Assembly: GCA_046331705.1 (NCBI GenBank)
Contig: JAXLQJ010000023.1
Location: 62,001 to 103,638, forward strand
Length of the DNA: 41,638 nucleotides
DNA from: a bacterium
GTDB lineage: Bacteria > JADJOY01
Direction of reading: 5' to 3'
Below the pieces are notes generated by a model, which was not told the origin of the DNA, searched no databases, and saw nothing but the letters and a program-made list of their open reading frames with translations. Positions 1 to 41,638 of this stretch are shown in pieces. How positions within the stretch are numbered: position 1 is the stretch's first letter; each line of letters begins with the position of its first letter. Both the position numbers and the translations under genes were made by a program.

Positions 1-1
1 C

Positions 2-1489
2 GCCCCCGCCACACCGGTCCTCGGCTTGGTCGCGACCGTGGTCGTGGCGACGATCGCGATGGCTCGCGTGTTGAAGCACCGGCTCCGTCTGGATGCGCAC
101 ACGCTGATGTCGGCGCGCTTCGGCTCGTTCGAGAGCGCGGGTATGTCGCGACGGCGCGCGCGGGTGGTCGCGGCGGCGTGCGCCACGGCGGCGGTGGTCT
201 TGGCGTCGCGCGGGCTGGGCGCGGACGCCGCCGGCGCCACCGGATTCTTCTTCGGCGCCGGCACGCTCATGCTCCTGGCCTCGCTCTACGCGGCGGCGGC
301 GTTCTTGCGCCCACCCGACCGCATCCACTCGCGTCCGATCACCTTCCTCGCCCTCGGCCGGCTGAGCGGCGGCCGCCGCCTGACGCGCTCGCTGGCCACC
401 CTCGGCATGCTCGCGAGCGGGATGTTCCTGGTGGTCGCGGTGAACGCGTTCCGTCAGGGCGACGACTCCACGATCGGCACCGGCGGGTTCGCGATGTTCG
501 CCAGGACCTCCATCCCCGTCGCACACGACCTCGGCAGCGCAGCGGGCGTGGCTCGTCTCGGGCTCGATGCGTTTCCCGGCGTCCGCTTCCTGCCGTTTCG
601 GCTGCGCGACGGCGACGAGGCAAGCTGCCGGAACCTCAATCAGCCGAAGCGGCCGCTCGTCCTCGGCGTGGATGCCGCGGCCATCCAGGCACGCAATCCG
701 TTCCGGTTCGCGCGCACGCTCACGCCGGTCTCCCAGCCCTGGTCGTTGCTCGCGCGCCAGGACGAGCCGGACGTGGTGCCGGGCGTCGTCGACGACGCGG
801 TCGCGCAATGGGTCCTCAAGGTGGGGCTCGGCGACACCCTCGCGTACGTCGACGAGGCGGGGCGGCCGTTTCGAATCCGCATCGTGGGGACCCTCGCGAG
901 CTCGATCCTGCAGGGTTACGTGGTGATCGACGCGCGTGCCTTCGCGGCGCGCTTTCCGTCGATCGCGGGCAATCGCGTCTTCCTCGTCGATCTGCCGAGC
1001 GCCGAATACGCGGCGTTCGATCGGCGTCTGAAGGAGTCGGCGCTCGAGGACTACGGACTCACGACCGTGCCGGCGAGCGAGCGGCTCGCGGCGTTCGAGG
1101 CCGTGCAGAACACGTACCTGTCGATCTTCTCGGTGGTGGGTGGCCTGGGGCTGGTGCTCGGATGCTTGGGGCTGGCATTGGTGGTGCTGCGCAACGTCCT
1201 GGAGCGCCGCGCCGAGCTCGCCATCCTGCTCGCCGTGGGGTTCTCGAAAGGGCGGGTGCGCCGGCTGGTGTTGCTCGAGCACGTGGGGCTCTTGGTGCTG
1301 GGCGCGACGCTCGGGATCGTGGCGGCGGTCGTCGCCGTGGGGCCTGCGGCGATCGAGCGCGGCCGACTGCCGCTCGACTTCCTGCTCGGCACCGCCGTCG
1401 CGGTGATCGCGAACGGTCTGGTGGCGACGATCGCAGCCACCGCGCTCGCTCTGCGCGGCGAGCTGGTGCCGGCGCTGCGTCGCGAGTAG
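2..1489 (+). CDS. FtsX/MacB-like ABC transporter permease, C-terminal part (5' end outside window)
   Basis: Several TM segments, a periplasmic region, and a FtsX-like C-terminal block 'QNTYLSIFSVVGGLGLVLGCLGLALVVLRNVLERRAELAILLAVGF'. Confidence 0.85.
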   Translation, partial: APATPVLGLVATVVVATIAMARVLKHRLRLDAHTLMSARFGSFESAGMSRRRARVVAAACATAAVVLASRGLGADAAGATGFFFGAGTLMLLASLYAAAAFLRPPDRIHSRPITFLALGRLSGGRRLTRSLATLGMLASGMFLVVAVNAFRQGDDSTIGTGGFAMFARTSIPVAHDLGSAAGVARLGLDAFPGVRFLPFRLRDGDEASCRNLNQPKRPLVLGVDAAAIQARNPFRFARTLTPVSQPWSLLARQDEPDVVPGVVDDAVAQWVLKVGLGDTLAYVDEAGRPFRIRIVGTLASSILQGYVVIDARAFAARFPSIAGNRVFLVDLPSAEYAAFDRRLKESALEDYGLTTVPASERLAAFEAVQNTYLSIFSVVGGLGLVLGCLGLALVVLRNVLERRAELAILLAVGFSKGRVRRLVLLEHVGLLVLGATLGIVAAVVAVGPAAIERGRLPLDFLLGTAVAVIANGLVATIAATALALRGELVPALRRE

Positions 1490-1671
1490 CGCGCTCGCAC
1501 GGTCCGCAGTGCCCGCGTCGTTCGCCGCCGGGTCGGCGAGCCGGCGCGTTGATGGTCGTCGCGCACGTCACCTATGTTGAAGGCCCTTCGCGCGCCGTCG
1601 ACGCCACCGCCGTGATGGGCGGCGTGCTCGAACGACCCGACCCGCTTCCCCCGTCGCGATCGAATCCGAGG

Positions 1672-3171
1672 ATGGCGATGGCGTCGCGACCGAGACGAAT
1701 CGCGCGTGAATGTGCGCTCGCGCCATGGGGCCGCACGGCGATCCTGCTCGCTCTCGGGGTGCTCGCCATGGCGGCGCCCACGCCGGCGGCGCCCGCGCCG
1801 GCGCAGCGGCCGATCGGCTGGCGCATGGACGGGACCGGCAACTTTCCGGCCGCGACACCCACGCTCGAGTGGTCCGCCACGCATCACGTGCGGTGGATGA
1901 AGCGGATGCCGAGCTGGAGCAACTCGTCGCCGATCCTGGTCGGCGAGCGGCTCTTCGTGTCCTCCGAGCCTGACCGGCTGCTGTGCTTGCGCGCCGCGGA
2001 CGGCGAGATCCTGTGGCAGAGAGCGAGCCCGCCCGAGGACGCGGTCGCCAACCCCATCCCCGCGCCGCCCTTCCTGCAAGGCAATGCCCGCGAGCGCGAG
2101 CTCACGATGCTGCTCCGGGAAAAGGAGCTCGAGCTGACGCGGATCCGCCAGCGGCTGCGCGCGGCGCCGGACGACGAAGGGCTCGCGAGCCTCGCCCGCG
2201 CGCACGCCGCCGAGGCCGCGGCGATGCGCGAGGAGCTGACCGCGCTCGCTCCCCACATCGGGCCGCAGATCGACGAGGAGAGCGGGCTCAGCTCGCCCAC
2301 GCCCACCAGCGACGGAGACGCGGTCTACGTGCTCTACGCCACCGGCATCGCGGCGTCCTACGACCTCTCCGGCCAGCGCCGCTGGATCCGCTTCCTCGAC
2401 CAGCCCGCGGACCGCAACGACGTGTCGAGCTCGCCGGTGCTCGCCGGCGACACCCTGGTGGTGCTCGTGCGCGATCTGATCGGCCTCGACAAGGCGACCG
2501 GCGAGGTGCGCTGGCGCGTCGACGTGCCCCATCGCAACGGCACGCCGATCGCGTTCACGATCGACGCGCAGACCTTCGTGATCACGCCGAGCGGGCACTG
2601 CGTGCGCGTCGCCGACGGCGCGATCGTCGCGAGCGACCTCGGCAACCTCGACTACGCGTCGCCGGTGATCCGCGACGGCGTGATCTACCTGATCGCCGAG
2701 GAGTCGCGGGCGCTGCGCATCCCCGAGCACCCGACGGAACCGCTCGCGTTTCGCACCGAATGGCTCGCGCACGTGAAGGGCTCGCGGTTCTACGCATCGC
2801 CGCTGGTGATCGACGGTCTCGTCTACGCGCTCTCGCGCAATCAGATGCTGACCGTCCTCGACGCCAAGACCGGCGCCGAGGTGTACGTGCAGCGGCTCTC
2901 CCTCGGCGAGATGGGCGGCGTCAACAGCGTCTACTCGAGCCCCACCCAGGGCGGGGGGCACGTGTTCCTGAGCGCGCTCGCCGGCACCACCTTGGTGCTC
3001 GCGCCCGAGCGGACCTTCCGTCCGGTGGCGACCAACACCCTCGAGAAGTTCCGCGCCAGCCCGGTCTTCGACGGCGACCGGATGTTCCTCCGCGGCCACG
3101 AGAATCTCTATTGCATCGCCGCGCCCACGGATGGCGCGCGGCCCGGGAGCGCCGCTCCGGCGGCGCCGTGA
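1672..3171 (+). CDS. Secreted PQQ-binding-like (BamB-type) beta-propeller repeat protein
   Basis: Signal-like segment, 'GWRMDGTG', repeated SSP/ASP..W blades (SNSSPILVG, SSSPVLAG, YASPVI, YSSPT), C-terminal 'MFLRGHENLYCI'. Start codon is approximate. Confidence 0.8.
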   Translation: MAMASRPRRIARECALAPWGRTAILLALGVLAMAAPTPAAPAPAQRPIGWRMDGTGNFPAATPTLEWSATHHVRWMKRMPSWSNSSPILVGERLFVSSEPDRLLCLRAADGEILWQRASPPEDAVANPIPAPPFLQGNARERELTMLLREKELELTRIRQRLRAAPDDEGLASLARAHAAEAAAMREELTALAPHIGPQIDEESGLSSPTPTSDGDAVYVLYATGIAASYDLSGQRRWIRFLDQPADRNDVSSSPVLAGDTLVVLVRDLIGLDKATGEVRWRVDVPHRNGTPIAFTIDAQTFVITPSGHCVRVADGAIVASDLGNLDYASPVIRDGVIYLIAEESRALRIPEHPTEPLAFRTEWLAHVKGSRFYASPLVIDGLVYALSRNQMLTVLDAKTGAEVYVQRLSLGEMGGVNSVYSSPTQGGGHVFLSALAGTTLVLAPERTFRPVATNTLEKFRASPVFDGDRMFLRGHENLYCIAAPTDGARPGSAAPAAP

Positions 3172-3204
3172 GCGTCACCCGCCGCGTGCGATCCCGTCAC
3201 CCGC

Positions 3205-3621
3205 ATGTACGAGCTCACCTACATCGTCGTTCCGTTCCTCGCGGGGCTGGTGGCCTCGTTTCGGCGCCTGGTGGGGCCGAAGCTCGCCGTGCGCGCGGTG
3301 TGGGTGACGGTGCACCAGCTGCTCTTCGCCGCGGCGCTGCTCGGTTGCGGGGTGCTCAGCCTGCGCGAGTTCCTCGCCATCGCGCACGGCCTCAACGGAT
3401 TCGGCCACGTGCTCTTCGTCGTCATCGTGGCATCGCGGTTGGCACTCGGGCTCTTGCCGTGCGTCGATCAGCTGGGCACGCGGGTGCTCGGCGCGGACGC
3501 GCGCGCCGAGGTCTTCCGGCGCCGCCTCGGCGCGTTGCAGCGACCGCTGGGTATCCTGACGATCCTCACCGCCGTGGCGATGCTCTTCGTGCGGCTCAGG
3601 ATCTACTTCACGATCTTCTGA
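3205..3621 (+). CDS. Small integral membrane protein, unknown function
   Basis: 138 aa with about four hydrophobic segments and host-like GC3 codon use. Confidence 0.65.
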   Translation: MYELTYIVVPFLAGLVASFRRLVGPKLAVRAVWVTVHQLLFAAALLGCGVLSLREFLAIAHGLNGFGHVLFVVIVASRLALGLLPCVDQLGTRVLGADARAEVFRRRLGALQRPLGILTILTAVAMLFVRLRIYFTIF

Positions 3622-3670
3622 TGCTCGCTCGCCCATCCCACCCGCGCGCTCGCCCTCCGGGAGCGGCGTG

Positions 3671-4285
3671 ATGGACGCGCCGATCGGCGGCGCGGACCAC
3701 CGCCCGCTGCTGCCGCGGGTGGTGGCGTTGCTCCGCGCCCTCGACGGGGACGTGGGGATCGCGACCGTTGCCGCCGCCACGCTGCGCGCGCTCGACGGAA
3801 GCGCGATCCCGGAGCCCCAGCGTCAGCTGCTGGTGCATGCCGACGGGCTGACGCCCACCCTGGAGCGCCATCTGGGACAGCCGCTCGGTCTGCGCATGCT
3901 GCGCGTTCGTCGCCAGGGCAGCGTGCTGATGCGCGAGATCCTGCTGGTCGCCGCCGGTCTCGATCACGCCGTGAGCTTCGGCGCGATCCGCCTCCACCTC
4001 GACGGCTTCGAGGATGGGGTGCGAAGCGAGATCCTCGCCGGCGTGGCACCGCTGGGGACGATCCTCCGCGATCGGCGCGTCGCGCACCAGCGACGGCTCT
4101 CGGGATTCTTCCAGGTGGCGGCGCGCGCGCTCGTGCCCGCCGGAATCGCCCTTCGCGACGAGGCGACGCTCTACGGCAGGCACAGCGAGCTTCACACGCC
4201 CACCGGCCAAGAGATGGCCGAGGTGGTCGAGATCCTGGCGCCCCTCGCGAGCGCGGCGCGCGGCGAGTCGCTCAGCCGAGCGTGA
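3671..4285 (+). CDS. Chorismate pyruvate-lyase-like protein (Rv2949c/UbiC-fold, DUF98-like)
   Basis: 'QLLVHADGLTPTLERHLG...LMREILL...SFGAIRLHL...ILAGVAPLGTIL...LYGRHSEL...MAEVVEIL' matches the 4-hydroxybenzoate synthase-like pattern. Confidence 0.7.
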   Translation: MDAPIGGADHRPLLPRVVALLRALDGDVGIATVAAATLRALDGSAIPEPQRQLLVHADGLTPTLERHLGQPLGLRMLRVRRQGSVLMREILLVAAGLDHAVSFGAIRLHLDGFEDGVRSEILAGVAPLGTILRDRRVAHQRRLSGFFQVAARALVPAGIALRDEATLYGRHSELHTPTGQEMAEVVEILAPLASAARGESLSRA

Positions 4286-5039
4286 TCGCGGTACCCGCGT
4301 CGACGACGATCGTCTGACCCTGCACGAGGTCGGCGAGCGGGCTCGCCAGGAAGAGCGCCACGTCGGCGACGTCGTCCACCGAGAGGCTGCGGTCGCCGGT
4401 CAGCTCGCGCGAGCGGCGGCGCTCGAACAGGATCTCGCGGTTCGGGATCATGGCGACGGCGTCGGTGTCGACGAGCCCGCTCAGGAGCGCGTTCACGTTC
4501 ACGTTGCGCGGCCCGAGCTCGAGCGCGGCCTGGCGCACCAGCCCTTCGAGAGCGGCTTTCGTCATGCCGACCAGGCCGTACATCGGCAGCGCGTAGCGCG
4601 AGCCATGGCTCGAGAGCGCGATCACCTTGGCGCGCCCGCTGCGGCGTTCGAGCTGGCCCTGGAACGCGCGCAGCAGGTGGATCAGCGCCTCCACGTTGGT
4701 CGCCATGGCCGCCTGGAACTGGCGCGTCGTGGTCTCGACCACGGGCCGGAAGCCGCCGGTGGCCGCGTTCGAGACCAGGATGTCGATCCGCCCGAAGGCG
4801 GCGGCGACGTGCTCCGCCATCTGCTCGACGTCGTCGCTCTCGGAGACGTCCGCCTTCACGAGCACGGCGCGTCGCCCCATCGCGACGATGCGGCCGGCGA
4901 CCTCCTCCGCGGCGGCGCGGCTCGAGACGTAGTTCACCACCACGTCCGCGCCCGCCTGCGCGAGCCGCAGCGCGCACGCGGCGCCGATCCCGCGCGACGA
5001 GCCGGTCACCAGGGCTACCTGGCCGGTGAGATCGATCAT
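4272..5039 (-). CDS. SDR oxidoreductase, FabL-like enoyl-ACP reductase
   Basis: TGSSRGIG cofactor motif, 'VSNAATGGFRP', 'SSHGS', 'YGLVGMTKAALE' (Y-x6-K as in enoyl-ACP reductases), 'GQTIVVDAG'. Confidence 0.85.
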   Translation of the reverse strand: MIDLTGQVALVTGSSRGIGAACALRLAQAGADVVVNYVSSRAAAEEVAGRIVAMGRRAVLVKADVSESDDVEQMAEHVAAAFGRIDILVSNAATGGFRPVVETTTRQFQAAMATNVEALIHLLRAFQGQLERRSGRAKVIALSSHGSRYALPMYGLVGMTKAALEGLVRQAALELGPRNVNVNALLSGLVDTDAVAMIPNREILFERRRSRELTGDRSLSVDDVADVALFLASPLADLVQGQTIVVDAGTAITLG

Positions 5040-5707
5040 GCGCTGCTCCTCTCGTGCGCGCGGAAGCCGACGGCGACGAGGTGCGCGCCGGGAACGTCGC
5101 CGAGCCAGCGCACCCGCACCGCTCGCCCTCGCGCGCGGCGGTCGGTGGCCGTGCCGTGGACGCGATCCGGCTCGCGCTCGACGTGCCAGTCGTCGGGGAC
5201 GAACGCCTCGTCACCGAGCTCCGCCTTGTACGCGGCCTCGCGCGCGCTCCACGTCCAGGGGTCGGGCTCGCCGACGTCCGCTCGCTCGACCACGTCCACA
5301 CCCACGAGATGCGTCGGGCTCGCGACCGCCGCCGCCAGGTGCTCGGCGTGCGCGACCGAGACGTGGAGGCCGAGCCGCTCGCCGCGCGACCACAGCGCCG
5401 GGCGCGCGGGACGCCCGAAACGATCGCGCGAGCGCACCGCGAGCGTCGCGGGATCGAGCGCGCGCGCGCCGAGCACACGCGCCACGGCGAGCTTGGCGGC
5501 GCGCCGTCCCGCGAGCCACTGCGCACGACGGCGGGGATCGGTGAGCAGCTCGGCCTCGAGCCATTCCGCGGGGTGGATGTCGGGCGGGCGCACCTCGCTC
5601 GCCGCCTCCCAGCGCGCGGGATCGTCGGCTGCGGCGATGCGGACGGTGGCGAGCCACGCGGCGGCTTCGGGCAGCGGGCGGGCGTCGCCGTCGACGAGCA
5701 CGTTCAT
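5036..5707 (-). CDS. 4'-phosphopantetheinyl transferase (Sfp-like)
   Basis: 'WLAGRRAAK', 'VSVAH', 'VGVDVV', 'WSAREAAYKA'. ATGA overlaps with both the PKS and the SDR gene. Confidence 0.85.
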   Translation of the reverse strand: MNVLVDGDARPLPEAAAWLATVRIAAADDPARWEAASEVRPPDIHPAEWLEAELLTDPRRRAQWLAGRRAAKLAVARVLGARALDPATLAVRSRDRFGRPARPALWSRGERLGLHVSVAHAEHLAAAVASPTHLVGVDVVERADVGEPDPWTWSAREAAYKAELGDEAFVPDDWHVEREPDRVHGTATDRRARGRAVRVRWLGDVPGAHLVAVGFRAHERSSA

Positions 5708-8700
5708 GGCATGCCCCCGGCGGGATCGAGCACCTCGACGCGATAGCCCTCGGCCCACGCCACGAGTCGGCCCGCGGCGGTACGCAGCTGGAAGTCGAAG
5801 AAGAGGTGGGATTCGGTGCGTTCGCGGAAGCGCGCCGCGACCAGGCACGGCTCGGCCTCGTCGGGCAGCGCCAGCAGCACCAGGCGCGCGAAGCCGCTCG
5901 GCAGGCTGGTGGCCGAAAGCGCCAGTCGCGCGTACACGCCGCACACCACCAAGCAGCCGTCGAGGATGGCGCTCGGCACTCGCCACTCGGCGTGAGGGCG
6001 CGTCGGCCGGAGCGCCGTGGGCGCGGGCGCCAGCAGCTCGCCCCAGGCCCGCTCGCCGCTCACGCCCACGCGTCCGAGCGTGCGCAGCGCCGGGCCGTGA
6101 TAGACGCGTCCCGGCTCGCAATCCTCGGGCGACGCGGGATAGCTCATGTCCCACCAGTCGAGATCGGCGGGTGGAGGCGGAAGGTCCGTCGGCCGCGTCA
6201 CCGCATCCGCGAGGCCGATCTCGGCGCTCTGGTAGATCCGATCCGGCTCGCCGAGCTTGCCCACCTTGGAGATGAAGTCGCCGCGCAAGCTGGCGCGCCA
6301 GCGATCGTGGCCGTGTGCGACCACCTCCACCCGCAACCGCTGCGGAGCGCGGTTGCGGAAGCGCAGCCCCGATTCGATGGAGGCGTTCTCGACCAGCACC
6401 GCCGTGCCGGGCGCGCGGTCCAGCAGCGCCGCCTCGACCAGGGTCTCGAGCCCCACCACCGCGGGCAGGATCGGCTGGCGCTCGAAGCAGTGATCGACGA
6501 GGAAGCGGTCGCGGGTGGGATCGAACGTGACATCGGCGATCCGAAGCGCCGGCTGCTCTTCCACGAGCCCATCGACGATCGCGGTCCGGCGGGTGGCGGC
6601 CACGCTCCCGTCGAGCGCGCGATCGAGCTCGGGTGCGGGCGCGGTGCGATCGAGATCGAGCAGGGTCGCGCGATCCAGGATCACGACCTCGTTCTCGGGC
6701 AGCCCCGCCGCGAGCTCGCGCAGCACGTGCTCGCAGCCCTCCGCCACCGGCATGAACGTCTGACCGCTGGCTTCCAGCGCGAAGCGGCTCTCCGGTCGAA
6801 CCGCCATGCCGACCTCGTCCCAGGCGGGCCAGTGGAAGGTGCAGCCCGCGACACCCGTGCGGCGGCGATGCGCGGTGACGAGCTTCGCGAGCAGATCGCT
6901 GGCGAGGCTGTAGTCGGCCTGTCCGAGGCCGCCGAAGCGACCGCTCACCGAGCCGAAGCCGATGACGTGCTCGATCTCGTCGCCGGCGGTCAGCGCCAGC
7001 AGGTGCTGAAGGCCGAGCACCTTGCTCTCGACCGTGGCGCGCACCTGCGCGGGAGTCTTGCGGGCGAAGTCGCTCGCCGCCTCGATTCCCGCGCCGTGGA
7101 GAATGCCGCGCACCGGCAGCTCGCCGGCGCGCACCGCCGCGAGCATTCGCTCGACGGCCTCGGCGTCGGTGACGTCGGCCGCGTGGTAGCTGTACGCGAC
7201 GCCGGCAGCGCGGTGCCCGGCGAGCGTCTGGTGAAGGTCGATGCGCCGCGTGAGCGCGTCCCACGCTCGCTCGGGGTCCTCGCCGCGCGCGCGCGCTTCG
7301 GCGACGATGCGCGGCCTGAGCTCGCGGCGTCCCGCCGCATCGAGCGCGAGCCATTCGTCGGGCACCGGCGCGAGGGGAGTCGAGCCCACCAGGTGCAGGT
7401 GCACGCCGAGCTGCACCGCGATGGCGCGCGCCACGTGCGCGGTCACGCCGCGGCCGCCGCCGGTCACGATCCACGCGCCGCGCGGGGTGGCGCCAGCGTT
7501 CGCGCAGGGCGGCGGGAGCGCCGGCAGCTCCCGTGGCACCATGCGCAGCTCCTGGTGACGACCGCGTACCCATGCGGTCTCGACACGATCGTCGTCGCTC
7601 GAGAGCGCCGCCACCACGCTCTGCGCCATCACCGCCGGCGGCTCGATGCCGGCGCAATCGACGACCTTCACGCGCAGACCGGGAAGCTCGCGGCGCAACG
7701 CCTTCCAGAGCCCGGTGGCGGCGCCGCCCGCAGGCTCGATCTCGCGCGCGGTACCGAAGCCCAAGTCGCCGCCGAGGCGCGTGAGCGCCACCAGCTCGGC
7801 GCCCGCCAGCGCGTCGCGCTCGCGCAGCGCCACCGCCCAGCGCTGCACCCACTGAAACGGCGCGAGCACGTGCTGCTCGACCCGGCGTCGCCGCTCGCTC
7901 GCGTCGGGGCTCGTCCAGGTGTCGGAGGGCTCGCAGGGGAGGACCCACACCAATCGTCCCGGCGCCGGGGACTCGTCGAGGACGCGCGTCGGATCGCCGA
8001 CCGCGCGCACTTCCGAACCCGCCTCGCCGAGGGCGTGAGCGACGGCGCTCGCCACCGCATCGCTGCCCACGACCCACGTGGCGAGTCGAGCGAGCTGCGC
8101 GCGCGGGCGGGCCTCGGGGGTGGCGGGCAGGCTGCGCAGCACCCAGCGGCGCATGCGACGTCCGGCGCGCGCGGCGGCGCTCTCGGTGGCGTGCGCGTCC
8201 TGCCACCAGCGGCTCGGCTCGAAGTGGAGGAAGCGCTCCGCGTCCGCGCCGTGGCGCGGTCCGGGCGTGACCTCGAAGGTGTCGACGTCGGCGCCGCAGG
8301 CGCGCACGAAGCTCGCCTGGTTGTCCACGCGGCAGACGGTGTTCATGGTGCAGTGGCGGACCTCGCGTCCGCGCGCCAGATCGAAGCGATCGCGCAGCAG
8401 CGCTTGCACCTGCTGGGGCGTGATCGGTCCTTCGGGGAGCAGCGCCCGCGCCCGCTCGAAGCGGTGTCGCGAGTGCTCGGGAATCGCTTCCCCGCCTTCG
8501 AGCAACAGGCTGTGATTGGTGGTGAGGATCCGGTCCACGTCGCGGCGCACGGCGAGAGTCGGGCCGTCGTATTCGAGGTACGCGAGCGCATCGGTGTCGC
8601 GGTGCGAGAGCAGCACGCTCCAGGCGCCGACCCGCGGCCACGCCTCCACGATCGCCAGGGCTTCGTCGAGGGTGCTGGCCTGCTCGAGGATGCGCAGCAC

Positions 8701-11700
8701 CAGCAGCGGGTGGACGCGCCCGAGCGCGCTCAGGTCGCGGGGCCGATCGAGGAGCATGGTGCTCGACACGGTGAGCCCGCGGGCGTTGGTGCCGTTGATG
8801 CCGCCCACCTGTCCCGCGACGCCGAGCACCGCCGCGCGGATGCGGTCCGGCTCGCCATCGCGCGGGGCGCCTTGCGGGTCGCGCACCAGCACCGCGCGGA
8901 CCATCTCGTTGCCGAGCCTGAGCCCCGCGGGGCTGTCCTCGTTGGCGCCGTGCAGCAAGGGGCCGCCGCCGTTGGCCGCGCTCGTCACCGCGAGCTGGGT
9001 GCAACCGGCGGCGTCGAATTGCGGCTCCATCGCCAGGTTGAGCGCGATGATCGACTCGGCGGAGACGTGGGCACCCTCGGCGATGCCACGCATCTCGTCG
9101 AGCGCGGCCTCGTCGTAGTAGGCGGCTTGCTGGCCGAGCGCCTCGCGCGCCAGCGGCAGCTCGTTCGCGCTGCGCACGCCGAGCAGCTCCTGGAAGCGTC
9201 GCAAGGTGGCGTGGATCGCGCCGGCGAACCGCTCCCCGTGGCGACGTCCCATCGCGCGATCGTCGCCGTGCACCGCGAGCACCAGCTCGCGCTCGAGGCT
9301 CGATGGGGCGGCGGTCGCGGCGCCGGCCGTCGCGGCGCCCGCGGCACTGGTGCCGCTCGCGGTGGCGCCGCCGGCGGCGTGCGGCAGCAGCGCTTTTTCC
9401 GTGAGGAAGCGCGCGATGTCGCGCAGCGTGACGAATTGCGCCAGGCTCGCGCCGCCCCCGCCGCCGCTCGGCATCTGGATGCGGAACTGGTCGCGCAGCT
9501 CGCCCAGGAGCCGCGCCTTCTTGATCGAGTCGATCCCGAGGTCGGCTTCCAGGTCCTGATCGAGCGTCACCACCTCCGGCGGGTAGCCGGTTTGCTCGCA
9601 CACGAACTTGACCAGTAGCGCCTCGATCTCGCTCAGGCCGCTCGCTGGCGCCGGTGCCGGCGCGTCCGCGGCTTGCGTGGCGCGGGCCGCGCTCGGCGCC
9701 GCGTGGGTGCGATTCGCATCGTGCGCCTGCGCGACGCGCGTGCGCCGGCGCTGGGTGGCGTCGAAATGAGGGATCGGCGCGACGCTCGGCGCGGGAAGCT
9801 CGCGGGTGCGAGCGTAGGGCCAGACGCCGGAGGCGCCCGCAGCGGCGCCGCCGGCCGCGGCGCTCGGCGCGTGGGCCGCGGGCCAGAGGTCTTGGGTTTC
9901 GAGCAGCGCGCGCACCCGCAACAGCTGCTCGACGGCCGGGACCTTGGGGTGATCGCAACACACCACCGCCACCGGCTCCGACTTGAGAATGCTGCGGATC
10001 AGCCGGGTCAGCACGGTGCGCGGACCGACCTCCACGAAGACCCGCGCGCCGTCGGCGTAGGCTCGCCGCACCATCTCCACGAAGCGCAGCGGCTCGGTCA
10101 GCTGATCGACCAAGCGCGCGCGGATCACGCTCGGCTCGGCGACGTACTCGTTGCCGATGCCGCTCAAGAGCGGGACGCGCGGCGGCGCCAGCGACGATTC
10201 CGCCAGCACCGTCGCGAGCGCCGGCTTGGCGTCGGCGAGCAGCGCGCTGTGGAACGGCTGTGGCACCGGCAGCACTCGCGCGACCTCGCCGGTCGCCTCG
10301 ATGAGCGTCACGACCTGGCCGACCAGCGCGGTCTCCACCGCCAGCACCGTCTGCTCGGGGCTGTTGTAGTTGGCGGGCGCCACGAACCCGCGACCCGAGA
10401 GCGCCGCGACCAGCGCCGCGATCTGCTCCGGCGACGCGGAAGTGGAGACGAGCTTGCCGCGCGGCGCGCCGAGGGCGTCGAGCGCTCGGCACCGGCCGTG
10501 GGTCGCGCGCAGGCCGGTCGCCAGCGACCAGGCGCCGGTGGCCACCAGGGCGGGGTATTCGCCGTAGCTGTGACCGAACACCACCGAAGGCACGACACCC
10601 AGGCTCGCGAGCACGCGGTGCACCAGCAGATCCGCCGCGAACACCGAGATCTGCGTGCGCCAGGTGTCCTGCCCGAGCCGCTCGGCGCCCTCGTCCGACC
10701 ACGCGATCTCCGCGAAGCTCGGCTCACCAATCCGAGCCAGCTCACGGTCCAGCTCCTCGAGCACCGTGCGCGTGACCGGGTAACCGTCGACCAAGCCGCG
10801 CAGCATCCCCGCGTATTGCGATCCCTGACCGCTGAAGGCGAACGCCAGCCCTGGGGTGGCTGCGGGCCGCGCGTGCAGGAACACGCCCTGCTCGTGGAGC
10901 GCCGAGGCGAGCGCGTGCGAATCGGGCGCCTCGCGCACCGAAGCGAGCTTGGTGCGAAGCGCTTCCGGCTCGGACGCGACGATGGCGAGCCGCCACGCGT
11001 CGCGCTCGCCGAAGCGCGTCTCGCGCGCGGCCAGCTCCCAGGCCAGGGCCGGATCGGCGAGCAGCGCGCGAATTCGCGTCGCCAGCGCTTCCCGCGACTC
11101 GGCGCCGAGTCGCACCAGGCGTGGTCCTTGCGGCGCCGCCGCCACGACCTCGACGCCGCTCGGCGCGGCTCTCGCGACCAGCGCACGCCACGGCTCGACG
11201 CGCGCCTCGACGCTCGCGTGGTACGCGAGCCCGCGCAGGCCGAGCGCGTGGACCGCGATGGGCACCCCGCTCGATCCCGGCGCGCGCGCGAGCTCGTGCT
11301 CGCGGCGCGTGGCGACCGCCAGCGAGTCGACGAGCGCGACCAGGCCGCTCGCGCCCTGGGTCATGCCGAGGCGATCGACCGGCGAGATCGCGAGCGCGGG
11401 CGCGTCTCCGCCGTTTCGCGCGTGCAGGCGCTCCTCCGTCGCGGCGGCGGCGCTCGCCGCGGAACCGAAGCGCGCCACCAGCGCCGGCGGCGTCGCGCCG
11501 TCTCGCGCCGCGGCGCGGGCCACCGCGTCGCCGAGCGCCGCCAGCGCTCCGTCGCGGCTCGACGCGGCGGAGACGTCGCCGAGCAGCGCGTACGCCTGCC
11601 GCTCGGCGGCCAGTGGCGAGTCCGCGCGCGCCAGCAGCAGCGCGACCGCGCCCTCGGCGAGGCGGAACTCGCCGCCGCCCGGGCCCGCCAGCCGGCCCAT

Positions 11701-13953
11701 GCGATCGTATTGCTCGAAGCGCGTGTGATGGAGCGTGCGCTGGGCGCCGCAGCACACCGCCAGCTCGCATTCGCCGGCGCGCAGGGCCTCGAGCCCGGCG
11801 GCGAGGCTCGCGAGCCCGCTCGCCTCCTCGGCGTCCATGGCCGCGCACGGCCCCATGAAATCGAAGTGCTTCGAGATGCGGCTCGCGAGCGTGCTGCTCG
11901 AGAAGCTGCCGGCCTCGTCGGCGATCGGGAAGCGCTCCCGCAGTCGCGCGGCGCTCAGGGACAGCAGCGCCTTGCGCTCGCCGTCGGCGATGCCCGCCGC
12001 CGCGAGCTCGGCCTCCAAGTGACGCAACAGCTCGGGGGCGCGCAGGCCCAGGTTGAGGTCGCCGGTGAAGTCGCCGCCGAAGACCGAGCCCACGTAGACC
12101 GCCGTGCGGCGACGGTCGTCGCTGGTGAGCTGCTCCAGGCCAGCGAGGCGTAGCGCCTGCCCGACCGCGTCGAGCAGCATGAACTGAAGCGGATCGGCCT
12201 GTTCGAGCTGCTTGGGCGGGATCTTGAACGCGCGCCAATCGAGCTGCCAGCCGCGCACGAACCCGGCCCGCGCGTCGCGCACGCGGTACGGGCCGCCCTC
12301 GGGATTCACGTAGAGTCGCGCGTCCCAGCGCTCGGGATCGGGCTCGGCGAACGGCATCGGCTGGTCGCCGAGCGCCGCGAAGCGCTCGACGTCGAAGGCG
12401 CCCGGCAGCACCACGCCCACGCCGAGGACCACCACCGGCGACGGCGCGATCGAAGCGGCGGCGACGCGCGCCGTCGCCGCGGTGCTCGCGGTCTTCGCGG
12501 ACGCGCGTGCCTTCCGGCCCTTGGCGCGGGAGCGCGGGGCCGTGTCGAGCGGGCGTTCGACCACCACGTGATAGTTGAGGCCGCCGATGCCGAACGCATC
12601 GACCGCGGCGCGGCGCGGCTCGCCGTCGCGATCGGGCCACGGCTCGAGCGCGCGAAGCGGTCGAAACGGCACCTCGTCCCACGCGACCTCGGGCGTGAGG
12701 TTCACCAGGTTCGCCGTCGGCGGCACCGCGCCCTCGCGCATCGCCAGCAGCATCTTCACCAGCGCCGCGAGCCCCGCCGTCTCGCGGGTGTGACCGATGT
12801 TGCTCTTCGCCGAGCCGATCGGGCGCGGCGCCGCGGTCGTGCCGCCGAGTGCGGTGAATGCCTCGGTGAGGGCGCGGATCTCGGTGGCGTCGCCCACCTG
12901 CGTGCCGGTGGCGTGCGCCTCCACGACCTGCACGTCGGCGGGGCTCAGGCCGTCGTGATAGGCGCGGCGGATCGCTTCCACCTGCCCGGCTTGCAGCGGC
13001 GCCCAGAGGCTCTTGCCGCGGCCGTCGCAGCTTCCGCCGATGCCGCGCAGCACTCCCAGGATCGGGTGCCCCGCGGCGCGGGCCTCGGCCAGACGCTCGA
13101 CCAGGATCGCGGCATAGCCGTCCGAGCTCACGAAGCCGTCGGCGCGCGCGTCGAATGGGAAGCTGCCGGTGCGGCTCAGCGCCTGGGCCTGGCTGAAGAG
13201 CACCAGGCTCGACCATTGGTTGTAGCTGCAGCCGCCCACGATCGCCCGGTCGATCTCGCCGGCGTGGATGGCGCGAGCCGCGAGGTCGAGCGCCGCGAAG
13301 CTCGACGCGCACGCCGCGTCCACCGCCATGTACGGACCCGACGTGCGCAGCCGTCGCGCGATCCATCCGGCGGCGGCGTTGGGCTGGGTGAACGGCCCGC
13401 CGTCCTCGCGGATGCGCGGGAAGCGCTCTCGGGCGCCGCGGATCAAGCGCTCCGCGAGCTCGCCCGCGAGCGCCGCGGGCAGCGCGGCGAGCTCGGGCAG
13501 CGTGCGCAGGCTCGCGACCATCGACTCGATGCTGGTGGCGAAGCCGATGTCGCTGACCAGCGTGCTGCCGCGCGCGTGGCCCACGTAGACGCCCACGCGC
13601 CGTCCCGCGAGCGCTGCGGGGTCGACCCCGGCGTTGGCGAGCGCCGCCAGCACCGTGTCCAGGAACCAGAGGTGCGCGCGATCGGCGCTCGCGAGCTCGT
13701 CGGCGTCGAGGCCGAGACCGGATGGGTCGAAGTCCTCGTCCGGAACCGTGCCGCCGAGCTCGGTGTAGGTCTTGCCGGAGATCGCGGCGCCGGGCTGGAA
13801 GTAGAGCGCGCGGTCGAGGCGTGACTGCGGCAACGGACCGATCGCGCTGCGTCCGTCCCGCAGCAGCTCCCAATACGCGTCGAGGTTCGCCGCCCCCGGT
13901 AGGCGGGCGGCCATTCCCACGATTGCCAGGGGCTCAGCGTCGAGTCGGTGCAC
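5704..13953 (-). CDS. Iterative type I PKS / PfaA-like synthase: KS - inactive KS (CLF-like) - AT - ACP - C45 Ntn-hydrolase/acyltransferase - KR - DH
   Basis: KS: DAACASS (Cys 13309-13311), EAHATGT, NIGHT. Second KS has DAEEASG. AT: GQGSQ, GHSYG, PFHS. ACP: LGIDSIK (Ser 9526-9528). C45-like: 'AAGCTQLAV...LLHGANED'. KR: GGGRGVT, YSLAS. DH: 'FLVDHCFERQPILP' and 'LDGC'. GTG start at 13953 follows GGAGAAAGG. Confidence 0.92.
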   Translation of the reverse strand: MHRLDAEPLAIVGMAARLPGAANLDAYWELLRDGRSAIGPLPQSRLDRALYFQPGAAISGKTYTELGGTVPDEDFDPSGLGLDADELASADRAHLWFLDTVLAALANAGVDPAALAGRRVGVYVGHARGSTLVSDIGFATSIESMVASLRTLPELAALPAALAGELAERLIRGARERFPRIREDGGPFTQPNAAAGWIARRLRTSGPYMAVDAACASSFAALDLAARAIHAGEIDRAIVGGCSYNQWSSLVLFSQAQALSRTGSFPFDARADGFVSSDGYAAILVERLAEARAAGHPILGVLRGIGGSCDGRGKSLWAPLQAGQVEAIRRAYHDGLSPADVQVVEAHATGTQVGDATEIRALTEAFTALGGTTAAPRPIGSAKSNIGHTRETAGLAALVKMLLAMREGAVPPTANLVNLTPEVAWDEVPFRPLRALEPWPDRDGEPRRAAVDAFGIGGLNYHVVVERPLDTAPRSRAKGRKARASAKTASTAATARVAAASIAPSPVVVLGVGVVLPGAFDVERFAALGDQPMPFAEPDPERWDARLYVNPEGGPYRVRDARAGFVRGWQLDWRAFKIPPKQLEQADPLQFMLLDAVGQALRLAGLEQLTSDDRRRTAVYVGSVFGGDFTGDLNLGLRAPELLRHLEAELAAAGIADGERKALLSLSAARLRERFPIADEAGSFSSSTLASRISKHFDFMGPCAAMDAEEASGLASLAAGLEALRAGECELAVCCGAQRTLHHTRFEQYDRMGRLAGPGGGEFRLAEGAVALLLARADSPLAAERQAYALLGDVSAASSRDGALAALGDAVARAAARDGATPPALVARFGSAASAAAATEERLHARNGGDAPALAISPVDRLGMTQGASGLVALVDSLAVATRREHELARAPGSSGVPIAVHALGLRGLAYHASVEARVEPWRALVARAAPSGVEVVAAAPQGPRLVRLGAESREALATRIRALLADPALAWELAARETRFGERDAWRLAIVASEPEALRTKLASVREAPDSHALASALHEQGVFLHARPAATPGLAFAFSGQGSQYAGMLRGLVDGYPVTRTVLEELDRELARIGEPSFAEIAWSDEGAERLGQDTWRTQISVFAADLLVHRVLASLGVVPSVVFGHSYGEYPALVATGAWSLATGLRATHGRCRALDALGAPRGKLVSTSASPEQIAALVAALSGRGFVAPANYNSPEQTVLAVETALVGQVVTLIEATGEVARVLPVPQPFHSALLADAKPALATVLAESSLAPPRVPLLSGIGNEYVAEPSVIRARLVDQLTEPLRFVEMVRRAYADGARVFVEVGPRTVLTRLIRSILKSEPVAVVCCDHPKVPAVEQLLRVRALLETQDLWPAAHAPSAAAGGAAAGASGVWPYARTRELPAPSVAPIPHFDATQRRRTRVAQAHDANRTHAAPSAARATQAADAPAPAPASGLSEIEALLVKFVCEQTGYPPEVVTLDQDLEADLGIDSIKKARLLGELRDQFRIQMPSGGGGGASLAQFVTLRDIARFLTEKALLPHAAGGATASGTSAAGAATAGAATAAPSSLERELVLAVHGDDRAMGRRHGERFAGAIHATLRRFQELLGVRSANELPLAREALGQQAAYYDEAALDEMRGIAEGAHVSAESIIALNLAMEPQFDAAGCTQLAVTSAANGGGPLLHGANEDSPAGLRLGNEMVRAVLVRDPQGAPRDGEPDRIRAAVLGVAGQVGGINGTNARGLTVSSTMLLDRPRDLSALGRVHPLLVLRILEQASTLDEALAIVEAWPRVGAWSVLLSHRDTDALAYLEYDGPTLAVRRDVDRILTTNHSLLLEGGEAIPEHSRHRFERARALLPEGPITPQQVQALLRDRFDLARGREVRHCTMNTVCRVDNQASFVRACGADVDTFEVTPGPRHGADAERFLHFEPSRWWQDAHATESAAARAGRRMRRWVLRSLPATPEARPRAQLARLATWVVGSDAVASAVAHALGEAGSEVRAVGDPTRVLDESPAPGRLVWVLPCEPSDTWTSPDASERRRRVEQHVLAPFQWVQRWAVALRERDALAGAELVALTRLGGDLGFGTAREIEPAGGAATGLWKALRRELPGLRVKVVDCAGIEPPAVMAQSVVAALSSDDDRVETAWVRGRHQELRMVPRELPALPPPCANAGATPRGAWIVTGGGRGVTAHVARAIAVQLGVHLHLVGSTPLAPVPDEWLALDAAGRRELRPRIVAEARARGEDPERAWDALTRRIDLHQTLAGHRAAGVAYSYHAADVTDAEAVERMLAAVRAGELPVRGILHGAGIEAASDFARKTPAQVRATVESKVLGLQHLLALTAGDEIEHVIGFGSVSGRFGGLGQADYSLASDLLAKLVTAHRRRTGVAGCTFHWPAWDEVGMAVRPESRFALEASGQTFMPVAEGCEHVLRELAAGLPENEVVILDRATLLDLDRTAPAPELDRALDGSVAATRRTAIVDGLVEEQPALRIADVTFDPTRDRFLVDHCFERQPILPAVVGLETLVEAALLDRAPGTAVLVENASIESGLRFRNRAPQRLRVEVVAHGHDRWRASLRGDFISKVGKLGEPDRIYQSAEIGLADAVTRPTDLPPPPADLDWWDMSYPASPEDCEPGRVYHGPALRTLGRVGVSGERAWGELLAPAPTALRPTRPHAEWRVPSAILDGCLVVCGVYARLALSATSLPSGFARLVLLALPDEAEPCLVAARFRERTESHLFFDFQLRTAAGRLVAWAEGYRVEVLDPAGGMP

Positions 13954-14086
13954 CGAAGGATGCCTTTCTCCGAGATCGCGAGGATCCGGATCGCAGCGCG
14001 TCGCGCGTCGCGCGGGACCCATCGGCGCACGGCGTCGCAACCCAACATCGTAGGCACCTCGGACCTCGCGATGCCAGCGCTTTCTG

Positions 14087-14115
14087 TTGGTGAGTCAATC
14101 CTAAGTATCTAAAAT
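14087..14115 (+). promoter_or_regulatory. Possible sigma70-type promoter in the AT-rich divergent intergenic region
   Basis: TTGGTG-17 nt-TAAAAT in the only AT-rich patch between the PKS and acyltransferase starts. Confidence 0.3.
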
Positions 14116-14290
14116 CTCGGCGGTTTTCGTCGTCGTTCCGAGCTGGATCCGGATCGGATCGAGGTTTGGCCCGAACGATGAACCGCGCGTGGGCTAGGTG
14201 GGACTACCGATCCGCGGTGCGGCCGATTCGGCGCGTCGTTCGCTCGCGCGGGCGATTGCCAGGCGCGCGGCGGCCGACGAAGTTCGCCGC

Positions 14291-15520
14291 ATGGGCGGCG
14301 TGGAGCGGTCGGGCAGCGGACGCGATCCGACCCTCGACGTCTTGCGCGGCCTCACGATCGCCGCGGTCACCGCGTACCACTTCCACGCGGATACCCGCGG
14401 GCTCGCGCTGCCGCCGGATCTGCCGCACGCGTTCCTGGCGGCGGTGCGGGCGCACGATCCGCGCGGCGCGCTGGGCACCGTCGCGCGCATCTGCGTCGCC
14501 GCGCCGGCGTATCGGCTCGATCTCTTCTTGTTCGTGACCGGCGTGGTGCTGGCGCGCGCGCCGCGCCGGCCGACGGTCGAGCTCTGGAAGCGTCGCGCTC
14601 GCGACGTGCTGCCCAACTACTGGCTCGGGAGCGTCGCGGTCGCGGCGGTGCTGGTGGTGCTCGCCGCACTTCGCAGCGCGCTGCTCGGCACGCCGCTCGG
14701 GAACGAGATCCACGACGGCACGCGGCTGGCGCGCGCTCCCTACGTGTTCGACGCGCTGGACCTGGCGCGCTCGCTCGCGGTGCTGGGTCGTTTCGAGGAC
14801 GTGCGCTGCTTCCAGGTGGTGGCGCCCTCGATGTGGTACGTGCTGCTGCTGCTGCAGGCGTATCTGCTCTTCCCGGCGCTGCGTGCGCTTCGTGATCGCG
14901 TCGGCGCGCCGGCCTTCCTCGCGGCGGTGCTGGCGCTCACCGCGCTCGGGCGCTGGCTCGTGTTCCGCTTCGATCCGCTCGCGCGCTTCGGGCCCAATCC
15001 CACCGTCCTCTACTTCATCCCGTTTCGTCTCGCGCCGGTGGCGCTCGGGATGGTCGCGAGCGCTGGGATGGGGCGGGCATGGCGCGCGCCGCGGCGCGCG
15101 CTCGCCTACGCGATCGCCCTGCCTGCGCTCGCGTGGGTCGCGATCACGTTCGGCCTCGCGGCGCGCTCGAATCAGCCAGGGACGCTCGCGGGTGTGGTTG
15201 GCCCGGTGGCGCCGCTCGCGCTCGGGATTCCCGCGCTGCTGTGGCTGGCGCTCGCTGCGCGGCTCACGCCGGGGCTGGGGGCGGGGCTCGGCTGGGCGGG
15301 CCAGCACTCGCTCTCGATCCTGGTCGTGCAGGACGCGCTGCGACTCGTCGTGGGAACGCTGGTGCGCTTCGACGTGACGCTCGAACGCTGGTTCTGGGTG
15401 CTGCTGGTCCCGTATCTGGGAGCGAGCGCGCTGCTGGCGCGTGGCTGGGATCCGCTCGCGGCGCGCTTTCGCGACCGGATCTGGCCCCTCCCGCCGCGCT
15501 CGCCGCGAGCCTCCGCGTGA
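14291..15520 (+). CDS. Acyltransferase family 3 (OafA/YrhL-like) membrane protein
   Basis: 'RDPTLDVLRGLTIAAVTAYH', 'LDLFLFVTG', 'KRRARDVLPNYW', 'MWYVLLLLQAYLLFP', 'GQHSLSILVVQ'; about 10 TM helices. Confidence 0.8.
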   Translation: MGGVERSGSGRDPTLDVLRGLTIAAVTAYHFHADTRGLALPPDLPHAFLAAVRAHDPRGALGTVARICVAAPAYRLDLFLFVTGVVLARAPRRPTVELWKRRARDVLPNYWLGSVAVAAVLVVLAALRSALLGTPLGNEIHDGTRLARAPYVFDALDLARSLAVLGRFEDVRCFQVVAPSMWYVLLLLQAYLLFPALRALRDRVGAPAFLAAVLALTALGRWLVFRFDPLARFGPNPTVLYFIPFRLAPVALGMVASAGMGRAWRAPRRALAYAIALPALAWVAITFGLAARSNQPGTLAGVVGPVAPLALGIPALLWLALAARLTPGLGAGLGWAGQHSLSILVVQDALRLVVGTLVRFDVTLERWFWVLLVPYLGASALLARGWDPLAARFRDRIWPLPPRSPRASA

Positions 15521-15546
15521 CGCGCGAGCAGCGTCGAGTCGCGCGG

Positions 15547-16227
15547 TCAGCGAGCGGGCCGGGCGAGATAGACGACGTAACGGCGCGCGCCACGCGCCGG
15601 GTGCGCGACCTCGACGGTGAAGCCGGCAGCGCGCAGGCGGCGTTCGAACGACGCCACCGGCCCTTCCGACCACACCGCGAGGACTCCGCGGGGCGCGAGC
15701 GCCCCGCTTGCTCGCGCCAGCGCCGCCGCGCCGAAGACGTGATCGTCGGTGGGATCGCCGCTGCCCGGCCGCGGGCCTTCGAAGAGATCGAGCACGATGG
15801 CGTCGAAGCGCGGCGCCGGCGCGGTGCTGGCGCGGGCGATCACCTGGGCGACGTCGCCGAGCGCCAGCGTGACGCGCGGGTCGTCGAGGACGTTCGCGGT
15901 GAGCGCCGCCAGCGGGCCGCGCACCCAGCGCGCCACGGCCTCGTGCAGCTCGGCCACCACCACCGCCGCGCCCGGCGGTAGCGCGTCGAGCGCGGCGCGC
16001 AGCGTGTAGCCCATGCCGAGCCCCGCCACCAGCACGCGCGGCGCGGCGATCCCCGCGAGCGACTGGCACGCGAGCGCCCCGAGAGCTTGCTCCGAGCGCT
16101 GCTGCGTGCTCGTCATGAGCACGCGCCCGTCGCGCAGGATCAGGTAGTCGCGCTCGCCCCGCTCCCGGAGCTCGAGCGCGCCGTCGCCGGTCTCGACGCG
16201 CTCGAGGGTGCGCCAGGGGCGAGCCAT
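15547..16227 (-). CDS. Spermidine synthase-like SAM-dependent transferase
   Basis: 'VLMTS...SEQALG', 'RVLVAGLGMGYTL', 'VVVAEL', 'FDAIVLDL'. Confidence 0.85.
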   Translation of the reverse strand: MARPWRTLERVETGDGALELRERGERDYLILRDGRVLMTSTQQRSEQALGALACQSLAGIAAPRVLVAGLGMGYTLRAALDALPPGAAVVVAELHEAVARWVRGPLAALTANVLDDPRVTLALGDVAQVIARASTAPAPRFDAIVLDLFEGPRPGSGDPTDDHVFGAAALARASGALAPRGVLAVWSEGPVASFERRLRAAGFTVEVAHPARGARRYVVYLARPAR

Positions 16228-16237
16228 GTCGAGCGCT

Positions 16238-16786
16238 TCACCGCCCGAGGATCTCGGCGAGATCGATGCTGGGCGGCTTGCGCTCGAGCTTCTCGATCAG
16301 GAGCGGGCGCACCATGTCCATCTTGAGGCGGAGCGGTTCGAGCACCTCGTCGCCCAGCTCGTCGACGACGGCGATGACGTGGCTCAGGTCGAAGAGATCG
16401 ATCTGCTCCGACCACTGGTAGTTGCCGGCGTAGCGGAACCAGCTCGAGCCCATGCACTCGTAGAAGGTGCCGTCCGGGCGCTTGCCGGGGCCGCGGTTGG
16501 TCCAACGCGCCATGACCTCGCCTTTCACGTGGTCGATGACCGTGGCGAGATACGGGAAGCTCCAGTTGTCGAAGCCCATCATGTCCGCGCCCAGCGCGGT
16601 TTCCTTGATGCGGTCGATGCCGCGTGCCACCAGCCGGTGGAGTGGGCCGATGTCGTAGGTGTAGACGGCGTCGGGCGTGTAGAAGGGCGCGAGCAGCGCC
16701 CAGTTGGCGGTGGCACGGGCCTCGGCGTTGGCGGCGAGCCAGCGCTCGACCATCTCTTCCATCTCGCGACGGGGAAACTCGGGCAT
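16238..16786 (-). CDS. NTF2/SnoaL-like protein, similar to mycobacterial Rv0762c
   Basis: 'EMEEMVERWLAANAEARATANWALLAPFYTPDAVYTYDIGP...ALGADMMGFDNWSFPY...GSSWFRYAGNYQWSEQIDLFD'; RBS GAGGAG. Confidence 0.8.
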   Translation of the reverse strand: MPEFPRREMEEMVERWLAANAEARATANWALLAPFYTPDAVYTYDIGPLHRLVARGIDRIKETALGADMMGFDNWSFPYLATVIDHVKGEVMARWTNRGPGKRPDGTFYECMGSSWFRYAGNYQWSEQIDLFDLSHVIAVVDELGDEVLEPLRLKMDMVRPLLIEKLERKPPSIDLAEILGR

Positions 16787-16818
16787 GGGTGCGTCTCCTC
16801 TTCTCGGGGCGTGGTGAG

Positions 16819-17517
16819 TCAACGGGTGGCGGGGCGGTGCGGTCTCGCAGCGCGGGCGCGCACGGCGCCTTGGCGGCGAGCCTTCTCGGGCGCGACGAAG
16901 GTGCGGCGGAAATGGCGGTGCACGCGCTCCACGAGCTCGCTGGCCGAGAGCTTCATGCCGTGCTCGAGCCAGTCGGCGAGGTGGACCTGGTGCATGGCGA
17001 TCATCATCTTGGCGAGCAGCTCGGGATCCTCGTCGATCACCTGACCGGCGTCGATCGCGTCGCGGAAGATCTGGGTGGCGAGCTCGAAGCCCTGCCGCCA
17101 CGCCGCGTACTGCTCGCTCTGCTCGTGGGCTTCCGGCGAGGGGCCGAGCGCCCACGCGATCCCGTGCCGTACCTGCATGCGCAGGTAGTCGGGATGGGCC
17201 ACGAAGAACTCGATGTACACGCCGATCCCCGCGAGCAGCACCTCGAGCGGTGTCGCCTCGCGGGCGGTGGCCTCGCGCGCTCGTTCCAGGAGCTCGGCGC
17301 CGCGCTCCTCTTGAAGGGCGGCGTGCAGCTCGCGCTTGCCGGGGAACACGCCGTAGAGCGAGCCCACCGAGAGCCCGGCCTCTTGGGCGATGTCCTGGAT
17401 CTTGGTGGGGTCGTAGCCGGCGCGCGCGAAGCAGCGCTCGGCGGCGTCGAGGATCAACCGCCGATAGAGATCGGTGCGCGCTTGTCGGGCGGCGTCGAGG
17501 GCGCGTGCGCGAGCCAT
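16819..17517 (-). CDS. TetR/AcrR family transcriptional regulator
   Basis: HTH 'ILDAAERCFARAGYDPTKIQDIAQEAGLSVGSLYGVFPGKRELH'. Confidence 0.9.
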   Translation of the reverse strand: MARARALDAARQARTDLYRRLILDAAERCFARAGYDPTKIQDIAQEAGLSVGSLYGVFPGKRELHAALQEERGAELLERAREATAREATPLEVLLAGIGVYIEFFVAHPDYLRMQVRHGIAWALGPSPEAHEQSEQYAAWRQGFELATQIFRDAIDAGQVIDEDPELLAKMMIAMHQVHLADWLEHGMKLSASELVERVHRHFRRTFVAPEKARRQGAVRARAARPHRPATR

Positions 17518-17520
17518 GCG

Positions 17521-17578
17521 TGAATCACCATTTCACAAAACGATTGACGGTTCAATAATACGAGAGCATATTCGAAAC
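17521..17578. promoter_or_regulatory. Divergent promoter region with candidate TetR operators
   Basis: Palindrome ATTGA-CGGT-TCAAT (17543-17556) overlaps TTGACG(-35)-17 nt-CATATT(-10, 17567-17572). Second inverted repeat TGAA-N7-TTCA at 17521-17535. Confidence 0.6.
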
Positions 17579-18994
17579 ATGGTCGAGGTCGCTGCAACTC
17601 CGCCGGCCGCCGTGCCGTCGTCCTCGCAGCCGGGGCCTGCGCTGGGTTCCGCGTTGGGGCCGCCCACGCCGATTCCGCGACTCAAGGGCGGGCTGCCGCT
17701 GCTCGGGCGGATGCTGGATCTCGGCAAGGACCCGCTCGCGATCTTTCAGCAAGCAATCGAACGCCACGGCGAGGTCGCCGCCCTGCCGCTCGCCCTCGGC
17801 AAGGAGCTGGTGCTGCTCTCGGGCACCGAGGCGCAGCAGTTCTTCTTCTACGACGCCGACGAGCAGCTCTCGCAGAAAGAGGCCTACAAATTCTCGGTGC
17901 CGGTCTTCGGCGAGGGCGTCGTCTACGACACGACGCCCGAGCGGATGCTGGAGCAGATCGGCTTCGCGTTGCCGGCGCTGCAGGACCGCACCATGCGGAC
18001 GTACGCGCCGAAGATGGTCCAGGAGATCGAGGCGTTCGTGGAGCGTCTCGGCGAGCGCGGCGAGGTCGATCTCCTGGAGGCGATGAAGGAGCTCTCGATC
18101 TACATCGCGAGCCGCTGTCTCCTGGGTCACGAGATCCGCGAGCGGCTCGACGGCGAGTTCGCGCATCTCTTCGTCGATCTGGAGAAGGGGCTCAATCCGT
18201 TCGCGTTCCTGTGGCCCAACGCGCCGCTGCCGGCGTTCCGCCGTCGCGACAAGGCGCGGGCGCGGCTCTCCCAGCTCATCGGCGGCATCGTCGAGGAGCG
18301 CATTCGCAAGGGCGAGCGCCACGACGACATGCTCCAATGCCTGATCGACGCCCGCTATTCCGACGGCGCCAAGCTCACGCCGCACGAGATCGCGGGCCTC
18401 TTGATCGTGATCCTCTTCGCCGGTCACCACACCAGCTCGACGACCGCCGCATGGGTGGGCGTGGAGCTGCACCGCAATCCGGCGGCGCTCGAGCCGGTGC
18501 TCGCCGAGGTGCGCGCCAGCGTCGCCACCGGCAAACCCCTCGACTACTACGCCGTGCGCTCCATGGATCACATCGATTGGAGCGTGAAGGAGACGCTGCG
18601 GCTCCACCCGCCGCTCATCATGTTGATGCGCGGGGTGATACAGGACCTGCGCTACAAGAGCTGGGTGTTTCCGAAGGGCACGTTCCTGCTGGTGAGCCCG
18701 CTCGCGTCGGGGCGGCTCGCGAGTGTCTTCCCCGATCCGGATGCGTTTCGCCCCGAACGATTCGCGCCGCCGGATCCCGTGGACAAGATCCCGTTCGCCT
18801 GGATTCCGTTCGGCGGCGGACGGCACCGCTGCCGCGGCATCTCGTTCGCGCTCAATCAGATCAAGACCATCTGGGCGCGGCTGCTGCACCACTTCGAGAT
18901 CGAGCTGGTGGAGCAGGACTACCCGCCCGACTACCAGGCGATGGTGGTCGGCCCCAAGCACCCGGCCCGAATCCGCTATCGTCGGATCGCCTGA
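17579..18994 (+). CDS. cyp51: Cytochrome P450 of the CYP51 (sterol 14-alpha-demethylase) family
   Basis: CYP51-type 'LSQKEAYKFSVPVFGEGVVYD', I-helix 'FAGHHTSS', 'KETLRLHPPLIMLMR', heme motif 'WIPFGGGRHRCRG'. Confidence 0.88.
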   Translation: MVEVAATPPAAVPSSSQPGPALGSALGPPTPIPRLKGGLPLLGRMLDLGKDPLAIFQQAIERHGEVAALPLALGKELVLLSGTEAQQFFFYDADEQLSQKEAYKFSVPVFGEGVVYDTTPERMLEQIGFALPALQDRTMRTYAPKMVQEIEAFVERLGERGEVDLLEAMKELSIYIASRCLLGHEIRERLDGEFAHLFVDLEKGLNPFAFLWPNAPLPAFRRRDKARARLSQLIGGIVEERIRKGERHDDMLQCLIDARYSDGAKLTPHEIAGLLIVILFAGHHTSSTTAAWVGVELHRNPAALEPVLAEVRASVATGKPLDYYAVRSMDHIDWSVKETLRLHPPLIMLMRGVIQDLRYKSWVFPKGTFLLVSPLASGRLASVFPDPDAFRPERFAPPDPVDKIPFAWIPFGGGRHRCRGISFALNQIKTIWARLLHHFEIELVEQDYPPDYQAMVVGPKHPARIRYRRIA

Positions 18995-19027
18995 TCGAGC
19001 CCGAAAGTCACGCGAGGTCGCGGCCGG

Positions 19028-19222
19028 ATGCGAATCGTCGTCAACCCCGTCCTCTGCCAGTCCCACGGCGCCTGCGCCGAAGAAGCGCCCGAGGTCTTCG
19101 AGGTCCAGGGCGCCACCACCGTGAAGATCAAGCAAGCGACGGTGCCGCCCGAGCTGCTCGAACCCGTGAGAGCCGCCGTCCGTTTCTGCCCCACCGGTGC
19201 GCTGAAGCTCGTCGAGGAGTGA
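19028..19222 (+). CDS. [3Fe-4S]-type ferredoxin, P450 partner
   Basis: CQSHGAC...CPTGAL (His in place of the second Cys), directly after the P450. Confidence 0.9.
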   Translation: MRIVVNPVLCQSHGACAEEAPEVFEVQGATTVKIKQATVPPELLEPVRAAVRFCPTGALKLVEE

Positions 19223-19298
19223 CCGGCGCGGCTCGCTGCGAGGGCCGCTGCGGCTGGCGCTTGACCCGGTTGCATCGCGGCTCTAGCGTGAGCCAGTC

Positions 19299-19889
19299 AT
19301 GGCGCCTGAGACGGCACGGTCCACGTACAACGCCGCCGAGTACCTCGCGCTGGAGCGGGCCTCGGACACTCGCAGCGAGCTCGTGAATGGCCAGATCCTG
19401 GCCATGACCGGCGCGAGTCGGGCGCACAATTTGATCGCGGCGAACATCGGCCGGGAGCTTGGAAACCAGCTCAAAGGTCGCCCCTGCGAGACCTATCAAT
19501 CCGACATGCGGGTGAAGGTTTCGGCGACCGGGCTCTACACCTATCCCGACGTCGTCGTGGTCTGTGGCAAGCCCGAGCTGGAAGACGAGCACGGCGACAC
19601 GCTGCTCAACCCGACCGTGATCCTCGAAGTGCTGTCACCGAGCACCGAGGCGTACGATCGCGGCGAAAAATTCGCTCACTACCAGCGGCTCGAGTCGCTG
19701 CGCGAGTACCTGATGGTCGCGCAGGACAAGCTCCGGATCGAGCACTACGTGCGACAGGGCCGCCAATGGGTGCTCACCGTCACCACCGCCCTCGACGCGA
19801 TCATCGAGCTGATCTCGATCGACTGCCGCTTGGCCGCCCGCGACGTCTACGACCGCATCGAGCTCGATCTCGCGGGATCCGCGCCGTAG
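19299..19889 (+). CDS. Uma2 family (DUF820) putative endonuclease
   Basis: 'YLALERAS..RSELVNGQILAMTGASRAHN...YTYPDVVVVCG...LEVLSPSTEAYDRGEKFAHY...LREYLMVAQD'. Confidence 0.92.
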   Translation: MAPETARSTYNAAEYLALERASDTRSELVNGQILAMTGASRAHNLIAANIGRELGNQLKGRPCETYQSDMRVKVSATGLYTYPDVVVVCGKPELEDEHGDTLLNPTVILEVLSPSTEAYDRGEKFAHYQRLESLREYLMVAQDKLRIEHYVRQGRQWVLTVTTALDAIIELISIDCRLAARDVYDRIELDLAGSAP

Positions 19890-19949
19890 TCCCTTCGCCG
19901 GACCGAGTCGCATCTCGAGCCTCGAAGGGGCTGCTAGAGTCCTCGTCGC

Positions 19950-20933
19950 ATGGCGTCGACGAGGCGATCAAGCGGAGAGCCCGCGGTCGGTAGCGACTCG
20001 TCGCGGCAGCTCGAGCTCTTCGACGGTCCGCACCTCGTTCGCCAGCGCGCGATCGGCCAGATTCTGGACGCGCAGCCCGACGCGGCCTTGCGCACGCTCG
20101 CCGAGGACGACCCGCGCCACCACGCCGACGAGTGGCAGGCGCTCCGCGCGCTCGCCCACGCCGTCGCCGCCGCGCTGACCGAGATCGGCGAACGCCCGCG
20201 CGATCCACGCGGCGCGCTCGCGAGCCAGTCGGCGATCCTGTCCGCGCTCGCTCGCGACCGCGCTCGCCTGCCCGCGTCGGCCGCATCTCGCCTGCACGCC
20301 GCGCTACACGCCAGCGCGCTGGCGGCGGCGAGCGGGCTGCGTCCACCCTTTCTCGACGACGGCACGCCGCTCGGCTGGCTCGCGCTCGAGGCGGGCGACC
20401 CCGATCGCGCTCGCGAGCTGCTCTTCGCCGCACGTGACGCGCGACCCGCCGACGGCCGCGTGCTCGGCTACCTCGGCGACGCGTTCGCCCTCGCGGGCCG
20501 CCGTGCGGAGGCCGCGGCGAGCTATCGCGACGCGCTGTATCACGATCCCGGCGGCATCGACGCCGCCGCGATCCGCGACGAAGGGCTCCGCGAGCTCCTC
20601 GCGGAGGACGAGGGCGAGCCGGACTGGCGCCTGCCTCGCGCGTGCATCGCTGGGGTGCTCCCGGTCGGGTCGGCGGCCATGCCCATCGCCGGCGAGCGCC
20701 CCGCGGCGATCTTCCGCGCCTTGCTCGCCGACGGCGCGGAACCGACGAGCGCACTCGAGCGGGCGCGCCTCTTCTACCTCGGCATGGTGCTGGGCGGGTC
20801 GGGTGCGAGCGCCCGGGGATCGAGCGGCGTCGCCGAGTTGGGCGAGGTGCGCGCCGCCATGAAGCGAGCGAGCCCAACGCTCTTCGCCGACTACATGCGC
20901 TGGCTGCGCGCTCGCCTCGACCTGCCGCTCTGA
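19950..20933 (+). CDS. Hypothetical helical/TPR-like protein
   Basis: Host-like codon use; TPR-like segment 'LGYLGDAFALAGRRAEAAASYRDALYHDP'. Confidence 0.65.
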   Translation: MASTRRSSGEPAVGSDSSRQLELFDGPHLVRQRAIGQILDAQPDAALRTLAEDDPRHHADEWQALRALAHAVAAALTEIGERPRDPRGALASQSAILSALARDRARLPASAASRLHAALHASALAAASGLRPPFLDDGTPLGWLALEAGDPDRARELLFAARDARPADGRVLGYLGDAFALAGRRAEAAASYRDALYHDPGGIDAAAIRDEGLRELLAEDEGEPDWRLPRACIAGVLPVGSAAMPIAGERPAAIFRALLADGAEPTSALERARLFYLGMVLGGSGASARGSSGVAELGEVRAAMKRASPTLFADYMRWLRARLDLPL

Positions 20934-21159
20934 CTCACCGGGCCAGGGTCGAAGCGCGCGAGCCGCACGGGCGACCCCGTTCCGCGCCGCGTGAGCTGGC
21001 GGAGCCTCAGCGCCGGTATCGGGCCGATCGCTTGCTCGGCATCGCCGCTTTCGCCGTGCTTGCCCCCGCCGTCGCGGTGCCGTCGTCGCGGTGGCGCCCA
21101 CGGGATCGCCATGCTAGAGACGCGATCGGCGCCGCTCGGCGCGTGCCACGCCTGCTTCC

Positions 21160-21705
21160 TTGTCGACCGCGCGATCCCGCGAGCCCGCCTTGCCGCACTC
21201 TCGACTGCGCCCGCGGGCGTGCCTCGCGCTGATCGTGCTCGGGCTGCTCCCGCATCCCGCGCGCGCCCAGCCCGACGAGCTCGTGGTCAGCGTCGGCGCG
21301 TTCGATTTCGTGCGCCCGGCGCGGGCGGGGCGCGACCTGCGAACCGCGATCGCCGCGGAGTATCGTCCGGCGATCGAGCTCGGCTGGCTCGAGCCGTTCA
21401 TCGGCTTTCTCGCCACCACCGGCGGCTCGATCCTCGGCTACGGTGGCCTATCGATCGACCTGCCGCTGGTGCGCGACGAGCTGCTGCTCACTCCCAGCCT
21501 CGCGCTGGCGGGCTTCAAGCCCGATCCCAGCGAGGACCTGGGCTCGACCATCGTGTTCCGCACCGGTGCCGACCTGCGCCATCCGATCGCCGCCGTGGCG
21601 TGGATCGGGATCGGCGTCTTTCACGTCTCGAACGGCGGCCTCGCCGATCACAACCCCGGCGCCGAGAGCGTCACGTTGTCCGTCTCCCGCTCGTTCGATT
21701 GGTGA
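21160..21705 (+). CDS. Lipid A 3-O-deacylase (PagL)/acyloxyacyl hydrolase family outer-membrane beta-barrel
   Basis: Signal peptide, amphipathic strands, 'HVSNGGLADHNPGAES' motif; start approximate. Confidence 0.8.
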   Translation: MSTARSREPALPHSRLRPRACLALIVLGLLPHPARAQPDELVVSVGAFDFVRPARAGRDLRTAIAAEYRPAIELGWLEPFIGFLATTGGSILGYGGLSIDLPLVRDELLLTPSLALAGFKPDPSEDLGSTIVFRTGADLRHPIAAVAWIGIGVFHVSNGGLADHNPGAESVTLSVSRSFDW

Positions 21706-21821
21706 GCCAGGTCCGGCGCAACCCCGCGCCATCCAGCTCATGCTCGTTCCGGGCGTCGATGCCGCAAACCGGTGGGTCCCGAGGCAGAAGGATTAGGTGC
21801 GTGCAAGACAGGTCGATCGCG

Positions 21822-22724
21822 TCAGGGCGTGTGCGACGTCCACGCGGCGAAGTCGCCCGACTCGAAGTTGTCGAGGAAGAAGAACCGGCGCTCGAACCAG
21901 GCGCGCACCTCGCCCGGTGCGGCGGGAATCCACTCGTGGAGCGCGTCTGGATCGATCACCTGGCGGTTCGAGATTCCGGCGGCGGTGAGCGCGTCGGCGT
22001 ACGGCTGCATGGTCCAGATCGGCACGATCGGATCGTTGTCGCCGTGCAGGAAGAGCGTCGGCGGATGGTCGAGAGGAATCGGGCCGACGGTGCAGATCCA
22101 GCCGGCGCACGTCGCGTACGAGCCGCTCTGGATCGCGAGCGCGGCGAAACGGCCCGGATACGAGACCGCCATGCGGCTCGTCATGTGGCCACCGCTCGAG
22201 ATGCCCGCGGCATAGAGGCTCGTTCCGTCGAGCGGGCCGAAGGATCCCGCGTCGATCTCGCTCAGGATCCGCAGCATGAAGGCATGGTCGTTCGACGACT
22301 TGTACTCCTCGCCGAACAGGTTGTTCGTGTCCCACTGGCCCGCGCCGTCGAAATGGGTCTCGGGCGTCAGCACCGCGTAGCCGTGGTCGAGCAGGTCCTC
22401 GACCACCTGGGTCTGGTAGTAGGCACCAAAGGGCAGGATCTTCGACGCATGCCACGTGAATTCCGCCGAGATCCACGAGCCCTGGAACATGATCACCGCA
22501 GGCCAGCCCGAGGGGGGCGGCGCTCCGCCCGGGAGCTCGAAGTGGACCTCGCGGTGCTCGTCTTCGATGTCGAAGGCCGTGGTTTCGTGCGGGCAGACCA
22601 GCTCGTAATTATCGATGTAGCAGACCGACCCGGGTGGCACCGGGTCCGGGTCGGGAATGCGCGTGAACGCCGTGAGGAGGAAGGCGAACGAGAGGAGCGA
22701 GATGTTCCGAATCGCGACCTTCAT
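21822..22724 (-). CDS. phaZ: Extracellular medium-chain-length PHA depolymerase-like alpha/beta hydrolase
   Basis: Signal peptide; 'GWPAVIMFQGS', 'LLDHGYAVL', lipase box GISSGG, 'TSRMAVSYPGRF..LAIQSGSYATC', 'DHPPTLFLHG..D', 'HEW' closely follow Pseudomonas fluorescens GK13-type PhaZ as recalled. Confidence 0.78.
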   Translation of the reverse strand: MKVAIRNISLLSFAFLLTAFTRIPDPDPVPPGSVCYIDNYELVCPHETTAFDIEDEHREVHFELPGGAPPPSGWPAVIMFQGSWISAEFTWHASKILPFGAYYQTQVVEDLLDHGYAVLTPETHFDGAGQWDTNNLFGEEYKSSNDHAFMLRILSEIDAGSFGPLDGTSLYAAGISSGGHMTSRMAVSYPGRFAALAIQSGSYATCAGWICTVGPIPLDHPPTLFLHGDNDPIVPIWTMQPYADALTAAGISNRQVIDPDALHEWIPAAPGEVRAWFERRFFFLDNFESGDFAAWTSHTP

Positions 22725-22983
22725 GCTGTATCCATCGTCGACGAAGTCGTCGGTCCCCTCGAGCCCGGTGTCGCGATGTGCGCACCCGCGCCGACCACCG
22801 CCCCTCGGCGCCACGTGACCCCGAGCTCGCCGTCCCGCGCCGGCACGATCACCCAACCCAGATTTGAGCAGCGGGAACAGACTACAGCGTGATCGAGACG
22901 CGCGCACCCCGCGTGTAGTCACGCCGCGGCGTCGAGCCCGCCTTCCCCCGCTCGGCAGTCGCTCTGCCACCTGGGGCGCAGCT

Positions 22984-23256
22984 TCACAAGCAGTCGACGT
23001 ATCCCGCCCAGAATCGAACACCGAAGCAGCCAGCTCGGCCTAGGCGTACGCCAGCGCAGTGAAGCATCTGCCCTCGGCGGCAGTCCCGATCCATGACCGG
23101 TCCGAAAACGAACTGTGACGCCAGGCTGGCTGTGAGGAAGAGAAGGACTGCGAGCCGAGCTTTGAAGAGCCTGGGACGACGGCCGCGACGCAACCCAAGC
23201 CCGAAATACCAAGCGCAGACCATGCCGATGACGACAAGCGCAGTCCCGGCAGTCAT
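22984..23256 (-). CDS. Possible distal cassette ORF, small membrane protein (possibly decayed)
   Basis: Starts 6 nt after core site GTTCAGG (23263-23269); two hydrophobic segments. Confidence 0.4.
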   Translation of the reverse strand: MTAGTALVVIGMVCAWYFGLGLRRGRRPRLFKARLAVLLFLTASLASQFVFGPVMDRDCRRGQMLHCAGVRLGRAGCFGVRFWAGYVDCL

Positions 23257-23262
23257 TGGCCG

Positions 23263-23385
23263 CCTGAACGAATCAGCTCAGCCGCGCGCGGGGCGGGCGA
23301 ATCGCGCCGGTAATGCGTCGCCGCAACGGACGGCCGGACGTCTCACCCATGCAGGGCCCGCTCCACGATCGATTGGACCCGGGCA
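23263..23385 (-). other. Degenerate attC site
   Basis: Intact L'/R' end (plus strand CCTGAAC-GAATCA-GCTCAGCCG-CGCGCGGGGCGGG). Partner arm CCCGCTCCACG is present but L''/R'' are eroded. Confidence 0.55.
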
Positions 23386-24091
23386 AGCGAGATCCCGCGG
23401 CGCTGCTCGATGCTCAACGGATGGTCAGTCGCCCTGAGCTCGATGAACGGCCGCTCTCCCACCGGCCGCGTATGAACTTGGGTCTCGAGGCTGAGCGTGG
23501 ACGGCTCGTAAGGCAGGGCAGTCTGCAACCAGCCAAAGTAAGTGGGCTCAGCTTCTCTCCCCGGTACCGTCCAAAGCTGCTGCGCGCGCACGAAATTTCG
23601 CTCGCTCAGCGACACCTGAGCACACCCGCGGCCACGGACCACCGCGCGATCACCCGCATTCTCACCCGCGGTGAACCCTTCAACCGGGAGCGTTTCATGA
23701 AAACGTAACGATCTTGGGGAAGCGCGGGTGAGCCCGATGTCTAACTGGGATCCGCAAGGGTCGAGCTCCAGCAATGACGCTCCGCGAATCGTCTGCTTCG
23801 AGCAGCACCCGGACGTCATGAGCCACGTGCCCGGACAACCGTTCGTTTTGACTGGCCGCCCGCGCTTGCCCCGCTTTTCAGTACGTACTCGAGACGATGG
23901 TCTTTCGCTGGCTCTGCTCCTTCCCGAGCCCGCAACCAACTGGCTTCGAGCCTGACGCTTTGAATGGGACGGGAAAGGACACGAAATGGTTTCTAGGTCG
24001 CCGCGTGCTCTCTGCGCGGCACCGCCGTGAGGCGGTCGAACCTCGATAGGTGTTTGGTGCAGCGCCACGTTCGTGAGCGCCCGCGCCGTAC

Positions 24092-24213
24092 CGGAAACGA
24101 AGTCAGAGTCCGTCAAGCGCAAGGCCACGAGTCGAGGATGCGATCGACGACGAGAAACACGTCGCACAGGAGAGGTTCACACTTGACGGACGGGGGCCTT
24201 ATAGGAGTTCGAC
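24092..24213 (-). other. Candidate atypical attC site
   Basis: R'' GTCGAAC is the exact complement of the cassette start GTTCGAC (25194-25200). 10-bp stem GTCCGTCAAG (24108-24117)/CTTGACGGAC (24182-24191). Candidate R' GTTTCCG. Confidence 0.45.
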
Positions 24214-24279
24214 CGCTCGGTACGAATGTTCCCGGCCGCTCAACGCCTACCGTGCCAAGCTCGCGCGGCAATTTTGCCG

Positions 24280-24555
24280 CTACTTCTTGAAGACCAGCCA
24301 GTCGGACATGGGGACGGCTGAGCCCACAAACTCCCATCCATCGTTTGCGTACTTGTCGAAGACCTTCTGAATGTCGTCCGTTCCGAGCTCGATATGGTTT
24401 CGCTTTCCGGCCTCCTTGCTAAGCTCTACGATCTTGTAAGTCGTCTTGCCTAATGCCTTTGCCTCCCTAACCCCGCCCAGGACCTGTACAGCCATGTTAG
24501 ATGCCAGCAAAAGGACGACCACAGTCAACAGCACGTCTCGAAGTCGATTTTTCAT
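24280..24555 (-). CDS. Cassette gene, small exported DUF4177-like protein
   Basis: RBS GAGGAG, N-terminal TM, 'YKIVEL...QKVFDKYANDGWEFVG...LVFKK'. Confidence 0.7.
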   Translation of the reverse strand: MKNRLRDVLLTVVVLLLASNMAVQVLGGVREAKALGKTTYKIVELSKEAGKRNHIELGTDDIQKVFDKYANDGWEFVGSAVPMSDWLVFKK

Positions 24556-24572
24556 GCTCTCTTCTCCTCAGC

Positions 24573-24983
24573 TCAGCTGGCGGGTCCGAATCCGATCCAG
24601 GTCTTGTCCTGCGTCCACTCCTCATCGGTCCATTCCTTAACGACGGAATCATCGCGCTCGAACAATCGGTGTGTCCTGATGCCGAGGTAGCCACCGAGTC
24701 GGTTCTTGGAATTGCACGAGAACGTCACCAGATAGCCGAAGGACGCAGGCAGATACCGCCGGCCCTCGCGGCGAATCCACCACATCTTCTTGGGCGAGTC
24801 GACTTTCAAGTCCTGAACTGCGTGCGGGTCGAAAAATGACCGACTGATATAGTCGTCTACGAGACGGGCTACGTCTTGTGGATATTTGCCGTAATCGGCG
24901 GAGGCGATTTCAGCCGCCGTAGGCTGTACCCATGATGCACATCCGCACATGACTAGCAAGAGGGCAAGTAGAATCCGCTTCAT
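24573..24983 (-). CDS. Cassette gene, putative lipoprotein
   Basis: RBS GAGGAGG; 'MKRILLALLLVMCGC' lipobox-like; 'ADYGKYP...DP...NSKNRLGGYLG'. Confidence 0.75.
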   Translation of the reverse strand: MKRILLALLLVMCGCASWVQPTAAEIASADYGKYPQDVARLVDDYISRSFFDPHAVQDLKVDSPKKMWWIRREGRRYLPASFGYLVTFSCNSKNRLGGYLGIRTHRLFERDDSVVKEWTDEEWTQDKTWIGFGPAS

Positions 24984-25193
24984 GGTGCGTCCCTCCTCAA
25001 GGGCGAGCCCGGAGTGAGGATCTCTTTGCCACAACGATTAGTTACGTAAGGACACCGGTTGTGCCCGCGCCGGCATCGCTTTGTATTGTTGACTGATTGC
25101 TGAATCGGAATGCTTCGGCACGGCGCCAGGCGCATCCTGCATCAGAAGCCGCTTGTCGGTCAACGCACCTCGCCATTTGAAACAAACTGCCTG

Positions 25194-25285
25194 GTCGAAC
25201 CCGAAGCTCAGCAGCGGCCGCGGACTACCACGAGTTCCAGACGAGCCCGTCCCGGGTTGCCGTCTGCTGCAGCGCCGAGTTGGGC
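25194..25285 (-). other. attC site (92 bp)
   Basis: Minus strand GCCCAAC-TCGGC-GCTGCAGCAG-A-CGGC...GCCG-CTGCTGAGC-TTCGG-GTTCGAC. R'' complements cassette start GTTGGGCGA. Confidence 0.92.
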
Positions 25286-25289
25286 GACC

Positions 25290-25814
25290 TTAGACACACT
25301 TGCCGATTCCCCACCGAGTGAACCTCCAGCGCCCATCCGTCTTCGTGAAAGCCGCCGGACGAGTACAGCAGCACAGATAATTTTTGGTAGATGCCTGCGG
25401 GGCGGCGAGGCTTGTGCCGAGAACCAGGCTGCCAGCGCTGCCGGTAATCTGAGGTTCCCAGGCCGCGACGAAGAAGACCTCGGTGCCGGTGGCATCCGCC
25501 TGCGCCTGAGCCTCGTCTCGACTGATGAGGCGAATGCTGCGGCCCGCCGGCCTGGGAATGTCCGCTAGCGTGAGGGTCAGGATGCCGGCGCCGGACCGCG
25601 CTTCGTTCAGCACCGTCACGCTGTCCGCCTGGGACGCAAGGCCGATATCAGGAAGGTCGTTTGCGGTGATGCGGTCAGCCAACGCGAATCCGACGAAGGC
25701 AACTCTATCCCGGATCTCGCTTCCGGAAGCGTCTCCGGACTGCGGAGCCGTCGTCGCCGTGCATGCGGCTAGGACGGCCATCAGAGTCGCCACGAGCTCG
25801 AGCCTACCTTGCAT
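25290..25814 (-). CDS. Cassette gene, putative lipoprotein
   Basis: 'MQGRLELVATLMAVLAAC' lipobox; bounded by core site GTTGGGC and the attC at 25194-25285. Confidence 0.75.
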   Translation of the reverse strand: MQGRLELVATLMAVLAACTATTAPQSGDASGSEIRDRVAFVGFALADRITANDLPDIGLASQADSVTVLNEARSGAGILTLTLADIPRPAGRSIRLISRDEAQAQADATGTEVFFVAAWEPQITGSAGSLVLGTSLAAPQASTKNYLCCCTRPAAFTKTDGRWRFTRWGIGKCV

Positions 25815-25827
25815 AAATCTGTTGCTC

Positions 25828-25927
25828 GCCCAACGAAAAGGATTCTGTCCAGCGTGCTCGGGCCGAGATTGTGCGTCGTCCGGAGCGAGAGCCGGCCCCG
25901 AGCGGTCTGGATAGGATCGTGTTGGAC
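25828..25927 (-). other. attC site of a second sequence type (100 bp)
   Basis: Minus strand GTCCAAC-AC-GATCCTATCCAG..CGCTCGGG...CCCGAGCA..CTGGACAGAATC-CTTTTC-GTTGGGC hairpin. Confidence 0.75.
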
Positions 25928-26641
25928 TAGACCGCGGTGGGAGGCCGTAGGCGTCTTCCCCTATGGGGATTGTTGAGGAGGACGGTCCCGCGGTCAAGGG
26001 CGGCGGGTGGGGTTGTGGATGGCAGGATGGCCGGGAACGGACCGTTCGAGCGTCGGTGGCACCGGTACGATCGCTCGCGACGGGCTACCGGAGAGTGAGA
26101 CAGACATGGCCGTGCCAACCGGTGGGCGCGGGTTCGGGGAACCGGCCGTTTGGGTGGTCCAGATCGTCGGACCGGGCACCGCGCAGCTATGGAGATTGAA
26201 TAGGGGTCTGGAGGTTCTCGGACCCCGACACTCGTCGTCTCCGCGTTCGATTGCGGCCAACCACCCAGAATCACAGGATGAGTTTCCCGAACGCTTGGGC
26301 GGGGCATCGCGCCGCCACCGAGGCAGGCCGTGGTGGCGTCGCCAGCTCGCACGAGGGGCTCCTCGGGGAGCAGACCGTGTGGGCGGACATCACCGCCGAA
26401 CGCGGACGCCCACGAACGGACGACTGGGATCCGCGCGCCAGGTACCACGCCTGAAGCCCCTGGTCTCGATCTTGCGGCTGGATCCGAGTGGGCTGCAACT
26501 CCGATTACCGTCGGCAGACGTGCCCCGGATGTCGCGCATCGATTCGGGGGACACGAGCTCAAGCGAGCTGGCGTGGAGCGTGGACCCGTTGGCAATGGAC
26601 AAAGGTGGCAGCGCCCGTGGGACCTACCGCGCAGCGGTTTA

Positions 26642-26733
26642 GTTCAACGCCAAGCTCACCTGCGGCCACGGACTACCACGGGATCCAGACGAGCGCCACC
26701 ACGGGTGCCGTTAGGTGCAGCGACGAGTTGGAC
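26642..26733 (-). other. attC site (92 bp)
   Basis: Minus strand GTCCAAC-TCGTC-GCTGCACCTA-A-CGGC...GCCG-CAGGTGAGC-TTGGC-GTTGAAC. R'' complements cassette start GTTGGACAT. Confidence 0.92.
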
Positions 26734-26745
26734 ATCCCTCTCGGG

Positions 26746-27108
26746 TCAGTCGCTGTCACGGTATGCGCTGAGTGCGTTGAAGAGTGGAGGGATGAATGCA
26801 ATCACTGCGGTCGCGAACCAGGTCCCCTGATCACCCGCCGCGATACGAGCGAAGTACTCCTGAAGCGACGCAATGAAGCCATCGTGCGAAGTGCCTGGCG
26901 CGAGCGCGAGCGGCGTGATGAGAAGCAGGAAAACGAACGGGACAGCCCACGACGCGAAGGCACCACGCCTTGAGAACGCCTGCTGTGCCCGAAATGTGGA
27001 CACCCGAACCTGACCCCATACGCAAACAACGCAGACAAGGACCACGGTCGCGAGCCAGGCCAGGAGCCAACCCGCGAACAGAAGCGTTGAAAGCTTGTTG
27101 GTCGGCAT
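26746..27108 (-). CDS. Cassette gene, hypothetical membrane protein
   Basis: ATG directly after core site GTTGGAC; three hydrophobic segments; stop 12 nt before attC. Confidence 0.7.
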   Translation of the reverse strand: MPTNKLSTLLFAGWLLAWLATVVLVCVVCVWGQVRVSTFRAQQAFSRRGAFASWAVPFVFLLLITPLALAPGTSHDGFIASLQEYFARIAAGDQGTWFATAVIAFIPPLFNALSAYRDSD

Positions 27109-27199
27109 GTCCAACCTAAAGCCGAGCTGCGGCTACTGACCACCACGAGATCACAACGAGTGCACCTCGCTCGCCGTCAGCTTCGGCGACGAGTTCGAG
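27109..27199 (-). other. attC site (91 bp)
   Basis: Minus strand CTCGAAC-TCGTC-GCCGAAGCTG-A-CGGC...GCCG-CAGCTCGGC-TTTAG-GTTGGAC. Confidence 0.88.
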
Positions 27200-27558
27200 G
27201 ATCGCCGGACTCTTAGTAGGTTGCCGGCTGCGGCGGCCGCGAGCGCCAGCACGGGTGAGAGATAGGCCCCCGCAACAGCGGCCGTGGGGAGTTCGTGTCT
27301 TATGGCATCGCCGAACGGCGAAGACTCCAAACGCCACACTCCATTCAGAGCGACCAGCAAGAGTGGAATCGTCAACAGGGCGCCGATCCAGAGGCGAGTT
27401 GACCAAGCAACGAGAAGCGCGGTGGAAACCAGCGCGGCATTCGCCCAATACGAGAGTGTTGAGCCGCAGTCGGTCTTGTCACACACCTCGGCGTTGGCGA
27501 CAGCCGGCACAAGAAGTGACGCTATCGAAACGAGTGTACGTAGTTGGCGCCGATTCAT
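27151..27558 (-). CDS. Cassette gene, membrane protein with signal peptide (ORF ends inside its attC)
   Basis: ATG 2 nt after core site GTTCGTC; 'ANA-EVCDK' then about three TM segments. Confidence 0.7.
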   Translation of the reverse strand: MNRRQLRTLVSIASLLVPAVANAEVCDKTDCGSTLSYWANAALVSTALLVAWSTRLWIGALLTIPLLLVALNGVWRLESSPFGDAIRHELPTAAVAGAYLSPVLALAAAAAGNLLRVRRSSNSSPKLTASEVHSL

Positions 27559-27560
27559 TC

Positions 27561-27650
27561 GACGAACGCCAAGCTCACCAGCGGCCACGGGCTACCACGC
27601 GATCAACCCTGGGCAGCCTGGGAGCCGACTGGTGCAGCGAATAGTTCTGC
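27561..27650 (-). other. attC site (90 bp)
   Basis: Minus strand GCAGAAC-TATTC-GCTGCACCAG-T-CGGC...GCCG-CTGGTGAGC-TTGGC-GTTCGTC. Confidence 0.92.
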
Positions 27651-27758
27651 ACGCGGCCCATCAAATGAGCCAACTTCGCCAGCTGCGGACCGTGCGAGAG
27701 CACGGAAGTCTGTGGCCCCTTGGCGACGTCGGAGGCCCTGGATCTTTCCTTCACGAGC

Positions 27759-28157
27759 TCACCGGTTCCGCTCATACACCCGGCCGTTGTGAATGTCCCA
27801 TTGCCTGCGAGGGTGACCGTATGTGCCGTCCTCGTCCAGATGTATGAGACCTCTGGGAATCGAGGGTGGAAGCGACGGTGACCAGTGATGCCGGAGGCTA
27901 GCGACGGCCTCAAATTGGGTCCGTATGTATGGAACCGCTGCAGTTCGAATGTCAGCACCAAAAAAGACGTGCCGTGTTACATTGATGGTTTCGTCCGGTA
28001 TGACCCAAGCGCGGCGATAGAACAGTCCATCTTCTGTAGTTAGGCCGAAACAGGGCGCAATCTCAGGAGCTCGTTCTATGATGCTGCGAACGCTGGAAAG
28101 CATCTCGCCTGTGCCGGTGAGCTGAACCCAGCCGCGGATGTGGGTGTGTGCGCCCAT
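27759..28157 (-). CDS. First cassette gene, hypothetical protein
   Basis: 132-aa ORF 'MGAHTHIRGWVQL...' with low-GC codon use between the candidate attI and the first attC. Confidence 0.7.
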   Translation of the reverse strand: MGAHTHIRGWVQLTGTGEMLSSVRSIIERAPEIAPCFGLTTEDGLFYRRAWVIPDETINVTRHVFFGADIRTAAVPYIRTQFEAVASLRHHWSPSLPPSIPRGLIHLDEDGTYGHPRRQWDIHNGRVYERNR

Positions 28158-28173
28158 AGATTCAAATTGCTCG

Positions 28174-28210
28174 GCAGAATTCGACTGAACTAGCCAGTTC
28201 ACCCTACGAG
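28174..28210 (-). other. Candidate attI site
   Basis: Minus strand GTGAAC-TGGCTA-GTTCAGT between the integrase 3' end and the first cassette ORF; no attC hairpin upstream. Confidence 0.5.
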
Positions 28211-28364
28211 GGCGGCTACGCCCACGTAGCGGGGATTCTGCCCGGAGTGCTCGGGCGGGCGCAAGGACGCGAGGCGCCAGCGGATTCGCGACGGCGGGCG
28301 GTGGGTGAGCCGGCAGCGGACCGCGTTCTCGAGACCGGGATAGCGGGTATTGGGTGGGTCGGCT

Positions 28365-29315
28365 TTCGAGGCGATCCATGGGGCTACGTATGTTCGCGAA
28401 GTGGTGCTGAATGACGTGGGTGTCGATCATGGCGGTGCTGACGTCGTTGTGGCCGAGGAGTTCCTGAACGGTGCGGATGTCGTAGCCGTCCTCGAGGAGG
28501 TGCGTGGCGAAGCTGTGCCGGAAGGTGTGGCAGGTCGCTCGCTTGGGGATGGCGCTGCGGGCAACGGCGAGCGTCACGGCGCGTTGCAGGACGCTTTCGT
28601 GGAGGTGATGGCGGTGGCGCTGGCGGGTTTCGGGATGGATGTAGGTGCGGGTCGCTGGGAAGACCCATTGCCAGGACCAGGAGCGGCCGGCGGTTGGCAG
28701 TTTCACGGAGAGTGCGTGGGGAAGCTCGACCCAGCCGGCGCCGTGGGCGAGGTCGCGCTCGTGCTGTTTGCGGGCGCGGTCGATCTGGGCGGCGAGGTTG
28801 GGGCGTAGCGACTCGGGGATCAGGGTGATGCGGTCCTTGGCGCCCTTGCCGTCGCGAACGGTGAGCTCGAGGCGCTCGAGGTCGAGGTCCTGGATGCGCA
28901 GACGCGCGCATTCGAGGAGCCGGAGGCCGGATCCGTAGAGGAGCGCGGCCATGAGCCGGGGTGTGCCGTGGAGCTCGGCCAACACGGCACGAACCTCGTT
29001 GCGCGTGAGCACGGTGGGGATGCGCTCGGGCCGCTTGGCCTGTACCAACTCTTCGAGCCAGGGCAGGTTTTGGTCGAGCACCTCATCGGTAGAGGAAGAG
29101 GAGTGCGGCGAGGGCCTGGTTCTGTGTCGAGGCGCTGACGCGGCGCTGGACGGCGAGGAAGCTCTGAAACGCCGGACCTCTGGCGCTCCCAAATCCCGCG
29201 GGTGGCGCTTGCCGTGGAACACGACGAAGCGGCGGATCGAGCCGACGTACGCCTTCTCGGTGCGGCGGCTCAGATGGCGCCGCCAACGTGCGGGTGTATT
29301 CCGCGGAATAACCAA
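28365..29315 (-). pseudogene. intI: Integron integrase, apparently inactivated
   Basis: 'LLYGSGLRLLEC', 'VRDGKGAKDR', IntI-specific insertion 'VELPHALSVKLPTAGRSWSWQWVFPA', 'RHHLHES', 'HTFRHSFATHLLEDGYDIRTVQELLGH'. Compensating frameshifts near 29166 and 29086 put 'VSASTQNQALAALLFLY' out of frame. Catalytic MIYTH reads MIDTH. Confidence 0.9.
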
Positions 29316-29435
29316 TGAGAATCAGTATCAGCTCGGCGGCGCTTCGGCGGTTTGCGGCGGGGGCGAGCCCCCGCTCTATGGGGCCGTGCGACGCGATCGC
29401 TTCAACTCGTGGCCGCGGATTTGGCGGCCGCGCTG

Positions 29436-32264
29436 CTACGGCGACTGGCGGAGGATGACGGCGGTGTTGGGGGCCATGGGGATGGCGCTGCCGGTGAGGA
29501 CTTGCCAGGCGAGGCCGCCGGGGCTGGGGTAGGTGCCGCCGCCGATGAGGACGAGGCTTTCCCAGTGGCCGGCGCCGAGGGTGTACGTGGTGGTGGCTGC
29601 GTTGGGGTTGGCGATGACGAGCCCGCCGGTGTAGCTGCGTTCGAACATGCCGTCGGCGCGCTCCGTTGCGGGACCGAGGGCACCACCGATGGGCAGCGCA
29701 TCCTCGGCGTATTGTTGCAGGTCGGCCTGGACGTTGGTGCCGGCGATGCGGTGATAGGCGGCGTCGGAGTTCACCAACAGGTACGAGGCGAGCGACCACA
29801 TGCGGCGCTGCATGTCGCCGGTTTGCATGTAGTCCATGGCGATCGCGAACTTTCCTTGTGAAAGGGTGAACGCGAAGTCGGTGAGCTGCTGGATCCAGCG
29901 CGTCCGGTCCATGAAGCGCGTCGAGGCCTTCATGCTGAACGCTTCGAAGGACATGCCGTCGATGTAGGGCAGGTATTCCAGGCCGCGCCGCCCCGCGGGC
30001 TGGCCACCGGTGTACGAGTTGATGAGGATCTTGACCGTCGCGGGCAACGCCGCGCGCACGGCGGCAAGCACCTCGCCCACGGCGGCGTAGTAACCGTCGT
30101 CGCTGTAGTCGACGGGGAACTCGTTGATGAGGCTCGGGTCGATGATGCCGCAGTTGTCGAGGTAGACGGCGTCGTAGCCGTTGGCGATCTGGTCGAGGAT
30201 GTCGGCCACGAGAATCGGCACCCAAGCGGCGCGCTTCTCGGGTGTGGTGATGTCGAGCCAGTACCAACCGAATTGCGTCTGGGTGACCGGGTTGCCGCTC
30301 GGTCCCAGCCACAAGAGGCCGGCGGCCACCACCTGATCGAAGCGCGGCTCGCCCGGCGCGGCACCAGCGATCTTGTCGTAGACGAAGATCGGCAGCTCGG
30401 GATTGGCTGCGTGCAACGCCGCGATCTTGCTCACCCCCGAGCTCGTGATGGCGAGGTCGTGGACGTTGGCGATGTAGTCGATCTGGTCGGGCGTGTTCGA
30501 GAACGAGCCGGCGAACACCGAGCGCACGCCCACCGCCTCGCCATCGGGCGGCGGCGGCAGCACGGTCGCGGGGCGCACGATCACGGCGGTGTTGGGCGCC
30601 AGGTCGATCGCGTTGCCGGTCAACAGGAGCCACGAGAGGTAGCTCGGGCTCGGGTAGGTCCCACCGCCGTTCAAGATCAGGCTTTCCCAGGCGCCCTCGC
30701 CGAGGGTGTAGCGGGTGGTGGTCGGGTTGGGGTTCGCGACCACGATGCCGCCCGTGTACGAGCGTTCGAACATTCCGTCTTCGCGCTCCACGGCGGCACC
30801 CAACGCATCGCCGATCGGCAGCTTGTCCTCGGGATATTCCTGCAGGTCCGCCTGGGTGTTGGTGCCCAGGATGCGGTGGTAGGAAACGTTGCTATTCACC
30901 AGCAGGTAGGACGCCAGCGACCACATGCGGCGCTGCATGTCGCCCACCTGCATGTAATCCATCGCGACCACGAACTTCCCTTGGTCGAGCGTGTACGCGA
31001 GGTCGGTGAGCTGCTGCACCCAGCGCGCGCGGTCCATGAACTTGCTCGAGGCCTTCATGCTGAAGGCCTCGAAGGAAAGCCCGTCGACGTACGGCAGGTA
31101 CTCGAGGCCGCGCCGTCCCGGCGGCTGACCGCCGGTGTAGGAGTTGATGAGTATCGGAACGCCCGGCAGTGCCGCGCGCACTCGCGCCAGCACGTCGCCG
31201 ATGGCCGCGTAGTAGCCGTCGTCGCTGTAATCGAGCGGGTACTCGTTGATGAGGCTCGGATCGATGATGCCGCAGTTGTCGAGGTAGACCGCGTCGTAGC
31301 CGATGGCGAGCTGTTCCTGGAGCGTCGTCACCAGGATGGAGGCCCACGCCGCCCGCTTTTCCGGTGTGGTGATGTCGAGCCAGCTCCAGCCGAATTGCGT
31401 GTTCACCACGGGATTGCCGCTCGGCCCGTACCACAGGAGCCCGTTGGCGACGACCTGATCCCAATGCGCGTCGGCGGACGAGGCCCCGGCGACCTTTCCG
31501 TAGCGGTAGACCGGAGTCTCCGGGTTGGTGGCGTGCACCGCGGCGATCTTGCTCTTGCCCGAGCTGGTGATGATCAGATCGTGGACGTTCGCCACGTAGT
31601 CGAGCTGGTCGGGGACGTTGGTGAAGGCACCCGAGAACACCGAGCGCACGCCGGACGCGGCCTCCGGAAACGGCGGCGGCGGGGGATCGGGCACGAACGA
31701 CGTGACCGCGAACACCAGCACGTCGAGGTCGCTCCAATCCGCGGTGCTGTACGTGAAGTAGCGCACCTGCATCACGCCCGACGCGTTCACGAATCGCGCG
31801 AAGTCCCCGGAGAGTGGAAACGTGAGCGGCTGCCAGGTGTGGTAGACGGCGCCGTCGTTGTAGCCGACCGTCACCCAGCTGCTGGCCGCGAAGTCCCGCA
31901 CCTGGAAGGTCCAGCGCTGGGTGCCGCGCGGCTGGCCGTAATAGTTCGAGAGCAGCGACAGCGACGACGCGCCTGCCACGTCGAGGCCGGCGGGAACCTG
32001 GAACGAGAAGACGCCCTGATAGCCGAAGATGCTCGGCGTGTAGCGCTGGGCGCGGGTCGGCTCGGTGGCGGTGCCGGTCAAGTCCTTTTGCGCCAGCACC
32101 GAGAGCGGCTGTGCGCCGGTGCTGCCGCGCTGGGTGGCGACGGCGGTGGGCGCGACGTTCGTCGTGACGAAGGCGGCGTGACTAGGGGTGGCGGCGCCGA
32201 GGAGCAGCGCGCAAGCGAGCGCGACGGTGATTCGGGTCCAGCGTCGCGGCGATCGTTCGCTCAT
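29436..32264 (-). CDS. Secreted protein with an N-terminal beta-rich domain and two tandem putative glycoside hydrolase (GHL15-like TIM-barrel) domains
   Basis: Signal peptide; two ~374-aa repeats with 'GYDAVYLDN', 'INSY', 'DGLSFEAF', 'LASYLLV', '[12 protein letters not shown]'; ATGA-coupled to the upstream gene. Confidence 0.75.
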
Positions 32265-34210
32265 CTCGGGGCTTCCTCGGAGGTGGGTCGGTGGGCGTTT
32301 CGGGTGCGCCGAAGCCCCAGAATCGCGAGCAGCGCGGCGAGTGGCGGCAGCATCGCCGCGAGCGGGGCGGCCCGGGAGCGGCCGAACGCACCGGGGACCG
32401 CCGCGCACGTTGCGGCGTCGCATGGGTCACCCAGGCCGTCGCCGTCGTCGTCGCTCTGATCGGGATTCGCGAGGTCGGGGCAGTTGTCGCAAGCGTCGGC
32501 GATGCCGTCGCCGTCGCCATCCGGGCCGCCGCAGGCCTCCACGGCGCCGGAATCACACTGAGCACCGCCGTCGCCGTCGCCATCGATGGGGCGCGGCTCG
32601 CCACGTTGATCCGTGGCGGGGCAGCTCGCGGCGAGCGCCGCATCGATCGCGGGGCTCGCGCCCAAGAGCCCGTGGGCGGCGGTGCCGTTGGCACTCGTTC
32701 CCAGCGGTGCGAGTGCCAGCTCGGCGACGCCGATCCGGTCGCTGGGTTGGGTGAGTCCGCAGGTGTCGCCGGCTCCCTCGACGTTGCCGCCGCTCGACAC
32801 CACGTTCGGCGTCTCGCCCTCCTCGAGGGCGGCACAGCGGCCCGCGATCACCGATCCCAAGAGGCGAAGCTCGCCGCTCGCCGAGGCGAGCAGCGCGACG
32901 TCCATTGGAGCGGAGGCCACCACCGTCGCGTGCCGTAGCTCGAGGACTTCGCTGCTCCGCGCTTGCGCCACGCTCTCCGGCGCGAGGCTCGTGCCGTTTC
33001 CCGAGATGGTCACGTTCTCGGCGAGGATCACGTCGTTGTCGAGGTTGGCGCCGCGGGCGCGCTGGTCCAGGCCAACACCGCCGTTTTGGACCAGCGCGCT
33101 TCGGCGCAGGGTGGTGGCGCCGCCGAAGCCGACGAGCCCCGCGCTGGGGTTGCTCGCGATGCTCGCGCCTTCGATCGTCAGCGTGCCGCCGGGCTCGGGC
33201 GCCAGCGGCGGCCAGCCGGGGAAGCCGTTGGCGATCGCCCCGCTGGTCGAGTCCGCGACGTTGCGCGCGACGGTGGAATCGAGCACCTCCATCGAGGCGC
33301 TGGCCGAGGCGATGAAGAGGCCGCCACCGATGATCGCCGAGTTGCCAGCGACGGTGCACCCGTCGAGGTGGGTATCGCCGGCGCTCGCCACGCCGCCGCC
33401 CGAGCCGGGAACGCTGCCCACCGTCACCGCGGTGTTTTCCTGGACGGTGCTGCCGCGCACGGTGAGCTGACCGAAGTCGAGGGCGCCACCACCCAGCATC
33501 GCCACGTTGTGCTGCAGCGTCGACGTCTCGACGAGTGCCGTGCCTTCGTTGAAGAGCCCGCCGCCGAGCGGCGCGGCGTTCGACTCGATGAGGCTCGCCG
33601 TGACCGTCAGTGTCCCCGAGCTCGAGATGCCGCCGGAGGCGTCGTAGGGCAGGGCGTACGGCGCGCCGCCGCCGTTGTCGCGCACCCGACTGGCGACCAC
33701 CGTCAGCACGCCGTCGTTGCGAATGCCCCCCAGGCTGTTCTGGAGGGTGAGGGATTGGAGGGTGACGTCCGCGCCGGCAGCGACGTCGACGAGCGCGGGG
33801 CTGAGATCGTTCGGCACGCCATCGACGAGCAAGCCGCCGTCGAGGATGGTGGACTCGGCGTCGGCGCCCAGCAGCACCGTGTCGTCGGTGAGCGTCAGGA
33901 TCGCGCCCGGCGGGGTGAGCCCCGGATCGACCACCGCGTTGCCGAGCGCGTAGGTGCCCGCCGGGATCTGAATCGTGTCCAAGCCGGGATTCGCGTTGGA
34001 TTCCGCGACGGCGTCGCGCACCGAGCAGTGCGCGTCGCAGAGCCCGTCGTCGCTGGCGTCGTTCACCGTGACCAGGAACGTGGCCGCGGTGGCGCGCGGG
34101 GGCGACTGGATGGCGAGAGTGCTGGCGAGGGTGCCACCCACCATCGCAAGCCACAGGGGCACCGTCCGCGGCCTCGCGCCGGTGCTTCGCGATCGAAATG
34201 CGCGCTGCAT
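32261..34210 (-). CDS. CSLREA-domain, choice-of-anchor-Q beta-helix protein with thrombospondin type 3 repeat and C-terminal membrane anchor
   Basis: '[19 protein letters not shown]', GGG/N-rich beta-helix repeats, 'SPAIDAA...DQRG..RP.DGDGDG...CDSGAVE', '[33 protein letters not shown]', Cys-linker-TM-RR tail; start approximate. Confidence 0.82.
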
Positions 34211-34368
34211 GTCGTGGAGGTGCTCGGGAGGTCGCGAACAGCGCCGTATCCTCGCATATCCGCGGTCGCGCGCCAGCGCTCGGCGCACCGGGATCGCGGT
34301 GATCGTTGCGGCGCGCCGCGGCGCTCGGCTAAAAGGGGGCCTCGCGTTGCGTGACTGAAAGGGACACC

Positions 34369-34770
34369 ATGGATTCCGCGGAGTTTCGTAGCTTCGTCGA
34401 GCGCCTTGGCAAGGCGCTCGATGCCGACGTCGTCGACGAAAAGGGCGAGCTTGGTCTCAGCTTGGCGCTCGACAGCGGACGGCACCAGCAGGTGTTCCTG
34501 GGGCTCGTCTTGGATGCCCTCGACCGGCCACTCTTGGCAGCCTATGCGCACATCGGTGACATCGAGGACATCGATCCGATGGCCGCGCTCGAGCTCAACG
34601 CCACCACGCCGTACGGAGCCGTGGCGCTCCTCGGCCGGCGGGTCATCATGCGGCGCACGGAGCGGCTGACCGGGCTCGATCCCGCTTCGCTGGCCGAGTC
34701 CATCCAGCTCTTGGCGCTCAATGCCGACCTGATCGAGCAGACGCTTTACGGAAGGCGGGATCGGTACTGG
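34369..34770 (+). CDS. YbjN/type III chaperone-fold-like small protein (stop codon missing, reads into repeat array)
   Basis: RBS GAAAGGGA; 'GRHQQVF...[15 protein letters not shown]...[19 protein letters not shown]' looks complete at DRY, but the next codon is TGG. Confidence 0.65.
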
Positions 34771-34778
34771 GTTGCTGC

Positions 34779-35664
34779 GGGGGCTGTTCCAACCCCCGCC
34801 CGCCGCGGCGCAGCCGCGTCGGGTCCCACCCCCAAGGCGCCTCGCTTCGCTCGTCGGCTCGCCTGCCGGCTCGCGGCGAGATGGACGGCGTGCGTGGAGA
34901 CCGGTCGGCCGGGTCGACGGGGTGCTCGTTCGGGGTTGTTCCACCCCGCCCGCCGCGGCCAGCCGCGTCGGGTCCCACCCCCAAGTCGCCTCGCTTCGCT
35001 GTCGGCTGCCTGCCGGCTCGCGGAGAGATGGGCGGCGAGCGTGGAGACGGTCGGCCGGTTGTTCGACGGGTGCTCGTTCGGGGTTGTTCCGCCTTCGCCC
35101 GCTGCGCTGGGCCGCGTCGGGTCCCACTTCTGGGCGCCTCGCTTGCTGTCGGCTCGCCCGCCGGCTCGCGGGAGATGGGCGGCGAGCGGAGACCGAGTCG
35201 GCCGATCGGTCGACGGCGTGCTCGTTCGGGGTTGTTCCACCCCCGCCGCCGCGGCGCAGCCGCGTCGGGTCCCACCCCAAGTCGCCTGCTTGCTCCGTCG
35301 GCTCGCCGCCGGCTCGCGGAGAGATGGGCGGCGAGCGTGGAGACTGGTCGGCCGGTTGTTCGACGGGGTGCTTCTCGTTCGGGGGTTGTTCCGTTCCCTG
35401 CCCGCCGCGGCCAAGCCGCGTCGGGTCCCACCCCCAAGTCGCCCCGGCCACGGTCGGCTCGCGCGCGCCGCTGGCTCGCGGAGAGATGGGCGGCGAGCGT
35501 GGAGACCGAGTCGGCCGGCTGTTCGACGGGGTGTTCGGGGGGTTGTTCCAACCCCCGCCCGCCGCGGCCAAGCCGCGTCGGGTCCACCCGCCTCGCTCGC
35601 TCGTCGGCCGCCGCCGGCTCGCGGAGAGATGGGCGGCGAGCGTGGAGACTGGTCGGCCGAGTTG
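34779..35664. repeat. Tandem array of six ~148-157 bp hairpin-rich repeats
   Basis: Unit starts at ~34779, 34932, 35080, 35228, 35381 and 35538. Consensus GGGGTTGTTCC(A)ACCCCCGCCCGCCGCGGCCAAGCCGCGTCGGGTCCCACCCCCAAGTCGCCTCGCT..GTCGGCTCGCC.GCCGGCTCGCGGAGAGATGGGCGGCGAGCGTGGAGAC.GGTCGGCCGGTTGTTCGACGGGGTGCTCGTTC. Confidence 0.95.
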
Positions 35665-36011
35665 TGAGGATGGGCTGACGCACGCTCGGGGTTTTCCGAG
35701 CCCTCGTGCCCGCCCCGCCGGGGAGGCTGGCTCCCGTCCGGGGTGCTCGCGCGGCGCCGCGGGTGCGTGCGTTGCCGCGTCGCAACGGCGATGGCGTTCG
35801 TGGTCGCAGGCGGCCCGCCTCCTGCGGCAACGACCCATGAATTCGCCAACTTGCGACCGTAGTTGTGCCTAGTACATCGGGGTGCGGCCACCCGGCCGGT
35901 CCGAGGCTCAAGGCTACGGTGTCACGGGACATCGTTCGCGTCGCTATGGCGCGGCGCGGCGAGAGTTCTCTATGCTGGATGCTTGTGCACGTGCACGTGG
36001 GCACACGAGCG

Positions 36012-37108
36012 ATGACAGCCGCCAACCTCACCCCCGCTGCGGGCATGCCGATCGACCCGCGTCCGACCCCACCGGATCGGGCGATGCGCCCTGTTCCGGC
36101 GCAGCTCGTCGACGCGGAGGTCACCCCAACACGGGCGCTTTCCGGGGCGTGATCCGCGAGGCTCAACACCCAGGACCTGCGCGGGCCGTTTCGCCCCAGC
36201 GCGTGGCAGTGGTTGCGCGAGAAGCGCTGGAATCAGCTCTACGTGGTGTCGCCCGACGTCGCGGCGAGCGTCGCGATCCTCGACCTCAAGTACCTGGCGA
36301 GTGCCTTCTGCTACGTCCTCGATCGCCGCACCAACCGCCTGCACGAGTTCGCGCGGCTGGCGCCGTTCGGCCTGGGACTGACCTTCCGCGGCAACCCGCT
36401 CGCCGGCTTGGTCGGTTTCGCTCGCGCGGCGTGCGGGTCGAGTTCGAGCACGACTGTGCCCACGGCCTGAGGCGCCTGTCGCTGACCTCGCGGACGTATC
36501 GGGGCGCCATCGATCTCAGCCTCAAGATCGCGGACGACGGTCGCGCGACCGTGCCCATCAACTCGGTGCAGGGGCTGCCGCCCTACGGCCTCGTGTACAG
36601 CCATCGCAGTGGGCCGCTCCCGGCCTCGGGCCAGGCGCTCGTGGACGGGCGCTCGCGCAGCGTGCGCGAGGGCCAGTCGTTCGCGATGTTCAACTGGCAG
36701 TGGGCGCTGCATCCGCGCGACGCGCGCTGGACCTGGATGAGCGGCGCGGGGCCCTGTGCCGACGGCAAGCGGATCGTGGCGTTCAACCTGACGCGCGCCA
36801 ACGATGGCCTGGGCGAGCCGGAGAACTTCCTCTGGTTCGATGGTCAGCCGGTCGCGGTGGGCCGGGTCAACTTCGCGATGGACCTGGCGCGCAAGGACGG
36901 CGAATGGGCGGTCCGCAGCGAGGATGGAAGGGTGCGCCTCACGTTCCGTCCGGACGTGGTCCGCATGGGCCAGCGCGACGCGATCTGGGCGAAGGTCTAC
37001 CGCCAGCCGATCGGCCGCTTCAGCGGCACGCTGGTGAACGCGGACGGCCGGTCGATCGAAGTGCGCGACCTGCCGGGCTTCGCGACCGATCAGACCGTGC
37101 ACTGGTGA
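36012..37108 (+). pseudogene. DUF2804-like protein split by about three frameshifts (pseudogene or sequencing error)
   Basis: 'LREKRW...AILDLKYLASAFCYV' in one frame; 'RWTWMSGAG...ENFLWFDG...SEDGRVRLTFRP...YRQPIGRFSGTL...LPGFATDQTVHW' in another; start uncertain. Confidence 0.7.
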
Positions 37109-37170
37109 GCCGCGCGAGCGCGCGGTTCCGAGCGTCGCGCCCGCGTCGCGCCTGGTAGTCTGGTCGCGCG

Positions 37171-38518
37171 ATGGGCGAGACCGAGCGCGCGGGGAGCCGC
37201 TCGCTGGGTGTGGCTCGCGGCGGCGGCGCTGACGGTGGTCATTCTCACCGCCACCTTCGCGAAGACCGGCTTCGGTGTCTTCGGCGATGGCGTGGGCTAC
37301 TACGCGCCGCTGCGCTCGCTGGCGTTCGACCGCGACCTGCGCATCGACGACGAGGTGGCGCGCTGGGCGCCGGGGTCGGTGGCCGCACGAGATCCCGACC
37401 TACAGCAAGTACCCGATCGGCACGGCGCTGGTGTTGACGCCGTTCTTCGCTCTCGGCCGGCCTCGCGCTGGGGCTCGCGGCGGCGGGATGAACGTGAGCG
37501 CCGACGGCTACTCGTGGCCGTACGAGCTCGCTTATTGCCTCGGCAGCGCGCTGCTCGGCGTGGCGGGGCTGCTGCTTGCGGCGCAGGCCGCGCGACGGAT
37601 CGCCGGGCGCGGCGGCGCGCTCGTGGCGGTGCTCGGAGTGTGGTTCGCGTCGCCGATCTTCTACTACCTGGCGTTCGAGCCCTCGATGGCGCACGCGGTC
37701 TCCGAGGCGCTCGTCCGCTCACGCTCTATCTGGCGCTCACCCGGGACTGGCGCGGTCGACCGCGGGCGGCGGCGGCGCTGGGGGCGGCGCTCAGGGCTGG
37801 CGGCGCTGACACGGCCGCAGGACGCGCTCTTCGCGGTGACGATCGGGTGCTGGGGGATCTGGCCACCGCGATCGCTCGACGGCCGGGACGTCGCGCATCC
37901 CGGGAGGCGATCGACGGCGACGATGCTCGGCATCGCCGCCGCCGCGGCGCTGGGTGTCGCGCTGATCCAGGTGGCGGTGTATGCGTGGACGTTCGGCTCG
38001 GTCGCGGCGGTGCCGTACTTTCACGAGGCCGCCGCCGCGGGCGCGGTCCCACGTTCGCCTGGCTTCACCCGCGGATCGGCGCCGTGCTCTTTTCGCCCCT
38101 GCACGGGCTTTTTTCCTGGCACCCGCTCACGCTGGTGGCGGTCGCGGGGCTGGTGGTCCTGGCGTATCGCGATCGGGGGCTGGGGGCGGGGCTCTTGCTG
38201 GGCTGGCTCGCGCAGCTCTGGCTCGTGGGTGCCTGGCACGATTGGTGGCAGGGGGCGGCGCTGGGCGGACGCATGTTCGCGAGCTCGAGCTTCGCGTTCG
38301 TGCTCGGGCTGGCGGCGCTCTGGCGCGAGCTTCCCTCCCGGGCGGCGCGCTCGACGCTGGCCGCGCTCACCGCGCTCGCGGCGCTCTGGAATCTCTCGCT
38401 CGCGGTCCAGTACCGGCTCGGCCTGCTTCCCGCCGAGTCACCGGTCTCACTGGCGCGAATGGCGCGCGGCCACCTCGAGCTCCTCGCGCGCGCGCTCGCG
38501 AAGCTCGCGGGGGCGTGA
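37171..38518 (+). pseudogene. GT-C-like (family 39-like) membrane glycosyltransferase with multiple frameshifts
   Basis: 'GDGVGYYAPLRSLAFDRDL', 'SKYPIGTALVLTPFF', 'SPIFYY...SMAHAVS', 'LTRPQD', 'VLFSPLHGLFSWHP', 'WHDWWQGAALGGRMF' spread over alternating frames. Confidence 0.7.
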
Positions 38519-38569
38519 CCCCGGCAACCGTCGCGGCGGAAGAATCGGGCGCGCGGCGAGCGACCGCGC

Positions 38570-38914
38570 TCACACGTCGAACGTCGCGAGCGGCGGCGGG
38601 CGCCAGATGTCGAGCGCCACGCTGTCGTCGAGCTCGAGGTTCTCGAAGGTGACGACGTAAGGCGCCGCGTTGTCGCAGGAGTAGGTGATCGCGAGCCGCG
38701 CGATCTGCCATCGGCCTTCGGCTGGTCCCACGAGGGCGACGCTGTGGGCGAAGCTGCGCGCGTCGAACGAGCCCCGGAACGTCTCGCCGGGTCCGGTGCC
38801 GCCCGTGGGCTTCGGGAACTCCATCGTGTGGCCGTTGAAGTCGAACTTCACGGGCCCGGCGGCTCCCGCTGTGCCCGTGACGATCTCGACCTCGAAGTTG
38901 TTCACCCGCGGCAT
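38570..38914 (-). CDS. Hypothetical beta-rich protein (114 aa)
   Basis: RBS GAGGAG before 'MPRVNNFEVEIVTG'; follows the Nfu gene closely; host-like codon use. Confidence 0.75.
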   Translation of the reverse strand: MPRVNNFEVEIVTGTAGAAGPVKFDFNGHTMEFPKPTGGTGPGETFRGSFDARSFAHSVALVGPAEGRWQIARLAITYSCDNAAPYVVTFENLELDDSVALDIWRPPPLATFDV

Positions 38915-38936
38915 GGGGCTCCTCGTGCTCGGTGAC

Positions 38937-39830
38937 TCAGCGGAAGTACGGGTTGAGCCCCGCCTTGTGGTCGGTCTCGTCGTAGATCGCACCCACGAAA
39001 GGCACCGCGGTGCGGAACGAGCGGTGGATGCCTTCCTTCAGCGTCAGGTCGGCGGCGCTGCAACCCTGACAACCGCCGCCCATCTTGATGTAGACGCTGT
39101 TGCCGCGCACCGCGGTGAGGCTGATGTGCCCCGAGTGCGCCGCGACGCCGGGGTTGACCTCGAGGTCGATGACCTTCTGGATCTGCGTGCGGATGTCGTC
39201 CTCGGCGGGGATCTGCTCGGCGATGGTCGCCGCCACGGCCGGGTCGCTCGATTCGAGCTGAGCCCGGATTCGCGCGCCGATCTCGCTGGCGAGCGCTTTC
39301 CAGTCGCCTTCCTTCGCCTTGCGCGTCACCGTGACGGTGGAATCGTCGATCAGCACCGATTCGATGCCGTCGAGGGCGAAGAGCTGGTCGGCGAGGGGTG
39401 AGCCTTGGGTCACGCCCGGGCCGGCGAAGTACCACGAGCGGCCCGGGAAGATCGGCCGGCTCGCCATGAACTTGCAGGCGTCACCGGTGAGCTGCGGCTC
39501 GGCCTTGATGCGGATGGCGTTCGGATCCCCGCTGGCATCCGCGTCCGTCTGGGCGCCGAGCGTGGCGACGGTGGCGGTGGCTTGGATCACCTGGCGCTGC
39601 TTGGGCGGCTGCGCCGCGCTCAGCCCCATCGAGCCCAGCGACACGAACGCCGCGGGCGCTCCCCCGGTGACCGGAGCCGCGCTCGCGTCCGGGGCGGAGC
39701 CGGTGGCGCTCGCGCCCGGTGTGCTCGCAGGCGGGGTCGGCGGCTGGTAGCCCCGTTGATACGGAAACGCCGCGTCCCAATCGCGTTCTTTCTTCCCGAG
39801 CAAGCGTCCGAGGCTGTCCATCAATCCCAT
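38937..39830 (-). CDS. Nfu/NifU-family Fe-S cluster carrier (N-terminal Nfu domain + NifU C-terminal domain)
   Basis: 'SPLADQLFALDGIESVLI', 'VNPGVAAHSGHISL', 'MGGGCQGCSAADLTLKEGI', 'DETDHKAGLNPYF'; RBS GGAGGA. Confidence 0.9.
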   Translation of the reverse strand: MGLMDSLGRLLGKKERDWDAAFPYQRGYQPPTPPASTPGASATGSAPDASAAPVTGGAPAAFVSLGSMGLSAAQPPKQRQVIQATATVATLGAQTDADASGDPNAIRIKAEPQLTGDACKFMASRPIFPGRSWYFAGPGVTQGSPLADQLFALDGIESVLIDDSTVTVTRKAKEGDWKALASEIGARIRAQLESSDPAVAATIAEQIPAEDDIRTQIQKVIDLEVNPGVAAHSGHISLTAVRGNSVYIKMGGGCQGCSAADLTLKEGIHRSFRTAVPFVGAIYDETDHKAGLNPYFR

Positions 39831-39977
39831 GCGATCCGTCCTCCTGGTTCGCCGTCGACTCTAATCAGCACGCGCGCGGAACCGCAAGGCGGGTTGCGCC
39901 GCGCGCGTGCGCGCGGGGAGAGCGGTTCGCGCGGGGATTTCGCGGGTCGGGAGCCGTGCCCGGAGCCCGCGGCTCGG

Positions 39978-41638
39978 TCACGCGGCGCGCGGTGTCGACT
40001 GCGCCGCGGGCGGCACGCTGCTCCGGCGCCGGGCTGCGTCGGAGGGAGGGTCCGCGAGCGTGAGCGAGGAGAGCCTGGGCGCCGTCGCTCGGTACGAGAG
40101 CAACAGCGAGTGCGCGGCGGCGAGCACCCGGTCGAGCTCGCGCAGCGCGGGCTGCGGATCGCCCATCGCGCCGTTGCGCGCCCGCAGCTCGAGATCGCTC
40201 GCCAACGTGGCGGCACGCAGCGCGCCCACCAGCCGACTCGTCGACTTGAGATCGTGCGCGAGGCGCCGCGCGCGCTCGAGGTCGCAGGTGCGGATGGCGT
40301 ACGTGAGGTCGCTCAGCCAACCGACCGAGGACTCGACGTAGTCGCTCACGATCTTGTCGGCCACCTCGTCGCCCACGGCGTCGCGCAACGTGTCGAGGTC
40401 CGTCGCGCACAGCAGCTCACCGGGCTCGACGAATGCGTCCGTGGGTGCCTGCGCATCGATCGTCTCCGGCGTCACCTCGGCCACTCCGCGCTGCTCGGCG
40501 GCACGCACCAGGGCGTCGGCGAGCTCCTCGATGCGCACGGGCTTGCTCACGTAGTCGTCCATGCCCGCCTCGAGACAGCGCTCGCGATCCCCTGCGAGCG
40601 CCTCGGCGGTCATGGCGATCATGTGGGGGCGTGCCTCGGCGGACCGCTCGTCGCGGATTCGGCGCGCCGCCGCGAGCCCGTCGAGGCGCGGCATGTTCAC
40701 GTCGAGCAGCAGCACGTCGTACACCTGGCGCTCGAGCGCCGCGAGCGCTTCGACACCGTCGGCGGCCACATCGGCGCGGTAACCGAGCTTGGCGAGCAGG
40801 CCGAGCGCGACCTTCTGATTCACCGTGTTGTCCTCGGCCAGCAAGATCCGCAGCGGGTGCCGCTCGCCGAGCAGCAGGTCGATGGATGCGACGGGCGGGT
40901 GCGCGCTGGTCGGCAACCGGGCGTCGTCCAGCAGCCGCACGAGCAGGTCGAAGAGCGGAGCGCGTCGGACGGGCTTGGCGAGGTAGCCGTCGATCGGGAT
41001 GCGGCGTCGGGTGATCTCGGACTTCGAGTAAGCGCTCGAGCTCGACAGCACGATCCGCGGTGGCTTCGGCAACGCGAGCCCGGCGATCGCGAGCGCGAGA
41101 TCGAGCCCGTCGCGTTCCGGCATCCGATGGTCGGTGACGACCACGTCGAAGCGCGCCCCCTTCGCGAAGTGCTCCAGCGCTTCCGCCGCGCTCGCCGCCT
41201 GTTCCACGACCATGCCCCAGCCCCCGAGATGGCTCTCGAGGATCTGGCGATTGACGGCGTGGTCGTCGACGACCAGCGCCCGTCGGCCGCAGAGCGCCGC
41301 GGGGAGTGGCACGGTGCGTTGCCGCTCGACCTTTCCCGCTTCGGCGGCGAGCAAGCGCACGTGGAACGTGGAGCCGACGCCGACCTCGCTCTCCACCCAC
41401 ACGCGTCCGCACATGTGCTCGACGAGGCGCCGCACGATCGCGAGCCCCAGCCCGGTGCCGCCGAAGCGCCGCGTGGTGGAGGCGTCCACCTGCGTGAAGC
41501 TCTGGAAGAGCCGGTCCAGACGGTCGGCGGGTATGCCCACGCCGGTGTCCTCGACCGCGAGGTGAAGGGCGTGCTCGCCGGGAGCGTGTTGCTCGGCGCG
41601 GGCGCGCAAGATCACGGAACCCGAAGCGGTGAACTTCA
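39978..41638 (-). CDS. Hybrid sensor histidine kinase (HATPase-REC-REC-HPt), 5' end outside window
   Basis: 'KFT..G', 'VEDTGVGI', 'FTQVDASTTRRFGGTGLGLAI', two receiver domains (VVDD..TDHRMP; AEDN..LDVNMP), HPt 'AHDLKSTS'. Confidence 0.93.
   Translation of the reverse strand, partial: KFTASGSVILRARAEQHAPGEHALHLAVEDTGVGIPADRLDRLFQSFTQVDASTTRRFGGTGLGLAIVRRLVEHMCGRVWVESEVGVGSTFHVRLLAAEAGKVERQRTVPLPAALCGRRALVVDDHAVNRQILESHLGGWGMVVEQAASAAEALEHFAKGARFDVVVTDHRMPERDGLDLALAIAGLALPKPPRIVLSSSSAYSKSEITRRRIPIDGYLAKPVRRAPLFDLLVRLLDDARLPTSAHPPVASIDLLLGERHPLRILLAEDNTVNQKVALGLLAKLGYRADVAADGVEALAALERQVYDVLLLDVNMPRLDGLAAARRIRDERSAEARPHMIAMTAEALAGDRERCLEAGMDDYVSKPVRIEELADALVRAAEQRGVAEVTPETIDAQAPTDAFVEPGELLCATDLDTLRDAVGDEVADKIVSDYVESSVGWLSDLTYAIRTCDLERARRLAHDLKSTSRLVGALRAATLASDLELRARNGAMGDPQPALRELDRVLAAAHSLLLSYRATAPRLSSLTLADPPSDAARRRSSVPPAAQSTPRAA

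Follow-up and report, generated by a model that had tools for sequence, protein, structure and literature searches.

The window analysed here, a 41,638-nucleotide stretch of DNA, carries a large polyketide synthase (PKS) gene in which a segment resembling the C45 family of Ntn-hydrolases lies between the ACP and KR domains. This raises the question of whether such a synthase could cut itself in two and use the embedded domain, in place of a thioesterase, to part with its product. An earlier note on this DNA had suggested both, with starter loading as a further option. The host is an uncultured wastewater bacterium.

Layout of the synthase

Pfam matches and motifs give the domain order KS, Cys-less KS (CLF-like), AT, ACP, C45, KR and DH, as the earlier note had read it. 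The gene and its domains other than C45 are as follows.

5704..14040, minus strand: type I iterative, PUFA-synthase-like PKS gene, 2778 aa from TTG at 14040 (open reading frame, translation, Pfam)
12706..13935, minus strand: KS domain, residues 36-445, active-site Cys244 in DAACASS (PF00109/PF02801 and motif)
11041..12360 (approximate boundaries), minus strand: second KS-like domain, about residues 561-1000, CLF-like (second ketoacyl-synt stretch)
9961..10842, minus strand: AT domain, FabD-like, residues 1067-1360, GHSYGEY at 1156 (PF00698 and motif)
9466..9615, minus strand: single ACP, residues 1476-1525 (PF00550 and motif)
6814..7479, minus strand: KR domain, residues 2188-2409, TGGGRGV at 2193 (PF08659 and motif)
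5722..6531, minus strand: PKS-type dehydratase, residues 2504-2773 (PF21089 and PF14765)

The database gene call uses an alternative start, ATG at 14022, which gives a 2772-aa product (identical to the stored protein P0002). The active Cys is absent from the second KS, where the aligned motif reads DAEEAS with Glu739 instead. The AT matches TIGR00128 (fabD) at 153.6 bits, below the NCBIfam cut-off, and the PF21089 match of the dehydratase falls slightly under its own. The serine motif of the ACP, GIDSIK (residues 1502-1507, 9520-9537), sits just upstream of the C45 domain, and the ACP is followed in the translation by a linker of about 40 residues rich in Ala, Gly and Thr. The 11 Pfam families found in the PKS include neither a thioesterase nor a terminal reductase, in agreement with what had been noted before, and Pfam places no such domain in the other genes of the coupled operon.

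The neighbouring genes

5036..5707, minus strand: Sfp-type PPTase-like gene, 223 aa, whose ATG overlaps the PKS stop (ATGA)
4272..5039, minus strand: FabL-like SDR, candidate trans-acting enoyl reductase, 255 aa, whose ATG overlaps the PPTase stop
14198..15520, plus strand: divergent membrane acyltransferase (Acyl_transf_3, PF01757)

The PKS, the PPTase-like gene and the FabL-like SDR form what the sequence indicates is a translationally coupled operon. The Pfam ACPS match of the PPTase-like product is weak (E 0.19); comparison with ACPS clusters gives 0.92 by Atlas features and a structural TM of 0.77-0.81, and ACPS genes occupy the same slot at other loci. Only SDR families are matched by the third gene in Pfam (PF13561, E 1e-56), and its score against NF005975 FabL (252.7 bits) is below the cut-off of 328, so that the enoyl reductase role is one that we infer; of the 23 loci that could be judged, 21 have an SDR of this type immediately downstream of the PKS. 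Small ORFs nearby gave no hotdog or thioesterase signal. The membrane acyltransferase is found beside the PKS only in the window (W) and in the related loci L001 and L004, a linkage confined to the genus that makes its membership of the system uncertain.

The organization recalls PUFA synthases of the PfaA/PfaC type, in which a KS-CLF pair is likewise found, the ACP precedes KR-DH, a PPTase accompanies the synthase and enoyl reduction is provided in trans. Among NCBIfam models, TIGR02813 (PfaA) gives the PKS its second-best match, at 552.5 bits against a cut-off of 1010. The window PKS differs in having KS-CLF fused ahead of the AT, a single ACP, no FabA-type dehydratase domain in its Pfam list and a FabL-like SDR as the reductase, which is distinct from the PfaD type. 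We know of no PUFA synthase with a C45 domain. In the myxobacterial PUFA synthase Pfa3 a fused AGPAT acyltransferase, rather than a thioesterase, off-loads the product of a lipid megasynthase, but AGPAT is unrelated to C45 in fold and chemistry (it is a glycerolipid O-acyltransferase), does not self-cleave, and is terminal and not internal. A literature search found no description of a characterised PKS with the present layout, as the earlier note had supposed.

The C45 domain and its catalytic residues

8266..9288, minus strand: C45/IAT-like Ntn-hydrolase domain, residues 1585-1925 (Pfam, NCBIfam, profile, AF2 model, fold comparison)
9001..9006, minus strand: Gly1679-Cys1680, predicted autoproteolytic site and nucleophile (codon check and structure alignment)
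8935..8943, minus strand: Asn1700-Glu1701-Asp1702, counterparts of Asn119-Trp120-Asp121 of IAT (profile alignment to 2x1c)
8461..8517, minus strand: Asn1842 (8515-8517, TNH motif) and Arg1860 (8461-8463), counterparts of Asn246 and Arg268 of IAT (profile alignment)

The segment is almost certainly a true C45 domain whose site is intact, as had been claimed. Residues 1592-1890 (8371-9267) align with positions 2-289 of the 313-position NCBIfam model NF040521 (C45_proenzyme) at 155.7 bits, where the cut-off is 85 (E 1.7e-45), and Pfam PF03417 (AAT) also scores above its cut-off (E 2.2e-9, 37.8 bits against 23.2). A phmmer search of solved structures with the single C45 sequence gave only chance-level matches (E about 0.07), and the link to isopenicillin-N acyltransferase (IAT) needed profile or fold comparison. 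A 29-sequence profile of the domain finds IAT (2x1c) at E 1.6e-24, and the AF2 model of the segment, predicted with confidence (pLDDT 92, pTM 0.92), has an Ntn fold whose top Foldseek match is the IAT precursor 2x1c (E 1.4e-17, TM 0.76); VIA-align superposes the two with Z 34.9 and an rmsd of 2.7 over 315 residues. The segment had been placed at 8215..9290, which does contain the domain, although the frame starts at 9288 and not at 9290. All of the motifs quoted for it can be read in the protein encoded by ORF 5704-14040 (minus strand), namely VHGDDRAMGRRHG at residue 1590 (9235-9273), EMRGIAEGA at 1649, SAESIIALN at 1660, LLHGANED at 1695, GINGTNARGL at 1747, TTNH at 1840 and AAGCTQLAV.

The Gly-Cys pair is intact, Cys1680 being encoded by TGC at 9001-9003 within AAGCTQLAV, and corresponds to residue 96 of the model. 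That residue is where the alignment of NAAA, acid ceramidase, PvdQ, cephalosporin acylase and MacQ, each as its mature beta chain, begins in the VIA-align rows shown. The catalytic set given for IAT, C103/N119/D121/N246/R268 (PMC13044924, citing Bokhove 2010), maps in the profile alignment to 2x1c onto C1680/N1700/D1702/N1842/R1860 of the PKS. The IAT substrate-binding residues Trp120, Phe122 and Phe123 named in the same source (PMC13044924) are aligned with Glu, Ser and Pro, so that IAT chemistry is not simply transferable to this domain.

IAT (PenDE of Penicillium chrysogenum, peptidase family C45; PDB 2x1c, 2x1d, 2x1e) thus shares with the PKS domain an alpha-beta-beta-alpha Ntn fold, a Gly-Cys processing site (predicted in the PKS), counterparts of five catalytic residues and probably also the use of a phosphopantetheine-bound acyl donor. 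It is a stand-alone fungal enzyme of 357 aa, whereas the C45 domain lies within a bacterial PKS of 2778 aa; the two are 18-19% identical, and the PKS domain has a loop before the Cys that is 4 residues shorter and a stretch after it that is 4 longer. The next-best structures, acid ceramidase and NAAA (Z 30.7 and 29.7), are self-processing Cys-Ntn enzymes whose substrates carry long fatty-acyl chains, but they belong to another MEROPS family, are lysosomal and eukaryotic, hydrolyse amides and are only weakly related in sequence (profile E 1.3e-9 to 3e-7).

Relatives and loss of the nucleophile

The earlier expectation that uncharacterised homologues might exist is borne out, with 93 representative clusters showing the same layout at E <= 1e-30; the order KS, KS, AT, (ACP), C45, KR, DH was seen in each of the 16 long relatives examined. 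To L001, L004, L005, L054 and L066, the C45 identities of the window PKS are 84, 81, 52, 42 and 40, and those of its KR 84, 79, 63, 46 and 43, with the PKS linkers lower than either domain in the same comparison. Conservation of the C45 domain equals that of the KR, DH and AT domains.

Among relatives the catalytic residues are largely kept (N1700 in 143/154, D1702 in 144/154, N1842 in 155/162, R1860 in 155/157), and the whole CNDNR pentad is present in 86 of the 98 long relatives spanning all sites. In a 129-row set the Cys is retained in 110 and the pentad in 109, and in the corresponding tree CNDNR is intact throughout the 36-row clade around the window PKS. A caution comes from the loss of the Cys in 24 of the 151 related domain rows that span the site (about 1 in 6), where it is replaced by Gly (13), Ser (5), Thr (3), Ala (2) or Phe (1). 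At least five changes are needed to account for the losses in the 129-row tree, and most Cys-less copies retain N, D, N, R and the entire domain. No thioesterase was found in the 10 Cys-less synthases examined, or in any of the 16 long relatives. These synthases must therefore work without the nucleophile, through a Cys-independent role of the domain or an alternative release, and the C45 domain cannot be the sole release route across the family.

The role of the C45 domain

Self-cleavage, release and starter loading are roles that we infer from family membership. The reading that we favour, though only tentatively, is that the C45 domain cleaves itself at Gly1679|Cys1680 and removes the finished acyl chain from the ACP, most probably by hydrolysis. 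That the domain is active and self-cleaving seems slightly better than an even prospect; that chain release is its role is somewhat more doubtful. Cutting of the Gly1679-Cys1680 bond, as in other C45 proenzymes, would split the protein into chains of 175 kDa (KS, CLF, AT, ACP, C45 alpha) and 119 kDa (C45 beta, KR, DH) that would stay joined through the alpha/beta interface. The freed Cys1680 could then attack the thioester that links the acyl chain to the phosphopantetheine of the tethered ACP, the arm being the same as on the acyl-CoA donor of IAT, and the acyl-S-Cys intermediate would pass its acyl group to water. The product would be a fatty or polyketide acid, free and largely reduced; an amine is a less likely acceptor. 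In 6 of 23 loci the SDR is followed by a gene for a GH3 acyl-acid amido synthetase, an enzyme that requires a free carboxylic acid (PMC5640695), and this is a possible hint of a free-acid product; the window has no such gene, and the two GH3 genes of the genome are on other contigs. There is a precedent in AzsT, which, like Tri14 (azaserine and triacsin pathways), is described in PMC10445470 as a bacterial C45 protein of a natural-product pathway with a carrier-bound substrate. Both are separate proteins and hydrolyse an N-succinyl amide; AzsT, which acts in vitro, is the only bacterial C45 enzyme that we found with a carrier-bound substrate, and it cuts an amide, not a thioester (PMC10445470).

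Retention of the domain after at least five independent Cys losses, the lack of a compensating thioesterase in the Cys-less synthases and the constant domain order would each fit a C45 fold that is simply a fixed architectural element between ACP and KR-DH, serving docking, spacing or oligomerisation, with catalytic residues that are left over or serve non-catalytically to bind the pantetheine arm, and with release in trans by something else. We consider this unlikely, as the full catalytic set is intact in the window PKS and its clade, its prevalence in the 129-row set would hardly be expected unless catalysis were under selection, and even the Gly clade conserves the pentad residues apart from Cys, which suggests that a ligand-binding site is still being used. 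The repeated Cys loss would also suit a dispensable editing activity that, in the manner of a type II thioesterase, frees the ACP of mis-primed or stalled acyl groups; alternatively, an AzsT-like amidase could take off a protecting or starter group attached through an amide, in either case acting on an ACP-bound intermediate and without releasing the final chain. AzsT hydrolyses a succinyl amide in vitro while the intermediate is carrier-bound (PMC10445470), which speaks for this, as does the finding that the closest structures after IAT are fatty-acyl amidases. However, the coupled operon holds no source of an amine-bearing or protected starter, and the release step would be left without any candidate. 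Moreover, KS-CLF systems, both type II and PUFA-type, usually self-prime from malonyl-ACP, and the amidase or editing role strikes us as decidedly unlikely.

Starter loading, in which the Ntn Cys would take an acyl group from acyl-CoA and pass it to the ACP or KS, appears very improbable. It would draw on the use of acyl-CoA donors by IAT (PMC13044924, and known for the family), on the position of the domain next to the ACP and on the acyl-AMP ligase and extra ACP genes near some relatives, such as L066, which suggest that unusual starters may exist in the family. Against it, the synthase already has a FabD-like AT along with its KS-CLF pair, normally enough for priming, the acyl-binding residues of IAT are not conserved and the PKS operon has no CoA ligase. 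If instead the proposal of self-cleavage and release is correct, the C45 domain would be a stand-in for the missing thioesterase.

The PKS gene and its domains

The PKS open reading frame occupies 5704-14040 on the minus strand and translates to 2778 aa; the identical stored protein P0002 starts at an ATG at 14022, six codons inside the longer frame. Around the C45 domain the window has a G+C content of 72-75%, because of which long spurious ORFs are abundant, and the real genes were picked out by third-position G+C. An antisense ORF at 5054-5746 (+) and other long GC-rich frames across the PKS were set aside as artefacts of the 74% G+C. Scans of the window for tRNAs and Rfam families gave no match.

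Pfam matches in the PKS product (gene on the minus strand; residue positions)
36-445: KS
after the first KS: second ketoacyl-synthase stretch
1067-1360: AT
1476-1525: PP-binding (ACP)
1737-1887: AAT (PF03417), E 2.2e-9
2188-2409: KR
2504-2773: PKS-type DH

When the two KS active-site motifs are aligned, the first reads DAACASS and the second DAEEAS, and the second KS is therefore without an active cysteine, as in a chain-length factor (CLF). A flexible linker, about 40 residues long, joins the ACP to the C45 domain. The PKS scores 552.5 bits against the NCBIfam PfaA model TIGR02813, under its cut-off of 1010.1; as predicted from sequence it resembles a PUFA-type iterative synthase in its working, yet is not a PfaA.

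The C45 domain and its relationship to IAT

The C45 domain covers residues ~1585-1925 (8266-9288, minus strand). An earlier note had proposed a C45 Ntn-hydrolase/acyltransferase at this place in the PKS, and the reading is borne out: the motifs that it quoted are all present where it put them, with Cys1680 encoded by TGC at 9001-9003, and the segment matches PF03417 at 37.8 bits against a threshold of 23.2. The NCBIfam model NF040521 (C45_proenzyme) matches residues 1592-1890 with 155.7 bits against a cut-off of 85 (E 1.7e-45), and since positions 2-289 of its 313 are covered, the alpha (pro) and beta parts of a C45 proenzyme are both there. A single-sequence phmmer search of solved structures returned chance matches only. 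The profile A1, made from 29 related sequences, matches acyl-CoA:isopenicillin N acyltransferase of Penicillium chrysogenum (IAT, PDB 2x1c) with E 1.6e-24, and acid ceramidase and NAAA more weakly.

An AlphaFold2 model of the domain on the A1 alignment has a mean pLDDT of 92 and a pTM of 0.92, and its confidence dips solely at model residues 41-50 and 81-100, the latter leading into the cysteine. The IAT precursor 2x1c is the best match of this model both by Foldseek (E 1.4e-17, TM 0.76) and by VIA-align (Z 34.9, rmsd 2.7, 315 residues aligned), in agreement with the Ntn-hydrolase family that the note had named; the predicted fold is the Ntn-hydrolase alpha-beta-beta-alpha fold, closest to IAT. 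In the VIA-align rows shown, model residue 96, which is Cys1680, is where the alignment begins for the separate mature beta chains of NAAA, acid ceramidase, PvdQ, cephalosporin acylase and MacQ, and those chains start with their nucleophile. Gly1679-Cys1680 is the predicted processing site, with the modelled cysteine at the structural position of an N-terminal nucleophile.

The catalytic residues of IAT are Cys103, Asn119, Asp121, Asn246 and Arg268 according to the passage of PMC13044924 that cites Bokhove et al. 2010. When 2x1c is aligned to the profile, NWD of IAT is paired with NED here (Asn1700 and Asp1702), TNH with TNH (Asn1842), and S-W-N-R with S-R-H-R (Arg1860); the counterparts of N246 and R268 were assigned by motif (TNH and SxxR), the last alignment block being one residue off the printed numbering. 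The HMMER gapless alignment leaves Gly-Cys four residues out of register, and the equivalence was fixed by structural comparison; compared with IAT, this domain has a loop leading to the cysteine that is shorter by four residues, and a stretch beyond the cysteine that is longer by as many. Of the IAT substrate-binding residues Trp120, Phe122, Phe123 and Tyr166 (PMC13044924), the first three are replaced here by Glu1701, Ser1703 and Pro1704. Because these positions differ, the substrate of the C45 domain would not be that of IAT, and on its sequence the domain is judged not to be an IAT orthologue.

Relatives and repeated loss of the cysteine

The homologues that the note had thought might exist were found by a word-indexed search, which gave 27 proteins (1656-3241 aa) that share the domain set and come from MAGs of Polyangia, Myxococcota and Planctomycetes; NCBI names some of them 'C45 family autoproteolytic acyltransferase/hydrolase'. 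An exhaustive search of 50%-identity representatives gave 564 proteins with E <= 1e-3, 154 with E <= 1e-10 and 93 with E <= 1e-30, mostly much longer than a stand-alone C45 enzyme. The family, counted as the 93 representative clusters at E <= 1e-30, comprises Myxococcota-like, planctomycete and other uncultured bacteria.

A domain alignment was made of 172 proteins (176 stretches), 151 of which cover the nucleophile column. Cysteine stands there in 127, and the rest have Gly (13), Ser (5), Thr (3), Ala (2) or Phe (1). Of the 98 proteins that are 1300 aa or longer and include every one of the five sites, 86 have C-N-D-N-R, the five catalytic residues in order. A FastTree phylogeny was built from the 129 rows having 270 or more domain residues, shorter rows and rows lacking the cysteine column having been dropped. 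On it the non-Cys state, found in 19 rows, requires at least five changes; the supports of this tree are local only, and it carries a warning of long-branch joins near the root. The window copy falls within a starred clade of 36 rows, all C-N-D-N-R. The intact state is thus that of the majority among the related domains and is universal in the clade of the window copy.

Ten Cys-less and six Cys-bearing long relatives have a common Pfam order of KS, KS, AT, (ACP), C45, KR(-KR) and DH, and a Pfam thioesterase is found in none of these 16, the two groups being alike. The C45 domain is as conserved as the KR, DH and AT domains, and more so than the CLF and the linkers. That the cysteine was lost repeatedly with the domain retained and no thioesterase gained argues that related synthases function without a Cys nucleophile, and that the domain is of value beyond the chemistry of the cysteine.

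A conserved operon and its neighbourhood

Two genes follow the PKS in overlapping frames.

5704-14040, minus: PKS
5036-5707, minus: 223-aa ORF, PPTase-like
4272-5039, minus: 255-aa SDR, FabL-like reductase

The PKS stop codon TGA (5704-5706) overlaps the ATG of the 223-aa ORF, the stop of which overlaps the ATG of the SDR. In Pfam the 223-aa ORF reaches only E 0.19 against ACPS; it resembles Sfp-type PPTases in language-model features (0.92) and predicted structure (TM 0.77-0.81); the same slot in other loci is filled by clear ACPS genes. The best of the 233 NCBIfam matches of the SDR is enoyl-ACP reductase FabL (NF005975), at 252.7 bits and short of the cut-off of 328. It has a Tyr-x6-Lys spacing, in YGLVGMTK, which we take to be a mark of enoyl reductases.

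We compared 28 loci, consisting of the window, four from genome contigs, one from genome G360 and 22 from metagenomes. The full pentad is present in all 27 loci that cover the sites, the metagenome search patterns having held the NED and MNT motifs and hence favoured intact copies. Of the 23 loci that extend 1 kb or more past the PKS, 21 have the SDR directly downstream of it, the exceptions being L059 and L065. A PPTase lies between PKS and SDR in 13 of 24. Within the genus the SDR is conserved above the PKS (95% versus 76-83%), and a divergent Acyl_transf_3 gene (14198-15520) is linked to the PKS within the genus only. In six of 23 loci, all six metagenomic (L048, L049, L050, L051, L053 and L062; for example L062:16287-17996), the SDR is followed by a gene for a GH3 acyl-acid amido synthetase; these six form one group on a small tree (one change, weak support). 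To our knowledge bacterial GH3 enzymes have hardly been studied; one beside the PKS-linked reductase suggests that the PKS product is conjugated to an amino acid. The window holds no GH3 gene, and the two copies of its genome are on other contigs.

Several other features of these loci may be noted. The relative at L066 is preceded (L066:422-5641) by a fatty-acyl reductase-type gene, a protein of four ACP domains and an acyl-AMP ligase, and followed (L066:15546-20660) by a 1704-aa AMP-binding/KR/ACP/thioesterase protein, so that a larger lipid pathway surrounds the same synthase there. At L005, the locus of the Polyangia relative, the PKS has an amidase-signature gene (PF01425, L005:3203-4852) immediately upstream, and no PPTase gene separates it from the SDR. 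In the window, a TetR-family regulator gene (16819-17517, -), kept beside the PKS region in the related locus L004, is divergent from a cytochrome P450 gene (17474-18994, +) and overlaps its start. A 226-aa ORF (15547-16227, -), which weakly matches a spermidine-synthase-like methyltransferase fold (E 0.002), is likewise kept in L004, beside the acyltransferase gene, at 78% identity. G+C falls to 0.60-0.65 between 22000 and 29315, where several ORFs are without a family and a tyrosine integrase gene (27759-29315, -) lies at the edge; the stretch is possibly an integrated element. A PagL-like lipid A deacylase (21160-21705) and a BamB/PQQ beta-propeller protein (1486-3171) indicate an organism with an outer membrane.

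Distribution, habitat and expression

The window is part of contig 23 of an 8.2-Mb genome that is 96% complete. Its phylum-level group has six genomes in the collection, and the C45 domain is present in five of them: that of the window and all four others of the same genus, the one genome of the other genus lacking it. Of 401 genomes sampled from the phylum to which the Polyangia relative (G006) belongs, 205 have a C45 match with E <= 1e-20; among the matches listed, only two (G006 and G360) lie in frames above 2000 aa, and the others are stand-alone genes or lie in frames of 1300-1500 aa. A dozen matches are of the last kind (for example G111:C40:8276-9433, G118:C2:3273-4448 and G173:C167:12702-13646), and, being distinct both from the stand-alone enzymes and from this PKS, they may represent a further fusion not yet described. 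The genome of the window has a second C45-family gene (G000:C5:39678-40730, locus L012), in a 587-aa frame and above the NCBIfam cut-off, and a weak third C45 match on contig 18.

Near-identical DNA (at least half of the sampled words) is present in 16 runs, whose labels are those of metagenomes from activated sludge, wastewater, sludge or digesters; the 20 rows with such DNA come from 15 studies. Three RNA-labelled runs have contigs with operon pieces of 150-260 nt that show 0-1 differences.

Operon pieces in contigs of RNA-labelled runs (window positions)
X19: 7189-7384, 13794-13983
X17: 5274-5476, 11126-11361
X20: 7628-7852, 9878-10068

Among the pieces listed, none of at least 100 nt lies inside 8215-9290. 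The pieces are weak hints of expression and are not counted as evidence of transcription; DNA can contaminate such libraries.

Proposed maturation and chain release

The domain content of the operon accounts for condensation (KS/CLF), loading (AT), the carrier (ACP), keto reduction (KR) and dehydration (DH), and the operon probably also supplies an enoyl reductase and a PPTase. A thioesterase (PF00975) and a terminal reductase (PF07993) are absent from the 11 Pfam families of the PKS, from the coupled genes and from the 16 long relatives, and the small neighbouring ORFs at 3205-3621 and 3668-4285 give no signal of a hotdog thioesterase. Within the operon, release is the sole function without a candidate, and the intact, ACP-tethered C45 domain is the sole domain without an assigned job.

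In the course of events that we consider most likely, by analogy with C45 and other Cys-Ntn enzymes, a cut at Gly1679|Cys1680 would give chains of 175.4 and 118.6 kDa (calculated), which would be kept together via the C45 alpha/beta interface. The new N-terminal Cys1680 would attack the acyl-phosphopantetheine thioester on the ACP, and the acyl-enzyme would be resolved either by water or by an amine. According to PMC5640695, GH3 enzymes act on free carboxylic acids by adenylating them, and the GH3 gene in one subclade therefore favours hydrolysis to the free acid in that subclade. AzsT, a bacterial C45 enzyme described in PMC10445470, works on a carrier-bound substrate, where it cleaves an amide. 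That the synthase matures into a non-covalent two-chain enzyme by a cut at Gly1679|Cys1680, and that its new N-terminal cysteine acts as a transacylase which takes over the finished chain from the ACP as a thioester and passes it directly to an amine, so that the assembly line itself makes an N-acyl amide lipid, seems to us improbable; were it true, such amine-transfer release would be a logic not known for PKS or FAS enzymes.

A full-text literature search that covered main texts, largely from outside the subscription journals, found no paper that describes a C45/Ntn domain as part of a PKS or FAS. The parts of Shulse and Allen 2011 (PMC3098273) covered describe no PUFA-like cluster type with a C45 domain and have no match to 'peptidase'. 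Annotation pipelines recognise the domain, as the automatic NCBI names show; the enzyme family is a known one, its fused context is undescribed, and its logic of maturation and release is possibly new.

The product of a PKS or FAS is decided by chain release, for which thioesterases, reductases, condensation-type domains and AT-like enzymes are the known routes, and a built-in cysteine Ntn hydrolase, if it works in release, would be a further one. We know of no megasynthase that needs autoproteolysis for its maturation; if this one cleaves itself, it would be the first such megasynthase known and would offer a natural means of joining two PKS halves. With its complete catalytic set, the window copy lends itself well to a test, and the expression of one synthase would bear on many genomes, the family being large and conserved with a dedicated reductase and PPTase.
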